Below are positions 1 through 64,000 of a stretch of DNA of 64,000 nucleotides, piece after piece (position 1 is the stretch's first letter; each line of letters starts with the position of its first letter). The position numbers were made by a program, and so were the translations under genes. The stretch lies in the IMG/VR virus record IMGVR_UViG_3300042691_030776, one strand, 5' to 3'. The notes under the pieces are model-generated. The model was not told the origin of the DNA, did no database searches, and saw only the letters and a list, made by a program, of their open reading frames with translations. The stretch comes from a virus.

Positions 1-1176
1 CACTTCATCATACTCATCCTGTCTGTCCTTTGCTTTGGTTGCACCACTCACAAACACAGCACGTTCACCAAGTCTACGTACTAACTCCTGCCCGGCCGTG
101 ATACGATCTACTAACACCAAGGTATTGCCTGTTTCATTGACTTGGCTTATCAAACTAGCCATGGTATCAAGTCTGCCTGATTCTTCCAGCAGATATTTTA
201 GTTCGCTCTGATAGTTGTTGTATTCAACATGGTCTACCAACTGCACAATATTGACATGGCATTGTGCCAGCACACCTCGATCCTGTAGTTCAGCGGCTGC
301 CAATCTGTTTATTACTGGCCCAAGGCTGACATGTATGGCTTGGAACTCAAAGTCTTCTTTGGGTATAGTACCAGTCAGTCCCCAGCGAATCGGCACTTCT
401 GCCATGACCCCTGTCAGCAAGGTTTTCAGTGCATCAGCTTTGGCCATGTGTACTTCGTCAACGATGACACACACAACACCCTCTAGGAACTCACCAATGG
501 TGATATCTGCTGATTGGTTCTTGGTATTCTTTAACAGCACATTGAGACTCTGCCAAGTGCAGATGGTATGTTGGCGTCCAAACTCTTTGCGGTCACCAAA
601 GAACACACCTACATCTAGTTCCATGTTGATGTAGTCTCGTTCTGTTTGTGTCACCAGACTTTTGTTTGGCACGATCACTATGCTTCGACCATACGGTGTT
701 ACAGCATGGCTCAGTGCGGCTGTCATGATTGTTTTACCTGCACCTGTGGCCACTTCTTGTAGGCATTGTGGATTGGCTAGAAAGTTGTTGACAATCTCTA
801 CCTGATAGTCACGCAACATGACAGGCTCTCCGGCCTGGGGGTGACCTTTGGGCCATGAGATATCTTTAAAAGAGTCTTCTCGTACTTGTTCAAACTCAAA
901 TGTAGTAGAATATGTTCTCTGATCATCAAGTTCGATATCGTAATCGTATTCTTCAAGAATGGGAATGATTTCGGGTAACAGATTTACATAAGTGCTACCG
1001 CCCAGTTGGAAAAAAGAAACTTTGCCATCCCACCGGCCCAAACGTACCGCAGGTAGATAGCGAGCATAAGGAACATCGTATTTGAACTTGTTGACCAGAG
1101 CGCGGCGTGCATCCAGTTCTAGTCCTTCGATTTTGACATTGACTTCGTCAGTTATAATCAGTCGGGCAGTTCGCAT
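1..1176 (-). CDS. uvsW: UvsW-like superfamily 2 DNA helicase (truncated by window start)
   Basis: Absent from the ORF track; translated by hand from ATG at 1176: MRTARLIINDEVNVKIEG...RWDGKVSFF...LRDYQ...VATGAGKT (motif I)...IVDEVH (DExH)...GLTGT (motif III). Start overlaps the upstream stop (TAATG). Confidence 0.9.
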   Translation of the reverse strand, partial: MRTARLIITDEVNVKIEGLELDARRALVNKFKYDVPYARYLPAVRLGRWDGKVSFFQLGGSTYVNLLPEIIPILEEYDYDIELDDQRTYSTTFEFEQVREDSFKDISWPKGHPQAGEPVMLRDYQVEIVNNFLANPQCLQEVATGAGKTIMTAALSHAVTPYGRSIVIVPNKSLVTQTERDYINMELDVGVFFGDRKEFGRQHTICTWQSLNVLLKNTKNQSADITIGEFLEGVVCVIVDEVHMAKADALKTLLTGVMAEVPIRWGLTGTIPKEDFEFQAIHVSLGPVINRLAAAELQDRGVLAQCHVNIVQLVDHVEYNNYQSELKYLLEESGRLDTMASLISQVNETGNTLVLVDRITAGQELVRRLGERAVFVSGATKAKDRQDEYDEV

Positions 1177-1991
1177 TAAAGTATTGACAATGAAAAATAG
1201 TTATCGTTTATTATAACATTCTCTTCGAGTGTTTGTCTAGCAAGTGTGAGATTTTTTTCCCAATCACATAGATTACCCAGAGACAAACTGCCCGGTAATG
1301 GTACAAGATTTTTTTGCTGACTCCATTCAAGAAACTCAGCAGGCGGTGTAGCTTGATATGGGCGTCGCAGATTTATGCCAACAAAGGCATCAATATTGTC
1401 CCAGTTGCAATCGTCTTCCCAAATGTCTTGATATATGTCAAGGTTCTGGAACTTTTCAAATGCAAATCTTCCGTGCCCCGGATATTCAACATAGAGATTA
1501 GAAACTTGCCAGGTAAATAGGTCTCGTTTAAAAGGATTATCAACTCTCCAGTTAGTAGAGTCTCGGAATGCATAGTTAAATGACTGCTCAATCAAGTGTA
1601 TGTGACAGTTCATTTCCTGATAGGCCTGGAAGTATTTGTTGTCAATCTTGAAAAGCAAATCACTGAGCTTTGGTATCTTGGCTCGAGTATCTGCCCAGGC
1701 CTTGTGCAGTGTATTCAACTGGCGTTGATCATACCAGTTTTCAGGTTTCTGGAATAGAGGAAGTTTTAACTTTCCTAAGATTTCATTGACAGTATCAATG
1801 TATTCTATTTCTTCTTGAATGAACCGTTGTGTGTTTCGCGGAAAGAAAAACTCATCAACAAGTTGCCCGCCGGACTTGTACCTATTGCCCTTTTCTTGGC
1901 TGGTTTCTACAAACCAAGTGGTAAACTTTTCGTGGTGAGCGTCAAATAAAATACTGTCGTTGGTTTTGTTCCAGGTGAGTTTCAATCTCAT
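1176..1991 (-). CDS. hypothetical protein
   Basis: 271-aa ORF, translationally coupled to uvsW, AT-rich; no motif recognised. Confidence 0.7.
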   Translation of the reverse strand: MRLKLTWNKTNDSILFDAHHEKFTTWFVETSQEKGNRYKSGGQLVDEFFFPRNTQRFIQEEIEYIDTVNEILGKLKLPLFQKPENWYDQRQLNTLHKAWADTRAKIPKLSDLLFKIDNKYFQAYQEMNCHIHLIEQSFNYAFRDSTNWRVDNPFKRDLFTWQVSNLYVEYPGHGRFAFEKFQNLDIYQDIWEDDCNWDNIDAFVGINLRRPYQATPPAEFLEWSQQKNLVPLPGSLSLGNLCDWEKNLTLARQTLEENVIINDNYFSLSIL

Positions 1992-2030
1992 AATAGTATC
2001 TTTTATAATAAGAGATTGTATTTAAGAAGT

Positions 2031-2063
2031 CAAAAAAACAGGCACCTTTTTAGGGGTGCCTGT
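2031..2063 (-). terminator. rho-independent terminator downstream of the AAA ATPase gene
   Basis: Inverted repeat acaggcacc/ggtgcctgt followed on the minus strand by a T7 run. Confidence 0.75.
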
Positions 2064-2117
2064 GTCAAAGTTGGAATGTCTAGGAGCTAGACTATTGATG
2101 ACACTCCAACGATACTG

Positions 2118-3140
2118 TCAATGTTTCATGACAGTATTTTCGGCCAGTGCTCGCCAGTTGGCGCTCACTTTGGTAAGGTCCGCAATCTTAAGAGCCATAC
2201 GCAGGCTCATTTCGCGGAGTTTGTCTTTGTTCTCGTCCATGAAGTTGAGAATCTCATCACCTTGTTCAGGTGTGAAGTCGTAGTCATTAAACAGTTGACC
2301 CTGGCGGAAGATCTGCTTGATACGCAGGAACTTGTCGCGCATGGTGTCCAAAGTCAGGTCCAAGAAGTGGCACCGGCTCTGCAGAGCTTCAAGGTGATCT
2401 TGCAGTTTCTTCGACTTGAGGTGATCAAACTTCAAGTTGGTAATAAAGATCGCAGAGCCTTTGAAGTCAAATGAGTCAGGCACACCTTCACGACGGAGCA
2501 TGGCTGAGTCGGAGTTCCAGCAAATACGACGCTTCTTGCCTGAGTCCAGGGCGGCCTTGAGGATGTTCAATGCCACGTCATCTTGGAACACACTGTCACA
2601 GTCATCAAACACCAAAACGTTGTTGGGATCACTGTGACGATACAGAGTGCAGTACAAGCCAATGGGTGTCATCGCACCTTTGATCACTTCGTACTTGATC
2701 TTGCGACCAGACAGCTGATCAAACAAGCCAGCCTTTTCCAGCTGGAACTCAACACCATAGGATTTGCCCACACCCGGAGGGCCAACTACGATCATGGCAC
2801 GGATGTCTCCGGCGATAGCGGCCTTGGTCATGTCGTCAAGGATGTTGAATCGTTGCTCAATACGATGCATGACTTCTTCGTCGGTTTCTACCTTGGCAGG
2901 TTGTTTGAACTCTACTACCTTGTCTGCTTGACCCATGGGCTCTCCATCTACAAACTCAATGTCATTGATGCTGTCAACTTTCACGCGGATTTCATCAGGG
3001 AAACCCGGAAAATAATCACCGTTGGCCACGGTAACAAAGTTACCTTTGGCGCTGGTAGTAAAATCTTTCACCAGTGCAAAAGTAGCATTGGTGATAGGCT
3101 TGTTGCGGTAAACGCCGCGAACGATACGAACTGTAGTCAT
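2118..3140 (-). CDS. AAA+ family ATPase (probable early gene)
   Basis: Walker A GPPGVGKS, Walker B VLVFDDCD, sensor IFITN, ALQSRC arginine-finger-like motif; SD AGGAG upstream; preceded by three sigma70 promoters. Confidence 0.85.
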   Translation of the reverse strand: MTTVRIVRGVYRNKPITNATFALVKDFTTSAKGNFVTVANGDYFPGFPDEIRVKVDSINDIEFVDGEPMGQADKVVEFKQPAKVETDEEVMHRIEQRFNILDDMTKAAIAGDIRAMIVVGPPGVGKSYGVEFQLEKAGLFDQLSGRKIKYEVIKGAMTPIGLYCTLYRHSDPNNVLVFDDCDSVFQDDVALNILKAALDSGKKRRICWNSDSAMLRREGVPDSFDFKGSAIFITNLKFDHLKSKKLQDHLEALQSRCHFLDLTLDTMRDKFLRIKQIFRQGQLFNDYDFTPEQGDEILNFMDENKDKLREMSLRMALKIADLTKVSANWRALAENTVMKH

Positions 3141-3172
3141 TTAGTCTGCTCCTAAAATGATTGTTAAACTGT

Positions 3173-3362
3173 ATTGTATGCTAGTGCTCTTTTTGTGTCA
3201 ACTGGCACTGTTTGCTACAACCTTTTTACTTACTATGCTAGTATTATAGCAAAATGGCTGTTTCTGGTCAACCCCGTGTTTTTCCGGGCTTTTTTGGTGT
3301 TGTTTTTTTGCAACATCTTTATTTTATGTTATTATTGTAGCATTTATCGCATTTCTGGTCAA
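3173..3362 (-). promoter_or_regulatory. three tandem sigma70-type early promoters
   Basis: TTGACA-17-TACAAT (3201-3173), TTGACC-17-TATAAT (3271-3243), TTGACC-17-TACAAT (3362-3334); the last two carry an extended -10 TG. Confidence 0.85.
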
Positions 3363-3366
3363 CCAT

Positions 3367-3397
3367 AAAAAAAGGGCTAAAAATAGCCCTTTTTTTT
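3367..3397. terminator. bidirectional rho-independent terminator
   Basis: aaaaaaagggcta-aaaa-tagcccttttttt hairpin flanked by A and T runs. Confidence 0.8.
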
Positions 3398-3411
3398 GTA
3401 GTAATAAACTA

Positions 3412-3810
3412 TTACATTATAGTACCAAGTGGATGGTTACGCATGTTGAACGTTATTGTTTCACCAGCACTGATCTCAAAATACCAGCCTGCCCAGTTGG
3501 GTGCAGGAGTGAATCCTAAGTCAGACGCTGGTTCTTCAGGTGCTTGTCCATTGATAAGAATATTCTGGCGCATATCGCAGAGTGCTTGTCCTAAGCAAGC
3601 TCCTACTGTGACTACCCCTGTAGTGACTGAAATACTCACAGCTGATATTGCATCGTCTGTGGCGTTGTCCCAATCAAACTCTAGTAAATGAAGATCTGTA
3701 TCCAGCGGCATTCCTTGCCCAACTTGACCACTGTGAATTTCAACTCCATCTTTGATCACTGTTATTGCTGCCGGAGTTGAAAAAACTCTTCCTAATATAT
3801 TTACTTGCAT
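3412..3810 (-). CDS. hypothetical protein (late-promoter driven)
   Basis: 132-aa ORF with SD AAGGA and TATAAATA at 3841-3834. Confidence 0.7.
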   Translation of the reverse strand: MQVNILGRVFSTPAAITVIKDGVEIHSGQVGQGMPLDTDLHLLEFDWDNATDDAISAVSISVTTGVVTVGACLGQALCDMRQNILINGQAPEEPASDLGFTPAPNWAGWYFEISAGETITFNMRNHPLGTIM

Positions 3811-3841
3811 AATAAATCCTTTATCTGATGATGTATTTATA

Positions 3842-4612
3842 CTATTTCCAATGTGTTAACACAGTTGTGTCATTGATTTCATGTGGTTTTGGTTGCCCGT
3901 GGAATATCAAGATACTTGTATCGTTGGGCAATACTGTGCCCGAGCCAGGATTTTTATGTTTACGATGTCTAAAATCGTAGCCACCATCCAGCAGTTCCCA
4001 GCGCCAGCTTTTCACACAATTTTGATCAAAATAACCTACCTGTCCGACAGGCACTTTTTCTTGGATATAATCTTGGTCTCCGTGCCAGGGTGATTTACGA
4101 TGGGCAACTTCGCCGGGTTCAAACTCCCTGTAGACATAGTTAAACTTGGTTGGATCAAACCACATCACTGATGAGTTCAAGGTAGCACGGCTGGGCCGGA
4201 ACAGGTACTTGAAATCTTGCACTGCCCATAACTTATCTGTGGGCAACCGCCATATCCAATCTATGTTGCCCACTATCACTGTGTCTAAATCAAAATACAA
4301 CATGGGCCCAGAATGGTATCGTGAATCAAAAAGCTGTATCTTATACCACCAGCTACGTTTGGGTCCGCGTATGCCGGGCCACTCTTGCAGATGATGATGT
4401 ATCATATGCCCTGGCACCACTCTGTTCTTTTCGGTATACACATGCATACGCACCGTGGGTGTGAGATTGCGACACAGGCTGTTATACAAACGCTCAACAT
4501 AGTTCCACTGATACTGTACATCATGTATAAGGCAAGCACAGTCAATGGTCGTCAACACTGTTGGCTGTTGGGCCTGCGCTTTTCTAGCTCGTTTTTCTTC
4601 TTTGGTTTCCAT
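3842..4612 (-). CDS. glycosyltransferase, GT-A fold (GT8-like)
   Basis: WWYKIQLF, LYFDLDTVI (DxD), NSSVM, HGDQDYI and FHGQPKPH motifs. Confidence 0.8.
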   Translation of the reverse strand: METKEEKRARKAQAQQPTVLTTIDCACLIHDVQYQWNYVERLYNSLCRNLTPTVRMHVYTEKNRVVPGHMIHHHLQEWPGIRGPKRSWWYKIQLFDSRYHSGPMLYFDLDTVIVGNIDWIWRLPTDKLWAVQDFKYLFRPSRATLNSSVMWFDPTKFNYVYREFEPGEVAHRKSPWHGDQDYIQEKVPVGQVGYFDQNCVKSWRWELLDGGYDFRHRKHKNPGSGTVLPNDTSILIFHGQPKPHEINDTTVLTHWK

Positions 4613-5466
4613 TATGTTTTCAATGCTGATTCAAGTCTGCGGTACCACAAACCTTGAGCTATTTCTTCCTGGGTGTATTCTGTGTGGCATATCTCAACGA
4701 TCCACTGATCTCGATCCACGGTGTAGGGCTGTTCAATATCGCTGATCTTTGTACTTACCGGCCAGGCCAGGCTGGATCTATCTACTATGGGTCTAGTTCC
4801 GGCCAAGGCCGCTTGTATGCCTGGGCCTGAGTTATAGTTGACAATGGCATGACAATCAAAGGTCAAGTTGTAGCTGTCATAGGTATTGACTATTTTAACA
4901 GGTTGTTCTATGACAACATCTCGAGGCAAATGTACAAGTCCAGCCCAATCCAAAGGACTTCTAGGATGCGGTCTTACCACGATGGGTCGATCTGTTACTC
5001 TACGTAGTTGTTCTACCTGGTCAACTACCCACCCCTCCACGCTGGCCAAGCCCACTGCTTGTTGACTGCGAGCATGCTGTGCCGCTATCACTATCTTGGG
5101 GTTGCGACTGACATTGATGGCTTGGCTGATACCCAGTCTTTTGGGGCGATTCCAATCTAGATTTTCTGTGTGCCCGTAGTAGCCGTTAGCGGTGATAGAG
5201 TTTACAGCAATCTTCCAAGTTTCACCGCGATATAGAGATCCTATGTCTATGATAATGACTGGCTTGTTTTGGCCGCGATAATGCGACCATACCATCTGAT
5301 TGGCAGCTAGACGTCCAGACCACAACACTGACCATATCACTGCTGTGTCAGCATCCTGAGAGTTTTCTACTGGCTCAAGGCCATGTCTACGACAACCATC
5401 TAGGAACGCAGACAGTATAGAGGAACCATTTAAGGCAACTTGTTTTGGAAAATAGGCTATACGCAT
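4612..5466 (-). CDS. KpsS/KpsC-like capsular polysaccharide biosynthesis-type protein (putative GT-B transferase)
   Basis: IVVRPHPR and NYNSGPGIQAALAG motifs; paralog of 7481-8425 and 8400-9494. Confidence 0.6.
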   Translation of the reverse strand: MRIAYFPKQVALNGSSILSAFLDGCRRHGLEPVENSQDADTAVIWSVLWSGRLAANQMVWSHYRGQNKPVIIIDIGSLYRGETWKIAVNSITANGYYGHTENLDWNRPKRLGISQAINVSRNPKIVIAAQHARSQQAVGLASVEGWVVDQVEQLRRVTDRPIVVRPHPRSPLDWAGLVHLPRDVVIEQPVKIVNTYDSYNLTFDCHAIVNYNSGPGIQAALAGTRPIVDRSSLAWPVSTKISDIEQPYTVDRDQWIVEICHTEYTQEEIAQGLWYRRLESALKT

Positions 5467-5468
5467 AA

Positions 5469-5484
5469 GGTTAAATATTTAACC
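5469..5484. promoter_or_regulatory. palindromic bidirectional late promoter
   Basis: Perfect palindrome GGTTAAATATTTAACC with TAAATA on both strands, between divergent ATGs at 5466 and 5485. Confidence 0.75.
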
Positions 5485-6288
5485 ATGAAACTACCACCCT
5501 TACAAGGAACCCTAGATCAACCAGGATTCTTTATCTATGCTGCCGCTGACGCTACATATTTTGATGAGTATGCTGTGCCGTTGATCAACAGCGTGATCAA
5601 AAATACTCCGCACGGAATCCATATACACATCTACAACCCCAGACCAGACCAGATTGAGCGTTGCCAAAACACTCCCAAAGTGTCAGTGACTTGGGAAACC
5701 TTTGACGAGACTCTGTTCAAATCGGCTCTGAAGTTCTGGACTAGGTCAGACTTGCCCGATCCATATCTTGCTCGCAGAAATCGCATGCTGGGTACCAAAG
5801 TAGTAAACAAGAATTTGCCCCTAGAAGAAAATCTAGCAGTTTGGTTGAAGAAAACCTACTATGCCTGTGTGCGTTTTATCCGACTGGCTGAGTTGGTAAA
5901 ACAACCTAGGTCGTTCTTGGCTATCGATGTGGATGGTATAGTGCGGAGTTCTTTCCAATACGAGTTTGATGACAACAAAGATTTCTACTTGCATGTCAAA
6001 GAAAAAGGCGGGCACCTGGCTGGAGTATTGCTGGGTACTCGTAATCCTCGTTCGGTAGAGTTCATACAACGTCTGGCCAATGACATATCACGCGAGTTTG
6101 AGCAGGACAACATCTACTGGTTCTTAGATCAATATTGCTTAGACAACCTAGTAGACCAGTACAACAAAGGCTATCTGCCACTGAGCTACATTGATTGGCA
6201 CATGAAACCTGAAAGTGCGATATGGTCTGCCAAGGGTAGACGCAAAGAACTAGCAGTGTTCAAGCAAGAACAAGATCGCTACCGATGA
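5485..6288 (+). CDS. putative glycosyltransferase (GT-A, DxD)
   Basis: YYACVRF, LAIDVDGIV and WFLDQ motifs; start reassigned to ATG 5485 (MKLPP). Confidence 0.6.
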   Translation: MKLPPLQGTLDQPGFFIYAAADATYFDEYAVPLINSVIKNTPHGIHIHIYNPRPDQIERCQNTPKVSVTWETFDETLFKSALKFWTRSDLPDPYLARRNRMLGTKVVNKNLPLEENLAVWLKKTYYACVRFIRLAELVKQPRSFLAIDVDGIVRSSFQYEFDDNKDFYLHVKEKGGHLAGVLLGTRNPRSVEFIQRLANDISREFEQDNIYWFLDQYCLDNLVDQYNKGYLPLSYIDWHMKPESAIWSAKGRRKELAVFKQEQDRYR

Positions 6289-6899
6289 AAAAAGTTTTTT
6301 CCTACTGGTTGCCCGATGATGAAGATCATTTTAGTTCTTTTATCAACAGATATGCCAAATGGGGCGAGCCTCCTGAATATCAATATCAGGTGCGTAACAA
6401 GGCCATGACCTTTGTAGACAAGTTCGATGTCAGCGTGGACATAGGAGCCAATCTGGGTCTGTGGAGCCAGAGCTTGGAACAAAAATTTTTACAAAACTAC
6501 GGTATAGAACCCATACAGGAGTTTTCGCAATTTCTCAACCTGAACGCACCACGCACCCGTGTCATATACACAGCATTAGGATCCAGTCCAGGATCGCTGA
6601 ACATGACCAGAGATCAACACAACTACGGCAAAAATCAAATCTGTGATACGGGTAACATCACAGTATCAATACAAAAACTGGACGATCTAGATTTACCCCC
6701 AGCAGATTTTATCAAGATAGATGTTGAAGGGTTTGAATACGAGGTTTTAAAAGGTGGGGAACAATATATAAAAAGCTCCTATCCAGTGTTGGTAGTTGAG
6801 CAAGAACAAAAAAAATCTGTGTCTACACAACTATTGTTGTCCTGGGGATACAGTGTAGTAGATAGTTTCAAACACGATTACATATATAAACGACTATGA
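6285..6899 (+). CDS. FkbM family SAM-dependent methyltransferase
   Basis: VDIGANLG, IEP, FIKIDVEGFEYEVLKG. Confidence 0.9.
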   Translation: MKKVFSYWLPDDEDHFSSFINRYAKWGEPPEYQYQVRNKAMTFVDKFDVSVDIGANLGLWSQSLEQKFLQNYGIEPIQEFSQFLNLNAPRTRVIYTALGSSPGSLNMTRDQHNYGKNQICDTGNITVSIQKLDDLDLPPADFIKIDVEGFEYEVLKGGEQYIKSSYPVLVVEQEQKKSVSTQLLLSWGYSVVDSFKHDYIYKRL

Positions 6900-7522
6900 A
6901 CGCAAAGTTAAACGATGAATACATAAACCTGGTCAAAATGCAAAGGCCATATGTGGAAGGCAACACCAATGAAGAAATGTTTGCCTGCTACATGCAGGAT
7001 GTTGAACAGGACTACAAGGACATACGAGAATTTTTAAATCATACCACCAACCTAGTGGATCTTGGTTCCGGCATGGGAGGTATAGATTTCATGATCAAAC
7101 GTCTGCATCCTAACATACACATTACTTTGTTAGACGGAGAGCAAGTTGAAGCAGGTGAACACTACGGCTACAAAGAAGATCTAAAGTTTTATTCCAACAA
7201 TGCAGTAGCCAAACAATTTTTTGATGACAATGAACTTGCCGTTGATTTCTATTTGGCTCAAGATGATCTTGTGTTGCCTTGCGATACTTTGATCAGTTTG
7301 AACTCTTGGGGGTTCCATTATCCAATCAATCGCTACATAAACTTTGTCAAAAACAATCGTCCCAAGATTATTATTCTAGATATAAGATCTAGCCGACAAA
7401 ATCTTAACGAGTTACAAGCTCTGGGCTATGTATATCATGCGACCTTGCGCACTTGGGGTAGTAAAAAGTCTAGAACAGTGCTATTTGACCCATTGACGCA
7501 TGTGGGCCCAACACCGACCTGA
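6896..7522 (+). CDS. class I SAM-dependent methyltransferase
   Basis: LVDLGSGMGG motif I; ISLNSWGFHYP. Confidence 0.75.
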   Translation: MNAKLNDEYINLVKMQRPYVEGNTNEEMFACYMQDVEQDYKDIREFLNHTTNLVDLGSGMGGIDFMIKRLHPNIHITLLDGEQVEAGEHYGYKEDLKFYSNNAVAKQFFDDNELAVDFYLAQDDLVLPCDTLISLNSWGFHYPINRYINFVKNNRPKIIILDIRSSRQNLNELQALGYVYHATLRTWGSKKSRTVLFDPLTHVGPTPT

Positions 7523-8425
7523 CTGTAGATCTTGAAAACTCCAGTGACACTGAGCCAACTTTTTAATCCAATGTGATCTGTCGGGCATCACGGGATTTTC
7601 TATCTTGCTAAGATCAGTGTTGGATACCTCCCCTGCCTGACAATATCCTGGATCATCTGTGATAAACGCAGGTACACCTTCTATCACTGCCACAGAACTA
7701 GGAGTAGAGTTGTGACATACCACTGCCCAACAGTTTTTTAAATCTTCAGTGATGTGTCGTTCTTGAGGGCTCATCACAGCATTAAACTTAGATAGATCTA
7801 CTCCCACTGGAAAGTTTTTCCAGTCTCCAGGGTGCCAACGTAGTTTGACGGGCCTGTCTGTGTGTTTTCTAATCTGTAGAAATGTGTTATCTAACCACTC
7901 CATGAGATTTTGTCCGCGCATACTCCAGCCCATTGGACGTTGTAAACAAATCAAAACATGTTCTCCTGTCTGCCGCCACGGAGCAAGATCCATGTTGTAA
8001 TCTCTGCGTATGTTGACCCAGTTTTCGTCGCCCGGATGATCGTTACAGTATATTCCTGTGGCCGGAAACACACCATTGAAACTGTAGCGAAGATACTTGT
8101 GAGGATTGGCTCGATTTTTGTAAATGAATACGTTACTGTCAATGCTGAGCCAATACTTGCCAAGCTGACGCTGTGTGTCCATTACCATTTTACGTACCTT
8201 GTAGTGAGGCAACCGTGTTTTGGATGGATTGGAATCAAATGCATTGCCAATGATGGCCGCAACATCACAAGGTTCATAAGTCTGACTCATGGTGGTGGTA
8301 GCGTTGTCTCCACACCTAGCGGCACCTTGTACAAGGTAGGTCAACGCGGCTACTTTTTCATCACCGTTGATGTGCTTGGGCAAACTACCAAGATAGCTTT
8401 TAATAACTAAGGATCTGGCGCTCAT
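7481..8425 (-). CDS. KpsS/KpsC-like capsular polysaccharide biosynthesis-type protein
   Basis: LRWHPGD and VVCHNSTPSSVAVIEGVPAF motifs; paralogous to neighbours. Confidence 0.6.
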   Translation of the reverse strand: MSARSLVIKSYLGSLPKHINGDEKVAALTYLVQGAARCGDNATTTMSQTYEPCDVAAIIGNAFDSNPSKTRLPHYKVRKMVMDTQRQLGKYWLSIDSNVFIYKNRANPHKYLRYSFNGVFPATGIYCNDHPGDENWVNIRRDYNMDLAPWRQTGEHVLICLQRPMGWSMRGQNLMEWLDNTFLQIRKHTDRPVKLRWHPGDWKNFPVGVDLSKFNAVMSPQERHITEDLKNCWAVVCHNSTPSSVAVIEGVPAFITDDPGYCQAGEVSNTDLSKIENPVMPDRSHWIKKLAQCHWSFQDLQSGRCWAHMRQWVK

Positions 8426-9494
8426 TGTTTTCCAATACTAACTGCCAGGCTTCTCCCGACAACATTTCATTGAGACTGAACTGCCCATATGCTATCGAGC
8501 ACAACCATTTGTAAACAATATCCTCGCTGTGCATTACTGGATTTTCTATCTGTGTGAGATCATTACTGCAGACTGGCGCGGCAGCTGTGGGAGCCAGCGC
8601 AAAAGCTGGTATGCCGTACTGTACAGCTTCTACTGCGGCTATGCTGTTGTAAGTCACTAGAGCATAGATATCATCGCCCAACGCATCATAGATAGTATCG
8701 TTGGTTCGTTCTCCACGGCCAGCTTTTTCTCTAATGACTATCTCTCTGTCTGTGTGTTTTTTTATAGTGGCGATGGTATTTTTAATCCATTGATCACGAT
8801 CTTCACCATAATATTCAAATGGCTTTTGTGTGCTCATTACTAGTAGTATCTTACTGCCAGAGTTTCGCCAACCGTAATAGCGTAGATTGGGATTAAACTT
8901 AACCAACTGTTTCCAACGATCATCGGGTACATCCATGATGTTAGGATGTTGCATGGCATTTTTTACTATTCGATGATAGACTTTTCTACCAGTGCGATTG
9001 TTTTCGCAACGGTAGTTGCCTAGATATCCAGTTTCAATAAAGTAGTAATCTTTGTTATTTTTTATTGCATGATCTGCTATCTTACCATTGGCTATACCTC
9101 GTATGAGTATTGGTCCATTGATGTTTTCATACTCATCCCAATAGCGAGACTTGTCTAAGAATTTACTCTCTGGGTATGCTGCCATGATCATAGCAGGATA
9201 GTCACTGAACTTGATACAACGATCCAGTTTTTCATTGAGAGAGATAATGTACTGTTTGAACTGACGATCTATAGATTGATCTTTGCGTTTTTTAAAGTAA
9301 ATCCTTGCCATTTCAGCCTCATCGGTATTGGCCACTTCAAAAAAAGTCTGTTCAATGTTACGAAGCGTGTTGACTTCATTGTTTAACATTCTTGCATCAG
9401 CAACATTGTGCTTGAGTGCCGATTCGATGGTTGTATGTTGGGTGCGATATTCTTCGCTGGGCCAACGATCAACCAAGGCCACTGGTAATGTCAT
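8400..9494 (-). CDS. KpsS/KpsC-like capsular polysaccharide biosynthesis-type protein
   Basis: YFIETGY, IVIREK, LVTYNSIAAVEAVQYGIPAF; start placed at ATG 9494 (ATGA overlap with the upstream stop). Confidence 0.6.
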   Translation of the reverse strand: MTLPVALVDRWPSEEYRTQHTTIESALKHNVADARMLNNEVNTLRNIEQTFFEVANTDEAEMARIYFKKRKDQSIDRQFKQYIISLNEKLDRCIKFSDYPAMIMAAYPESKFLDKSRYWDEYENINGPILIRGIANGKIADHAIKNNKDYYFIETGYLGNYRCENNRTGRKVYHRIVKNAMQHPNIMDVPDDRWKQLVKFNPNLRYYGWRNSGSKILLVMSTQKPFEYYGEDRDQWIKNTIATIKKHTDREIVIREKAGRGERTNDTIYDALGDDIYALVTYNSIAAVEAVQYGIPAFALAPTAAAPVCSNDLTQIENPVMHSEDIVYKWLCSIAYGQFSLNEMLSGEAWQLVLENNERQILSY

Positions 9495-10180
9495 TGATCG
9501 ATCCTTTGCTGACAGTATTCTGTATAAATCCTTTCTCTGTGCCACTCATCGCCTTGTGGTGTGTCTGCAAACTCGTGGAAGCAAGGAGTTCCCAGCGTGT
9601 AGTGCAACAGTTTGGCATTGGGATTCGCTCCATATTCATCGGGCAACCAGTTCCACTCAGGAGGAAGTTCACCTATACGGTCATCGTCTAACCACGAGAA
9701 GCGGTGGAGGAAACTGCCGGTTGACTGCTGGACAAACTCAGGGGTAAGGCGCCGGTTAGGAAAGCTACTACAGTTCCACAGAATAACACTACTCCAATTT
9801 TTTCTAGGATAGTCTTCATTTTTCGCTCCAAGATATTTAATGGGCATTCGAGTTTTGTAATCGTGTTTGACTACCATGGCATCTTTGTTCATTTCTCTAA
9901 GAGCCCATAGCTTGGTAATGTCATCACGTACAATCATATCACCATCAATAAAAATTGCCCACCCTTGATAGTGCATGAGGTATGGTACAAGAAATCTTGT
10001 ATAGATAAAATGATTACTGCCATCAGTGTGTGTTTCGTCGTAATCTTTGAACAGATTCAACGCCACTGGGTGTATGGCCACAGGGCCGGTGGCATGTCTG
10101 ATGATAGAGTTTACACAGGTATGAAAAGCTATGGCTTCTCTTGGGTCGTACCCTACAAATACTGGAATGATTTCTTTCAT
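9491..10180 (-). CDS. glycosyltransferase (GT-A, GT8-like)
   Basis: VFVGYDPRE, FIYTRFLVP, FIDGDM (DxD), YPRKNWSSV, LHYTLGTP. Confidence 0.85.
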   Translation of the reverse strand: MKEIIPVFVGYDPREAIAFHTCVNSIIRHATGPVAIHPVALNLFKDYDETHTDGSNHFIYTRFLVPYLMHYQGWAIFIDGDMIVRDDITKLWALREMNKDAMVVKHDYKTRMPIKYLGAKNEDYPRKNWSSVILWNCSSFPNRRLTPEFVQQSTGSFLHRFSWLDDDRIGELPPEWNWLPDEYGANPNAKLLHYTLGTPCFHEFADTPQGDEWHRERIYTEYCQQRIDQ

Positions 10181-10941
10181 TGTCGTTCTATGTCAACTTC
10201 TTCACAACGATCGCCGTACTGTATCTCTATGATTTTCAATGGCTCTGTGCCTTCGTTGGCCAGTTGGTGCCACTCTCGACGATTGATTACTAGCATCTGA
10301 TGCTGTGTGTATCGACCATGTAACTCTGCATCTGACGATCTATTTATAGTGTACAGCGTGGCTTCACCTTCGCTGACAAACCAAACTTCGCCACGATCCT
10401 CATGACGTTGCATGCTCAGTGATTTTCCAGGCTCAACTGTGAGTTCTTTGAGCTTGACTCGTTGATTAGGTTCATGCAACACACGATAGTAGCCCCAATC
10501 ACGTGTGGTTTTGGGTGCTCTCCATTCTTCTAGTATCCAAGAGCTTGAGTTGTTTTTATCAAACCCACCGACTCCAAACATAAACCGGAGATTGTCATCT
10601 TTGACATCCATTTCTGGAATGTTAGAGTCAGTGCGGTCGCCGCCGTTGGCAAAAATGATTTCATCTCTGGGATACATGGCTCGGACATTTCGTATGGCTT
10701 CTCTACTGGAACCATCACTGTCGTCGTAGAGCACACAGTGATCCACCATGCGTAGGCTCTGGATGATGTCAACACGCTCTCTCAACGGCAAGAACGGACG
10801 TCCTTTTTTACGTGTGAGCCAAGCATCAGAGTTCACCCCAACAACCAGGATATCGCCTAGTTGTTTGGCAGCCTGGAAATAAGCAAGGTGACCTGAATGC
10901 AAAGGATCAAAGCCACCAGTTACAAGTACGATTTTTTTCAT
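10177..10941 (-). CDS. cytidylyltransferase-family nucleotidyltransferase fused to a mannose-6-phosphate isomerase-type cupin
   Basis: N-terminal TGGFDPLHSGH (HxGH), GVNSD, FANGGDR; C-terminal WGYYRVL, SLSMQRH, WHQLAN, IIEIQYG; start placed at 10941 (MKKIVL). Confidence 0.88.
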   Translation of the reverse strand: MKKIVLVTGGFDPLHSGHLAYFQAAKQLGDILVVGVNSDAWLTRKKGRPFLPLRERVDIIQSLRMVDHCVLYDDSDGSSREAIRNVRAMYPRDEIIFANGGDRTDSNIPEMDVKDDNLRFMFGVGGFDKNNSSSWILEEWRAPKTTRDWGYYRVLHEPNQRVKLKELTVEPGKSLSMQRHEDRGEVWFVSEGEATLYTINRSSDAELHGRYTQHQMLVINRREWHQLANEGTEPLKIIEIQYGDRCEEVDIERQ

Positions 10942-10968
10942 ATAGTATTTATATACCACTATATTGGA

Positions 10969-11709
10969 CTATAAAATCATCTTTGTTTGCATAAGGAAGT
11001 CAAATAATTTTTTGTGACCTTTTTGATTTGCATGTTTGCCGTCGGGAAAAAAATATTCAGGATTTGCATCCCATATTTGTTGTCGAGTGAGCGTGTTGTC
11101 AATCAATGATTCTATAAATGAAATCATAGTCGGATCATCTGTGCGATTTTTAAGGAAATCTGCGGCTTTAGAGCTTATAGAAAAATTTTCTTTGTTGACC
11201 CTGTGATCATCGTTGACACATAAGTTTGTAAAACTCTGACACACTACTTCAACTCCAGGGTACTCTTGTTTGAACTGATCTAACCAGATAGTATCTTCTA
11301 CTCCACCAATCAACTTTATTGATACTGAATATTTTTTTGAAATTTCGCTCAGCCCATAATAAAATCTACTGAGATATCGCAAATGTATATCTTCGTTCAA
11401 AGGATCTAAGAAGTTTGTATCAAAATCTATACAGTAAGTCGCTGGAGAAAAATCTCGATACCATTCAGTCTGGAAGACAAAAATAGTTTGTACTGTTTCT
11501 ACTAGATGTAAATGTGTTCCAGATATAAAAAATCTATGGATAGATCTCAATATATCTTGATTGCTGAAACCTCCTTGACTCAGATTGATTACTCGTTGTC
11601 CTGAATCTCTGATGTACCATGCAAGACCGCCGTGCAAGATTTCATCTGGACCAGAGTATCTTTGTGGCCATTCGCCGCATCCCCAACTATCCCCGGATAT
11701 TATTACCAT
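10969..11709 (-). CDS. SGNH/GDSL hydrolase-like protein
   Basis: GDSW block I, GGFSN, C-terminal DGKHAN (DxxH). Confidence 0.65.
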   Translation of the reverse strand: MVIISGDSWGCGEWPQRYSGPDEILHGGLAWYIRDSGQRVINLSQGGFSNQDILRSIHRFFISGTHLHLVETVQTIFVFQTEWYRDFSPATYCIDFDTNFLDPLNEDIHLRYLSRFYYGLSEISKKYSVSIKLIGGVEDTIWLDQFKQEYPGVEVVCQSFTNLCVNDDHRVNKENFSISSKAADFLKNRTDDPTMISFIESLIDNTLTRQQIWDANPEYFFPDGKHANQKGHKKLFDFLMQTKMIL

Positions 11710-11721
11710 GCTTTTTTGTGA

Positions 11722-12480
11722 TTATTGATGCCCCATCCAGCTCAAACTCTTATCAATCCAAGACAGAACTAGGTCATGCTGACGTAGATAACCATACTTG
11801 TTGATGGATTCTTCGGCGGATGCGGGCAGTAGACCTTTTTCTGCCAGACTGTACCAGGTGCTAGTTTTAGGATCGCTGGGTGTTTGATTGCTGTTATAAA
11901 CTATGGCATGTAACCAAGGATCAGTAGGATTCTTTAAGAAAAATCCCGAACGACAATCCCATCCTGAGACAGCTAACATATGTATCAAACTGACCATGGT
12001 ATGATTGTAGTAACAACCCGATGGTTGATCAAAGGACTGTCGTGAAAACTCTATGTTAGTAGTTTGCGGTACTACCAGTACCAACATACCATCTTTGGCA
12101 CATAGTCTGCGCCAGTTTGCCAGGCACTGTAAAGGATTGATCATGTACTGAAACACATCATGGCACCATAGGATATCTTGGCTGTGTTTGATCTGCTGTA
12201 GTGTTTCCAAATCATTTCTAACATAAGTTATGTTGGCGTCTTTGGCTTCTCTACTGATGTTATCCAATAAGTCTATGCCGGTACATCTAATGTTTAGAGG
12301 AGTAGGTTCGTCGTCTCTAGTGGTTCTAGTGGCCCACCATTGTAGATCCAGAGCTTCGTATCCACAGCCAAGATCCATCACACGACCAACACTTTCCATG
12401 AAGTCGTCGTGTTCGTAGAGATCATTAAGAATTCTCAAACTGTGTGCATGACTTTCTTGTGCGTTTTTAAAATTTGCCAT
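11722..12480 (-). CDS. class I SAM-dependent methyltransferase
   Basis: VMDLGCG, GIDL, DILWCHDVFQY, GMLVLVVP. Confidence 0.8.
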   Translation of the reverse strand: MANFKNAQESHAHSLRILNDLYEHDDFMESVGRVMDLGCGYEALDLQWWATRTTRDDEPTPLNIRCTGIDLLDNISREAKDANITYVRNDLETLQQIKHSQDILWCHDVFQYMINPLQCLANWRRLCAKDGMLVLVVPQTTNIEFSRQSFDQPSGCYYNHTMVSLIHMLAVSGWDCRSGFFLKNPTDPWLHAIVYNSNQTPSDPKTSTWYSLAEKGLLPASAEESINKYGYLRQHDLVLSWIDKSLSWMGHQ

Positions 12481-13537
12481 GTATTAGTCCATTAACGGCT
12501 TGCTTGTGTTTATCTAGAGCAGTGTCATATATATGTTTTATCAACTGAGCATTATGTAACAATCTATTCCAGTGTTGTTTTCGAAATAATGCAAGGTTAT
12601 CTTGTTTACAAATATTAGACACTAACTGCACTACTTGTGTCATGCGAGTCCAAGGATCTTGTGTTTGATCGTAGGCATGCCCATCAAATATGTCATCAAA
12701 TACATCAAACCCTATTTTCCTGACTTCATTGACCAGTCCAGGAACAGCGTACCACACAGGAAACTGATGCCAGGCCAAGGCCTTGAATGTTTTTTCTGTG
12801 ATGAATATACTAGTCCATGTGTTAGGGTCAAGCTGGCTGGAACTTTCTACCACAAGGTTTAACGGTGCTTGATAGAACTTTTCGTGATCGATGCGATGCT
12901 GAAAAACCTCATCGGCCATGGGTCGATCTACGATCATTGGAAACGGTTGCGGATATACTAACTTTTTAACTTCGTCGCTGGCATCAACTCCGTTGGTACC
13001 AAATGTCATGATCATATCATTGACATTGATTTTGGCCAGCAGTCGTTTGGCAAGGTTGCCTCGACCAACGCTGGCTCTACGCATCAAGCATACTAGCTTG
13101 TGGGTCATGGGAATAGATTCCCAGTCTATATGGTAGTGCTCAAGATGCATGTACCAGTTACCATTATAGATCAATCTGTCTGGCAGACTAACAGCCGGGT
13201 AAGGTAAAACAGTGACATCTTCAACTGCGCTGAACACTACTCTTATGTTAGAGGATGGTACTTTTAACTTAAAAACAAGATATTTGTAAAAGTTATAAAA
13301 ATCGTCTGACGAAATACCTTCGGGTTTGAGATCAAACACTAATATATGATTTTTTATATCCTGTCGAGTTATGCCCTTGCGTCGGCAGTCTTGTTCAAAA
13401 ATTACTTGTACCGCAACTTCTCCACCTCTCAGTAAATCAGCTGATATTTCTTTCCAAAGAGCATAATGTATTATATTGCCTTCCTTGGTCACTCTTTCTG
13501 GAGGAGGGTTGATTCCTGGTAATATAGTTTCGCTCAT
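12467..13537 (-). CDS. hypothetical protein, TEKT-motif family (putative glycosyltransferase-like)
   Basis: LVVES...FITEKTFKAL...GFDVFDD...YD; paralog of 23547-24572 and 60028-61089. Confidence 0.55.
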   Translation of the reverse strand: MSETILPGINPPPERVTKEGNIIHYALWKEISADLLRGGEVAVQVIFEQDCRRKGITRQDIKNHILVFDLKPEGISSDDFYNFYKYLVFKLKVPSSNIRVVFSAVEDVTVLPYPAVSLPDRLIYNGNWYMHLEHYHIDWESIPMTHKLVCLMRRASVGRGNLAKRLLAKINVNDMIMTFGTNGVDASDEVKKLVYPQPFPMIVDRPMADEVFQHRIDHEKFYQAPLNLVVESSSQLDPNTWTSIFITEKTFKALAWHQFPVWYAVPGLVNEVRKIGFDVFDDIFDGHAYDQTQDPWTRMTQVVQLVSNICKQDNLALFRKQHWNRLLHNAQLIKHIYDTALDKHKQAVNGLIHGKF

Positions 13538-13986
13538 ACTTGTATGTCTTCCATGCCAGCTGTGCGCAGTCTAACAATATGGCCCATCTGCCACTGTTTG
13601 GTGTCAAGACCTTTCATGATACCTAACCAACGATTGCGTAACAATGCTACTTCATTAATTATGGTTTCAAAATCAATCACTTCGTCTTCTCCATCCACAT
13701 ATTTCTCTGCGTCACGGCTGGTCAGCGCACGAGCATAGCCTTCGAGATATTTTTGGAAGTGACGTCGACGTATCTTTCTCAACTGTATGTTGAGATAGTT
13801 GAGCACTGCTTCAATCTCTTGCAGTTGATTGAAACGATGTTCGGTTATGCCCGGCAATGCTGAAATATTTTTTTCAACCAGGCCGCCAATACGACACTCT
13901 TTTTTAGCTTCGTTGAGCTCGTGTTCATAGTGCTGGATAAAGTCAGGTATGTTGCCAAGATTGGCTGTTACTTTACTATACCACAT
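13534..13986 (-). CDS. uvsY: UvsY-like recombination mediator
   Basis: Helical ~150-aa protein (KYLEGY, AEKYVDGEDE, KQWQMGHIVRLRTAG) downstream of uvsX/gp32. Confidence 0.7.
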   Translation of the reverse strand: MWYSKVTANLGNIPDFIQHYEHELNEAKKECRIGGLVEKNISALPGITEHRFNQLQEIEAVLNYLNIQLRKIRRRHFQKYLEGYARALTSRDAEKYVDGEDEVIDFETIINEVALLRNRWLGIMKGLDTKQWQMGHIVRLRTAGMEDIQV

Positions 13987-15223
13987 GTTCAAACTCCTTG
14001 ATCAACCACGGAAATGTTTTTTTCCAATCGAGTCCGCGGCGTAGATCTATTTCATTGAGAAAGTGCAACAGATTATCAATCTGTTCACTGTTGCGTTGGT
14101 GCGTGTTAAACTCTGTTTTCAATCCAGCCATTAACGACCTGGCATGTTTTTGTTGCCAAGTCTGATCGGGCATTTCACTGAGTACAAGATCCAGCTCCTG
14201 ATCAAAGAATCCAGCACCAAAGATACCTGGATAGAGATGCGGTCTATTATTGCAACTCATAAAGTAGTGACCAATCTCTCGATGTTGCCTTTGTTGATTG
14301 ACAAATCTTACAAGATCAATCATAGATTTCATGCCTAGTGCAGTGATTGTCTGATTGATGTTAAGTGTAATCCAACGCTGTGCTACAAGATACTCAAAGT
14401 TACTTTGCCACTCTTTCATGTCAATACCGTAACGTATGTACTCTTGCTCACTGCCCCAACAGTCAATACTACATGTAAGATCAACTCGTTTGATACGTCG
14501 TTGCTTTAACAGAGACTTGATACGTTCTAAAAACTGTTCAAGTTTGGCTCGAGAAACTTTTAAGTTAGAAACAACATTAAACTCTAACTCAGGATTGCTG
14601 TGTTGTTCAAGAAACAACAAACACGTTTCAAACTGACTTTGAAAGAAAGGTTCGCCGCCTAGCACATGTAGTCTGCGCAGAGTTGAATAGTTATCTTCCA
14701 TCCATTGCCAAAACTTCAACGACAGCACGTCAAACTCAGAGGTTTTGATTGAAGTATTTTTAATCTCCAGTGTGTTGTATTTGAAATCGCTGTGGCGTAG
14801 ATTTTCTTGCTGTATCCGACTGCTGAACTTGTCTTCACAGTAGATACAACTCATGTTGCACACATTGTCTAAATATACCTCAACAATACGAGGAGTGACT
14901 TCGACCGCAGTAGGGTTGATGTCTAACTCTGGTGGAACTAGATTAGGAATCTCAATCTGAAACTGTCTGTCACTTTTACCGCCAGCACGTTCAATGTTGG
15001 CACAGTATTCACAGCCGCCTTGTGGCCATTGGCCGTTGAGCATGAGTTGACGATCATTGAGTTTTTTTTCTGTGTTGTGGAAACGTTCAAAATGTTCAGG
15101 GTCAATCTTTGTCTCGTTTACACGATGACAACTGTTGGTTTCGCCCGTGTAGAGATGTATGGTACTCCAAGTCCATTTAAGCTGACATGCTGTTTCTGTT
15201 TTGATAGGAAAGTATTTGTTCAT
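13976..15223 (-). CDS. radical SAM protein with additional N-terminal Cys cluster
   Basis: CNMSCIYC (CxxxCxxC), LGGEPF, SIDCWG, YIRYG; N-terminal C...CH...GCEYC. Confidence 0.88.
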   Translation of the reverse strand: MNKYFPIKTETACQLKWTWSTIHLYTGETNSCHRVNETKIDPEHFERFHNTEKKLNDRQLMLNGQWPQGGCEYCANIERAGGKSDRQFQIEIPNLVPPELDINPTAVEVTPRIVEVYLDNVCNMSCIYCEDKFSSRIQQENLRHSDFKYNTLEIKNTSIKTSEFDVLSLKFWQWMEDNYSTLRRLHVLGGEPFFQSQFETCLLFLEQHSNPELEFNVVSNLKVSRAKLEQFLERIKSLLKQRRIKRVDLTCSIDCWGSEQEYIRYGIDMKEWQSNFEYLVAQRWITLNINQTITALGMKSMIDLVRFVNQQRQHREIGHYFMSCNNRPHLYPGIFGAGFFDQELDLVLSEMPDQTWQQKHARSLMAGLKTEFNTHQRNSEQIDNLLHFLNEIDLRRGLDWKKTFPWLIKEFEHVV

Positions 15224-16362
15224 TGTTCAAGCCAGCTGGATAACGAAGATGGAAACACAGATAAACTCAACGATCTTCGTTGTGCAAATTCTTTGATATA
15301 TGCTTTAAGATTATACACTTGTTTGTCGGTGGGTTCAACCTCTAATGCACCAGACACAAACTCAGGCAGTAGTGCTAGATCTTTTTTAATCATGCTTTTG
15401 GTTTCTTGATCTAGCACACTGATTGATAGGTAATCTGGATCGGTACAGGGTTGAAAGTTAATAGGTACACTGTCGGCCCAGCGAATAAACTCTAATAAAC
15501 CGGGCAAGGTTAGATTGGTAACAGTGGCGTTGAACTCATAACTTATGCCCTGTTGTTTTAACTGATCAATATTATTGTTGAAACGTTGCCAAGTATTACC
15601 GTATCTTGTAAACTCGTAGGCAGCACCTGTGTTCTCGGCACTGATTACTACTGTGACATTGTCTGATAGTCTTTCAACTTCGCGACCAAACCGTCGTTCG
15701 TCAACTCCGAGACCTGACCAAATCTTTACTTTGACATGTGCCGGTATGGACTCAACCAATCGGTGCAAATCAAGATAGAGAAATGGTTCTCCGCCTGTGA
15801 TCATTACTTCTTTGAGTGTGGGTGATTGGCATAACTCGACCAGTTCTTTGAGCATGAGCTGACGTGTAGCAGATGATGCAATCTCTTTTTGACTTATGAA
15901 CTGTAATACACGATCTTTATCATTGATGACAAATCTATCGTCGGTTCTTTCTACTGGATAGGTAGCTTGAGCAACATCTCTGCTCCAGGCAGTGCTGTAA
16001 AACTTGCAACAGTACACACAGGTCATATTGCAATCAGTGCCCACTATGACATTCACTGTTTCTGGTGATGCCACTGTGTTTGTGTGTGTTTGGGTTTGCC
16101 CGTTGGTTGTCAAACGTCTACTAAACATTCCTTGTGACTCAGGAATCCAACAAGATGCACTGCAAGTTGAAACTGGAACGTTGTCCAGCATCATTTGTCG
16201 TTCTTTCTGTAACTCAGGAGTGTTGAAAATCTGCCCTGGATGTTGTCGAAGCCAGGACAGATCTATACGTTGTGGTGTTGCCGCACAACAACTAAAAGTA
16301 TTAAACTTTTCTAAATCAACTGACAGCCACCAAAACTTTTGATTGCAATAATAGTTTGACAT
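15220..16362 (-). CDS. radical SAM protein with additional N-terminal Cys cluster
   Basis: CNMTCVYC, ITGGEPF, FTRYG; N-terminal YCNQKF...SCC...CSASCW. Confidence 0.88.
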   Translation of the reverse strand: MSNYYCNQKFWWLSVDLEKFNTFSCCAATPQRIDLSWLRQHPGQIFNTPELQKERQMMLDNVPVSTCSASCWIPESQGMFSRRLTTNGQTQTHTNTVASPETVNVIVGTDCNMTCVYCCKFYSTAWSRDVAQATYPVERTDDRFVINDKDRVLQFISQKEIASSATRQLMLKELVELCQSPTLKEVMITGGEPFLYLDLHRLVESIPAHVKVKIWSGLGVDERRFGREVERLSDNVTVVISAENTGAAYEFTRYGNTWQRFNNNIDQLKQQGISYEFNATVTNLTLPGLLEFIRWADSVPINFQPCTDPDYLSISVLDQETKSMIKKDLALLPEFVSGALEVEPTDKQVYNLKAYIKEFAQRRSLSLSVFPSSLSSWLEQ

Positions 16363-16601
16363 CAATAGTCATCGTCGTAGTCATCTTCTTCCTCCTCCTC
16401 AAGTTCTTCTTCTTCCTTGAGGTAGTCAGCTAGAGCACGTTTGATGTCTCCGTCACCTTTGAAAATAGTTTTAATATCTTCGGCATCTACATCGTTGTCG
16501 ATGAGAATACCGACCACTGTTTCTGCGGCTTCACTGCGATCAACTGAGTTGATATATCGTTTTACTTCGGTCCAAATTTCGCTTGCTAGTTCAACTGACA
16601 T
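16362..16601 (-). CDS. small acidic hypothetical protein
   Basis: 79 aa with a poly-E/D tail, directly after uvsX; SD GAGGA. Confidence 0.75.
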   Translation of the reverse strand: MSVELASEIWTEVKRYINSVDRSEAAETVVGILIDNDVDAEDIKTIFKGDGDIKRALADYLKEEEELEEEEEDDYDDDY

Positions 16602-16605
16602 CAGG

Positions 16606-17664
16606 TTATTCCTCCGTATCTGATTCAGCTGTACTTACCTCGGTCTTTTGATTTTTAAAATCAGCCATGACTTTGTCCAGACAACCGTCTTCATTGGATT
16701 CCCAACCTTTGCGGAAGTATTTGATAATCTCTCCTTGGCTGGTCACAAACATAAGCCTGTTACCATCCTTCTTGAGCAGTCCTTTTTTCTCGGCCAAGTC
16801 AGTTAAACCGCTGTAGGGATTCATGCCTGTTTCATAAGGAATCTTGACTTGCACACCTTCAAAGGGTTTGGCATAGCGTGTTTTCATGACCTTGCATGCT
16901 GAACGAATACCCATGACGTCTGTGACCTTGTTGCCATCTTCATCTTCTTTGAGCTTGAGTTTCTTCATGGCTACAACGATAGACGACGCATAGATAAAGC
17001 CCTGACCGCCTGAGATTTTATCATCAGGATCAAACATGTCTTGTGACGCATAGGTATGATTGGTACATACCAGACCCACATTGTAACTACCAAACATGTT
17101 GACACAGTTACGCACCAAAGCTGTGAGTGCTTTGGGTTTACGACCCAAGTCACCTTTCATTTCGCCGGCATCAAACTGATTCACATCAGTGGGTGTGAGT
17201 AACATACCTAGCGAGTCGATCACAAACATGACTTTGGGACGCTCGCCTTCGGCCAAGGCTTTGTAGTCACTCATAAATGTGGAAATAGTTTTGGCAACAT
17301 CGTCAATCATGGCCATGCTCAGCTTGAGCAGTTTGCTTTCGTCTGTGTCCACACCAAGTGCTTTGAGCCAATCTTCGTCCAGTGCGTTTTCACTATCAAT
17401 CAGCACAACAAAGATGCCTTGTTCTTGTGCATTCTTGATAATGTTGCCTGAGCAGATGTACGATTTACCTGCACCTGACTCGCCGGCAAACACAGTGACC
17501 TTGCCCAGTGGAATACCGCGATTAAAATCTCCGCTGATGAGATAGTTTAAAGCATAGTTACCTGTAGAGATCCAATCGGTTGGATCGTTAAAGCCTATCG
17601 AAAGACCGTCGATTGATTTTGTGATTTCCTTACGGAATTTTGATACATCAAATGGTTTACCCAT
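16606..17664 (-). CDS. uvsX: UvsX RecA-like recombinase
   Basis: AGESGAGKS Walker A, IDSENA, FVIDSLG, NHTY, ISGGQG. Confidence 0.95.
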   Translation of the reverse strand: MGKPFDVSKFRKEITKSIDGLSIGFNDPTDWISTGNYALNYLISGDFNRGIPLGKVTVFAGESGAGKSYICSGNIIKNAQEQGIFVVLIDSENALDEDWLKALGVDTDESKLLKLSMAMIDDVAKTISTFMSDYKALAEGERPKVMFVIDSLGMLLTPTDVNQFDAGEMKGDLGRKPKALTALVRNCVNMFGSYNVGLVCTNHTYASQDMFDPDDKISGGQGFIYASSIVVAMKKLKLKEDEDGNKVTDVMGIRSACKVMKTRYAKPFEGVQVKIPYETGMNPYSGLTDLAEKKGLLKKDGNRLMFVTSQGEIIKYFRKGWESNEDGCLDKVMADFKNQKTEVSTAESDTEE

Positions 17665-17687
17665 ATTTCACCTATAGTTTGAGAAGA

Positions 17688-17714
17688 AACACAAGGGCGC
17701 CATGCCCTTGTGTT
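17688..17714 (-). terminator. hairpin terminator between gp32 and uvsX
   Basis: aacacaagggc/gcccttgtgtt inverted repeat followed by TCTTCT on the minus strand. Confidence 0.6.
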
Positions 17715-17729
17715 AAACGCTCGTATATA

Positions 17730-18719
17730 TTACTGCTTGTTTTGTCGAGCGCGGATCATTGCCAGAATGTCTTCGGCTTTTTGGCCCGAAGCGGCTGGCT
17801 TCTGCACCGGTGCTGTGGCGGCAGGTGCATCGTCCTCATCAAACGCACTAGAAGAAACAGGTGCGGCCTTGTCCACCGGTGCGGCTTGTTCTGCTACAGT
17901 TTCAGAGCCTGTGGAAGAACCTTGCGGAGCCGCTACACCAGCAGGGCGGAAGTACGCACCCCAACGGTCGGGATCGTAAGGTTTGCCATCAACCGAAGCC
18001 TCAAACATTTCTTTCATGACTTTGAGTTCAGCCTCTGATGGTTTCTTAGGAAGGAAGTCGGACAGAGTAAACAAACCGTGAGTTTCGATAGCGGCCTGTT
18101 CTACTTCGGTCAATGCGCTTTCCTTACGAGCCCATTTACTGGTACTGTAGTCTGCGTAACCACCCTTGGATGTCTTGGTGATACGGAAGTCCAGACCACG
18201 CATCAAATCAGTTGGCAACTCTTCCAGTTCTGGATCCATGAGTGCTGATTTGATTGTTTGGAAAATCTGAGGACCAATGATGAATCGGCGGATCGGATTT
18301 TCAGGATTCTTGTCATCAGCAAGTGGGTTCTCACGAACGAAACCTTGCATGATGTAACTGCGCTTTTTCCAATACTTACGGCCCATGTCTTCAAGAGCTT
18401 TGTCTTTGAACCATGTGCGTACTTCTGCCAGGATTGGGCAAGCCTCTCCCCACATTTCCACACAAGGAACTTGTACTTGAACCTGCTTGGATTCCATTTC
18501 CCCTTTGATGCCGTTAAACGGTAGTTTGATCATCGCACGTTCAACCCAGAAGAAAGTGTTCTTTGAGTCGCCGTCAGGAAGGAAACGAAGCGTTGCGCTT
18601 TGTCCTTCATCGATATTCCAGTGGGGGTAGATTGCGTTGTCGCCGCCTGATTGTTGATTACCGCCTTTGTTCGACTCTGCGGCTTGTAGTCGAGCGCGGA
18701 TTTCTGCTAATGATGCCAT
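17730..18719 (-). CDS. single-stranded DNA-binding protein (T4 gp32-like)
   Basis: LRFLP, CPIL, YWKKRSY, DFRITKTSKGGYADYSTSKW, low-complexity C-terminus; adjacent to uvsX. Confidence 0.9.
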   Translation of the reverse strand: MASLAEIRARLQAAESNKGGNQQSGGDNAIYPHWNIDEGQSATLRFLPDGDSKNTFFWVERAMIKLPFNGIKGEMESKQVQVQVPCVEMWGEACPILAEVRTWFKDKALEDMGRKYWKKRSYIMQGFVRENPLADDKNPENPIRRFIIGPQIFQTIKSALMDPELEELPTDLMRGLDFRITKTSKGGYADYSTSKWARKESALTEVEQAAIETHGLFTLSDFLPKKPSEAELKVMKEMFEASVDGKPYDPDRWGAYFRPAGVAAPQGSSTGSETVAEQAAPVDKAAPVSSSAFDEDDAPAATAPVQKPAASGQKAEDILAMIRARQNKQ

Positions 18720-18780
18720 AATAGAAATTGTCCTTTCAAGAAATTTATGTGCCTATATATGCCTTGCATACACCCAACTG

Positions 18781-18808
18781 AGTGTAGCATAGATATTTAT
18801 ACTGTCAA
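18781..18808 (-). promoter_or_regulatory. sigma70 promoter with nested TATAAATA late box upstream of the gp32-like gene
   Basis: TTGACA-16-TACACT with extended -10 TG; TATAAATA inside the spacer (18801-18794). Confidence 0.65.
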
Positions 18809-18863
18809 CGTCAAAAGAGTTATTTTCTTTTGTTGTCTGTCCTATATGTTTAAATATCAGCAT

Positions 18864-19499
18864 ATGACACAGTATAACACATCTGCACAACAAGTCAAGA
18901 TTTATGATGAAACTAGTTTAGTCAGCTCAGTTGCTCCTAACCTTTGGGAAGTTGATCAATGCTTTGGATCAGAAACTTACCAAAAATTAAGAAACATGAT
19001 TGACGCCGAAGGAAATTTATTTTCCTGTGTTGGACTCAAAAAAAGACTAGAACTTGTTTATTCCAGCAAAGACTACTTGTTGATTAACGAAATAGGCGGT
19101 GCCATGTCAGAGGCGATTTCTACCATAGTAGGGCATCGGGTATCATTCATGACTGCCAAATATTGGATAGATCTGCCTACATTCGGGTGTCAAACACACG
19201 CTGATGCAAAAGAAATTTTTGTTTCATATCAAGTTTACCTAAACTCTTCTTTAAGAAATGAGATTAGATCAGAACCTCATATGCCGACCACCGCAAAGAT
19301 TGTCAACTATTTAGATACAATCCATGGAGAGGCACTAATGGCACAAGGCGCAAAGTTCTTGCATGTAGATCCACCAGCACAGATTAAATTCTGGCCAAAC
19401 AATGGGTATATTAACCTGAACTCAGATCTTAAACCGCATCAGGTCATTGGTAGCTGGGACACCAGAACCAGTGTAATGTTTCAGTATTCTCGAGTATAA
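18864..19499 (+). CDS. 2OG-Fe(II) oxygenase-like protein
   Basis: WIDLP...THAD (HxD)...YQVYL...NNGYI...PHQV (distal His)...RTSV; start reassigned to ATG 18864, after TAAATA. Confidence 0.65.
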   Translation: MTQYNTSAQQVKIYDETSLVSSVAPNLWEVDQCFGSETYQKLRNMIDAEGNLFSCVGLKKRLELVYSSKDYLLINEIGGAMSEAISTIVGHRVSFMTAKYWIDLPTFGCQTHADAKEIFVSYQVYLNSSLRNEIRSEPHMPTTAKIVNYLDTIHGEALMAQGAKFLHVDPPAQIKFWPNNGYINLNSDLKPHQVIGSWDTRTSVMFQYSRV

Positions 19500-20044
19500 C
19501 TCAATACCAAGACTTCGCGTATTGAGTTGTTAGGGACTCGGTCGATCATGCCATTGAACCCCCTTGGGTCGTTAACATATATTGAAGCCATGTTTGGCTC
19601 ATAATGTACAATATCTACATCATGTCTTGTCAGCTTGCGCTTTGGTTGATAGTCTATTTCTGAAGTTTCATTGACTTCTCGATCGTGACAAAAAGCAAAA
19701 CTCATTCTTGCATCGTTGCTTTCGGCCATGACGACTTGCACTTGTACATAGATATCAGGATGTAGTCTATGCATCATGATTGAGCTGCCAGGAAGATCTA
19801 TACTGACATAGGCCACTTGTGGAGAGATTTTTTGTCCAATAATCGAACTGATTCTTTGTTGTTCTTGGCGCACAATGTCCTGTAGCTCTGGACTGTCACT
19901 CCATGGTGTGAGCAATCTATCATCGTACTGCATGGAAAAAGGCACACGTGATTTACGATAAAGTTCTTTGATTTCACGGAATCGTTCTTGGGTAAAATAT
20001 GGATGTAACTGCCAGAGTTGTGGAGTGATGCGATACTCGCTCAT
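19481..20044 (-). CDS. degenerate 2OG-Fe(II) oxygenase-like paralog
   Basis: SIDLP...MHRL...VQVQV...PNMASI...FNGM...REVL aligns by eye with the neighbour but lacks the Asp and distal His. Confidence 0.5.
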   Translation of the reverse strand: MSEYRITPQLWQLHPYFTQERFREIKELYRKSRVPFSMQYDDRLLTPWSDSPELQDIVRQEQQRISSIIGQKISPQVAYVSIDLPGSSIMMHRLHPDIYVQVQVVMAESNDARMSFAFCHDREVNETSEIDYQPKRKLTRHDVDIVHYEPNMASIYVNDPRGFNGMIDRVPNNSIREVLVLSYTREY

Positions 20045-21432
20045 CGTATTGCCGCGAGTGATTGTAGTCTGCCTAGCTTGATTGATTCATACATACCGCA
20101 CTCGTTCATACCATGTACAGGGCACTCAGTACCTTCCGCGGTCATATTGCATTGAGTTTCATTTGTTGGTTGTTGTTGTTGAGAATCCAATGCACGGTCT
20201 GTGGCGGCCATCTGTTGATCTGCTGGTATCCCTAGTGCTGTTAAACGTTCCATCACTCGTGAATCATCCCAAGCATTAGCGTCGGGATTCTTGTCTGCAA
20301 TGTCTTTGAGTATGTCAAATAAATGATCATCGCCTATCAAATCATACAGTTGTTCGGTGGCATTGGTGGCGTCAGGACCTACTACCAATGGCTTGCTCAT
20401 TAGGTCTTGTACTTTCTTTGCAGATTCAGGGGTATCTGGCAACGCCCAGGTACCTTCCATCACACGGCTGGCCCAGGTTTCGAAGATGTCTGCTTCTCTG
20501 AGAGGTGCTTCCTGTAGTTTGGCCAACACAGGTAGAGCCTGTTCTATTCTTGGATCTAGACTTTGTTGTACAAATAATTCACGTATGGTTTCTACTGCTT
20601 CATCAACAGTGGTGATCTGCGCTGGATCAAATGCAGTTTTTTCTTCATGATACCCTCTACGACTGATCAATCGTTTGGCTTTGGCCTTGAGATCTGTGTA
20701 GTGACGTACAGCGGCTTCGACCATGTGTGCCGCACCACCATCATAGTTCTTGTGACGAGATGCTCTGACAAAGTTTGCTAGAGTGCGCATTTCTTCAACC
20801 ACTTCGTTGATATGCTGGCCAAACGCATCATAGGGATTTCCACCTTCGGCCACATGGCGTGCCAGCATGCGGCCATGCATGAGGCTACGACTAGGTACTT
20901 TAAACCTCTCGCCTTCGTCAGTTTCAACATAGATACTGTCAATGTTGCGATATCTAGCATCGCCTTCTTCAAGATCTCTGCTGTGTTTGATACGTAAACG
21001 AGTTTTTTGAGGTTGATCGCTGTAGCTGACTTTGCGTGTGCCGTAGTAGCTTTCAAAGATACTCTCTTTCACAGCGGCCATGGTCTTCATATTGTACTTG
21101 AGGCGAGATAGATTTTTTAAACTAAATGTCAATAAGTTGCGTTTGGCAAACATGCGCACAAGGTACAAAAAGTCGTACCAGTCCTTGCGATCGTCACCTT
21201 CCATGGCCTTGCCCATGTTGTCACCAAAATAGATATCTAAGTTACTTTCGCCATCTAACACCATAACCACAGCACCATAGTCCTGCTGATCTGTGCGATA
21301 ATCAAAGCTGATTATTTCTGCGTCAGCAGGATCGTCAGCAGGCTTGCCCATAGAATCTAGAGCTTCGGGCTCAAAATCTCTGGAAACAAGAAGATCATAT
21401 AGTTGTTGTGCGGCTGTGTTGGATTGACTCAT
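20041..21432 (-). CDS. hypothetical protein, probable prohead-core associated
   Basis: 463 aa, late box upstream, C-terminal CNMT..ECPVHG..EC and LQSLAAI (similar to scaffold LKRLAGL). Confidence 0.65.
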   Translation of the reverse strand: MSQSNTAAQQLYDLLVSRDFEPEALDSMGKPADDPADAEIISFDYRTDQQDYGAVVMVLDGESNLDIYFGDNMGKAMEGDDRKDWYDFLYLVRMFAKRNLLTFSLKNLSRLKYNMKTMAAVKESIFESYYGTRKVSYSDQPQKTRLRIKHSRDLEEGDARYRNIDSIYVETDEGERFKVPSRSLMHGRMLARHVAEGGNPYDAFGQHINEVVEEMRTLANFVRASRHKNYDGGAAHMVEAAVRHYTDLKAKAKRLISRRGYHEEKTAFDPAQITTVDEAVETIRELFVQQSLDPRIEQALPVLAKLQEAPLREADIFETWASRVMEGTWALPDTPESAKKVQDLMSKPLVVGPDATNATEQLYDLIGDDHLFDILKDIADKNPDANAWDDSRVMERLTALGIPADQQMAATDRALDSQQQQPTNETQCNMTAEGTECPVHGMNECGMYESIKLGRLQSLAAIR

Positions 21433-21445
21433 AGTATTGTATTTA

Positions 21446-23011
21446 TTAGAAGGCCGCTATGAAAGGCATGGGTTCTATGATCGTGTCGCTGTGATCACGC
21501 AGTTGTGTATCGAGCTCGGTATGATAGTTTTGTAGCAGTTGCATCATGCGCACAGCCAGCACAGTTGCCATTACCAAATCGTCGGTTTCGCCTACTTTTG
21601 CGGCATAGCTTACTCCATGGGCAATAAAACTCTTGAGCTCTGACACCAGGCCAGCGGAATGTATTTTCATCCTATCAGTTTCTATGAGATTTTTCAGTTT
21701 GGCACAGGCCGCGAGTTTGGGCTTGTTTGTGGTATTGAAACCCTTGCGATATCTGCGCCCTGAACTAGTGCCCGACTCGCTGAGGAAATAACCTTGTATG
21801 TTTTCTTCTCCGTATTCTGCTATGGATATCAGCGCGGCTTCACCAATGGTATTATTTTCTATGCTGTAGTAAATGCTCTTGGCATCTTTAACTGCATCAT
21901 TGATGTGTCGGCAGATGTCTGCCAGGATACGTACCTGCTCGGGTATGGTAGTTCTGTTGTGGCGCCACTCGGCCACCTGCTCTGTGGTGTTGGCATCAAA
22001 TACCTGTATGGCGGCTGGGTCTCCACCTGTACCCAGACTAGGGTCTAGAGCCACAACATAATATCTATCTTTTTCTGGTCGGCGGAACCAGCGTACTTGC
22101 CCAGTTTTATAGAGCACATCACTGGATCTAAGGTCGATCAACTTGGTCGGTGATATCAGTGTTTCATCATCGATGATAAACTCACAGTCCATCTCTCTCC
22201 GGAAGCGTTCTTCTCCCAGTATGGCTCGTTGTTGTTTAGCCCAGGCATCATCACGATCTGGATGTTCTCTCCAAAAAGCACGGAATGCTTTAAAACCATT
22301 CTGCCCAATAGACGTTTCGTTACCGTACTCGTCTTCAAGTTTGTTGGCCATCTTCCAGATCAACGCAAACTGATCTTCGTCTGAGTTTGGTGTTGATGTG
22401 ATGATCGCTTTACCACCAGTACTCAGTGTAGGTGTGATCGAAGTCCAGAACTCTTTGGCGATTGTGGGTCGCACGAATGCAAACTCGTCACAGTAGAGCA
22501 GTGTGATACTCATACCACGACCAGTATTTTCAGTAGTAGTCTGTGCCACGATACGACTACCGTTGTCAAACTCTAAACTGCCTTTGTTGTAACTAGTAAC
22601 ACCTGCACGGATATGGTCAGGACAGGCCTCGTAAGCATATCGTACACGTTGCATGATCTCTTGCGCACCCAGATACTTGTGCGCGGCCACGAGGATTGTG
22701 GAATCCGGAACGAACATGGCATACCATAAAAGATAACCAGCAGCCGAGGTTGATTTGCCCGTTTGCCTAGGCATCATGGAGATAGAGAATCTATAATTGT
22801 GATATGTCTCTATCAGTCTATCCTGGAACTCGTAGGGCTGATACAGCATCTTGCCGTGCAAAGGATGCTGGATAAAAAAGAAATGACTCATGAAATACTG
22901 CGGTCCTGTGTCAGGATCTGCACATTTCAAAAACTCATCGATTTGTTGTTCAGTGTAATGATGTCGGCGGTGTGGAGCCTTGATCAGTACACCTTCTAAA
23001 CTTTTTGACAT
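21446..23011 (-). CDS. terminase large subunit (T4 gp17-like)
   Basis: PYEFQ Q-motif, MPRQTGKS Walker A, LLYCDEFAF Walker B, TSTPN, ALDPSLG and DDLVMA nuclease motifs; start 23011 (MSKSLEG). Confidence 0.95.
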   Translation of the reverse strand: MSKSLEGVLIKAPHRRHHYTEQQIDEFLKCADPDTGPQYFMSHFFFIQHPLHGKMLYQPYEFQDRLIETYHNYRFSISMMPRQTGKSTSAAGYLLWYAMFVPDSTILVAAHKYLGAQEIMQRVRYAYEACPDHIRAGVTSYNKGSLEFDNGSRIVAQTTTENTGRGMSITLLYCDEFAFVRPTIAKEFWTSITPTLSTGGKAIITSTPNSDEDQFALIWKMANKLEDEYGNETSIGQNGFKAFRAFWREHPDRDDAWAKQQRAILGEERFRREMDCEFIIDDETLISPTKLIDLRSSDVLYKTGQVRWFRRPEKDRYYVVALDPSLGTGGDPAAIQVFDANTTEQVAEWRHNRTTIPEQVRILADICRHINDAVKDAKSIYYSIENNTIGEAALISIAEYGEENIQGYFLSESGTSSGRRYRKGFNTTNKPKLAACAKLKNLIETDRMKIHSAGLVSELKSFIAHGVSYAAKVGETDDLVMATVLAVRMMQLLQNYHTELDTQLRDHSDTIIEPMPFIAAF

Positions 23012-23049
23012 ACATTTACTTACCAAAATATACACATATAAATATTCTT

Positions 23050-23595
23050 ATGAGTGATACACTAATATTAGCACCGGACTACCAACCGGTCAACTACTTG
23101 CCACTGTCAACCATAGACTGGCAAACTGCTATAAAACTGTTCTTCCTGGACAAAATCCAAGTGCTAGAATGGTATGATGATTGGATCGTGCGTAGCGCCA
23201 AGCTAGAGATGCGAGTTCCTGCCGTGGCTGTGACAAAGAAAGGTTTTGGCAAGAATGGTGGCATGCGATTCAGCAGACAGAATCTTTATCTGCGTGACTT
23301 GTTTACTTGTCAGTACTGCGGTGACACATTCAATGGCAAACAGTTGACCATTGATCATGTGCTACCACGTGCTCAAGGTGGTACCACTACCTGGGAAAAC
23401 TGTGTGGCTGCTTGTAAAGAATGCAACTCAGAAAAAGGCAACAAGATTTGGCGCCCAAACAAAGTTCCTGTGAAACCAAACTACTGGGCCTTGGTCAACT
23501 CTGTGAAGAGTACCTACACAGGTATTCGCCACCCTAGTTGGAATCTTTATCTTGGACTCAAAGATAGCGAGTCTAAGAGTTTAAGAAATCGTTGA
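23050..23595 (+). CDS. HNH endonuclease
   Basis: RDLFTCQYCG, LTIDHVLPRAQGG, WENCVAACKECNSEKG; start 23050, after TATAAATA. Confidence 0.9.
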   Translation: MSDTLILAPDYQPVNYLPLSTIDWQTAIKLFFLDKIQVLEWYDDWIVRSAKLEMRVPAVAVTKKGFGKNGGMRFSRQNLYLRDLFTCQYCGDTFNGKQLTIDHVLPRAQGGTTTWENCVAACKECNSEKGNKIWRPNKVPVKPNYWALVNSVKSTYTGIRHPSWNLYLGLKDSESKSLRNR

Positions 23596-24572
23596 TCCTT
23601 GTGTATCTGGAACCAGGCTCTGAGTTCTACCAGCCTGTTCCAGTTATGTTCTGTGACGTGTGCCACTGAGTTGGCAAACTCAGCAGAACCATTGGCTACT
23701 ATATCTTTGACTGTTGCAACTACTTTTAATGCACGATCCGTTTCGTTTTGTATAGTGTCATAACTTTCATCAATGTAGTTACCAAACGTCTTAAATCCTA
23801 GGGTGCGTAGTTCTTTCAACGAACCTGGCACGCTCATCAGCACCATTGGCATCTTTGCCGCAATAGGACGCCAAGTTTTTTCAGTAAACCAGGATCCTTC
23901 TGTGGTCAGCGTTTCTGAGCTCACTTCAAAGGCACACTGATTGTAAAGATCCAAACTAGGTACCATGCTCTTTTGCCATAGCATAGGAGCCGAATCTTCT
24001 CCTACGTAGTGTGCAGGAGTTGTTGGTTGATTCCATCCCCAGTTCCCATCCCTATGATAAACCATGATTGAGTTATTACCAACGTCAGACAATCCTTCCC
24101 AGATAACATCACGTGCATGAGCATGACGTCCCATAGTAAGCAAGAAGTCTTTAGTGATATTTTTTGACAGTTTGAGTGATATACGCTGTTCTACCAATTC
24201 AATGAATCTTGATTCTGGGTCCAATGCCACTGAAATATTTTTAAACCCATGATCAAACCAAGCTGATTCTATCACACAGGTTATATTTTTTGCTTCGGGT
24301 TCTTGATCTAGTTCTTTCATCCAAGACATCTCATATTTGAGTATCACAGGAGAGTCTACATTGCCTACTAGTAAAACGTGATTGTTTTTTAACAGAGAGT
24401 AGAGTTTTTGTTTTTGATTTTTCCAAAGTTCTGATAACCATACACAGTCAGTGATCACAATGTTGTCAACAACATCAATATCTCCTGAATCACGATAAGG
24501 AATCGCAAAGTGATTACAAAAAAACTTCCAGTGTTGGGTTTCTATGATAGGAATGATCGTAATAGGCTTCAT
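23547..24572 (-). CDS. hypothetical protein, TEKT-motif family (putative glycosyltransferase-like)
   Basis: EVSSET...FTEKTWRPI...LRTLGFKTFGNYIDESYD. Confidence 0.55.
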   Translation of the reverse strand: MKPITIIPIIETQHWKFFCNHFAIPYRDSGDIDVVDNIVITDCVWLSELWKNQKQKLYSLLKNNHVLLVGNVDSPVILKYEMSWMKELDQEPEAKNITCVIESAWFDHGFKNISVALDPESRFIELVEQRISLKLSKNITKDFLLTMGRHAHARDVIWEGLSDVGNNSIMVYHRDGNWGWNQPTTPAHYVGEDSAPMLWQKSMVPSLDLYNQCAFEVSSETLTTEGSWFTEKTWRPIAAKMPMVLMSVPGSLKELRTLGFKTFGNYIDESYDTIQNETDRALKVVATVKDIVANGSAEFANSVAHVTEHNWNRLVELRAWFQIHKDQRFLKLLDSLSLSPR

Positions 24573-24607
24573 CCCTTATATAGCGGGCAAAATGATTGAT
24601 ATCTAGA

Positions 24608-25042
24608 TTATTGACACCAGCTTTGTTTGGCATCACCGTAGTATTCACGAGCAAAGCCATTGCGGATCAGTTCAGCACGTAGGCTCACACCGTTTAGAAT
24701 GATGTCTCCCAGTACACGGCCACCAAACTTATCCCATCCATAGAGAATGACTTGATGCTTCTGTGTAGTTGCAACTGCATTCTTAGTGAAGGCTGAGGCG
24801 GCTTGGCCTCGCTGATCTTCTGAAGGGCACTGCGCACGGAATCCTTTTTCTGGTGTGTCAACTCCGTAGACTCTGACAGCAAGTTCTGGTTTGAGTGGTG
24901 CTGGTAGAAAGGGTGCCGCTATGACCACTGTATCGCCATCGTTGACACGGACGATTTTAGCATCATAGGTTACTCCTTGTGGTGTTTTTTGTGCAAATGC
25001 TAACACCGGCATCATTAACAAAGTTAATAATAGTTTTTTCAT
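24608..25042 (-). CDS. thermonuclease (SNase-like) with signal peptide
   Basis: RVNDGDT, VRVYGVDTPE, DKFGGRVLG, LIRNGFAREY; N-terminal MKKLLLTLLMMPVLAFA. Confidence 0.88.
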   Translation of the reverse strand: MKKLLLTLLMMPVLAFAQKTPQGVTYDAKIVRVNDGDTVVIAAPFLPAPLKPELAVRVYGVDTPEKGFRAQCPSEDQRGQAASAFTKNAVATTQKHQVILYGWDKFGGRVLGDIILNGVSLRAELIRNGFAREYYGDAKQSWCQ

Positions 25043-25043
25043 T

Positions 25044-26651
25044 TTAGGTTATCTCCTGCCACTCTACGCTGGCATACACGTCTTGATTAGTACCGGTGGT
25101 GGCCATGGTTATTACATATTCGTAGGCTACGCCAGTGAATGGCTCTCTCTCCAGTTGATACTCAAATGTGAACACTTCTTGTGTGGGTGCCCCAGCAGTT
25201 TGATTTGAACTGTTGATGAATGATTGTTCGGCAATGTCTCCTGACACTATAGCCGTGGGTGCGAGATTGTATTGTACTGAACTGTCGGCTGCTGAGTCTA
25301 CCCAGCTACCACCCGAAGTAATGGCTTTTTTATAAACACGGAACTGAAACAAACTTTGGGCTATAGGAACTAATGAATAGTTTATAGGAATGACCACAGA
25401 ATTGAGTCTGTTGCTTTTGAGTCGAATAGCTATCACAGGTTTGAAACTTTGATCGTTAGGCAGTGTTATCGGAGAGCCGATCAAGTGCGAGGCCGCACGA
25501 GGATTACCCGAACCTGATAACTGGAATCCGCCTTCTGAAATCACTGTACTACAGATCTGTGTCATCATGCTGGCACCAGTGGTGGCACCAGTATTGGTTA
25601 TTTCATAGCGTATGGGCAAGCTGGCTGTAGTCATATAGACCTTGGTATTGCCCAGCTGATTGGCATGATTAAAAGTGTGGCAAGTAATAAACACACCATC
25701 AATGACAAATCCCACACGGACCGATCCCACACCCAGCCACTCTACGTCAGCCCACTGGATCTGTGTTCGTTGTGGATAAAGATTTATACCATTGGGATTG
25801 TTAGCATTGACTACCCCAAGCAGTTGATTGCCATTCCAAGCATCCTGACGCACACGTTCTTCTACTCCTGTTGATCCTGAACGGATCACAAAATAGTTAT
25901 AAGTACCGTCGTTTTCAAAGAACACACCGTCGTTGGCATCAAACAAGCCCACACGCTGGCGTAGATTGGTCTTGGGTTCGTTCATGCAAAAAGTGTTCAG
26001 TGTGAGTTGGCTCTTGCCTGGTTGGTAAGGAAATGGTTTCAGTGTTTCTCTCAACACGCTGTCGCCTGACGTTGACCCTACATTGAGCTGGAATGAACTT
26101 TGATTCTGAACATAAACTACGTTGCCTGTGCCCGACACATTGCTGGCAAACTGGCCATGATCGTAGTAACGAGCTTGTGTGTCAAACAAGGTAAATGGAT
26201 TGCTTACACGCAAGCGGCCAAACGCATCTGATGTGGTTCCATTAAAGCCAGAAATGATCACGTTGGCATCGTCAGCCAACACTACATTAGCTGTGCCTGA
26301 AATCCCCACGTTGCCCGACACCACCCATGGATCTGTGCCTTGTGTGACGTTGACGTTACCCGTGATTCCTACATTGCCTGATGTGATAGCCACATTGGTA
26401 TTGCCAGTAATGACCCAAGGATCTGTACCTTGCAACACCGTGACATTGCCTATCACCGACACAGGCATTGAGTTTCCTGACAAATCGATGTTGCCCAATG
26501 CTCCAATAGACACGTTGCCAATCGAGACGTTGCCAATCAAGGCCGCGTTGGTACGTACAAACACATTGCCTGTGGCTTCGTCTAGTTCCAAAGCCTGTGT
26601 TATGTTACGCAGATACCATGGTGCGACTTCAGTTGGGTTTGGTGTAGCCAT
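25044..26651 (-). CDS. putative virion structural protein
   Basis: N-terminal GNV-rich repeats (QGTDPWV twice), DAFGRLRVSNPFTLFD, beta-rich C-terminal part. Confidence 0.6.
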   Translation of the reverse strand: MATPNPTEVAPWYLRNITQALELDEATGNVFVRTNAALIGNVSIGNVSIGALGNIDLSGNSMPVSVIGNVTVLQGTDPWVITGNTNVAITSGNVGITGNVNVTQGTDPWVVSGNVGISGTANVVLADDANVIISGFNGTTSDAFGRLRVSNPFTLFDTQARYYDHGQFASNVSGTGNVVYVQNQSSFQLNVGSTSGDSVLRETLKPFPYQPGKSQLTLNTFCMNEPKTNLRQRVGLFDANDGVFFENDGTYNYFVIRSGSTGVEERVRQDAWNGNQLLGVVNANNPNGINLYPQRTQIQWADVEWLGVGSVRVGFVIDGVFITCHTFNHANQLGNTKVYMTTASLPIRYEITNTGATTGASMMTQICSTVISEGGFQLSGSGNPRAASHLIGSPITLPNDQSFKPVIAIRLKSNRLNSVVIPINYSLVPIAQSLFQFRVYKKAITSGGSWVDSAADSSVQYNLAPTAIVSGDIAEQSFINSSNQTAGAPTQEVFTFEYQLEREPFTGVAYEYVITMATTGTNQDVYASVEWQEIT

Positions 26652-27037
26652 TATCGTGGATATCCTTTAAATGCTTTGATTGGACTGTTTTTAGCTACAA
26701 ACTCTGGCTCGTCACTCTCTGGAGTTGACACTATTCGTTTACCACCGGGGGTACCAGTCATCCTCAGTGCGGCATCTATCACAGGCTTTATACCTGCATT
26801 CATACCTACTACTACGCCGTGTTCGCCAAACGGAGTTTCTTTTGACCAATCAGGTTTATATGGATTGACATCGTCTGGTTTGTTGTCGGCTCTGGCACGA
26901 GCCATGGCCACACCAAATCTATAGTTATTGTAAGGATTAGACGCACTGAGTCCCGGAAGCACATAAGTTTGTCGCATAGGAGCGGCTTGCTCTGGCGCAA
27001 GATCGTGTTGTTCAGTGATGAACTCACGAGCTCTCAT
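26651..27037 (-). CDS. putative capsid-internal protein (MRAREFITE N-terminus)
   Basis: Paralog of the adjacent gene; capsid-targeting-like N-terminus; ends SPIKAFKGYPR. Confidence 0.65.
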   Translation of the reverse strand: MRAREFITEQHDLAPEQAAPMRQTYVLPGLSASNPYNNYRFGVAMARARADNKPDDVNPYKPDWSKETPFGEHGVVVGMNAGIKPVIDAALRMTGTPGGKRIVSTPESDEPEFVAKNSPIKAFKGYPR

Positions 27038-27405
27038 CTTGGATATCCTCGAAATCCCTTGATAGGACTCACACGATTGACATCCTTCATTTCTTCTGAA
27101 TCCATATCTCCGTTGTTGACGTCATCATATTCTGCCCCGGCAGCACGGAACGCTTGCTTCAGCATATTTTGTTCTTCTTGCGTGTAAGGGTGTGCTGTCC
27201 TACGAGTGCCCACCCAACTCTGTTGATCCATATCAATAGGAGCATCGCTGCCGTCGGCAGATGCTACGGCCATCATCACACGATTTAATACATAGTCTGA
27301 GTTAGTTCTTTTACGATCTCGGAAAAGATCCAGGCCACGAGTGGCTTGTTGATGCCTGTGACTTATTTTCGCCTTGCGCTCAATGATAAACTCACGTGCT
27401 CGCAT
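27034..27405 (-). CDS. putative capsid-internal protein (MRAREFIIE N-terminus)
   Basis: Ends SPIKGFRGYPR; ATGA-coupled to its paralog. Confidence 0.65.
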   Translation of the reverse strand: MRAREFIIERKAKISHRHQQATRGLDLFRDRKRTNSDYVLNRVMMAVASADGSDAPIDMDQQSWVGTRRTAHPYTQEEQNMLKQAFRAAGAEYDDVNNGDMDSEEMKDVNRVSPIKGFRGYPR

Positions 27406-27407
27406 AT

Positions 27408-27686
27408 TTAGAACACGCTTTCTTGAGCCGAACTTGCTGTTCCTATTTCAAGTGCAGTAAAGTCTGAACCAGCGACTGTTACTTTGTTGCCTGCGCCAGC
27501 GTAGACTTCAAAAACAGTATTGGCTGGAATGTTGATGGGATTTGAATAAATGTTGCCCACAGCCGCGGCAGATCCCAATGCAGTGGCATAGGCTTGATAT
27601 GTCACTGCACTTGTAGTAGTGGTTATCTGTAGTTTGTCTGTATAGACTGTGGCATTAGCCAGTGATGTATATACGTTTGCGGCCAT
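27408..27686 (-). CDS. small putative virion protein
   Basis: 92 aa, A/T/S-rich, SD GAGGA. Confidence 0.65.
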   Translation of the reverse strand: MAANVYTSLANATVYTDKLQITTTTSAVTYQAYATALGSAAAVGNIYSNPINIPANTVFEVYAGAGNKVTVAGSDFTALEIGTASSAQESVF

Positions 27687-27701
27687 TTTCTTTTTTCCTC
27701 T

Positions 27702-28337
27702 TTACCACGCACGGCAAGACCAATATCTTGCCTTGGTTCTTGGTCCTGGGTTGTCGCAGTTGTGTCTAGCACGGAAGCTCTTACGACGAGCAGGATTTGA
27801 TTTTTTAATCTTCATGGTCTTCTGGCCGGCACGTTTAGCTGATGTGCCACCGTGACCAAAGTTTACTTTCTTGATGTTACCTGAGCTGGGATCACGAACA
27901 TACACTTTGAATTTCTTGACATCGCCGCGCATGGGTTTGCCTAACGGCACGTTACGACCTTGGTATTCGGCTTCGTCAACACCAATGGGATCTTGTGGGC
28001 CTGTTCCTTGTGGTGCTGGTATGCCAACATCACTGCCTGGTTCTTCTTCAGTGGGGTCTTCGCTGACCAATACATCATCCACGCTCATTTCTTCGTCTAC
28101 ACACCCACAGGCTTCTTGCATGCATTCTGAACAGATATCTTCTACTGCATAACCATAGCTTTCTAAAATACCAATGAGCTTTTCATCAGCTTCGATGCAA
28201 AGTCTATCTTCTTCAACAGCGATAATATGGCTTTCGATCAAACAATCTTCTTTGATGTTGATCGCAAAGTCATCGCCTATTGCTGGGTTGTCTACCCACT
28301 GTTCAGATTCAACGATGTATTCTTTTAGTGATTTCAT
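27702..28337 (-). CDS. putative capsid-internal protein with acidic N-half and basic C-terminal domain
   Basis: MKSLKEYIVESE N-terminus; C-terminal KKVNFG...RRKSFRARHNCD...ARYWSCRAW. Confidence 0.7.
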   Translation of the reverse strand: MKSLKEYIVESEQWVDNPAIGDDFAINIKEDCLIESHIIAVEEDRLCIEADEKLIGILESYGYAVEDICSECMQEACGCVDEEMSVDDVLVSEDPTEEEPGSDVGIPAPQGTGPQDPIGVDEAEYQGRNVPLGKPMRGDVKKFKVYVRDPSSGNIKKVNFGHGGTSAKRAGQKTMKIKKSNPARRKSFRARHNCDNPGPRTKARYWSCRAW

Positions 28338-30121
28338 TGTGCTTTAAACTGTTTATAAAGGCTGGTCAAATGAGACTCTATATCTGCTTCTTCTTGCACA
28401 CGCACGGCTGTGACCGGAACCGTGGTCTGACCATTGCCAGCAATGTCTCGTTTTTCTTTGTTCAATCCACCTGCTATGGTCTTGGTCATGTACTCTGTGC
28501 TTTGCACTTCTGGTTCTGGACTGTTGGCAACATCTTCTTCCATTTGCTCGCAACCACATCCTTGCTGGCCGCAAACAGGGCAAGTTTCTTTGTAGCCGCC
28601 AGCGGAACCAAGACCGGCTAGTTTGAGAATCTGTGCTAGTTTTACTGCATCTTCGTCTGTGGCATTGACCGAGAGACTTTTTGTACCATCTTCGCCCATG
28701 CTCATGTTGATGCTCATGCCTTCTGACAGCATGTTGAGTTTCTTTTCAAAACTTTCTGCGATCTGGCTTTCGTAAACACCTTTGCCAAATATCATACCTT
28801 TTTTACCTTTGCCGCCTGTGGGTGCCGGTGCTACTGATCCCGCTACTGTTGACTCTTCGGTTTCTTCCTTCTTTTTCTTTTCAGGAAGACCTTTGTGTTT
28901 AGTTTTTGCAAAATCTTCAACATCGCCCTTCTTCATTGTACGGGCAACTTTTTTAAGCTCAGGACTTGCGCCTCTGATCTTTTCACCTTTTTGCATGGCA
29001 TGTGCCATACCCATGAAACGTTGTTGCTTTTTGCTTACGGCTTTTTCAGCAACAGGCATTTCTTCGCCACGTTCGGCTTCTTGGCTGGACATATAGTCAC
29101 GTGCTGTGTCAATGTAATCCATGGCCTTGGTAATCTTTGATTGCACCCACTCTGGTAAGTTCTGATCATCGCCTAGGATATCATGCAGTTCTTTGGCAGC
29201 GGCTTCAATGGTATGAAGTTGTTCTTTGGCCATGTCGCCTTCACGATCATATTCACCACGATCCACTAACTGTGTTTCGTCTTCTTTCATCTTGAGAAGT
29301 TTGCTACGACCTGTGGGACCTTTGGCTCCTAGTTTGCGACCTGTGCCTGCTGGACGACCTTTTTTCTTAGGACCATCGTCTTTGGTCTTGGATTTTTTCT
29401 TTGCCTTGAGATTACCATGTTCGTCATAGTCATCATCTGACGTGTCGTCACGGTCGCTACGGTATCCATACTTCTTGTGTATGTTACGCTCGCTTTCGGG
29501 ATCTTTCTGATTCTTGCTCATGGCACCTTGTAAGCCTTTGAGCAACTTCATGTCTAGTTCTTCAAGATTACCTTCGCGTACAGTTTCCATGTCTCCATCG
29601 CCGTCAAGGTCGGCTTTCTTTAGTCCAGCGGCACGAGCTTTCATCAAGTTGCCTGTGAACTTGTTGCCTTCTTCCATGTCGGCTTCGTCCATCTTATCAT
29701 ACTTGGCACGAATGTTAGCCATTTTGTCTTTGCTGGCGCCTTCACGACCGGCCTTCTGCAACGCCTTCATACCAGTTTCGCCATATTTCTTTTTGCCTAG
29801 ATATGCTTGCAGTGCGCTTTCATCCATGCCACTCTCTTCCACATCTTCTTTGGCTCGCAGTTTCTTCAACACAGCGCCAGCAACTTTTTCACCGCGCTCT
29901 GCTGAGCCATAGGCCTTGCCGGCCTTGGCAGCGATTGTGGCAAATGCTTTGCCTGGCTTGCCAATGTCTTTGCCAGCACGAGCGGCCTTGGCGCTATAAT
30001 CAGCTTCTTCCATTTTACCTTTGCCATCTTCAGCATAGTCAGGAATACCATTTTTGTTGGCATCTGGTCGTTTACTTTCCAGCAAGTTCATCTTACCTAG
30101 TATGTCATACATGTTGTTCAT
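28334..30121 (-). CDS. modular prohead-core/internal polyprotein with a DUF3008-like segment
   Basis: Repeated (M/L/V/I)xE boundaries, K/A-rich modules, AVSKKQQRFMG...DFAKTKHKGLPEK, ILKLAGL; start placed at 30121 from SD AAGGA spacing. Confidence 0.65.
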   Translation of the reverse strand: MNNMYDILGKMNLLESKRPDANKNGIPDYAEDGKGKMEEADYSAKAARAGKDIGKPGKAFATIAAKAGKAYGSAERGEKVAGAVLKKLRAKEDVEESGMDESALQAYLGKKKYGETGMKALQKAGREGASKDKMANIRAKYDKMDEADMEEGNKFTGNLMKARAAGLKKADLDGDGDMETVREGNLEELDMKLLKGLQGAMSKNQKDPESERNIHKKYGYRSDRDDTSDDDYDEHGNLKAKKKSKTKDDGPKKKGRPAGTGRKLGAKGPTGRSKLLKMKEDETQLVDRGEYDREGDMAKEQLHTIEAAAKELHDILGDDQNLPEWVQSKITKAMDYIDTARDYMSSQEAERGEEMPVAEKAVSKKQQRFMGMAHAMQKGEKIRGASPELKKVARTMKKGDVEDFAKTKHKGLPEKKKKEETEESTVAGSVAPAPTGGKGKKGMIFGKGVYESQIAESFEKKLNMLSEGMSINMSMGEDGTKSLSVNATDEDAVKLAQILKLAGLGSAGGYKETCPVCGQQGCGCEQMEEDVANSPEPEVQSTEYMTKTIAGGLNKEKRDIAGNGQTTVPVTAVRVQEEADIESHLTSLYKQFKAQ

Positions 30122-30131
30122 TTTCATTTCC

Positions 30132-30734
30132 TTATCTGGCTGAGCTGTGTACAGCTGGTATTTTGTTTTTTCCACCAATGGGACTCTTGTCTCCCATTGG
30201 GAAGTCGTCTGTGGTCACTGCTGGTGGAGTCTTACCTCCAGCCACAGTAAACGAACTCTTGTAAGCGTTCTTGACCACAACTTGATGTTCTTTAGGGGCT
30301 GCAGAATAATCTTTTTTAAGATCACGTTGCTGTTTATCAGGGGCAGGATAATCAGTATCAGTGAGAAGATTTTTGCTTTCAGCATCTTGCTTGACTGCTT
30401 CTTGTTCGGCACTGTCAGCATACTGTTTATCAAGTATGCAGATGCGATTGGGATCCAGACCTAGTAACTCAGCTATCTGGGTGATCTGTGGTGGAGTTGC
30501 TGGATAGTTAAATGTTACATCAACGAATGTCATGCTTTCGTTTGGATACTTGGGAAAATCAGGCAGATTTTTCTGCACTGGTGTTTTCTTGGCATCAGTC
30601 ATTGACACCACATCAAACTGCTTGAGTTTTTCTTTGAACCCAGCCATGAAACCAGGAGGTAAATCTCCTGCTATTTTGATGCGATAATCGTATGTTTGTT
30701 TAGATTCTGTTAGGTATTCTGCAAAAGTTTTCAT
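30132..30734 (-). CDS. putative capsid-internal/prohead protein (MKTFAEYLTE N-terminus)
   Basis: N-terminus resembles the T4 internal-protein capsid-targeting sequence; late box at 30757-30752. Confidence 0.7.
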   Translation of the reverse strand: MKTFAEYLTESKQTYDYRIKIAGDLPPGFMAGFKEKLKQFDVVSMTDAKKTPVQKNLPDFPKYPNESMTFVDVTFNYPATPPQITQIAELLGLDPNRICILDKQYADSAEQEAVKQDAESKNLLTDTDYPAPDKQQRDLKKDYSAAPKEHQVVVKNAYKSSFTVAGGKTPPAVTTDDFPMGDKSPIGGKNKIPAVHSSAR

Positions 30735-30759
30735 ATCAATCCCCTATATCATATTTAGC

Positions 30760-31245
30760 CTATTCAGGCTTCTTTGGTTGTTCGCGTCGTACCAAACGAT
30801 CCAGCAGTTCATTGCGATCCAAGATATGTCCTGTGCCTGTTGTAACCGTGGGCCCATCGTCGGCAGCGTCTCTGTCCATCTTTGCTTTTTGCAACTGTAG
30901 TTGTATCATCTTGAGTTTTTTGTTCATCTTGGCTGTTTTGGCAGTGATGGCATGGCCTAGCATGGCTCCGGCCACAGCAAAAATCTCAGAAGCATATCTA
31001 CTGTCAACTTGCATACCCAGATCCATGAGACTATCGTAGCTTTCTGTGGCTTTTTTGGCCAGCTCGTCCATTTCTGTATCTGACGCTTCTAACCCTTTTA
31101 CTGTGGGCAGTGCAGATTCTATCTTGTCCAAGGTGGCCAAAGATTCGGGCAGTATAGGGAGCACGGGTTCTGACGGCGTTTGATCGTCTAGAGATTCATC
31201 CTCTTTGCGAGGAAGATCAAACAGTTCTTCAAGTTTTCGAGTCAT
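30760..31245 (-). CDS. hypothetical protein, possibly terminase small subunit (gp16-like)
   Basis: 161 aa, helical/coiled-coil, late promoter. The terminase role is inferred only from size, composition and the C-terminal DRNELLDRL. Confidence 0.4.
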   Translation of the reverse strand: MTRKLEELFDLPRKEDESLDDQTPSEPVLPILPESLATLDKIESALPTVKGLEASDTEMDELAKKATESYDSLMDLGMQVDSRYASEIFAVAGAMLGHAITAKTAKMNKKLKMIQLQLQKAKMDRDAADDGPTVTTGTGHILDRNELLDRLVRREQPKKPE

Positions 31246-31261
31246 GCGGGTATTTACCGCA

Positions 31262-31696
31262 TTATTTCTTGCCGTTACGGAAGATATCGTCTTCGGTGAT
31301 CACACGGAACTGTATACCTTGACGGCGACACCACTTGGTGGCCGCGTCCCATTTGGCATAGTTTACAGCAACAATGGCGCGGTCTCGTACCGACGCTTTG
31401 CTTTCTAGTATGCTTTGTTTCTTGGGCTTGATCTCAATGAGTTCAGTTTTCACTGTGTTGTCACGTGTGCGGTACTGTATTAAGAAATCAGGAATATAGT
31501 TGGTCATCTTTCCTGTGAGTGGATTACGATATGGAATAGATATAGATTCGCTGGCCCAGCCCACGATGCTGTCATTGTTGTCGCAAAATCGCATGAAAGC
31601 ATGTTCCCATCCAGATCGGTATTTGGGTTTGCTTTTGCCCATATACTTCTGTGGATTAACGACTTCAAAGAATCCTTGTGCGTAGTTCCTGCTCAT
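31262..31696 (-). CDS. head completion nuclease (T4 gp4-like, TnsA-type fold)
   Basis: NPQKYMG, YRSGWE, WASE, YIPDF, LIEIKPKKQ, NYAKWDAA, FRVITEDD. Confidence 0.9.
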   Translation of the reverse strand: MSRNYAQGFFEVVNPQKYMGKSKPKYRSGWEHAFMRFCDNNDSIVGWASESISIPYRNPLTGKMTNYIPDFLIQYRTRDNTVKTELIEIKPKKQSILESKASVRDRAIVAVNYAKWDAATKWCRRQGIQFRVITEDDIFRNGKK

Positions 31697-32052
31697 GGTA
31701 ATACATTACGAGCCGCATAGAAGTTAGGAGTGACTAACGCATTGATTCCCAACAGTGTAGCATTGCTACGTTGATTGTTGAGATAATAACACAGTGTTGA
31801 ACTCAACTCCAGTTGGTCTTGTCCTTGTATCTCTGCCAAAAGATCCATCACAGGTCTTTTGCTATAGTCTGCCACTTGGAATAAACTTACTGTAAAGTTT
31901 TGAGCCGCAAGTTTGTCTTTGAATGTTCTGTTGAAATAGCTGAGCACTGCGTCATATTGATCAACTGGAACTTCTATTTCAAAAGTATAGAATCGATCAA
32001 AAACTTTGACCGTGGTATCAACTTTTGGATCGCTGTAGTTTATTGTGCTCAT
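31693..32052 (-). CDS. hypothetical protein
   Basis: 119-aa ORF coupled to both neighbours in the tail operon. Confidence 0.7.
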   Translation of the reverse strand: MSTINYSDPKVDTTVKVFDRFYTFEIEVPVDQYDAVLSYFNRTFKDKLAAQNFTVSLFQVADYSKRPVMDLLAEIQGQDQLELSSTLCYYLNNQRSNATLLGINALVTPNFYAARNVLP

Positions 32053-33254
32053 CAGGGTACGTTCTGTGTATTTGGACCAGTCAGCGTGGGTGTAGCTGAT
32101 CTTGGGGTAGCTGGAGTGGTAGTGGTTGAGTTACTTTGTGCTGGTACTTTGGGGAAGAAGAAACCGTCAGCTTTGTTGGCAACTTGTTTCACCGCTCCTG
32201 GCAACTCTCCACGTATGACATCTTTGACCACTGCGTTCGCTTCATTGCGAACGATGCTCTGTAGATTTTTACCTTTGAATGTCTGATATGCTGTGCCAGC
32301 TTTTTGCACAGCACCAATGATACCCAACACTGAACCAGATTGTAAGTCATTGACTATGCCACCCACTGTGTCAACAAGACCGCCTTGGCCAAGTATGGTT
32401 GCGCTGTTGCCCAGCCGACTCAATGGACTGCGTTGAGTATCATAGTTGGCAGGATCAGCAAAGCCTTTGATGTTGGCACTGGGGCGAGACGTATCAATTT
32501 TACCTTGATAGTATTTCACTGTTTCATAACGCACCGTCATCTGATGTTCCATAAGTCCATTGCCTTGGCTGTAGTCATATGTATCATGGCGCCACTCAGT
32601 GATCATAGGATTGATCAACACATAAGCGCAGAAGTCATGTTGACTCATACCATAAATGGTTATGTCTTTGAAGAACGGTGGTTTACCAGACACTCCAGCG
32701 GCACCATCGCTGTAGCTCTCGCCGACATAGCCCCAGTCGTTGACCGTACGGCCATCTTCATAGATATCTCTGCCGTTGTAACTGAGTTTGGGATCGCCAC
32801 CATTGCCGCTTTGTCCTAGGCTGCCTTGTGTCACAGGCACCCCCCAGTATTGTTGGGTTGGATCTTTGTAGTAGTAAGCAAAATAGTTATACCACATGTT
32901 ACGGATCAAATCGTTTCCGTCGTCATGAAAGGTAAACTGACAAGGATTATAGTTAATCTTTTTCTGGATCAATCGTTTACGGTTGTACTGATTCATTGTT
33001 TCTACATCAATGTCATAGTTTGGTAACTGCACTGTTTTGACTAGGAGACCAATGTCCTCTTGGTCCGCTCGATTGAAAACTTCTTTGAGCTTGGGAATCT
33101 CTACAGTGTTGAGATTGAAATAGACGTGAAAAAGAAACTTATAACGAGGCGCCAGCTGATAACCGTTGGCACGGAAAGTCTTGCTGGCGTGTGTGTAGTC
33201 CTTTAGATAATCACTTCCAAAGAACCCCTTTAGGAAGTCCGCTCCAAAGGCCAT
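32052..33254 (-). CDS. tail tube-fold baseplate/tube initiator protein (gp54/gp48-like)
   Basis: PRYKFLFHVYF, VKTVQLP, QYNRKR, FTFHDD, MTVRYE; follows the tail tube gene. Confidence 0.6.
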   Translation of the reverse strand: MAFGADFLKGFFGSDYLKDYTHASKTFRANGYQLAPRYKFLFHVYFNLNTVEIPKLKEVFNRADQEDIGLLVKTVQLPNYDIDVETMNQYNRKRLIQKKINYNPCQFTFHDDGNDLIRNMWYNYFAYYYKDPTQQYWGVPVTQGSLGQSGNGGDPKLSYNGRDIYEDGRTVNDWGYVGESYSDGAAGVSGKPPFFKDITIYGMSQHDFCAYVLINPMITEWRHDTYDYSQGNGLMEHQMTVRYETVKYYQGKIDTSRPSANIKGFADPANYDTQRSPLSRLGNSATILGQGGLVDTVGGIVNDLQSGSVLGIIGAVQKAGTAYQTFKGKNLQSIVRNEANAVVKDVIRGELPGAVKQVANKADGFFFPKVPAQSNSTTTTPATPRSATPTLTGPNTQNVP

Positions 33255-33259
33255 ATTCG

Positions 33260-33877
33260 TTAACCTGTTACTACGTCGCCAAGTGTTCTGCCCACTGTTG
33301 CGCCAACACCAGAACCAATAGGAGTTTGGATAGCGTTGTCGAAGCGGATGTTCATGGTGATAGTAACTGCCGCACTCTCTGCGTAGTTAAGGTCGTTGTA
33401 GTTGACTGAAGTCAAATAGCAACCGTACAGTTCCCAAGTTTCGAGAACCACAGGAGTGGCTACACCGTTGCCACCGTCGAGTATTTCGCAACGTGTGGTA
33501 AACTTGTAGTCGATACCTGAGCTTGCAGAAGCCTGTTCCATAAAGTCCAACTGCTTCTGTAGTTGTTCGCCAACCAGCTTGGAAACATTGCCACCTGCAT
33601 CATCACGCAAGTTGACAGTAATAGCTTCCCAACTATACTTGCCAGCCAAATAGATGGTGGAGTTGTAGATTGGTACTTGCATTTCTTCAAAGCTCACCGA
33701 AGGGCGTGTGAAGTCGATGACTTGTTTGGTCAGTTCGGTCCTTGGTGTGCTGACTCCAAGATTCTCAAACACCGCACGGAAGCGATACTTGAGCTTTGGC
33801 ATGAGCAAGCCTTGTGTTGGGCTTGACTGATCACTGGCCAAAGGCACGGTCATTCTAGTTAATGATGCGATGGACAT
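33260..33877 (-). CDS. tail tube protein (gp19-like)
   Basis: PKLKYRFR, YLAGKYSWEAITVNLRDD, WELYGCY, ITMNIRFD; immediately after the sheath gene; SD AGGAGA and late box. Confidence 0.85.
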   Translation of the reverse strand: MSIASLTRMTVPLASDQSSPTQGLLMPKLKYRFRAVFENLGVSTPRTELTKQVIDFTRPSVSFEEMQVPIYNSTIYLAGKYSWEAITVNLRDDAGGNVSKLVGEQLQKQLDFMEQASASSGIDYKFTTRCEILDGGNGVATPVVLETWELYGCYLTSVNYNDLNYAESAAVTITMNIRFDNAIQTPIGSGVGATVGRTLGDVVTG

Positions 33878-33918
33878 GTTTGTCTCCTATTATGTAATTA
33901 TTTATGGCAGATGAGATC

Positions 33919-33947
33919 AAAAAAAATGGGGCCAAAGCCCCATTTTT
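33919..33947 (-). terminator. rho-independent terminator after the sheath gene
   Basis: aaaaatgggg-ccaaag-ccccattttt hairpin with flanking A/T runs. Confidence 0.75.
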
Positions 33948-33964
33948 CTGCATTATCGATACCG

Positions 33965-36900
33965 TTAGACGGTACTTGACGTTGCGACCTGACCTGCTGA
34001 TATCTCACCTGTGTTCTTGATTCTAACAGGAATGTAGATAAACTCAACTGCTTTGACTGGCTCGATAGCAATATCAACAAACAGTTCGTTTCTATCAATA
34101 CGAGATGGTGTGTTGTTTGATTCATCGCACACGACCAAGTAGTCATAAACACCGCGCTTGGCAACCAAATCGTTGAGCAAGTTTTCAATGGAGTTAGAAA
34201 TCTCATCACGTGTGATTTGATCGTTGGGTTCAAACACAAAGTTTTTACCAATGGTTTCAAGTCTAGCACGAAGGAATGCAACCAAACGTGCCACATTGAT
34301 GCGATCCAGTGCGCTAGGCAACGAAGCTTCGGTCTTGTTACCGTAGTTAAGAATACCAGATCCTGGCAAGAATGTGATTGGGTTGATCTTGTTTTCATAC
34401 AACACGTCACGTATGCCTTGACGGATAGCTGTTGACACAAACTGTCCTGTCTGAGCGTTGACATATCCCAGAGAGAAAGCGTTGTCAACAATACCGCGGC
34501 GTGTACCTGCCGGTGCCAACCATGGGTAGCTAACTTCGTCACTGCGCAAAATAGTACGGATCATCATATGGCTTGGTGGTTGTACCACAGTGGCACCAGT
34601 CAAATCTGTTGTTTGGCAGCTTGGGTAGAATGTACCCATGTATGCATCTGCTGTGACCAAGCCATCTTCACTATCAACACCAACTCCCGATGCATTGGTA
34701 GCCCAAGCAGTGATAGCATCAGCATTGTCTGCTAGACGCATTGGTGTGTCACCAATCACAAACGCTGTGTTGCTACGCTCGTTGTTGAGCGCAACCATAT
34801 TGGGTATCAACTCAGGATAGTTGGGTGTAGCAATCAAGTTGAACTGGCGTTGTTCTTCGCGCAGTTCCTGGTTGCTGTCAATGCTTGACTTCATGGCAGC
34901 TACGACCATGGCACGAACTGCTTTACGTCCCATGTATGGCGCACCATTGTCTTGCAACCCGCTGGCAGTGACCCAAGCGTTGGTCACAGTTCCTGTGAAC
35001 GTTGGGTAATCAGTGGCGTTGAAGTAGTCAACTTGGAAGCTCTTGACGTTGAATCCTGAACGACGTAGGTTAAATGCCAACATACCTTCTGGATATAGTG
35101 TGTAGTCTGGAGCATCTGGATCCAAGTAGTCACTGGTCAATAAGCTGGTAATGCTTGGAATCGGATCAGTGATAGGATCTGTGTCTCCATTGGTTGCCCA
35201 TCGGAAGTCTGCAAACAACACACCATTTGGTGTTGTTTGATCAGTGTTGTCAATCAGCACCCATTGATCTGTGCCATCTACGCTTTCCCAACGCTTGATG
35301 ATTGGATACTGTTCAAGATCGCTGGTATCGATCCACAGATCACCATACACAAGATCTGTGCCATCGGTCTGCTTGGTAGGAGCTGTTACAGAAATGATTG
35401 GCCCTGTTGGGTTGGTGTTGGCAAGATTATAACCACGTGCATCGTTGGTCACTGTCTTGTAGCCTTTCCAGTTATTGCCATCATTGACCATGATGTCAAC
35501 TTGATCTGTGGCTGAATAGTACCACAAACGACCGTCAACTGGATCTTGATCTGGTGCTTCGCTAGAAGCAGTATATGTCAATGATACCCAGTTGCTGAGT
35601 ATGACACCGTTGGCTGGATCATCAGGTGTAGCATATTTGACTCCTTCAACCGAGGTATTAAATCCAGCATCGGCCACTGGTGTGCCAGCTGTGTCAACTA
35701 GAATAATGCTACCACCTTGTGTGTGCTGTATTTGTACAGAGCCATCGCTGGTCACAGCGGCAGTGGTATTGGCCACGTTGGCTGCTAGGAAAGCAGTGAC
35801 AAAATCTGTAGCTGTAGTACCACCAAGTGTGGCAGTCACGGGTGATGTCAATACACTGCTATTCTTGGCGCTGGCCTGGATAGTAAACGTGTCACCAGGT
35901 GTAAATGTTGGTGATGTGTCATCACCATTGATGATTGTGTTACCGGCCTGTAGGCGTTCAAAAATCTTGAGTGTGAACGTGTCATCTTCGTTGACATCAT
36001 ACTGGGCATAGGTACTGCCTGCTGTGATGTTACGTCCGCCGCCAGCTGGATCAAGAGCTTTGTTTGCACTCTGATCGTTTTCATACACAGGGCAGTTTTG
36101 TTGTACAAACAATCCCAAAGTCGCATTGTATTTTTTTACAACCAAATCAGTTCCCTGGTTGACATTGTTTGTCTTGTTCCAAACTGAACCTGATGGGTGT
36201 GGTTCTGGACTGCTCGATCTCCACTGTGGCACTGTATAGTTTGGCGATGCTTGCAATACAGGAGCATAGTAAATGCGTGGTGTGATACCGACCGCAGCCA
36301 ATACTCCACCTGAACCGTCAGTGACATCAAGTATACCATTGCCGCTGTCAGTAGAACCATCATTGGTACCACGGCTGTCAATGTAGATTACTAACTTTCC
36401 GCTAACATTCTGAGCACTGATGCCTGAGTTGCTGGCCATGGTAGAGTTAATGGTTGTGGCCAACTGAGTAACTGTTGTACCTGAGAAGTTGATCAACACA
36501 TCATTAAGGAAGAAAGTACCTGCACTCAACGTTGGATTGGTTGCTGTGCCAATCACTGATGGCCATGAATTTTTCCAATCATCACTGCCCACCAAGACCC
36601 AACTGTTGGCAACCACTGTAGGATTGCTCACTGTGTTACCAGCAGTTTTGTAGTACACCGGATTGCTTGAGTTGGTTGCTACAACAGCATAGTCACCAAT
36701 GTTACCGATGGAATCTTTTGGCACGCCGCTGTCAAGATCATCTGTGCTGGTAATCACTATAGGAGTCTTAAGGGTAAAGGCTGAAGTTGTATAACTCCAT
36801 TCAAAAATACCCCAAGCAGAATCTAGGGTGTCTAGCCAGTAGGTTCCGTTGTCAGGACTACCAGTTGGACGTGTCAAGCTGGCTGTGAGCTCGCTGAGAT

Positions 36901-37243
36901 CAATGTCGGCACGTTGTACATAGCAACGATTTGAAATACCCAACGAAGAGTAAGCGGCAAGCAAACCATATTCGTTGAGCTCGTAGCCGTTGATTGGTGT
37001 ACCAGCAGTGGTCTGATAAAAGAATGGATTACCAAACGTATTGACCAAGTCTCTCTGTGAAGAGATTAAATAAACCTTGCCAGCGTTAACCGCTGTGGTG
37101 CCGGCTGCAACGCCTACACCGCTACCACTGATCTTGTTCTGCGCTGTGGCGATCAAGATAAATGGTACTGAATTAGTTGGGGCTGGTAAGTAGTTACTTT
37201 CGTCGATGATAGTAACTTCTACGCCTGGGGAAACTAGTGCCAT
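33965..37243 (-). CDS. tail sheath protein (gp18-like) with large insertion domains
   Basis: MALVSPGVEVTIIDES, PWLAPAGTRRG, LYENKINPI, DRINVARL, FEPND, DIAIEPVKAVEFIYIP. Confidence 0.95.
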   Translation of the reverse strand: MALVSPGVEVTIIDESNYLPAPTNSVPFILIATAQNKISGSGVGVAAGTTAVNAGKVYLISSQRDLVNTFGNPFFYQTTAGTPINGYELNEYGLLAAYSSLGISNRCYVQRADIDLSELTASLTRPTGSPDNGTYWLDTLDSAWGIFEWSYTTSAFTLKTPIVITSTDDLDSGVPKDSIGNIGDYAVVATNSSNPVYYKTAGNTVSNPTVVANSWVLVGSDDWKNSWPSVIGTATNPTLSAGTFFLNDVLINFSGTTVTQLATTINSTMASNSGISAQNVSGKLVIYIDSRGTNDGSTDSGNGILDVTDGSGGVLAAVGITPRIYYAPVLQASPNYTVPQWRSSSPEPHPSGSVWNKTNNVNQGTDLVVKKYNATLGLFVQQNCPVYENDQSANKALDPAGGGRNITAGSTYAQYDVNEDDTFTLKIFERLQAGNTIINGDDTSPTFTPGDTFTIQASAKNSSVLTSPVTATLGGTTATDFVTAFLAANVANTTAAVTSDGSVQIQHTQGGSIILVDTAGTPVADAGFNTSVEGVKYATPDDPANGVILSNWVSLTYTASSEAPDQDPVDGRLWYYSATDQVDIMVNDGNNWKGYKTVTNDARGYNLANTNPTGPIISVTAPTKQTDGTDLVYGDLWIDTSDLEQYPIIKRWESVDGTDQWVLIDNTDQTTPNGVLFADFRWATNGDTDPITDPIPSITSLLTSDYLDPDAPDYTLYPEGMLAFNLRRSGFNVKSFQVDYFNATDYPTFTGTVTNAWVTASGLQDNGAPYMGRKAVRAMVVAAMKSSIDSNQELREEQRQFNLIATPNYPELIPNMVALNNERSNTAFVIGDTPMRLADNADAITAWATNASGVGVDSEDGLVTADAYMGTFYPSCQTTDLTGATVVQPPSHMMIRTILRSDEVSYPWLAPAGTRRGIVDNAFSLGYVNAQTGQFVSTAIRQGIRDVLYENKINPITFLPGSGILNYGNKTEASLPSALDRINVARLVAFLRARLETIGKNFVFEPNDQITRDEISNSIENLLNDLVAKRGVYDYLVVCDESNNTPSRIDRNELFVDIAIEPVKAVEFIYIPVRIKNTGEISAGQVATSSTV

Positions 37244-37345
37244 GTGTCTGTTCCTTTAATAAAAAGTGCTATTCATATTTAGCGGCAGGCACCAAAACCG
37301 CCGTCTAACCTTGCCCTTACGTAAGGTTTTGCGGTAAATATCTAT

Positions 37346-37693
37346 ATGCCAAGACCCATTTGTAAAGCCTGTGACAAGCGAGAGGCTGCCATTAACTGCT
37401 ATCGTGACGACAGAGTTTACTATCGAAGCCGATGTGATACCTGTATCCGTAAAGGTCGCAAACAAAAACCAGCTGTGCCTAGATGGCAATCAGCTGGTTA
37501 TAAGAAAAAAATGACCTGTGATCGATGTGGGTTTAGAGCCAAGAGCACTGCACAAATCTTAGTGTATCATGTGGACGGCAATCTCAATAACAGCGAACTC
37601 CGCAATCTCAAAAGCATCTGCTTAAACTGTACTGCCGAAGTCACTCGAAGTGATTTACCTTGGCGTCGCGGAGACCTTGAAGAAGATCGTTGA
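37346..37693 (+). CDS. HNH-type zinc-finger endonuclease
   Basis: CKAC...CDTC; CDRCG...VYHVDGNLNN...NLKSICLNC. Confidence 0.75.
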   Translation: MPRPICKACDKREAAINCYRDDRVYYRSRCDTCIRKGRKQKPAVPRWQSAGYKKKMTCDRCGFRAKSTAQILVYHVDGNLNNSELRNLKSICLNCTAEVTRSDLPWRRGDLEEDR

Positions 37694-38300
37694 TCTGCTG
37701 ATATAGCTGATCCATGGTTCCATTGTTGTCAATCACACAATCAAACTCTGTACCTACCCAGGCAGTTTCGCTGGCATGTACATTGTGTTTTTCCAAACGA
37801 TCTTTGCTCAACGACCAGGACATGTTGGTAGGACCTGCATTTGTAGCCACGGCATCGGCATACCATTCGGGTTCGGGCCCACGAACAACACGCAGTACAA
37901 TACCCCCTTGATTTCTTATGGCTTTGATCTCGTTGGGAAATCTACAGTCACTGATAACCACATCATCTTGGCTGGTTCTCAGCTTGTTTTCCAAGCTGGC
38001 GATCCAAATATCGTCGTGGAATCCGCGGCGGCAAACTTCGGTACCCCATTGCTGTAGTATCCAGCGCGGGGTAATGGCCAGGCCCAGACGTTTTGACCAC
38101 CACTCATCCACTTGTTCACGCCACTCACGAGCTTGTTTTGTGCGCCCTTCTAGCATGGTACGGTCCCACCCAAACACTGCCGAACAGGCATCTTTTAATG
38201 TGTTGGCAAAACTTTCCCTGCGAAACTGATGTATGTTTACTAGATAATCAGCAATGGTATCTTTGCCTGAACCAATGAAGCCACATACTCCGATGATCAT
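37641..38300 (-). CDS. deoxynucleoside monophosphate kinase (T4 gp1-like)
   Basis: IIGVCGFIGSGKDT, SFANTLKD, TPRWILQQWGTE, VISDCRFPNE, HASE. Confidence 0.92.
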   Translation of the reverse strand: MIIGVCGFIGSGKDTIADYLVNIHQFRRESFANTLKDACSAVFGWDRTMLEGRTKQAREWREQVDEWWSKRLGLAITPRWILQQWGTEVCRRGFHDDIWIASLENKLRTSQDDVVISDCRFPNEIKAIRNQGGIVLRVVRGPEPEWYADAVATNAGPTNMSWSLSKDRLEKHNVHASETAWVGTEFDCVIDNNGTMDQLYQQINDLLQGLRDAKVNHFE

Positions 38301-38992
38301 TGTTGATCCTTTAAAAAATTTAAAATATTATCTATTAGAGCCGGGTAAAAAGATGGGTCGGGGTGCGTAGTGTCAGGATATTTTTGCTTGTTTGAACGCA
38401 TATAAATTTCTAACTTGTCTGTTTTTTGTAATTCATCCAATGCTTGTTGTGACTTGTATTCCTTGTTATGATCCAACATCCTGACCACATGATGGGTGTA
38501 ACAATTCAATGGCATGTCCTCAAAGCCACTGATCTGTTTGTTCCAACTGTCAATTTTATACCGGAAAAAACTAAAGTTTTCGATAGATGGCGAAAGTGGT
38601 GCCGCAGATCCTATTACCAAAAACGGTGTCTGATATTGTTCGTACAACTCCTGTGCATACCGATAGTTTTGAGTGTTTAGAAAATGCAAGTCTTCGACCA
38701 AATTTTTCTTTCCAATATCAGAAAAATACGGAGACGGTAGGTTGTCAAAACTGTATATCATGCTGATAAATTCAGAATAGTCTCTTGCTGGTTCTGTATG
38801 AAACCAAATAATGTAATCAACCTTGTCTTTTTCTAAAAGTCCGTATTGCAAATTTTGTAGCTGTCCATGATTACTAGCACCACCCTTGGCTAAGTTGATT
38901 ACACTGTGGCCATCTTGGCCCAATAAATTTTTAATTAGTTCTATGTAAGGCTCCATGCCGGCCCAACTGTCACCTATCACACACAATTTCAT
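38297..38992 (-). CDS. SGNH/GDSL hydrolase-like protein
   Basis: IGDSW, NLAKGGASN, DTTHP; paralog of 10969-11709. Confidence 0.65.
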   Translation of the reverse strand: MKLCVIGDSWAGMEPYIELIKNLLGQDGHSVINLAKGGASNHGQLQNLQYGLLEKDKVDYIIWFHTEPARDYSEFISMIYSFDNLPSPYFSDIGKKNLVEDLHFLNTQNYRYAQELYEQYQTPFLVIGSAAPLSPSIENFSFFRYKIDSWNKQISGFEDMPLNCYTHHVVRMLDHNKEYKSQQALDELQKTDKLEIYMRSNKQKYPDTTHPDPSFYPALIDNILNFLKDQQ

Positions 38993-39510
38993 ACTAGTTC
39001 CTTTATTTTGAGCATTTCCAATGAGTCGTGTAACAGGTCAATCTGCCTGCGGCAATCTTCCAACGCATGGTGGCTGGCAGGATACTTGTTGAGACTTGGA
39101 CATAAACCATATACTGTACGAGCATCGCGTACCACGTAGTATTTCCAAGGCAATGCCAACCCATAACTTTTGTAAGCATGTTCTAATATGTTCATGTCGA
39201 ATGTAGGGCCGTTGGCCCAGATACGTTTGCTATGCCATATCAGCTTGCCGAGCTCTTCCAAGGCTTGCTTAAGAGGTATGCGATCTGTTTCTGCAAAGGC
39301 TTCTTCTCGAGCCGCTGTGGGCTGTGTAGCCCACCAGTCAATGGTGCCTTGTTCGATGTTGCGGTTGGGTTGGCTTTCGATGTCAATGCGGGCATAGTAT
39401 TGCTGGTCATGATATCCTCGTGTGAATGGATCAAATGCCTGAGCGGCAATGGTTAGAATACAGGCGTCAGGGCCTGTACCCACAGTTTCGATGTCGATCA
39501 TTAAGTCCAT
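38989..39510 (-). CDS. DEDDh 3'-5' exonuclease (DexA/RNase AS-like)
   Basis: MIDIET, WANGPTFD, RDART, HHALEDC. Confidence 0.88.
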   Translation of the reverse strand: MDLMIDIETVGTGPDACILTIAAQAFDPFTRGYHDQQYYARIDIESQPNRNIEQGTIDWWATQPTAAREEAFAETDRIPLKQALEELGKLIWHSKRIWANGPTFDMNILEHAYKSYGLALPWKYYVVRDARTVYGLCPSLNKYPASHHALEDCRRQIDLLHDSLEMLKIKELV

Positions 39511-39515
39511 GCTCT

Positions 39516-39543
39516 ATTATAGCATGGATTTATATTTTGTCAA
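39516..39543 (-). promoter_or_regulatory. sigma70 promoter, probably giving a leaderless exonuclease mRNA
   Basis: TTGACA-16-TATAAT with extended -10 TG; ATG 5 nt after the -10; no SD. Confidence 0.7.
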
Positions 39544-39552
39544 AGAGGAGAT

Positions 39553-40323
39553 TTAACCAATAACAAAAGTCAGCGGCTCGGATGCGTCAACATAGAGTTT
39601 GAGTTCTTCGATCTTGGCATCCATCTGTGCTTGTGCTTCGGTTTTGAGTGCGGCGCCGTTGAGGCTGGTACCACCTTGCGGACCTGCGATCTGAGCAAAC
39701 TTTTCACGTGCTTCACCAATGATCATCTTGGCAGCCGCGACCATGTAATCTCGGATCCATTGGCTGATTTGATAGTTTGTGAGTAGAGCGATCTCTGGCT
39801 TGAGCTGGTAAACCCATAACAGAACTGTTTCACCCGAACCTTTGGGATCGCGCATGAGCTGTATCTGCTTGGTCACAGGATTCCAACTGTAGTTTATAAA
39901 GCCACCAAACATACGAGCGGCCAGTTCTACATATTGTGTATAGAAATCATAGGTAGCAAGGCCCCCGGCACTGCTATAGTTTAGCAAATAGGTGTTAAGG
40001 GTCGCAGAACTAAAAGGATCAAAGCTAGATGAATAGGGTCCTGTGGAGTTACCAATGGTTCTTCGGAACACTTGTCTCACGCTCTGTACTTCTTGAGGCA
40101 AGGTATAGATGTTTACATCTTCCAGGAGTTCTAAAAAGATATAACACTCTTCGTAGGCGTTCTGTGCTCGCTGACGATAGACACCCATGGTGCGCTGGTA
40201 AGCCGCTTCATAGTGCGCTGGATCCAGCTCAAGATCAACGATCTGATCACCCAAGGTCAAGCGCACATATTCAATGAGATTTTGTTTAAGGGTATCTAGT
40301 GTTGATTCGTTTTGATCCGGCAT
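39553..40323 (-). CDS. neck protein (T4 gp13-like)
   Basis: YVRLTLGDQIVDLELD, WIRDY..A.AKMIIGEAREKF, GPQGGTSLNG, ends FVIG. Confidence 0.85.
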   Translation of the reverse strand: MPDQNESTLDTLKQNLIEYVRLTLGDQIVDLELDPAHYEAAYQRTMGVYRQRAQNAYEECYIFLELLEDVNIYTLPQEVQSVRQVFRRTIGNSTGPYSSSFDPFSSATLNTYLLNYSSAGGLATYDFYTQYVELAARMFGGFINYSWNPVTKQIQLMRDPKGSGETVLLWVYQLKPEIALLTNYQISQWIRDYMVAAAKMIIGEAREKFAQIAGPQGGTSLNGAALKTEAQAQMDAKIEELKLYVDASEPLTFVIG

Positions 40324-40345
40324 TGGGAACTCCTGTTCCCAGTAT

Positions 40346-41521
40346 TTACCAGGCTTTAAGGATGATCAAATTCTCATTGCCACGGCCGTTGAACTTGACT
40401 TCTGTGGCTTTGATATCCTTGAAATACTTGCGCTGTGCGGGTTTGCCACCGGCCAACAGAGCTTTGAGCTGTTCTGCGGGTTTGCGCAGAGTTTTTTGAT
40501 TAGTTCCGCCAGTGTCAAACCCCACGATGCTAGAGCCTTTGACAGAGAACGATCCCAAGTGTTGATCTGCCATGACATGGATGAGCTTGCGTTTTTTGGT
40601 ATCATACAGCCAAGCTTCACTAGCACCCACAAGTTTGGCCGGAGATTCTGAGGAGAGTTTGAGTTCAGGAAACTCTTTGAGGAACTTGAACTTACCAGCT
40701 TGTTTTTCGGGGCTCACTGCTTTTTTAGCACGGGGCTTGCGTTCAACTTTCTTGATCTGTACATAGTTACTGCAATCAGCGATGACCTGCTCGCTGAACT
40801 TTAGGAAGTTCTTGAGCTGTGTTTTGGTCCACGGGCTGTAGCCTTCTACCAACTGTGCATCACGACCTGCGATAGCTTGCTCGATCTCGTCCACACGTTT
40901 TTTCCAATGATCAACAATGGTGCTCACCATTTGGGGTGCCACGTTCATGCCACGGAGCAAGGTAATGGGCTTGTAGTCTGCGCTCATTTTAGCACCAGCT
41001 ACGATGAAGTCATCAAACATGCCTTCGATTTCTCCGGCACATTCTGAAACTTTTTCACGCAGACGATCCTGGATGGTGATGCGGGCAGTTTCAGCTTGCT
41101 TTTCAGCTTTGGCATCAGCAGACGCCTGTGCTTTGTCTGACAGTTTTTTAGCGGGCTTGTGCTTGTTCAGTAACTCAGACACATGATTTTCAATGTACAA
41201 GAGTTCGTGTTCGGTGAGTTCTAGACCCATGGTATTCATGCGGCACAGCCAGCCCATGGTGCTGGGTATGCTTTGTTCTGGCACACTACGAAACGCTTTG
41301 GCATTTTTGTCTTCGTGACGATCTAGCCAGTCTGCCACAAACTCCTTGACTTCTTTTTTGCCCAGATAATAGTTGTACCAGTTGAACGCATTGGCCAAAC
41401 TGCTGACCCGTCGCTCGGCCTCGGGTTGGAACTTCCAAGCAGGCTCATCGCCCATGTATTTGGTGTCAGCAGAACGGATATGCAAAGGTTTTGCGGGCTT
41501 GAGTGCAGTGGCTGATTTCAT
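40346..41521 (-). CDS. hypothetical protein (probable early gene)
   Basis: 391 aa, Lys-rich, ends FNGRGNENLIILKAW; sigma70 promoter and SD GGAG upstream. Confidence 0.75.
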   Translation of the reverse strand: MKSATALKPAKPLHIRSADTKYMGDEPAWKFQPEAERRVSSLANAFNWYNYYLGKKEVKEFVADWLDRHEDKNAKAFRSVPEQSIPSTMGWLCRMNTMGLELTEHELLYIENHVSELLNKHKPAKKLSDKAQASADAKAEKQAETARITIQDRLREKVSECAGEIEGMFDDFIVAGAKMSADYKPITLLRGMNVAPQMVSTIVDHWKKRVDEIEQAIAGRDAQLVEGYSPWTKTQLKNFLKFSEQVIADCSNYVQIKKVERKPRAKKAVSPEKQAGKFKFLKEFPELKLSSESPAKLVGASEAWLYDTKKRKLIHVMADQHLGSFSVKGSSIVGFDTGGTNQKTLRKPAEQLKALLAGGKPAQRKYFKDIKATEVKFNGRGNENLIILKAW

Positions 41522-41546
41522 AGCGGCTCCATGATGATAATGTAGT

Positions 41547-41575
41547 ATTTTAGCACATTTGGATTTTCAGGTCAA
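41547..41575 (-). promoter_or_regulatory. sigma70-type early promoter
   Basis: TTGACC-17-TAAAAT with extended -10 TG; same GGTTGACCWGAAA context as the promoters at 3243-3362. Confidence 0.8.
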
Positions 41576-41596
41576 CCTACCCATAAATACTGTACT

Positions 41597-42922
41597 ATGC
41601 CCAGATTAAGTCTCTATCGCCCAAATCGACAAAACGATTACAAGTTTTTGGACCGTACCATAGCCGAAATGTACACAGTTGGCGGATTGGATATCTACGT
41701 CCACAAATATCTTGGGCCCAAACCACATGGCGATGATTCTAGTAGCCAGACAGGTGGCACACAAGATGCCACACAACCAGCATATAGTTATGAAAATCCG
41801 CTGTTTGTTGAAGATCTCTTGTTGATCGAAAACAGAGATCGCGCCTACAGTCAGGATGTGTATGTCATGCGCGGTGTATATAACCAGCAAGACATTGATT
41901 TTGATCTCACCCAGTTTGGTTTGTTCCTCAACAACGACACGCTGTTTATCACATTCCACTACAATGATATGATTGACATCATGGGTCGCAAGCTCATGTC
42001 AGGTGATGTGCTGGAGTTTCCTAACCTTAAAGACTATAATCCGTTGAACGAGGCATTGCCCAGAGCGTTGCCCAAGTACTATGTCATACAAGATGCGGCG
42101 TTTGCATCAGAAGGATTCAGTGCCACGTGGTTACCACACTTGTGGCGAGTAAAAGCCACACCCTTGGTTGGTGCTCAAGAGTACAATGATATATTAAACA
42201 AACCATTTGCACAGGACAATATTTGGGATCCTGGCAACTACTATCCCAAAGGTAGTATAGTGTTGGATGGCAACACATACTACAAAGCCAAAGATCCTGT
42301 ACCGGTAGGCACACCTATAACAGATCCACTGTGGGAAGTTTACACACCTGCTACTGTACAAGAAAGTATTGGTACACGCAAGAAAGACTATGAACTCAAC
42401 GACGCTATATTGGCACAGGCCGAGTTTGAAGTTCCAAAGTCTGGGTATGATGCTGTTAAGTTTTATATTGTTCCTACCAACATAGACGGTACTCCAGCAG
42501 ATCCTGAATCCAACCCCACAGTAGATTATACGCTGGTTTCAGTGGATACGACTAACGTCAATGCAGACGCCATCGCAGTCACTCCACGCGGCGACGGTTA
42601 CACAGCTGGATATTTGTCTGGGGACGGCATTGCACCCAATGGGCTACCTGTCACACCTGGTATTTCCTTTCCAATCAATGCTCAAGAAGGCGACTATGCA
42701 CTGCGCCTGGACTATTTCCCCAACAGACTGTTTCGTTTTTCAGGCAAGCGATGGATCAAGATCGAAGATGCAGTACGCACCAATCTCACACCCGGACCTG
42801 ACAACAAGACGCTCCGTAGCAGTTTTGTCAACAACACAGCTACTACACAAACAGCAGACCGTGGTCCAATACCACAACGGCAAGGTCTCAGCAACATTCT
42901 CAAACCTGAGGCAGACAACTAA
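41597..42922 (+). CDS. neck/head-closure protein (T4 gp14-like) with extensions
   Basis: LLIENRDRAY, FDLTQFGLFL, GDVLEFP; immediately upstream of the gp15-like gene; late box 41584-41589. Confidence 0.7.
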   Translation: MPRLSLYRPNRQNDYKFLDRTIAEMYTVGGLDIYVHKYLGPKPHGDDSSSQTGGTQDATQPAYSYENPLFVEDLLLIENRDRAYSQDVYVMRGVYNQQDIDFDLTQFGLFLNNDTLFITFHYNDMIDIMGRKLMSGDVLEFPNLKDYNPLNEALPRALPKYYVIQDAAFASEGFSATWLPHLWRVKATPLVGAQEYNDILNKPFAQDNIWDPGNYYPKGSIVLDGNTYYKAKDPVPVGTPITDPLWEVYTPATVQESIGTRKKDYELNDAILAQAEFEVPKSGYDAVKFYIVPTNIDGTPADPESNPTVDYTLVSVDTTNVNADAIAVTPRGDGYTAGYLSGDGIAPNGLPVTPGISFPINAQEGDYALRLDYFPNRLFRFSGKRWIKIEDAVRTNLTPGPDNKTLRSSFVNNTATTQTADRGPIPQRQGLSNILKPEADN

Positions 42923-44310
42923 TGCAACAATTTTTTTATGATGAGCAGATACGACGTTTCCTGCTACAGTTTACACGCATATTCAGTAACTTCCAGGTTG
43001 AATACGGTCGCAACGATGAAGGAGTCAAAGGACTGATCAGAGTTCCCATACGATACGGTGACGCCAGTCGTCAAGCGCAAACTGTATTACAAAACAACTC
43101 TGCCAATAGCCTGCCGTCGACTCCGTTGATGACTTTCTACATCACTGAGTTACAGTATGCAAGAGATCGTGTGCAGGAGCCATACTTTGTTGACAAGACC
43201 AATGTGCGACAGAGATACTGGGATACCGAAACACAGACCTATGAAACCACACAGGGCAATGCATTTACTATCGAGCGCCTAATGCCTGTGCCGTTTAATT
43301 TAGGTCTAAAATTAGATATATGGACTTCTAACACTAATCAAAAGTTCCAAATACTCGAGCAAATACTCACACTATTCAACCCTGCACTGGAAATACAAAG
43401 CACAGACAACTACTTGGATTGGACCAGTTTGAGTGTTTGTGAACTTGAAACAGTGACCTGGAGTTCTCGAACTATCCCGCAGGGCACAGAGGATCCAATA
43501 GATATCGCTTCGCTAACTTTTAGTTTACCTATATGGATATCACCTCCTGCCAAAGTTAAAAAACTTGGTGTGGTCCAAAAAATCATTGCTTCAATGTATG
43601 ATGCACAAGGTGATTTAAATGACGCTGTGAATAACAGTGATTTGTTGTTGGGAACTAGACAGAAGTTTACACCTTACAACTATCAGGTGTTGCTGATTGG
43701 AAACCAGCTACAGGTACTAGAACCATTTGCCGTGGTGCCCGGAGCTGGAACGATCAACCCCGACACCAACCCTCCCAGTAACGTGATGTGGCATGCGGTG
43801 ACAAACTTGTTTGGTGATTTGCAAAACGGTATCAGTCAAGTGAGACTTGACAATCCCTATGATGGTACTATAATAGTAGGTACAGTGGCATATCATCCCA
43901 CAGACGACAGATTTTTACTGTTTACTGTGGACGAAGATACCATACCACAAAATACCTTACCACCAGTGAACGCCATAGTAGACCCTCAACGCAACGGCCC
44001 AGGAGCAGGTCTTCCTGTTGCTGTTGCTGGCCAACGATATCTGCTGGTTGGTGATACTGGCACACCAGATTATTCTGCTGGTGCTCCGGCCTGGACCGGA
44101 ATCAATGGAGAAGTTTTGTATGCCACTGCCAATGACATCATTGAGTACGATGGCGAGAAATGGAACATCTCTTTCTTACACACCAATCTCAGCGATGTGC
44201 AATACGTCACAAACATAACAACCGGCATACAGTATCGATGGGCAGATGGTTTGTGGCTCAAGAGCTACGAAGGTCTGTATCCTGAAGGAGAATGGAGCTT
44301 GGTACTTTGA
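42922..44310 (+). CDS. tail sheath stabiliser/terminator (T4 gp15-like) with C-terminal extension
   Basis: FFYDEQIRRFLLQF, VPIRYG, MPVPFNL, QILEQILTLFNP. Confidence 0.85.
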   Translation: MQQFFYDEQIRRFLLQFTRIFSNFQVEYGRNDEGVKGLIRVPIRYGDASRQAQTVLQNNSANSLPSTPLMTFYITELQYARDRVQEPYFVDKTNVRQRYWDTETQTYETTQGNAFTIERLMPVPFNLGLKLDIWTSNTNQKFQILEQILTLFNPALEIQSTDNYLDWTSLSVCELETVTWSSRTIPQGTEDPIDIASLTFSLPIWISPPAKVKKLGVVQKIIASMYDAQGDLNDAVNNSDLLLGTRQKFTPYNYQVLLIGNQLQVLEPFAVVPGAGTINPDTNPPSNVMWHAVTNLFGDLQNGISQVRLDNPYDGTIIVGTVAYHPTDDRFLLFTVDEDTIPQNTLPPVNAIVDPQRNGPGAGLPVAVAGQRYLLVGDTGTPDYSAGAPAWTGINGEVLYATANDIIEYDGEKWNISFLHTNLSDVQYVTNITTGIQYRWADGLWLKSYEGLYPEGEWSLVL

Positions 44311-44732
44311 ACGCTGTAGGAGTTTGGTTTTATAGCATATCCACTGATAGATATCTGTATCTGTTGCGCAACGATGATCGACATCCGGGAACCTGGGGGT
44401 TACCTGGAGGAAAGAGCCGCAGAGACGAAACTTTAATGGATACTATACGTCGTGAATGCATTGAGGAACTGGGTTTTTGGCCCGAAGAAATCAAACTAGT
44501 ACCTATTGAAAAGTTTACCAGCCCCGATGGTAACTTTTGCTATCATACTTTTTTCTGTAGTGTAGCTGGAGAGTTTACTCCCACCCTCAACGAAGAACAT
44601 CAAGGATGGGCTTGGATTGATTCCAATACCTGGCCAAGGCCTTTACATCCTGGCTTATGGTCTACTGTTAACTTTGACGAAGTTAAGCAAAAAATGTCAA
44701 CGGTTCAACAACAGTATCAGACATCACAGTGA
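44292..44732 (+). CDS. NUDIX hydrolase
   Basis: WGLPGGKSRRDETLMDTIRRECIEELG Nudix box; LNEEH; PLHPG. Confidence 0.88.
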   Translation: MELGTLNAVGVWFYSISTDRYLYLLRNDDRHPGTWGLPGGKSRRDETLMDTIRRECIEELGFWPEEIKLVPIEKFTSPDGNFCYHTFFCSVAGEFTPTLNEEHQGWAWIDSNTWPRPLHPGLWSTVNFDEVKQKMSTVQQQYQTSQ

Positions 44733-45391
44733 AGTATAAACTGTCTGTAGTCAATGACTTCTGCGTTACGGAACGAACGCCATTCGTCGTGTGGTTCAGC
44801 ACCATCTGTCACAAAATAAAACTTTGTGTTGGGATATGCTCCTAGCACTTGTTTGATATCAATGATGTGTTTATGATCAATGTGATGTTCTCTAGTGGTG
44901 CCATCAACGCCTAACAAAAAGATTTCATGGTGTCCATCAAATGCCGCAAGATAAGCGGCAGCGGCTGGTGCGGCCAATCTCACACAGTACGGAATGAGAT
45001 AAAACTCTCCAGGCATTTTTAAGCAGTTTGTCGTTAGAGTATAAACCACTGATCGTTCTGCATACCCTGAACTCACTATTTCGTTGAGCACAGGAATGTC
45101 GTATTCAACACAGAAATCCAAATGCATTTTTTTCCAAATGCCTTCGCATCCGTAGGTCTGTAGTTTTTTTTGACCAAGTAACCCACCACCGTGATTAGCA
45201 ACCGCAGTTACGACGTCGTGGCGTAGGCTGTGCCCATTGGCAACAACCACGGCTCGGCCGGATATGTGTTGATTGACTATGGGGTTTTCAATATATTCTT
45301 TGTCGGTGATTTTTTTGCCGTCTCTGTAGGTGATTTTAGTAATGACAAACTCACCAGCATAGTCTGCGCGATAGCGTTCTTTATTGATCAT
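44717..45391 (-). CDS. hypothetical protein, Maf/DUF115-like glycosyltransferase fold
   Basis: AVVVANGHS, TYGCEG, EIFLLGVD; paralog of 58453-59040. Confidence 0.5.
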   Translation of the reverse strand: MINKERYRADYAGEFVITKITYRDGKKITDKEYIENPIVNQHISGRAVVVANGHSLRHDVVTAVANHGGGLLGQKKLQTYGCEGIWKKMHLDFCVEYDIPVLNEIVSSGYAERSVVYTLTTNCLKMPGEFYLIPYCVRLAAPAAAAYLAAFDGHHEIFLLGVDGTTREHHIDHKHIIDIKQVLGAYPNTKFYFVTDGAEPHDEWRSFRNAEVIDYRQFILHCDV

Positions 45392-46605
45392 AATCTCCCC
45401 ACTACTACTTCAATCTTGCCTGGAATATTGCTGTCATAGTTTTCCAAAGCCTTACCAATGATGCTACCAGGAACAAACGTAACCATTTTAGTTGCAACAC
45501 CAGGAATATCGCTAGTGACTAACAAGTCACCTTTCTTGATAGAGCCAACTACCTGGCAAGGTACACGACCTGTGAGTGCCACTGCTACTCCACCTTGTAG
45601 ATCAACATTCATTACATAGGCTGGATTAGTTGACACCACTCCGGCTACTGCTGGATCATGATTGGTCGTACTTTGTGTAACTTCTCGATCACCACCAAAT
45701 ATTAGCACTGTGCCCGGTTCGTATTCAGCATCAGTGGTATAGTATTCTGCCAAGTCAGCGTAGGTAGCGTTGACTGTGACACCAAAAATATTACTAAACT
45801 TAGTTGACGAGCTACCAATGTTGCTGGTGTTATTTGAGTTGGCAAAAATATTTCCGGCTGTGACAAAGTTGCCTGCGGCAATCTGCAGAGCATAGGGATT
45901 TGTGATTGTCATGTTACTGCCAGCCACAGGTGCGCCAGCAATATAAAGAGTTGCCGCAGAAGTGGTTGTCACAGATCCATTGGTGGCTGCCAAGGTGCCT
46001 TGGGCAATGGCATGTATATGATTGGTTGCGGCTGTACCAGCGGCTGGTGTACCTGAATCGGTATATGTTGCGGAGTTGATTCTCAACCCGATACCATTGG
46101 TAGTCCAACTTGATGCTGTTTCATTACCGCCTATAGTTACAGCGGCTGTGGTAGGTGCTGTACCAAACCCACTCTGTGCTTGACAAGTAAGATTTACAGC
46201 AACGTTGGCTTCTGTGGCAGTAAATGTTGTGTTAGTTGCTCCGGCCACATTGGCGCGGATGTTGCCGCCAGAAGCGATCACGGTCATCGCCGATGTGCCG
46301 TTTTGTATAGAAGTCGCGTCAATGGTGCTCCAACGCACCCCAGAGCCTGTAGATTCTAGATACTGTCCCGAACTGCCCACGCCAGAATTTGCTGTCAGTG
46401 TACCTGTAAGTACTGCACTGCTCAGTGTTTTATTTGTTAAAGTTTGTGTAGCTGTGGTGCTCACGCCAGCAAAACCCCCGGCCGTGGCTCCATCATGGAC
46501 TACCACTATTTTATTGGTAGTATCAACGGTGATCTCGCCCAAAGCGCCAGTAAAGCTGGCTGTTTGTGCGCTGGATCCTCGGCGGTATTGTATCTGGGTT
46601 GACAT
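45388..46605 (-). CDS. fibre/appendage protein with Mtd-like N-terminus and peptidase-G2-like C-terminus
   Basis: MSTQIQYRRG...FTGALGEITVDT...VVHDGATAGG; C-terminal YADLAEYY...VALTGRVPC...IIGKALE. Confidence 0.75.
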   Translation of the reverse strand: MSTQIQYRRGSSAQTASFTGALGEITVDTTNKIVVVHDGATAGGFAGVSTTATQTLTNKTLSSAVLTGTLTANSGVGSSGQYLESTGSGVRWSTIDATSIQNGTSAMTVIASGGNIRANVAGATNTTFTATEANVAVNLTCQAQSGFGTAPTTAAVTIGGNETASSWTTNGIGLRINSATYTDSGTPAAGTAATNHIHAIAQGTLAATNGSVTTTSAATLYIAGAPVAGSNMTITNPYALQIAAGNFVTAGNIFANSNNTSNIGSSSTKFSNIFGVTVNATYADLAEYYTTDAEYEPGTVLIFGGDREVTQSTTNHDPAVAGVVSTNPAYVMNVDLQGGVAVALTGRVPCQVVGSIKKGDLLVTSDIPGVATKMVTFVPGSIIGKALENYDSNIPGKIEVVVGRL

Positions 46606-46630
46606 TGTTTATTCCTGTATCATATTTAGT

Positions 46631-48535
46631 TTAGGTTATTATAGCTCTGTCCGTGACTCTGCGCCAGTTTGTTCCGTCTGAAAACGCGGGCACAGCACCA
46701 CCTGATTCGTTGGTGACATATATCATCTGTCCTGCAGGACTTGCTGATGGAACTCCTGCCACAGTATAACTGGGAAATACGATCTGATCAGGGTAGAACA
46801 CACCTGCAGTGACGATGGAGCCTAGATCTGCTTCGCTGGTCACAGCATCGGCTATGCTGCCAAGATCATCTGTGGTTGTCACTACTTCACTGACTTCGCC
46901 AAAATCAGCACCATCAACAAAGATATCACTGCCTTCACCAGCGGCTGCGATGGTCAGTGTATCTGTGGTAGGATCTGCAACCAATGTGATGCCTGTACCT
47001 GCGTTAAATGTAAATGTGTCTGTGATGCTGTCTGCTGTTATTGTGTTGCCACCCGACACAGCAAATGATTTAAATGTTTCTATTCCTGAAAGATTACGTC
47101 CATTGCCCAGTATATTCCCACCAGATACATTTCCGGTAGTATAGAGATTTCCTGTGATATTTGCACCGCTGGTTGAAAACACAGCTATGTTGGGTGTACC
47201 CCCAATGGTAACTTCTAGATTGCCACCCGAAGTACCAATGTTGGCTTCAGATGTTCCGTTGAATAGTTTGGTTGTGTTATAGCCACTGGCAAATGTGATG
47301 TTGGCCAACAAGTAGTTGCCTGTGATGTTACCAGCAGTGGTTAAGTTTCCGCCAGTGATATTGCCTGTGGCTCCTAGGGTGCCTGTGATATTAGCACCTG
47401 CTGTACTGAATACAGCAACGTTAGAAACTCCTCCAATGGTAATGTTGGCATTGCCACCTGAAGTACCAATATTGGCTTCAGATGTTCCGTTGAATAACTT
47501 GGTAGTATTATAGCCACTGGCAAATGTGATGTTGGCCAACAGGTAGTTGCCTGTGATGTTGCCCGACGCTGTCAACTGTCCAGAAGTTACAAGATTACCA
47601 CCTGTGACGTTGCCGATGGCAGTGACCTGACCTGCTGTGCCTAAGTTGCCCACATCAGCATTACCGGTGGCAGTGATCGCTGAAACGTTGGCATTAGTAG
47701 CACCTAAGTTACCTATGTTGGCGTTACCTGTAACAGACAACTCTCCATTGGTTATAAGATTGCCGCCTGTGATATTGCCTGTGGCAGTAACTGTGCTGAC
47801 AGAGATACCCGGTGTTGCTCCAGATAATACTGTGGTGCCACCTGCAGGATTAGTGATAGTGACCGCCGTAGCGTTTGCTGATATTTGAGCATTGCCAAGA
47901 TAGATAGTAGAATTTGCTAGATAGATATCGCGCCAGCGACTAGATGTACTACCAAGATCGTAAGTGATATTTGCGCCTGGCAGTACATTGCCATAGAAAG
48001 TTGGACTATCTGCCACAGCAAATGTAATCGTATCGCTGGTAGCATTGCCTGTGATGACAATATTGTTGCTAGTAGAAAAAGTTACTGTTCCTGTGGCAGA
48101 GTTTGCCACTACAGAAGTACCGTTGGCTGAAATAACACCAAATGCATTGCCTGTGTTGATTTCAAAGGTTAATGCAGTAGTACCAATGGTTATAGGGTCA
48201 TTGGTTGTGAGTTTCCAGGATGTGTCAGCATAGGTAGATCCTTCAGTGACCATGACAATGGTGCCCGAAAGCAACTCGCCGGTGGCATTGGTATCTGTGG
48301 ATCTAATCCAAGTACCGTTGGCACCTGTGCCCAATACACTTACTATGTAGATACCGTTTTGACTAGCTGTGGTTTGTCCTGAAACTAGAACTCGATCATT
48401 TAAACTTAAAGTAACTCCGTCAACTACAACAGGTGCACCGCCCGACAGCGTGATATTGCTAGTGGTTATGACACGCACCGCCTGTTTATAGTCGATGTCG
48501 TATATCTGCGCGGCGCGAGGTCTAGTTAATCCCAT
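46631..48535 (-). CDS. fibre protein with GNITGGNL repeats
   Basis: N-terminal DYKQAVRV...DRVLV..QT..SQNGIY module; repeats; internal duplication at a 77-aa offset. Confidence 0.8.
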   Translation of the reverse strand: MGLTRPRAAQIYDIDYKQAVRVITTSNITLSGGAPVVVDGVTLSLNDRVLVSGQTTASQNGIYIVSVLGTGANGTWIRSTDTNATGELLSGTIVMVTEGSTYADTSWKLTTNDPITIGTTALTFEINTGNAFGVISANGTSVVANSATGTVTFSTSNNIVITGNATSDTITFAVADSPTFYGNVLPGANITYDLGSTSSRWRDIYLANSTIYLGNAQISANATAVTITNPAGGTTVLSGATPGISVSTVTATGNITGGNLITNGELSVTGNANIGNLGATNANVSAITATGNADVGNLGTAGQVTAIGNVTGGNLVTSGQLTASGNITGNYLLANITFASGYNTTKLFNGTSEANIGTSGGNANITIGGVSNVAVFSTAGANITGTLGATGNITGGNLTTAGNITGNYLLANITFASGYNTTKLFNGTSEANIGTSGGNLEVTIGGTPNIAVFSTSGANITGNLYTTGNVSGGNILGNGRNLSGIETFKSFAVSGGNTITADSITDTFTFNAGTGITLVADPTTDTLTIAAAGEGSDIFVDGADFGEVSEVVTTTDDLGSIADAVTSEADLGSIVTAGVFYPDQIVFPSYTVAGVPSASPAGQMIYVTNESGGAVPAFSDGTNWRRVTDRAIIT

Positions 48536-48565
48536 TTTTTACCTTAGTCTACCCAATATTTATGG

Positions 48566-48597
48566 AAAAAAATAGGGCCACGATGAGCCCTATTTTT
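48566..48597 (-). terminator. rho-independent terminator
   Basis: aaaaatagggc...gccctattttt hairpin; late box directly downstream. Confidence 0.7.
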
Positions 48598-48613
48598 GAT
48601 GCAGAAGCACCGA

Positions 48614-51600
48614 TTAAACTCGTCCTACAACGACCTCAATCACTCCGTCTTGACCATCAAAGTCTGCTAGAGCTTTGCCAATGATAGTACCAGCTCGCGC
48701 ATTGTTGTTGGCACAGGCACGCCCGTCTCCGGCGCTGACCATCAAATCGCCTTTGCGTATACGACCTGTGACTTTGGTTGGTACCCGACCTTGCAAGGCC
48801 ACAGCAGCCACGTGTGCTCCAGTCTGTCCTGAGTTCATCAAATAACTAGGATTGGTAGATACTACACCTGCCACGCTGGTACAATCTGCTATATTACAGA
48901 TTGACACTTCTTTGGCGCCACCAAAACACAGCACTGTGCCTGGTTCATATGCGGCATCAGATTCGTACATCTCTGCCAAGTCAGCGTACTGTGCTGATGT
49001 GGCCTTGGCAAATATTGTATTGAAGTAACTGCTTGATGTACCAATGTTACCAACACCGTTGGCCTGACCATTGTTGATACCACCTGACCAGAATGTAGCG
49101 ATAGTGGCACCACCCACGTTGGCACGGATGTTACCACCCGACGAGATAACTGCCATGCTTGAAGTGCCGCTGGCTATCTGTGTGGAGTCAATGTTTTGGT
49201 TAGAAATTGTAGCTGGTGTAGTTCCATCTGCGCGATAGAACACCACTGTGTTGGAGCCAGCATCTGCAATCTGGATATTGGCAACTTGCAGTCTAGTAAC
49301 CGCACTGGTACCTACGACTACTAGACCTGTACCATTAGGTCTAAGTTCAATGTTACCGTTGGTGTTGGTGGCTTCAATATGGTTGAAACCAATCTGCAAG
49401 TTACCTGATGTGGTGCTTGTTGTATAGAATGTGCCAGTGATACCAGCATCGGCTGTGTCGTCAAAGTTTCTTACTTGTAAGTTTCCACCGCCAGCTTTGA
49501 GGATAACACCTCCCATGTAGATTGAGTTACCTGACAGATACAGTTCATTCCATTGGCTTGTTGGACTACCTAAGTCATATATTACGTTGCCTGCTGGTAA
49601 AACATTACCTGTGATTTGTACATAGTTGGTGGAATCAGATACCTCAACCACCGCTGAACCGTTGGCGTTGGTGATACCTTTGACCGATACTGTGGTAACA
49701 ATCTCACGAACTTCAATCAAGTCGCCCACAGCAGGAGCTTCTGTGAATGTCAGTGTTGTGCCAGCTACAGCGTAGGCTGTCACAGGAACTTGTAAGATAC
49801 CGTTGATAGAAACCAAACAGCTGACAGTGGTGTAACCTGAGTTGATGGTAAAGTTAACTGTGGTTCCGTCACCGTTGAATGTTTGGCTTTGAACCACTGT
49901 AAAGATAGTACCTGTGGACACCCACTGTGTACCATCATAGAACTCCAAGCTGGATGTTGTGGTGTTGAAACGCACCATACCGGCAACACCTGTGCCAGGA
50001 CGCTGTGCTGTGTTACCCACAGGAGCCAAAATAGAGTTAGTGTAGTTAAACGCTACACCGGCGCCCACAGTCTGTGTGGACGAACCAAAACTTGTTGTGC
50101 CTGTGCCCGCATCAATATAGATTAGGTTGGCTGTGGTATCACCGTCTACAGCAAAGTCAACGTCAGCATCGCTGGCGTTAACTGTGATCCTACCACTGCG
50201 ACTGTCAATGTTTGTGACGTACAAGTTGCCATTAACGATGTCAAACCCTTCTGTGCTGGCCACTGTACGCACATTAGCGTAACCTGTGTTACCAACAAAG
50301 GTCAGTACGTTGCCATTGGTAGAACCTAATATAAGATTACCAACACCCGAACTGCCAGGACCTGTTTCGTCGCTGGCTACAACATACAAGTAACCAGTGT
50401 TATTAGTTGCTACATCAGCAAAAAACTGATCATGAGTACCTGTGTGGTTGCTACCGGTGATACCCATGTCAATAAAGTATGTAGAGTCATCACCGTTGTC
50501 AGCAGTGGCAATGTAGTCTGTAGATGCGGCATTGCCTGTATTGATGTTTTCAAAGTTTACCTGGCTGTATGAGTTAGCGTTACCAGCAAACTGTATCACA
50601 ACGTTGGAAGCCAAGGGAGTGAATCCAGGAATACCGCCAAATATTGCGGCATTGCCTGTCACGGAGTTACCGTAGAAGATACCAGAGTTGGCGTAAACCA
50701 CACCAATCGTGGCATTCAAGTTGCCCAGCACATCTACGTTGCCAGTGAAGTAACCTGTGGCAGCTGCCACACGCGAAACAATGTTTAAGTTACCACCGTT
50801 GATATTACCGGTGGCATCAATTTGGCCGCCGGTGATAATATTACCACCAGTGATGTTGCCTGTGGCCAAGGCTGTTTGTAAGTAGGCATTGCCTGCTTGT
50901 AGTGTTCCGTAAGAGTTTACTGTAATAACATCGTTGGCTATGGATACATCATTGGAAACGATCATATTTCCAGTTGAATTATCCCAGCCCATGAAAGCGT
51001 TGCCTGGACCAGTGGTGTAATAGGTCATCAATGTACCACGGTCTTTACCATCGTTGCTGACCAAAGCGTTGCCGTTGGCACCGCCACCCAACTGGATGAC
51101 TGGATCTTCAACACGTAAATCGTCAATGTTGATGTAGGTCAAGTTACCTTGAACTGTCAAGTTACCTGCAATTAACGCATCGCCTGTGACACTGAGATTT
51201 GATCCTTGGATCAAACTGTTTGATATTAGGTTACCACCAGTGATATTGCCTGTGGCCGATACTGTGGTTCCAACACTGACAAAACCGGTGGCTGTGACGT
51301 TTGCTACATCAATATCACCCGAAACATCTATGTTACCAAACACACCACCATTGGCTATGACATTTCCGCCAGTGATGTTGCCGGTGGCTGTGATCTGCCC
51401 TGTGGTACCCAAGTTACCTACGTTGGCATTACCTGTTACTGATAAAGTAGTAGCGGCCGAAATAGCGGCATTGGATATCAAGTTACCACCACTGATGTTA
51501 CCAGTGGCGTTGATCAAACCTGCGGTGCTGATATTGCCTAATGTAGCGTTGCCTGTGACATCCAAAGTAGTTGCGGCACTGATGGCAGCATTGGATATCA

Positions 51601-52138
51601 AGTTACCACCACTGATATTACCGGTGGCGTTGATCTGTCCTGATGCGGAAATATTAGCGAGCGTGATGTTGCCAATGAGATTGGTTGTACCATTGACTGT
51701 TAAGTTTCCACCAATGTTGGCATTGTTGGTGTGGAAGTCAGCATAGCTGGCGATAGTTACAGTGGTGTTGGTTGTTGTGTCGTTGGTAAAAACTGTGACA
51801 AACTCGCCTGCTGATTCATCCCACACAAAAGCGATGTTTTGGCTAGTGCCTCGCTCGCCAATAAAACCAATGTCTAATGAAGGAGCGCCGGTTTGATTGG
51901 CTGCTAGATATAGTACAGGATCTTCAATGACAACACTGACTGTGTCGATGGTTGTTGTTTGACCGTTGACTGTAAGGTTGCCCGTGACAGTGAGATCAGA
52001 CCCGTAAACCAGGCTGTTGGCAATCTTGCCTGCTGTGATTGAGTAGTCTTGCAGTTTGACTGCCGCATTGATACCTAAGTATATGTTACCGGCCGATGCA
52101 TCAGTAACTTGGTTATTTTTAATCCGTGTGATTGGCAT
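48614..52138 (-). CDS. long fibre protein with GNITGGNL repeats and peptidase-G2-like C-terminus
   Basis: Repeats, PVGNTAQRP module, NGDGTT...FTEAP module, AQYADLAEMY C-terminal domain. Confidence 0.82.
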   Translation of the reverse strand: MPITRIKNNQVTDASAGNIYLGINAAVKLQDYSITAGKIANSLVYGSDLTVTGNLTVNGQTTTIDTVSVVIEDPVLYLAANQTGAPSLDIGFIGERGTSQNIAFVWDESAGEFVTVFTNDTTTNTTVTIASYADFHTNNANIGGNLTVNGTTNLIGNITLANISASGQINATGNISGGNLISNAAISAATTLDVTGNATLGNISTAGLINATGNISGGNLISNAAISAATTLSVTGNANVGNLGTTGQITATGNITGGNVIANGGVFGNIDVSGDIDVANVTATGFVSVGTTVSATGNITGGNLISNSLIQGSNLSVTGDALIAGNLTVQGNLTYINIDDLRVEDPVIQLGGGANGNALVSNDGKDRGTLMTYYTTGPGNAFMGWDNSTGNMIVSNDVSIANDVITVNSYGTLQAGNAYLQTALATGNITGGNIITGGQIDATGNINGGNLNIVSRVAAATGYFTGNVDVLGNLNATIGVVYANSGIFYGNSVTGNAAIFGGIPGFTPLASNVVIQFAGNANSYSQVNFENINTGNAASTDYIATADNGDDSTYFIDMGITGSNHTGTHDQFFADVATNNTGYLYVVASDETGPGSSGVGNLILGSTNGNVLTFVGNTGYANVRTVASTEGFDIVNGNLYVTNIDSRSGRITVNASDADVDFAVDGDTTANLIYIDAGTGTTSFGSSTQTVGAGVAFNYTNSILAPVGNTAQRPGTGVAGMVRFNTTTSSLEFYDGTQWVSTGTIFTVVQSQTFNGDGTTVNFTINSGYTTVSCLVSINGILQVPVTAYAVAGTTLTFTEAPAVGDLIEVREIVTTVSVKGITNANGSAVVEVSDSTNYVQITGNVLPAGNVIYDLGSPTSQWNELYLSGNSIYMGGVILKAGGGNLQVRNFDDTADAGITGTFYTTSTTSGNLQIGFNHIEATNTNGNIELRPNGTGLVVVGTSAVTRLQVANIQIADAGSNTVVFYRADGTTPATISNQNIDSTQIASGTSSMAVISSGGNIRANVGGATIATFWSGGINNGQANGVGNIGTSSSYFNTIFAKATSAQYADLAEMYESDAAYEPGTVLCFGGAKEVSICNIADCTSVAGVVSTNPSYLMNSGQTGAHVAAVALQGRVPTKVTGRIRKGDLMVSAGDGRACANNNARAGTIIGKALADFDGQDGVIEVVVGRV

Positions 52139-52206
52139 AAATCATGTCGCTCCGCTCTATGATTATATTTAGCGGCAGTTTAAAAAATGGTTTCGTGTGC
52201 AGTTTT

Positions 52207-55200
52207 TTACCAAGCACCCACTACAACCATGATTTTATGGCGTCCTGCAGGGGCCGATTCTAGGGCCTTGCCCACGATAACTCCTGGTTTCCAATCAGCA
52301 TTGTCCAGAAGTTCTGCATGTCCTGGCTGTGCGCTTGTGGTCAGTACATCGCCTTTGTTTACAGGGCCAACTACCCAGCAAGGTACTCGACCTGCCATGG
52401 CAATGGGTACAGCGTTGGGCTGGCTTGAGTTCATAGTGAACGCAGGATCTGTGGAAACTATACCAGCCAGTCGTTGATCAGCGTATTCAACTGAACTAGT
52501 CACTTCCTTGTTTCCGCCAAATATCATCACAGTACCGGTGTCATAGTTTTGATCTGATTCAAAATATTCAGCCAGGTCAGCGTACTGCGCCGACGTTGCT
52601 TTGGCAAATATGGTATTGAAATATGTGCTGGAGTTACCAATGTTGCCCACACCATTGGCTTGCCCATTGAGTATGTCAGCTTTGACCGTGACTGACCCAT
52701 TGGCCACTACTACAACGTTAGCGTTACCACCTGCGCTGAATGTGACCGCTCCTGAACTCAGGGTCTGGACATTGGATGTACCATTTGATATTTGAGTAGT
52801 ATCAACGTTGGTTGAGCTCAAGGTACCTGGTGTTGTACCATCGGGCCCAAAAAACGCCAGAGTATTACCTGATGTATTTTTCAACACAATGTTACCCAGT
52901 GTTATAGAGTTACCACTGAAGTATCCATCTTTCCATCGCAGAGTTGAACTGCCCAAGTCATAGGTAACATTGGCTGTGGGCAACAAGTTGCCTGTGATAT
53001 TGACCTGAGATGCTGTGGCAGAAACACCAACTATGGAGTTACCCGAAGTGTTGGTTATTTCTGTCACTGTTTGGACTTGTGTCAAGAAACGCACTTCAAC
53101 AGCATCAGATACCTGTGGTGCTTCTGTAAAGGTAATGACGTTTCCTGATACACCATAGGACACATCTGGTATTTGGCTAACACCGTTGATGCTGACCAAG
53201 ATACCACTGGATGTGGTGATTTCATCCAGATTAAACGCCACTGTGGTTCCGTCACCGTTGATCAACTGACTGGTCAATATAGCAAGATCTTGACCCACGA
53301 CGTCCCACTGTGTGCCATCCCATACTTCTAACACAAGATTGGTGCTGTTGAATCGCACAGCACCTTGATCAGGTGAAGCAGGTCTCTGTGCTGTGTTGCC
53401 CACAGGCATGGTCAATGCTGTGGTAGAACTGATTTGTGTAACTCCAGTTGTTCCTGGAGTTAACAGTAGATTTCCTGAACTGGCCGTGATTGATAAGTTA
53501 GCATTGCTGACAATAGTCGTACCATCAATGGTGACATTGTCAATGTTGGCGCGGCCCAACAGCACAAGATTGGCTCCATCAAAGATAAAGTTGGCCGAGG
53601 TTTCTATTTCTTTAGCGGGTGTCAAGTATAGAACAGAGTTTGCCAACTCGTCTGGCAGCACAATGTTGGCTGCGGGATCAAGTACTATGTTTCCAACAGT
53701 GGAGTATATGGTATTATCTGATATAGAAATATTATCTATAACAACATTGCCTGTACCATTGGGAGTGATTGCTATGTTACCATTCACACTTGATGTGATT
53801 GATATGTTAGCATTGGAAGTGACCGTTGTGCCATCGATGGTAAAGTTATCAACAATCAACTGTCCTTGCAAGTTGGCGTTGGAACCATTGAAAGTAAAGT
53901 TGGCTGAATCTACTAGATAGTCATCTGTGCCTACATACACCACTCGATTTGGTGTGAGCGAAGAAATCTGTACATTGGCACCAGTAATCAAAGCGTTGGA
54001 AACAATATTACCACCAGTGATATTGCCCGTGGCTGATATAGTTGTGGCAGCCGATATGCTTGCATTTGAAACTAAGTTACCACCTGTGATATTGCCTGTG
54101 GCAAAGATTGCACTGCTGGCAGATATATTAGCGTTGGATACTAAGTTACCACCTGTGATGTTGCCTGTGGCACTCACAGTGGTTGTTACACTGACAAATC
54201 CGTTGGATACTAGATTACCACCAGTGATGGTATTGTTGGCAAATATTGCCGAGGCCGCTGATATATTGGCATTGCTTACTAAGTTACCGCCAACTACATT
54301 ACCAGTGGCAAATATAAATGATGCCGCTGATATATTGGCATTGCTTACTAAGTTACCGCCCGTGATGTTGCCAGTGGCACTGATCTGACCTGGCGTTGAT
54401 ATGTTACCAAAACTAACATTGCCAACTATGACGGCTGATTCGGCATAGATGTTACCAGCTTCCAAAGTACCAAACGAGTTGACTGTTATGATATCGTTAG
54501 ATATAGACACGTCATTGGCAATGATCATGTTGCCAGATGGATTATCCCAGCCCACAAATGCATTACCTGGACCAGTGGTATAGTAGGTCAATAGTGTACC
54601 GCGATCTTTGCCATCATTGGTCACTAGAGCATTGCCATTGGCTCCACCACCCAACTGGATGATAGGATCTTCTACTCGTAAATCATCAATGTTGATGTAA
54701 GTTAGATTGCCTTGTACAGTAAGATTTCCTGCGACCAAAGCATCACCGTAGATGTCAAGCGTGTTTCCAACTATTCTTGCGTTGGATATGATGTTACCAC
54801 CAACAATGTTAGCAGTGGCAAATATAAACGATGCCGCTGATATATTGGCATTGCTTACTAAGTTGCCTCCGGTAATGTTACCAGTGGCCAATACAGTAGT
54901 GGCTGCTGATATTGAGGCATTGCTTACTAAGTGGCCACCAGTGATATTACCCGTAGCTGATATAGTAGTAGCGGCACTGACAGAGGCATTGCTTACTAAG
55001 TTACCACCGGTAATATTGCCTGTAGCATCTATAGTAGTTGCCGCAGACACAGCGGCATTGCTCACTAGATTACCACCGGTAATATTGCCAGTAGCTGATA
55101 CTGTGGTTCCAACGCTGACAAAACCGTTGGATATAACGTTACCCCCAGTGATGGTTCCGTTGGCAAATATTGTCGTATTTGCGGACACAGAGGCATTGCT

Positions 55201-57054
55201 TACTAAGTTACCGCCTGTGATATTGCCTGTAGCATCTATAGTAGTTGTGGCTGACACTGCCGCATTAGATACAATGTTACCGCCAGTGATATTTCCTGTG
55301 GCTGAAATAGTTGTGCCGGCTGATATCAAAGCATTTGATATTAGATTACCGCCAGTGATAGTTCCCAGAGCAGATATAGTATTGCTGATGTTGACAATGT
55401 TGCCAAGGAAGTAATCGGTGACCGTGAGATTAGCTACAGTAAGGTTGCCAGTGATCTGCACGTTACCTATGACTGCACCCGACGATATTAGGTTACCAGC
55501 TATGACATTGCCCACGGCCAATATATTGCCCGTCGAACTGATGTTGGCAGCATCTACATTACCAGTGACTAGCACACTCTGTCCGTAGAGATTTCCAATC
55601 TGCCAAGTACCAAACTGATTGACTGTGACTATCTCGTTAGCGATGGATACATCTACCGCAGCCAACAGATTACCAGCAGAATTGTCATAACCTATAAATG
55701 CAGACTTTTCTATTGAGGAGAAATACCAGAGTTGTTCACCGCGGTCTTTGCCATCGTTGGATGTGAGTGGTGTATTGTTGGCTCCACGACCCATGGATAT
55801 GATTGGATCTTCTACATACAATGTAGTGACATTGTTGTAAACAAGATCACCATTGACCGTGAGATTACCATCGACTATGGCGTTACCGCTGACTTGAAGT
55901 TCTTTGGTTATGTTAACATTATTAGCATTGACATTGGCATTGGCTGTGAGATTGTTGCCAGTGATGTTTCCTAGTGCATTTACTATTCCAATGCTATAGA
56001 GATTTCCTACAACAGTGTTGGCTGTGACTGTGATCGTGTCAGTTTGGATTGATCCACCGTTTCCATATCCTACCTGTAGGATACCTGTGGCTTGATCATA
56101 TGTTAAGTTAGCGGATGCTCCAAAATCACTGTTGAAGTTATATTGTATCTGAGTATTGGCGCCAGCTGGTTGTTGGAAGTCAACTGGAGCACCGTTGGCA
56201 TAGTAATAACCATCTGTGAGTATGTTGCCTACTGCGGCATTGCCTGTGATGTCCAGTGTGGATCCATAGATACCACTGTTAGAAATCAAGTTACCACCGG
56301 TGATATTTCCAGTGGCTGATATTTGACCAGAGGTAGCTATGTTACCACCAAATATGTTTCCAATGATGGTAGAAATATTGCCAGTGGCAACAACGGCAGC
56401 GTTGGATACTAAGTTACCGCCTGTGATATTGCCTGTGGCGTCAATGGTAGTAGCGGCACTGACAGCGGCATTGCTCACTAGATTACCACCAGTGATGTTA
56501 CCTGTTGCGTTGATCAGTCCTGACGTGGCTATGTTGCCACCAAATATGTTTCCAACCGTAGTAGAGATATTGCCTGTGGCTGTTATGGCAGCATTTGATA
56601 TTAGGTTGGCACCAGTGATGTTACTGGTTGCAGATATTATATTTCCTAACAAATAGTCAGTGACTGTGAGATTAGCCACTGTCAAGTTGCCACTGATGCT
56701 GACGTTTCCAATAACAGCACCATCTGATATGATGTTGCCGCCTTCAATATTACCTATGGCTTGTATATTACCTGAGGTAAAGACATTGATGCCATCATAA
56801 GTGAAGTTTGCACTGGTCAGTGCTAGTTGGGTAGATCCAGCATAAAATATGCCGTTGGCCGTGGCTGAAGTGATGCGTACATTTGAAGCATTGGCCACAC
56901 CTATGACATTGAACTCATCTCCAGGAGTGGAGGTAAGAATGCCCACGCGATTGTTGGTCACGTCAAAATAGGCTAGATTACCTTGAATGCTTAGATTAGC
57001 GCCACGTTGCAGGTTGTCCTGCAGAATGTTGCCGGAAACTCTTTGAATCGCCAT
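52207..57054 (-). CDS. very long fibre protein with 23-aa repeats and peptidase-G2-like C-terminus
   Basis: Many ATGNITGGNLVSNAxxSAxxxIx units; modules shared with 48614-52138; AQYADLAEYF. Confidence 0.85.
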   Translation of the reverse strand: MAIQRVSGNILQDNLQRGANLSIQGNLAYFDVTNNRVGILTSTPGDEFNVIGVANASNVRITSATANGIFYAGSTQLALTSANFTYDGINVFTSGNIQAIGNIEGGNIISDGAVIGNVSISGNLTVANLTVTDYLLGNIISATSNITGANLISNAAITATGNISTTVGNIFGGNIATSGLINATGNITGGNLVSNAAVSAATTIDATGNITGGNLVSNAAVVATGNISTIIGNIFGGNIATSGQISATGNITGGNLISNSGIYGSTLDITGNAAVGNILTDGYYYANGAPVDFQQPAGANTQIQYNFNSDFGASANLTYDQATGILQVGYGNGGSIQTDTITVTANTVVGNLYSIGIVNALGNITGNNLTANANVNANNVNITKELQVSGNAIVDGNLTVNGDLVYNNVTTLYVEDPIISMGRGANNTPLTSNDGKDRGEQLWYFSSIEKSAFIGYDNSAGNLLAAVDVSIANEIVTVNQFGTWQIGNLYGQSVLVTGNVDAANISSTGNILAVGNVIAGNLISSGAVIGNVQITGNLTVANLTVTDYFLGNIVNISNTISALGTITGGNLISNALISAGTTISATGNITGGNIVSNAAVSATTTIDATGNITGGNLVSNASVSANTTIFANGTITGGNVISNGFVSVGTTVSATGNITGGNLVSNAAVSAATTIDATGNITGGNLVSNASVSAATTISATGNITGGHLVSNASISAATTVLATGNITGGNLVSNANISAASFIFATANIVGGNIISNARIVGNTLDIYGDALVAGNLTVQGNLTYINIDDLRVEDPIIQLGGGANGNALVTNDGKDRGTLLTYYTTGPGNAFVGWDNPSGNMIIANDVSISNDIITVNSFGTLEAGNIYAESAVIVGNVSFGNISTPGQISATGNITGGNLVSNANISAASFIFATGNVVGGNLVSNANISAASAIFANNTITGGNLVSNGFVSVTTTVSATGNITGGNLVSNANISASSAIFATGNITGGNLVSNASISAATTISATGNITGGNIVSNALITGANVQISSLTPNRVVYVGTDDYLVDSANFTFNGSNANLQGQLIVDNFTIDGTTVTSNANISITSSVNGNIAITPNGTGNVVIDNISISDNTIYSTVGNIVLDPAANIVLPDELANSVLYLTPAKEIETSANFIFDGANLVLLGRANIDNVTIDGTTIVSNANLSITASSGNLLLTPGTTGVTQISSTTALTMPVGNTAQRPASPDQGAVRFNSTNLVLEVWDGTQWDVVGQDLAILTSQLINGDGTTVAFNLDEITTSSGILVSINGVSQIPDVSYGVSGNVITFTEAPQVSDAVEVRFLTQVQTVTEITNTSGNSIVGVSATASQVNITGNLLPTANVTYDLGSSTLRWKDGYFSGNSITLGNIVLKNTSGNTLAFFGPDGTTPGTLSSTNVDTTQISNGTSNVQTLSSGAVTFSAGGNANVVVVANGSVTVKADILNGQANGVGNIGNSSTYFNTIFAKATSAQYADLAEYFESDQNYDTGTVMIFGGNKEVTSSVEYADQRLAGIVSTDPAFTMNSSQPNAVPIAMAGRVPCWVVGPVNKGDVLTTSAQPGHAELLDNADWKPGVIVGKALESAPAGRHKIMVVVGAW
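54750..55410 (-). repeat. tandem 69-bp (23-aa) coding repeat array
   Basis: Consecutive ATGNITGGNLVSNAAVSAATTID-type units; further arrays at about 53980-54390 and 56270-56650. Confidence 0.85.
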
Positions 57055-57080
57055 TGATCACCCTTTTTAGTATTTATGGG

Positions 57081-57503
57081 CTAGGGCTGAGTGGGTGCGA
57101 CGAGGTTTCTAATAACGTTGATTGGTTCACCATCGGGCGGAGCTGATCCAAATGTGACGTCAAATCCCGACCCTGTGATAGTGTAGTTTGTTGTAGGTGC
57201 TTGATAAATCGAGCCCACAAACACTATGACTTGATTGTCTGCTGTGATTGCTGTGGTATTGCCCAGGCTGAATGTCAGAGTTGATCCGTCGCCTGTGGCA
57301 GAATACACATCAACATTGAGTTCGCCACCAAGACCCACTTGCTTAAAGGTACTGCCATTGAAAAATTCTAAGGTGCCTATGTCTGTGTTGTATCGAAAAC
57401 TGCCAAAAACAGGTGCTTCGGGACGATCTGCTGAGTCGCCCACTGGAACTACAATGCTGGAACTGCCGCTTTGTAGTCTGCGGTTTTTGACAAAGTATCC
57501 CAT
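57081..57503 (-). CDS. small fibre-associated structural protein
   Basis: PVGDSADRP...FRYNTD and GDGSTLTF...YQAP...FGSAPP modules, also present in the long fibres. Confidence 0.75.
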   Translation of the reverse strand: MGYFVKNRRLQSGSSSIVVPVGDSADRPEAPVFGSFRYNTDIGTLEFFNGSTFKQVGLGGELNVDVYSATGDGSTLTFSLGNTTAITADNQVIVFVGSIYQAPTTNYTITGSGFDVTFGSAPPDGEPINVIRNLVAPTQP

Positions 57504-57818
57504 TTAGATTGAAGTGTAGCTGGTAACAGTTGTGATGGCATTGTCAACATTGGCATCAACTTGAACTGAGTCACCGTTGGCCAACAATAGTTTTTCAGAT
57601 CCAGCATAGATCTGATAGGTATCGCCTATGGTGATGTTGATATTTTTAACTATGGCATTTAAGTTGCCTGGAGAACCTGCATTGGGCACTACGTACACGT
57701 TGGCTGTGACGTTGCCTGCTGAATAGTTGCACAGGCTTAAAAATGTTATAGCACTGTTGCCGGTACTGGTATAAACAGATGCGGGTGTTGTGGTTACGTT
57801 TCCTACTTGAATCGTCAT
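57504..57818 (-). CDS. small putative virion protein
   Basis: 104 aa, beta-rich, EKLLLANGDSV; SD AAGGA. Confidence 0.7.
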   Translation of the reverse strand: MTIQVGNVTTTPASVYTSTGNSAITFLSLCNYSAGNVTANVYVVPNAGSPGNLNAIVKNINITIGDTYQIYAGSEKLLLANGDSVQVDANVDNAITTVTSYTSI

Positions 57819-57829
57819 TGTCTTTTTCC

Positions 57830-58456
57830 TTAGAATATTATGCTAAACACGATGGCCTTGCTCTTGCTGATCAACTCGTCTTGGTTACTACTGTTGTTAA
57901 AGTATAAACCAGTACCGCCGCTGCCAGGAACGTCGGATGTCACTGTGGCTGTGTTGGCTATCGAGGATGGTGTAGATCCAGTGTATACCAACGCAAAAGT
58001 ACCATCTAGTGTCATTTGACTGTTGGCATAGTCAAAGGCAAATGCGGCATTGGCTCCAAGTACTCCGCCATCGTTGTACTGAATCTCTGTGTTGGCACCT
58101 GAAGCTGTGATGCCACCCGCTATGATAGGTTGCCAGGTGCCTGTTGTGCCTGATGACGATGTGCTAGAGCTGATCTCCCAGTCTCCGGTATTGTTGTTGT
58201 ATCGTATACCTGCATAGTCAGAGCTGGTTTTGTGTGTTAGCAAACCCGAGTTTGATTGATAAGATCCTGTGTTTGAAGCATTGACCAGGATAAACGGATC
58301 AGTGACATTAAGTTCTGTAACGTTAATATATGTCAAGTTACCTGCAACCGTAAGGTTACCGGCTACATCAACCGTATTAGATTGAATGTAGACGTTGTCT
58401 CCAGGATTTATAGTTGTGATATAATAATCACCGTCAATGCGTTTGTATGATGTCAT
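57830..58456 (-). CDS. putative fibre/structural protein
   Basis: GNLTVAGNLTYINVTELNVTDP and GANTEIQYN modules shared with 52207-57054. Confidence 0.75.
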   Translation of the reverse strand: MTSYKRIDGDYYITTINPGDNVYIQSNTVDVAGNLTVAGNLTYINVTELNVTDPFILVNASNTGSYQSNSGLLTHKTSSDYAGIRYNNNTGDWEISSSTSSSGTTGTWQPIIAGGITASGANTEIQYNDGGVLGANAAFAFDYANSQMTLDGTFALVYTGSTPSSIANTATVTSDVPGSGGTGLYFNNSSNQDELISKSKAIVFSIIF

Positions 58457-59040
58457 AGCAGGCCTCTAGGTGTATTTATACGGTCTTTGAAATCCAGAAT
58501 TGACATAGAGCGCATGTTGGGTATTTCGTTCAGCGTGGTTATTGTTGCACTTTCTGGGCCCATGACCCTGACAAACTCACGTGTGCTGTAATCTTTACAG
58601 ATCTGCACTATTTGTTTGACCCAGTTTCCAGCAAATGTGGGTGGGTCAATGCTTTTTTTGTAGAACTCGGTGTCGGCATAGATATTGTTAAACTGTCCAT
58701 TTGAAGTACCTAGATCAAAACCCAGCATATAGATGCTGGTGTATCCATCCAAGCATGCGCGACCCACTGCGTTTGGACCTGAGCTGAATCCATAGTATTC
58801 TTTGCTGAGTCGCTGTGCGCCTAGACCTTCCATGGGCTTGCGAGTGTAAAAACGATTGCGTAGTGCATAACCTGATTCTTGTATGGCCATGGCAATGGGA
58901 CGATCTGTGGCGATCAGCACATCTGGAGTGAACTCTCTGTAGATGGCATTGCAAGCATATACTGTGCCGTGTAGTTTTAGAGATTCGAGTGGAATACTTC
59001 GCCTGCTCTGGCCGTTACCAAGTACGATTGCTATGGTCAT
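58453..59040 (-). CDS. hypothetical protein, Maf/DUF115-like glycosyltransferase fold
   Basis: IVLGNGQSR, YACNAIYR..PDVLIATD, SSGPNA, IYMLGFDL. Confidence 0.55.
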   Translation of the reverse strand: MTIAIVLGNGQSRRSIPLESLKLHGTVYACNAIYREFTPDVLIATDRPIAMAIQESGYALRNRFYTRKPMEGLGAQRLSKEYYGFSSGPNAVGRACLDGYTSIYMLGFDLGTSNGQFNNIYADTEFYKKSIDPPTFAGNWVKQIVQICKDYSTREFVRVMGPESATITTLNEIPNMRSMSILDFKDRINTPRGLL

Positions 59041-59075
59041 AAAAAATCCTCACAGTATATAGCTGTGAGGATTTT
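59041..59075 (-). terminator. 13-bp hairpin terminator overlapping the RBS of the downstream gene
   Basis: aaaatcctcacag-tatatag-ctgtgaggatttt; on the minus strand the T6 run leads directly into ATG. Confidence 0.7.
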
Positions 59076-59088
59076 GGGTTGCTTAAGA

Positions 59089-59925
59089 TTAAGAAGTATA
59101 CTTCTCGACTTGAGCCAACTCAATGTCACCTGTGCCATTGCTGAACGTTTCAGCATCAGCTCCAGATTTGAGTGCTTGTGCGGCAGCATCGTCAGTGAAG
59201 AAGTTTGCCAAGTAAGTTGTCTCACCTGAGTAGTTGACTTCGCCAGCGTTGCTACCTGCGTCACCGTATGTGGTCAATGCTGTTCCAGCGGCATTGGCAA
59301 AACCAGCCCAACTTTGTAGAAACTTATTGGTCAACTTAGAAACAGCAACTTCAGTTGAATCACCACCCACTGCATAGCTGATACTCATCAACCCTGCACC
59401 AGGTGTTAGGTCGCTGGTGAGGACACACACGCCAACTTCTTGTGCTGTACCAGTGGTACCAGCACCAGCGGCTGCTGACGGTGTAAAGATTGTTCCAATG
59501 GCGGCTGTGCCTTTGAGGCCCATGGCTGCCCAGTCTGTATCGCCTACTGCTGTGATACGTAAGGCAACACCTGCTACAGCGTTCTCAGGATCAATACTAG
59601 CTGTGGTAGCAACCATGTACTTGTGGCTGCCTTTTTGGCGCAAGATCACCCCGGCGGCTTGACCGGAATAGCTGTTGGTGATGTTGACTTCAACTTTAAC
59701 TACTGGAAAAGTTGCACTGACATCTGTACCACGAGTACCACCAACAACACCGTAGAAGTTATTGGCAGTCAATGAAGAATAATACACAGGATCAGTCAGC
59801 TGACCAAACTGTGGATAACCTTGATCGATTGGAACACCGGCTGCTGGAACACTGCTGGTAGTGCTGGTTGGATATGTTAGACCTTGTTGTAGGCCATATT
59901 TTTGAATTTTGAGAGGACGTCCCAT
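59089..59925 (-). CDS. putative virion structural protein
   Basis: MGRPLKIQK N-terminus, ILRQKGSHKYMV, A/G/T-rich; strong SD AAGGAG; late promoter with a structured leader. Confidence 0.75.
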   Translation of the reverse strand: MGRPLKIQKYGLQQGLTYPTSTTSSVPAAGVPIDQGYPQFGQLTDPVYYSSLTANNFYGVVGGTRGTDVSATFPVVKVEVNITNSYSGQAAGVILRQKGSHKYMVATTASIDPENAVAGVALRITAVGDTDWAAMGLKGTAAIGTIFTPSAAAGAGTTGTAQEVGVCVLTSDLTPGAGLMSISYAVGGDSTEVAVSKLTNKFLQSWAGFANAAGTALTTYGDAGSNAGEVNYSGETTYLANFFTDDAAAQALKSGADAETFSNGTGDIELAQVEKYTS

Positions 59926-60023
59926 TTTGTTTTCTCCTTTAAAAGAAGTCCAATGCGGGTTCTAGCCGCTACGCAGGTGGTGTCCTGCATAAAACGCATT
60001 ATTACGTTGTGTAAGAGTATTTA
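59926..60023 (-). promoter_or_regulatory. late promoter plus structured ~85-nt 5' leader
   Basis: TAAATA (60023-60018), then AAUGCG...AUGCAGG-ACACCA-CCUGCGU...GCGG-CUAGAAC-CCGC-AUU, then SD. Confidence 0.55.
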
Positions 60024-60027
60024 TGAT

Positions 60028-61089
60028 CTAAACCCGATTCAGCTGGGTAACCAAAAAATCTAGTATGTTTTTTTCTACGTTACCTGAGTGAAACCAATGA
60101 TAGTTGTGTTCTATCTGGAACCGATTGGTTTGCCACCAGGCTTGCGGATCGTGAGCGTGTTCTCTAACGCAGTCTACTATCATCTCCAGCCGGGTCTGTA
60201 TGTTGTACTTGAGATCATAGCTGTCGTCAAAGGTATAAAATCCCAGTTCTTTCAACCACGAAGCTGTGCCAGGAGCACCTGCTATCAAAAACAACTGTCC
60301 TGCGGCAATGGGTTTCCAAATCTTCTCGCTGGTAAAACTAAACACCGCAGATGTTTCTGTGACTATGTTGCACCATGAGTCCTGATAGGCAGGATGATTG
60401 ATTGTATGATCATTGATGCCTTGTTGTTCATACTCCCAGGCCAGTGGAAAATCTCCCAGGCTTTCGATGCACTGACTGTATAACTCTTGACTCACAAAGT
60501 TTTTTATATTTCTATAGTGATGCGCTGTCATCTTAAATCCTTGATAGGGACAACGATCATAGTAACTATAGACAAACTGATCTAACAGCCCTGCCTGTTT
60601 GAGCATGGTATACAGGATCAATCTGTGGAAGGTGGGATTCCTGTTGAGGCAGCTAAACCCATGCTTTCGACTACCAAAGTTGGCCTCAGGCAAGGGTTGC
60701 TTTTTAAAAACAAACAACCAGCTGGGATAGTTTATTTCTTGTAAATGCTTGTGTGGTCTTAGATCAAACTGGCTCATGCTAAGATAGGTTTTCAATCCTT
60801 TGGTCTGAGCAAAGCGATCAAGTACAATCACTTTTTCATTGTAATCTGTTACAGGATCTTGTGTGCCATCAAATATAACCTGTTGATATTTGATCATGCT
60901 GGCCGACGCTCTGTCTAACACGTCTGATGCATAGGTTTCTAACTCTGAGGCTGGCACCAGATTGATGTCAATGACTAGTGTGGGTACGTGAACGTGCTTC
61001 AGCAGTGGTTCGTAGTGCTGTTTGGGGTTGTTTTCAACAAAGTCAAACTCAGCAGTGTTAAAGTTGTAGCGCCAATGCAGATCTTGCAT
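60028..61089 (-). CDS. hypothetical protein, TEKT-motif family (putative glycosyltransferase-like)
   Basis: FSCLNRNPTFHR, NIVTET, FTSEKIWKPIAAGQLF, LKELGFYTFDDSYD; start placed at 61089, after TAAGTA. Confidence 0.55.
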   Translation of the reverse strand: MQDLHWRYNFNTAEFDFVENNPKQHYEPLLKHVHVPTLVIDINLVPASELETYASDVLDRASASMIKYQQVIFDGTQDPVTDYNEKVIVLDRFAQTKGLKTYLSMSQFDLRPHKHLQEINYPSWLFVFKKQPLPEANFGSRKHGFSCLNRNPTFHRLILYTMLKQAGLLDQFVYSYYDRCPYQGFKMTAHHYRNIKNFVSQELYSQCIESLGDFPLAWEYEQQGINDHTINHPAYQDSWCNIVTETSAVFSFTSEKIWKPIAAGQLFLIAGAPGTASWLKELGFYTFDDSYDLKYNIQTRLEMIVDCVREHAHDPQAWWQTNRFQIEHNYHWFHSGNVEKNILDFLVTQLNRV

Positions 61090-61097
61090 GGCAATAC

Positions 61098-61463
61098 TTA
61101 TACTGCTTGATTGTTGTGTACGTAACTCCAGCGATTGTTGGTTGTGTCCCAAAATGCCATCATACCGTTGGGATCACTGCCTTGAGCACTGTCGCTGATG
61201 CAGATGGCCTGTCCTATGGAACCTGACAGGTTGGCAGCCGCGGCCGCTGTGTACACAGGAAATATTGACACAGCAGGGGACCAAACCTGTGTTAAGTTGC
61301 CCGTGGCATTGCCAATATAAACATTGCTGGTGATTTGATCCACTGTGAACTCAGCAGGTCTGGCGTAGCCATCATAGTTGGCCAAAGACTCTTGTGCATT
61401 GTCTTTCATCACTGTACGACTGATACCAGTGATGTCTGAATATGGTGGGGGTGGGTTAGCCAT
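61098..61463 (-). CDS. putative virion decoration/structural protein
   Basis: C-terminal FPVYT...GQAICISD...AFWD...W module resembles the C-terminus of 46631-48535. Confidence 0.65.
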   Translation of the reverse strand: MANPPPPYSDITGISRTVMKDNAQESLANYDGYARPAEFTVDQITSNVYIGNATGNLTQVWSPAVSIFPVYTAAAAANLSGSIGQAICISDSAQGSDPNGMMAFWDTTNNRWSYVHNNQAV

Positions 61464-61596
61464 TTGTTTTTACTGTCAAGTTATGTGCTACTGGTGGTGG
61501 CAGTGTCTGTGGAACTACATGTCCTATGGGATTACCCACTGGAGGATTTGGTCTGGGTGCTGGTGTTCCTAATCCAAAGTTGATGCGTGAAATCAT
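61456..61596 (-). CDS. small proline-rich protein (46 aa)
   Basis: Hand translation MISRINFGLGTPAPRPNPPVGNPIGHVVPQTLPPPVAHNLTVKTNG*; TAAATA 5 nt upstream; stop overlaps the next gene. Confidence 0.6.
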   Translation of the reverse strand: MISRINFGLGTPAPRPNPPVGNPIGHVVPQTLPPPVAHNLTVKTNG

Positions 61597-61616
61597 GATA
61601 ATATTTAGCGGCCAAA

Positions 61617-61642
61617 CAAAAACCCGCCGAAGCGGGTTTTTG
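61617..61642 (-). terminator. rho-independent terminator after the major capsid gene
   Basis: caaaaacccgc-cgaa-gcgggtttttg; UUCG loop on the minus strand. Confidence 0.85.
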
Positions 61643-61665
61643 AACTTCCTTGATCCAGTGTTGGA

Positions 61666-62862
61666 TTAAGAGAATGACAAGTTAGAAACAGCAATCTCAC
61701 CAACATAGTCACCGGCGTTACCGAATGAAGATGCTGTGTTTGTGAGTTCGATGTAGCCGTAACGTGTCATGAACGATACGACTGGCTCGAATGTGCTTGG
61801 ATCCAGCACAACACCGCTTGACATCAATGGGATGTATGGGCAGTAGAATGCGGCTGCATCAGTTTCGCTTGCGCCTTTGTAACCAACCAACACAGGTGTG
61901 CTGTCGTTAGCATAGCTATCGCAGAACACACGCATAGCGCCGTTCAATGTACCAACAAACTTGGTGTTTGTAGGTGCTTCGAATGTGCCTTCTGTGGTGC
62001 GGGCAAAAGCAGAAGTTGTTGCTGACTGGAGTACAGTCAATGAAGCTGGGGATACAACAGCCCAGTTACCAGCGCCACGACGTGTACGCTGAGCGATCAA
62101 GTTAGCAACACGGTTGATTAGAACTGCCAAAGCGGCGTGTTCGTCACCAACGAATGTAGCTGTACCTGAAACGGTAGCTTGGTTGTATGTAAACTCAGTT
62201 GATGCCAAGGTGCGGAGCGACAAGAGAATCTCTTGGTCGATTTCAGCTGTGATTTCTTGAGCTAAAGCAGCCATGATTTCTGCTTCAATATCAATACCGT
62301 GCATAGCTTGTGCATCTTGTGCGGCTTCAAATGTCCAACGAGCTTGTAGCTTACGTGTCTTTGCTTCGACAGCTTGCTTCAAGATCTGTACGCTGATTTG
62401 CTTACCACCGTTACCTTCGAGGGTAGCAGTAGCGGCACCAGTGTAGTTAGATGCTGTACCAGCATCTTTGGTCACTGTTGAGTATGCCTGAGCAATCTTG
62501 AATGGGCTCAGTGCTTCTTCACCAGCTGTAACTGATGTTTGTGCGGCTGAGTTGTCTGTCAAGCTCTGTGCATAACGTACACGCAATGTGTGGATTTGGC
62601 CTACTGGACCTGTCATTGGCTGAACGCCAACCAACTCGTTAGCGATAACGGTTGGCATAACACGTCGGATAACTGGCAGAATCACACGGTTAAGTGTGGC
62701 GATGTTGCCAGATACAGTAGAACCAGCACTTGCGTTCTCTTTCAAATACTTACGGGTGTTTTCGAGTACGACACCCATTGTGTTGCGGCGAGCACCTTGC
62801 AAACCTTCCATGAGGGCTTCTTTGGTCTCATCCCAACGGCTTTCTAGTAGTTCTTGTGACAT
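61666..62862 (-). CDS. major capsid protein (T4 gp23-like)
   Basis: PVIRRVMP, VGVQPMTGPVGQI, EAKTRKLQARWTFEAAQD, EITAEIDQEI, QRTRRGAGN, FYCPYIPL, FMTRYG; start 62862 with SD AAGGAG. Confidence 0.96.
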   Translation of the reverse strand: MSQELLESRWDETKEALMEGLQGARRNTMGVVLENTRKYLKENASAGSTVSGNIATLNRVILPVIRRVMPTVIANELVGVQPMTGPVGQIHTLRVRYAQSLTDNSAAQTSVTAGEEALSPFKIAQAYSTVTKDAGTASNYTGAATATLEGNGGKQISVQILKQAVEAKTRKLQARWTFEAAQDAQAMHGIDIEAEIMAALAQEITAEIDQEILLSLRTLASTEFTYNQATVSGTATFVGDEHAALAVLINRVANLIAQRTRRGAGNWAVVSPASLTVLQSATTSAFARTTEGTFEAPTNTKFVGTLNGAMRVFCDSYANDSTPVLVGYKGASETDAAAFYCPYIPLMSSGVVLDPSTFEPVVSFMTRYGYIELTNTASSFGNAGDYVGEIAVSNLSFS

Positions 62863-62887
62863 AATGTCTCCTTCTTCCTTCCTAAGA

Positions 62888-63976
62888 TTAAAGCCCTGCC
62901 AGGCGTTTGAGGTCAATCACATTACTGCGATCTTCCGCTACAACCTTTGCAGATTTATCACCAGTGACTTCAGTAACACTCTCAGCAATCACTGTTTTGG
63001 CTTTTGCTGGTTTGTTATCTGCGAGCACAGCTGGCAAATACTTTTCGAAAGCGTTCTTTAAACGGGATGTTTGAACGTTTTCTAAGAGATTCTTCATAAC
63101 TCCTGCCTTTTCCTCATTGAGAGGTCCCAGCAGTTCGTCCATGAGCTTGGCTCGCTCATTGGATTCACGGATTATTCGAATCTCACGATCCTTTGATTCA
63201 ACGAGGGTCTTAGCCTTCTCGGTGATCTTGATGGCTTCAGCCAACTTTTGATCTTTGGTAGCGATCACGCTGTTGAGTTTTCGGATTTCTGCGTTCTCAT
63301 TGAGGTGAGTTGCACCGAATTCAGCGGCGTATGCTTCAAAGATACGACGACCAAAGTTGTTCTCTCGAGCAACTTTAATGTCTTCGTGGAGTTGACTAAG
63401 TTCAGCCTTGAGATGCTTGGCTACAGATTTGCTCATTTTGTCAGCAGATTCTTTTACAAATCTTGCTTTCAATGTCTCAAGCTGTTTGCGAGCTTCACGA
63501 ACTAGACGGACTTTGGTTTCCACCGCGTCTTTCTTGTCCTGTGCAAACTCACGGATTTCTTGAGCAAGAGCTTTCACAACGAAACCTTCAAGTTTATTGA
63601 TTGATTCTGTGTGAACTTTACGATCCTTACGCAGTTCGCCAATCTCTTCAGCAAGTTTAGAAACCATAAAGTCGTTAAACTTTGTAGCTGATTCCTTCAT
63701 CTTGACATTGAACTTGACGCGATCTTCCGCCAATGCTTGCTTTTCAGCTTGCACAGCTTGGATCTCTGCGGCGAGACCTTCTGTTACCATGCGATCTAGG
63801 GCTTCCACCATCACTTGTTTGTCATGCTCATAGCGTTGTGCAAACTCTTCTCTGAGTTCTGCACGTACCACCTCACGAGCTTCGTTCAGCTTGGCTTCCC
63901 ATTGTTCGGAAATAGCTGTACGAGTTTCCTCGTTGATTAGGTCGCTATCTAGTAACGGTTTGATGGCATCTAGCAT
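62888..63976 (-). CDS. prohead core scaffold protein (T4 gp22-like)
   Basis: Coiled-coil, E/K-rich, immediately upstream of gp23; ends DLKRLAGL; SD AGGAGA. Confidence 0.85.
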   Translation of the reverse strand: MLDAIKPLLDSDLINEETRTAISEQWEAKLNEAREVVRAELREEFAQRYEHDKQVMVEALDRMVTEGLAAEIQAVQAEKQALAEDRVKFNVKMKESATKFNDFMVSKLAEEIGELRKDRKVHTESINKLEGFVVKALAQEIREFAQDKKDAVETKVRLVREARKQLETLKARFVKESADKMSKSVAKHLKAELSQLHEDIKVARENNFGRRIFEAYAAEFGATHLNENAEIRKLNSVIATKDQKLAEAIKITEKAKTLVESKDREIRIIRESNERAKLMDELLGPLNEEKAGVMKNLLENVQTSRLKNAFEKYLPAVLADNKPAKAKTVIAESVTEVTGDKSAKVVAEDRSNVIDLKRLAGL

Positions 63977-64000
63977 GCGTTTCTCCTAAATCTTGAGATC

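Follow-up and report, generated by a model that had tools for sequence, protein, structure and literature searches.

The capsid glycans of chloroviruses and the fibril glycans of Mimivirus and Megavirus are methylated glycans on virion proteins; the viruses themselves encode the transferases, which act in the cytoplasm, as well as the sugar-nucleotide enzymes and methyltransferases, and the variable gene clusters are clade-specific. For mycobacteriophages, it has been proposed or shown that phage glycosyltransferases, with methyltransferases, act in the cytoplasm to decorate proteins of the capsid and tail (Freeman et al. 2023, in the account cited in PMC12619734). Comparable phage gene clusters have also been interpreted as modifying the O-chain or capsule of the host (PMC7824862, PMC7029224).

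The window analyzed here is a stretch of 64,000 nucleotides (IMG/VR record IMGVR_UViG_3300042691_030776) from a jumbo T4-superfamily myovirus of an uncultured lineage, the capsid protein of which is 66% identical to the capsids of Vibrio phage 2.275.O and PA5oct. Positions 3842-13537 hold 12 closely packed genes whose products are soluble glycan-building enzymes (Table 1). A sequence-only reading had described about 12 contiguous genes of this kind, and all 12 open reading frames are present, with the start codons of three corrected (new ATGs at 5485, 9494, and 10941). Its view of the locus as a phage-encoded glycan-synthesis island is supported by the predicted enzyme families, the conserved core, and a variable slot for tailoring enzymes. 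Profile and structure searches gave firm families for most reading frames: GT8, a PmgQ-like transferase, a nucleotidyltransferase-cupin fusion, FkbM and a second methyltransferase, and three paralogous GT-B proteins. Assignments are weaker for the SGNH protein and for the third member each of the GT-A enzymes and the methyltransferases. The best reading of the island, to which we assign a probability of about 0.45, is virion glycosylation. Most likely, an oligosaccharide that is methylated and probably acidic is placed on an acceptor made by the phage. The genes present, their paralogy, folds, and motifs, the synteny, and the conservation of the promoter motifs are observed; late timing, the donor sugars, and most of all the acceptor are inferred.

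Table 1. Features of the glycan-synthesis island and of related loci in the window
Position	Strand	Feature	Basis or comment
3842..4612	-	GT-A-like glycosyltransferase, PmgQ/HdmD-like, DxD motif FDLDT	phrog_1962 1.5e-21
4612..5466	-	Kdo/sialyl-transferase-like GT-B paralog 1, 284 aa, QHARS and RPHP motifs	blastp to 7481-8425 6e-9
5469..5484	both	Palindromic GGTTAAATATTTAACC element, TAAATA box on each strand	candidate bidirectional late promoter
5485..6288	+	Putative GT-A, conserved 267-aa protein, invariant DxD	DxD and ESM-feature similarity
6285..6899	+	FkbM-family methyltransferase, variable-slot gene	PF05050 9.6e-12; TIGR01444 1.9e-16; phrog_8156 1.5e-24
6896..7522	+	Probable class I SAM methyltransferase, motif I DLGSGMGG, variable-slot gene	sub-threshold MTS and Methyltransf_16
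7481..8425	-	Kdo/sialyl-transferase-like GT-B paralog 2, 314 aa, Q162RPMG166 and R196WHP199	model and structure matches
8400..9494	-	GT-B paralog 3, 364 aa, start corrected to ATG 9494	paralogy to 4612 and 7481 genes
9491..10180	-	GT8-family retaining GT-A glycosyltransferase, DxD motif IDGDM	PF01501 2.7e-8; phrog_28018 1.4e-35
10177..10941	-	HIGH-superfamily nucleotidyltransferase (HxGH) and PMI-type cupin fusion	PF01467 2e-13; PF01050 3e-19; TIGR02199 4e-22
10946..10953	-	TATAAATA box, 4 nt upstream of ATG 10941	candidate T4-type late promoter
10969..11709	-	SGNH-like hydrolase/acyltransferase candidate, GDS, GGFSN, and DGKH motifs	Lipase_GDSL E = 0.036
11722..12480	-	Class I SAM methyltransferase (Methyltransf_11)	PF08241 8e-9
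12467..13537	-	GT-B fold glycosyltransferase with TEK motif	AF2 pLDDT 88; generic GT-B structure matches
13976..16365	-	Two N-terminal-twitch radical SAM genes	NF033640 1.8e-64 and 1.4e-46
23547..24572	-	TEK GT-B paralog between terminase and head genes	blastp 1e-7
38297..38992	-	SGNH-like paralog, tail module	paralog of 10969 gene
44717..45391	-	GT42/Maf-like protein, distal end of fibre array	paralog of 58453; same position in complete relative G001
58453..59040	-	GT42/Maf-like (CMP-nonulosonate transferase-like) protein, proximal end of fibre array	family profile
60028..61152	-	TEK GT-B paralog downstream of major capsid gene	paralog of 12467 gene

The three proteins described earlier as KpsS/KpsC-like paralogs (reading frames 4612-5466, 7481-8425, and, before its start was corrected, 8400-9545) are mutually paralogous (blastp 1e-4 to 1e-15). 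Paralog 2 is the best conserved, being present in 69 of 69 related loci with a median identity of 73%, and its wider family spans 2342 clusters. Paralogs 1 and 3 are found in 64 and 69 of the 69 loci, respectively, and the start of the paralog 3 gene overlaps the GT8 stop in an ATGA. The best Foldseek matches to the AF2 model of paralog 2 (pLDDT 79) were WbbB and KpsC (~1e-6), and the best 15 matches by VIA (Z 10.8-12.2) were all Kdo transferases (KpsC, WbbB, and KrkA). In these enzymes the conserved Q and R-x-H-P are tied to carboxylate and CMP binding (PMC12887879). The wider GT-B family of the island keeps the Q in 38 of 44 members and the R, H, and P in 41, 39, and 38; the Gln precedes the HP motif by ~34-36 residues, like that of QXXXD. 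Paralogs 1 and 2 retain the CMP-binding (K/R)XHP motif, as do ~90% of the wider family; paralog 3 has REKA in its place across the whole orthogroup. At the position of the QXXXD nucleophile, the island copies have Gly, Ser, or possibly Glu, and only 15 of the 44 family members have Asp. Neither Pfam Capsule_synth nor any PDB sequence matched the trio significantly. Because the nucleophile is absent from all three proteins, they are relatives of the beta-Kdo transferase family (KpsC/WbbB/KrkA) and not members of it; the paralogy and nearest fold claimed for them hold, but the Asp of that enzyme class is missing. In one distant member of the family, the protein is fused to TPR repeats.

Two of the three GT-A enzymes claimed are firm. 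The product of the gene at 3842, the final gene of a leftward sub-operon that starts at 5466, is 26% identical to P1 PmgQ and P7 HdmD (tblastn) and is encoded in 33 of 69 related loci. The GT8 enzyme (67 of 69 loci, median identity 81%) exceeds the Pfam cut-off, and its best PDB match is WbbM (1.2e-3). The third protein, whose start was moved from TTG 5440, is a lead only: its ESM-feature similarity to viral nucleotide-diphospho-sugar transferase clusters is 0.97, but Pfam, PDB, and hhalign comparisons gave no support for a GT-A enzyme. The nucleotidyltransferase-cupin fusion had been recognized correctly (CTP_transf_like plus PMI-type cupin). Its gene opens the core operon, the start being corrected from 10959, and the PDB matches are cytidylyltransferases. 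Among the three methyltransferases claimed, FkbM and Methyltransf_11 (the latter in 23 of 69 loci) are secure, but that at 6896, present in only 4 of 69, falls below Pfam cut-offs. The SGNH assignment holds at the motif level (GDS, GxSN, and DxxH), and this accessory gene is absent from all 69 related loci.

The seven-gene core is syntenic in 69 metagenomic relatives, and synteny holds in all of the long loci. Median identities are 73-81% for the core genes and 85-89% for the recombination genes; by this measure we rate the core as conserved as the recombination genes, unlike sporadic accessory genes. The core encloses the variable slot, where methyltransferases, transferases, and an L-FucNAc-type sugar pathway are swapped. 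Its contents in the relatives include methyltransferases, GT25/GT32-like enzymes, and a set of Polysacc_synt_2, RmlD-like, and Epimerase_2 genes.

Nine of the 12 island genes (3842-10941) sit in three sub-operons, each headed by a TAAATA box. The boxes reported at 5469-5484 and 10946-10951 are real, the second spanning 10946-10953, and are conserved in 43 of 44 and 43 of 46 related loci, respectively. Those of the GGTTAAATATTTAACC element stand 9 and 7 nt ahead of two divergent ATGs. Of 61 genes, 18 have TAAATA within the 40 nt before them, where shuffled sequence would give 2.5; among the 18 are genes of the sheath, of the tube region, and five of the fibre array. At gene starts in the relatives it was found for uvsY in 0 of 60, for uvsX in 1 of 46, and for the neighbouring AAA-ATPase in 0 of 24; the ATPase gene has a conserved promoter of the sigma70 consensus, TTGACA-17-TATAAT. 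By analogy with the TATAAATA of T4, the nine genes are probably expressed late. The late timing proposed for the whole island does not extend to its last three genes (SGNH-like, methyltransferase, and TEK GT-B; 10969-13537), which are accessory, have no TAAATA box, and are coupled to uvsY by overlap; the missing box counts against virion glycosylation.

A change of the cell surface needs time and is usually an early function. The core operons are headed by conserved late-type boxes, unlike the neighbouring early gene with its sigma70-type promoter, and this speaks against remodelling of the host envelope. In that explanation the substrate of the enzymes, at the inner face of the host membrane, would be lipid A-core, a capsule primer, or undecaprenyl-linked O-antigen, and the altered glycan, displayed via the export machinery of the host, would block superinfection or the adsorption of progeny to debris. 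The enzyme families are in keeping with it: the Kdo-transferase-like fold, GT8, and HldE-domain-II-like nucleotidyltransferase of the island, together with the GT25 and WbjB/C/D-like L-FucNAc genes in the slot of the relatives, are the content of LPS core and O-antigen loci, and they count against the virion. Likewise, the hypervariable slot is akin to O-antigen diversification, and KpsC and WbbB, the nearest structural relatives, use lipid-linked acceptors. No transmembrane segment was predicted in any of the 12 island proteins; LPS core transferases are likewise soluble or peripheral and lack such segments, so a lipid acceptor is compatible with this result. However, profile searches of the 12 genes identified no flippase, transporter (ABC or otherwise), polymerase, ligase, or lipid-carrier-initiating transferase, the core is strongly conserved rather than sporadic, and paralogous and Maf-like genes are embedded next to the fibres. 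Host-envelope remodelling, which is also the published interpretation of jumbo-phage and pelagimyophage clusters (PMC7824862, PMC7029224), is in our judgment unlikely but stays a serious rival.

The last island gene, earlier assigned to a 'TEKT family', encodes a protein with a generic GT-B fold, which gives no family assignment. The TEK GT-B family is virus-only and multi-copy, with 5-7 copies in three of five related records, 3 in the fourth, and 0 in the fifth. The protein has an atlas match to a fusion with an NDP-sugar epimerase/dehydratase, and the start of its gene overlaps the uvsY stop. Its model matches the T4 beta- and alpha-glucosyltransferases (Z 10.4 and 9.7) as well as it does any GT-B enzyme, which would suit DNA hypermodification, where the transferases would glycosylate a modified base and the methyltransferases would tailor the sugar, evading restriction. 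Phage DNA glycans of several sugars are known (PMC13326640), and the island abuts uvsX, uvsY, a gene 32-like SSB gene, and the two radical SAM genes. This location outside the virion module also counts against virion glycosylation; the radical SAM pair lies next to the island in the same leftward unit, and an association is possible. However, the T4 matches are level with those to dozens of unrelated GT-B enzymes, and known glycosylated bases begin with a ThyA-type hydroxylase/hydroxymethylase or a Tet/JBP oxygenase. Neither was found in the 100%-complete or the 93%-complete relative, although the absence of Tet/JBP is weak evidence because the model matched no control genome either. FkbM, the sugar-phosphate nucleotidyltransferase-cupin, the candidate SGNH protein, and the L-FucNAc-type cassettes are typical of glycan loci and not of DNA loci. 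DNA glycosylation is disfavoured and, in our estimate, highly improbable, in agreement with the sequence-only reading, which had preferred the virion to both DNA and host LPS.

The genes reported to be dispersed among virion genes are indeed paralogs of island genes (23547 and 60028 of the TEK GT-B gene, 38297 of the SGNH-like gene). Their positions are not conserved in the complete relative G001, including those of 38297 in the tail module and 60028 beside the capsid gene, and this counts against a role at the virion. In contrast, the two genes said to bracket the fibre array are GT42/Maf-like paralogs on either side of it, and the pair flanks the array in G001 as well, though the fibres are only 38-58% identical; this counts for the virion. 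The only PDB matches to the 58453 family profile are CstI/CstII (9e-4 to 7e-3); this gene is conserved in 5 of 5 relatives and matches the MptE-like gp126 of CcrColossus (2e-4). In this Caulobacter phage, a 1665-aa tail protein is directly followed by a GT8-like gene, two GT-B genes (one with HP intact, the other with HP degenerate), and a Maf-like gene, all ahead of the lysis genes. Searches of five related records found neither a CMP-sugar synthetase (PF02348) nor NeuB, and no CMP-nonulosonate pathway was seen in the relatives; the host would therefore have to supply any ulosonic-acid donor, which counts against the virion.

It is also conceivable that the acceptor is a host protein, a small molecule, or a free or cell-bound polysaccharide late in infection, serving for example aggregation or lysis control. 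All of the enzymes are soluble, the radical SAM neighbours could indicate a peptide or small-molecule substrate, and the TPR fusion noted above suggests a protein acceptor of some kind. However, nothing points specifically to such an acceptor, and the conservation of related transferases beside fibre genes, and after the tail protein in CcrColossus, favours a virion protein; we consider these acceptors improbable.

For virion glycosylation, the island would be a cytoplasmic glycan-assembly line of soluble enzymes. The HIGH-type nucleotidyltransferase-cupin fusion would activate, and possibly isomerize, a sugar phosphate. Sugars would be added by GT8, by one or both of the other GT-A enzymes, and by the two GT-B enzymes for which catalysis is plausible, which belong to the CMP-ulosonic-acid transferase superfamily (Kdo-/sialyl-transferase-like); paralog 3, having lost the HP motif, may bind the acceptor or act as a scaffold. 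The chain would then be tailored by the methyltransferases and perhaps by an SGNH acyl-handling enzyme. The core would be transcribed alongside the tail and fibre genes from T4-type late promoters, and proteins at the surface of the virion would be the likeliest acceptors, for example the tail fibres, whose genes are flanked by two further sialyltransferase/Maf-like genes.

The machinery of the giant viruses resembles the island in its kinds of enzyme and its variable clusters, but those are viruses of eukaryotes. The mycobacteriophage system differs in enzyme families, host type, and phage lineage, and its glycans, in the account cited above, were shown by mass spectrometry. The retaining beta-Kdo transferases KpsC/KpsS (GT107), the N-terminal module of WbbB (GT99), and KrkA (GT140) have the modified GT-B fold in common with the 314-aa paralog, but the island proteins are viral and soluble, one lacks HP, and no lipid-linked pathway surrounds them. 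CstI/CstII (GT42) and Maf share the N-terminal GNGxS and central SG...A...G..IYL.G.D motifs with the fibre-flanking proteins. The likeness to the Campylobacter CstI/CstII is at E ~1e-3 only, the Maf flagellin glycosyltransferases are much longer, and the CcrColossus counterpart matches the MptE-like/DUF115 family. The LPS clusters and 'host recognition cluster' of pelagimyophages and cyanomyophages and the 'capsular polysaccharide modification systems' of jumbo phages (PMC7029224, PMC7824862) likewise belong to aquatic T4-like phages. They share with the island GT8, rfaE-like HIGH-superfamily nucleotidyltransferases, several paralogous transferases, radical SAM cassettes, hypervariable content, and nearness to fibre genes, and in Pelagibacter phage Mosig three adjacent genes are homologous to island genes. 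The Kdo-transferase-like trio is not described in these two reports, and the clusters were interpreted as sporadic modifiers of the host surface, whereas the island core is a conserved, syntenic, TAAATA-headed module with a defined variable slot.

The DNA encodes a major capsid protein that shares 63-67% identity with its counterparts in Vibrio phage 2.275.O, Pseudomonas phage PA5oct, Sinorhizobium phage Phosso, and the GAP32/CBB group. Also encoded are UvsX, UvsY, a gene 32-like SSB, the large terminase, a tail sheath, and an array of fibre genes. These predicted gene products identify the window as part of a jumbo T4-superfamily myovirus. DNA near-identical or similar to the window was not found among cultured phages. 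Metagenomic relatives are numerous: 926 close homologs of the 314-aa protein of the glycan island were found on contigs of up to ~340 kb. For comparison, 69 related loci were fetched from IMG/VR, and the pathway searches covered five related IMG/VR records. The GT8-like and 314-aa genes have no homolog in PA5oct, GAP32, or Vibrio 2.275.O, despite the common capsid gene. The "moraphages" were considered as the lineage of this virus but are probably a different group; their genomes reach 307 kb and are without much of the replication machinery, and their predicted hosts are Bacteroidota (PMC12619734).

The glycan island was found to consist of 12 open reading frames, as the sequence-only reading had proposed; they are packed into 3842-13537 with hardly a gap between them. 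The assignments are presented in the table. Three start codons were corrected, to ATG 10941, ATG 5485, and ATG 9494. The last was chosen because in-frame stops break the N-terminal extension from a GTG start in most orthologs (seen in loci L016, L040, L049, L051, L052, L057, L060, and L064). The real gene thus encodes 364 residues, in place of a 381-aa ORF at 8400-9545, and its start and the stop of the GT8 gene share the sequence ATGA.

Features of the window and the matches on which their assignments are based
Coordinates (strand)	Feature	Matches and motifs
2118-3140	AAA-ATPase	phrog_1250
3173-3362 (-)	Three tandem near-consensus sigma70 promoters	
3412-3810 (-)	132-aa ORF with hydrophobic stretch	No family match
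3841-3834 (-)	Perfect TATAAATA box of the 132-aa ORF	
3842-4612	PmgQ-like GT-A glycosyltransferase	phrog_1962 "glycosyltransferase" member; 26% identity to P1 PmgQ / P7 HdmD
4612-5466	GT-B, 284 aa	RPHP
5485-6288	Putative GT-A	Invariant DxD
6285-6899	FkbM methyltransferase, firm	PF05050 45.8 bits (cut-off 22.7); TIGR01444 60.8 bits (cut-off 37.7)
6896-7522	Methyltransferase, weaker	SAM motif I; family matches sub-threshold only
7481-8425	GT-B, 314 aa	RWHP
8400-9494	GT-B, 364 aa	REKA
9491-10180	GT8, firm	PF01501 34.1 bits (cut-off 24.3); DxD motif IDGDM; best solved relative GT8 module of WbbM, 1.2e-3
10177-10941	Nucleotidyltransferase-cupin	PLHSGH (HxGH); PF01467 2e-13; PF01050 3e-19; PF07883 6e-9; TIGR00125 above cut-off
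10969-11709	SGNH-like	GDSW, GGFSN, DGKH (blocks I, III, V); PF00657 E = 0.036, below cut-off
11722-12480	Class I methyltransferase, firm	
12467-13537	TEK protein	GT-B fold (model, pLDDT 88)
13976-15223	N-terminal-twitch radical SAM	NF033640
15220-16365	N-terminal-twitch radical SAM	NF033640
16366-16600 (-)	ORF of ~78 codons	Very acidic C-terminus with E and D runs
38297-38992	SGNH-like paralog	GDSW, GGFSN
44717-45391	Fibre-flanking, candidate GT42/Maf-like	
58453-59040	Fibre-flanking, candidate GT42/Maf-like	
61666-62916 (-)	Major capsid protein	

The proposed nucleotidyltransferase-cupin fusion was borne out by its three Pfam families, all of which score above their cut-offs, and the protein is firmly predicted to be a HIGH-superfamily nucleotidyltransferase fused to a PMI-type cupin in its C-terminal half. 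The best equivalog-type match is to domain II of HldE and falls far under the cut-off (TIGR02199, 78 bits versus 181), too low a score to assign a substrate. The sequence-only reading had also named three GT-A glycosyltransferases, and this holds for the GT8 and PmgQ-like proteins. The third, encoded by 5485-6288, is a weaker assignment that draws on its DxD motif and on a language-model similarity of 0.97 to viral "nucleotide-diphospho-sugar transferase" clusters; it has neither profile nor PDB support, a search of the PDB with its family profile returned chance matches only, and comparison of this family with the two other GT-A genes by hhalign was not significant. Two of the three methyltransferases are likewise secure, and the remaining one is less so. 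The SGNH candidate contains the expected GDS, GxSN, and DxxH blocks, two of them in common with its paralog, but the family model gave only a sub-threshold match and no match was found among PDB sequences.

The three GT-B proteins, which had been described as KpsS/KpsC-like, were found to be mutual paralogs. The AlphaFold (AF2) model of the 314-aa protein (pLDDT 79) has WbbB and KpsC as its best Foldseek matches, at about 1e-6. When this model was re-aligned (VIA), the top 15 structures were all retaining beta-Kdo transferases of the KpsC/WbbB/KrkA type, with Z scores of 10.8-12.2 and rmsd values of 4.1-5.1 over 235-257 residues; generic GT-B enzymes reach a Z score of at most 10.3, a lead for the Kdo transferases of only 1-2 Z units. 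The retaining beta-Kdo transferases are defined by a QXXXD motif, which contains the nucleophilic aspartate, and a (K/R)XHP motif for the binding of CMP (PMC12887879). The second motif is present in the 314-aa and 284-aa proteins and absent from the 364-aa protein, where it is replaced throughout the orthogroup despite the 44-74% identity conserved there. Among 44 members of the wider viral family, the R, H, P, and Q positions are retained in 41, 39, 38, and 38, respectively. The nucleophile position, as assigned from motif spacing and sequence alignment, is Gly in 23 of the 44 and Asp in only 15. Within the window it is Gly in the 314-aa protein (invariant in its orthogroup), Ser in the 284-aa protein, and possibly Glu in the 364-aa protein.

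No sequence model connects these proteins to a named family. Pfam Capsule_synth (PF05159) does not match the window proteins and matches 1 of the 44 relatives, at E = 0.0028; five of the 44 match DUF6716; and two profiles of the trio searched against PDB sequences retrieved chance matches only and no Kdo transferase. From the family motifs, the changed nucleophile, and the lack of a sequence-model match, the trio can be placed among the relatives of the CMP-ulosonic-acid transferase superfamily and outside GT99, GT107, and GT140. Their catalytic mechanism likely differs from that of the beta-Kdo transferases, to judge from the substituted nucleophile position. The earlier description thus stands for the modified GT-B fold of KpsC/WbbB/KrkA and for the CMP-binding motif in two of the three proteins, but the nucleophilic Asp is absent. 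Neither a KdsB/NeuA-type synthetase nor NeuB was found in the five related records, and any ulosonic-acid donor would therefore need to be supplied by the host. The viral family comprises 2342 clusters at 50% identity, and all of the members looked up are named "hypothetical protein". An apparent intron or insertion in the 314-aa gene (matches of ~1390 nt instead of 942) arose from tblastn joining the adjacent paralog. In a separate locus of bacterial appearance that contains GT2 genes (L090:5952-9200), a 1082-aa protein has a Kdo-transferase-like domain joined with TPR repeats and with a region that faintly resembles GT-D; it is a possible protein-glycosylating relative.

The "TEKT-family" protein is predicted to be a glycosyltransferase of GT-B fold from its model, but no distinct family could be matched. 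No Pfam family was found at E values up to 1, PF00852 included, and the family profile gave chance matches only against PDB sequences. The structural matches are tied among trehalose transferases, the T4 beta- and alpha-glucosyltransferases (BGT and AGT), FUT9, OGT-like enzymes, and others. The GT10 enzymes FUT9 (Z 9.7) and FucT 2nzw (E = 1e-2) do not stand out from many other GT-B proteins that match equally well, and similarity in ESM features is only 0.78-0.79. Neighbours in the ESM Atlas are exclusively viral, and one cluster fuses the TEK fold to an NDP-sugar epimerase/dehydratase. There are two paralogs within the window. The family occurs in four of the five related records at 3-7 copies each (G001, G002, G004, and G005, the records behind loci L020, L060, L012, and L055). 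These copies are ~30% identical and scattered over the genomes, as in an expanded, fast-evolving, virus-only transferase family. If the DNA itself were the substrate, the match of the TEK model to the T4 glucosyltransferases, which is no worse than to other GT-B enzymes, and the position of the island beside recombination genes would fit; known glycosylated bases all begin with a ThyA-type or Tet/JBP enzyme, however, and none was found in the complete relatives. We regard DNA as a very improbable target.

The expression of the island was proposed to be late. Of the 61 gene starts, 18 have TAAATA in the 40 nt before them, versus 2.5 expected and a maximum of 9 in 2000 shuffles; among the genes so headed are that of the sheath, genes of the tube region, and five of the fibre array. 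A TATAAATA-like box lies just upstream of island genes in common with virion genes, which is a feature of T4-type late units. The full TATAAATA is found 4 nt before ATG 10941, and the palindrome GGTTAAATATTTAACC provides one box each to the divergent genes that start at 5466 and 5485. These island boxes are kept in 43 of 46 and 43 of 44 related loci. At the corresponding gene starts of relatives the box is present for uvsY in 0/60, for uvsX in 1/46, and for the ATPase gene in 0/24, the last of which has a conserved TTGACA-17-TATAAT promoter in its place. Box-headed units cover nine of the twelve island genes, which are probably late by analogy with the T4 late promoter; the three genes at 10969-13537 are without a box. 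Since the minus strand is free of boxes from 10969 to 18719, the SGNH-like, adjacent methyltransferase, and TEK genes ride on the uvsX-uvsY unit.

Several other features of these upstream regions were noted. At 10941, 5485, 5466, 21432, 31245, 37346, and 41597, only 4-9 nt separate the end of the box from the ATG, too few to accommodate a Shine-Dalgarno sequence; should the box act as a T4-type late promoter, the mRNAs at these seven starts would have no leader or hardly any. In other late genes the leaders are 17-33 nt long and contain AGGAG-like sites. Immediately downstream of the island, the 132-aa ORF comes with a box of its own and has a homolog in one related locus only. The three tandem sigma70 promoters at 3173-3362 are located upstream of the AAA-ATPase gene. 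Each of the related upstream sequences among those listed for this gene contains one TTGACA-17-TATAAT, which is likely to drive strong early transcription next to the late island.

The gene order in the long related loci is uvsX, uvsY, (methyltransferase), nucleotidyltransferase-cupin, GT8, GT-B, GT-B, a variable slot, the divergent 5485-type gene, GT-B, and the PmgQ-like transferase. The 314-aa and GT8 genes of the core have median identities of 73-81%, compared with 85-89% for uvsY and uvsX. The slot ranges from 0 to 5.5 kb. In the window it contains two methyltransferases; in locus L012, three methyltransferases and a GT25 enzyme; and in locus L034, Polysacc_synt_2, an RmlD-like reductase, Epimerase_2, two methyltransferases, and a GT32-like enzyme. 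We take the first three enzymes of L034 to be the trio of UDP-L-FucNAc-type pathways. By their occurrence in the 69 loci, three kinds of gene are accessory: SGNH-like in none, TEK in 3, and radical SAM in 14-19. The two paralogous radical SAM genes lie between uvsX and uvsY and vary among relatives (19/69 and 14/69 loci), and the small acidic ORF is found between uvsX and the first of them.

Two candidate transferase genes stand on either side of the fibre genes at 45388-58456. Their profile matches only nine PDB entries, all of the sialyltransferases CstI/CstII/Lst, at 9e-4 to 7e-3, and the next match is at 0.42. For the single sequence, the match to Pfam CST-I is at E = 0.2 only; a match to the MptE-like CcrColossus gp126 is at 2e-4. 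Both positions are kept in a 100%-complete relative. All of the island proteins are soluble, genes for export or a lipid carrier were not found, and the core is conserved and of late type. We favor the virion as the target of the glycan, with a probability of roughly 0.45. Modification of the host envelope is the reading favored by the literature: LPS core and O-antigen synthesis draw on the same enzyme families, and LPS core transferases are soluble as well. With this target the late promoters would need explaining. We consider it less likely than the virion but a strong competitor. There is a slim chance that other acceptors are used.

A broader proposal, which we offer as distinctly speculative and improbable as a whole, is that the virion-directed enzymes belong to an ancient mobile module that would be common to a widespread ~340-kb aquatic phage lineage and to the unrelated phiCbK-like Caulobacter phages and pelagimyophages. 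Its Gly-type transferase would represent a new branch of the Kdo-/sialyl-transferase superfamily in which Gly for the Asp of covalent catalysis probably entails a different, perhaps inverting, mechanism. This enzyme may pair with a catalytically dead paralog that recognizes the acceptor, and together they would cap tail-fibre proteins: acidic sugars taken from the host in CMP-activated form (Kdo or a nonulosonic acid) would be added to a methylated glycan. In effect, the phage would "sialylate" the organelles by which it adsorbs, and an arms race would drive the hypervariable tailoring slot.

Phage glycan gene clusters near fibre genes have already been published (PMC7029224, PMC7824862). What appears to be undescribed is the conserved late-promoter architecture of the island, the defined variable slot, the intact plus degenerate pair of Kdo-transferase-like paralogs in common with phiCbK-like phages, and the size of the unannotated trio family. 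This very large viral family, related to Kdo- and sialyltransferases but without their nucleophile, is an accessible biochemical target. If the virion is the acceptor, protein glycosylation would be a conserved, late-programmed assembly step in abundant environmental jumbo phages, with consequences for adsorption, stability, grazing, and immune recognition. Virion glycosylation, known in mycobacteriophages and giant viruses, would then not be limited to a few of these.

A similar arrangement is found in cultured phages. In the Caulobacter phage CcrColossus, the homologous module, gp126-131, sits after a tail protein and before the lysis genes, a position that is consistent with a virion target. 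The arrangement is that of the window: a protein with QRGIG and RAHP motifs (gp127) is followed by one with a degenerate RQKP (gp128) and then by the GT8-like gp129. The Pelagibacter phage Mosig also has Kdo-transferase-like and GT8-like genes side by side, in the region of genes 183-191. CcrColossus with its relatives, and Mosig, are thus cultured carriers of the core pair in which the question is approachable at the bench.
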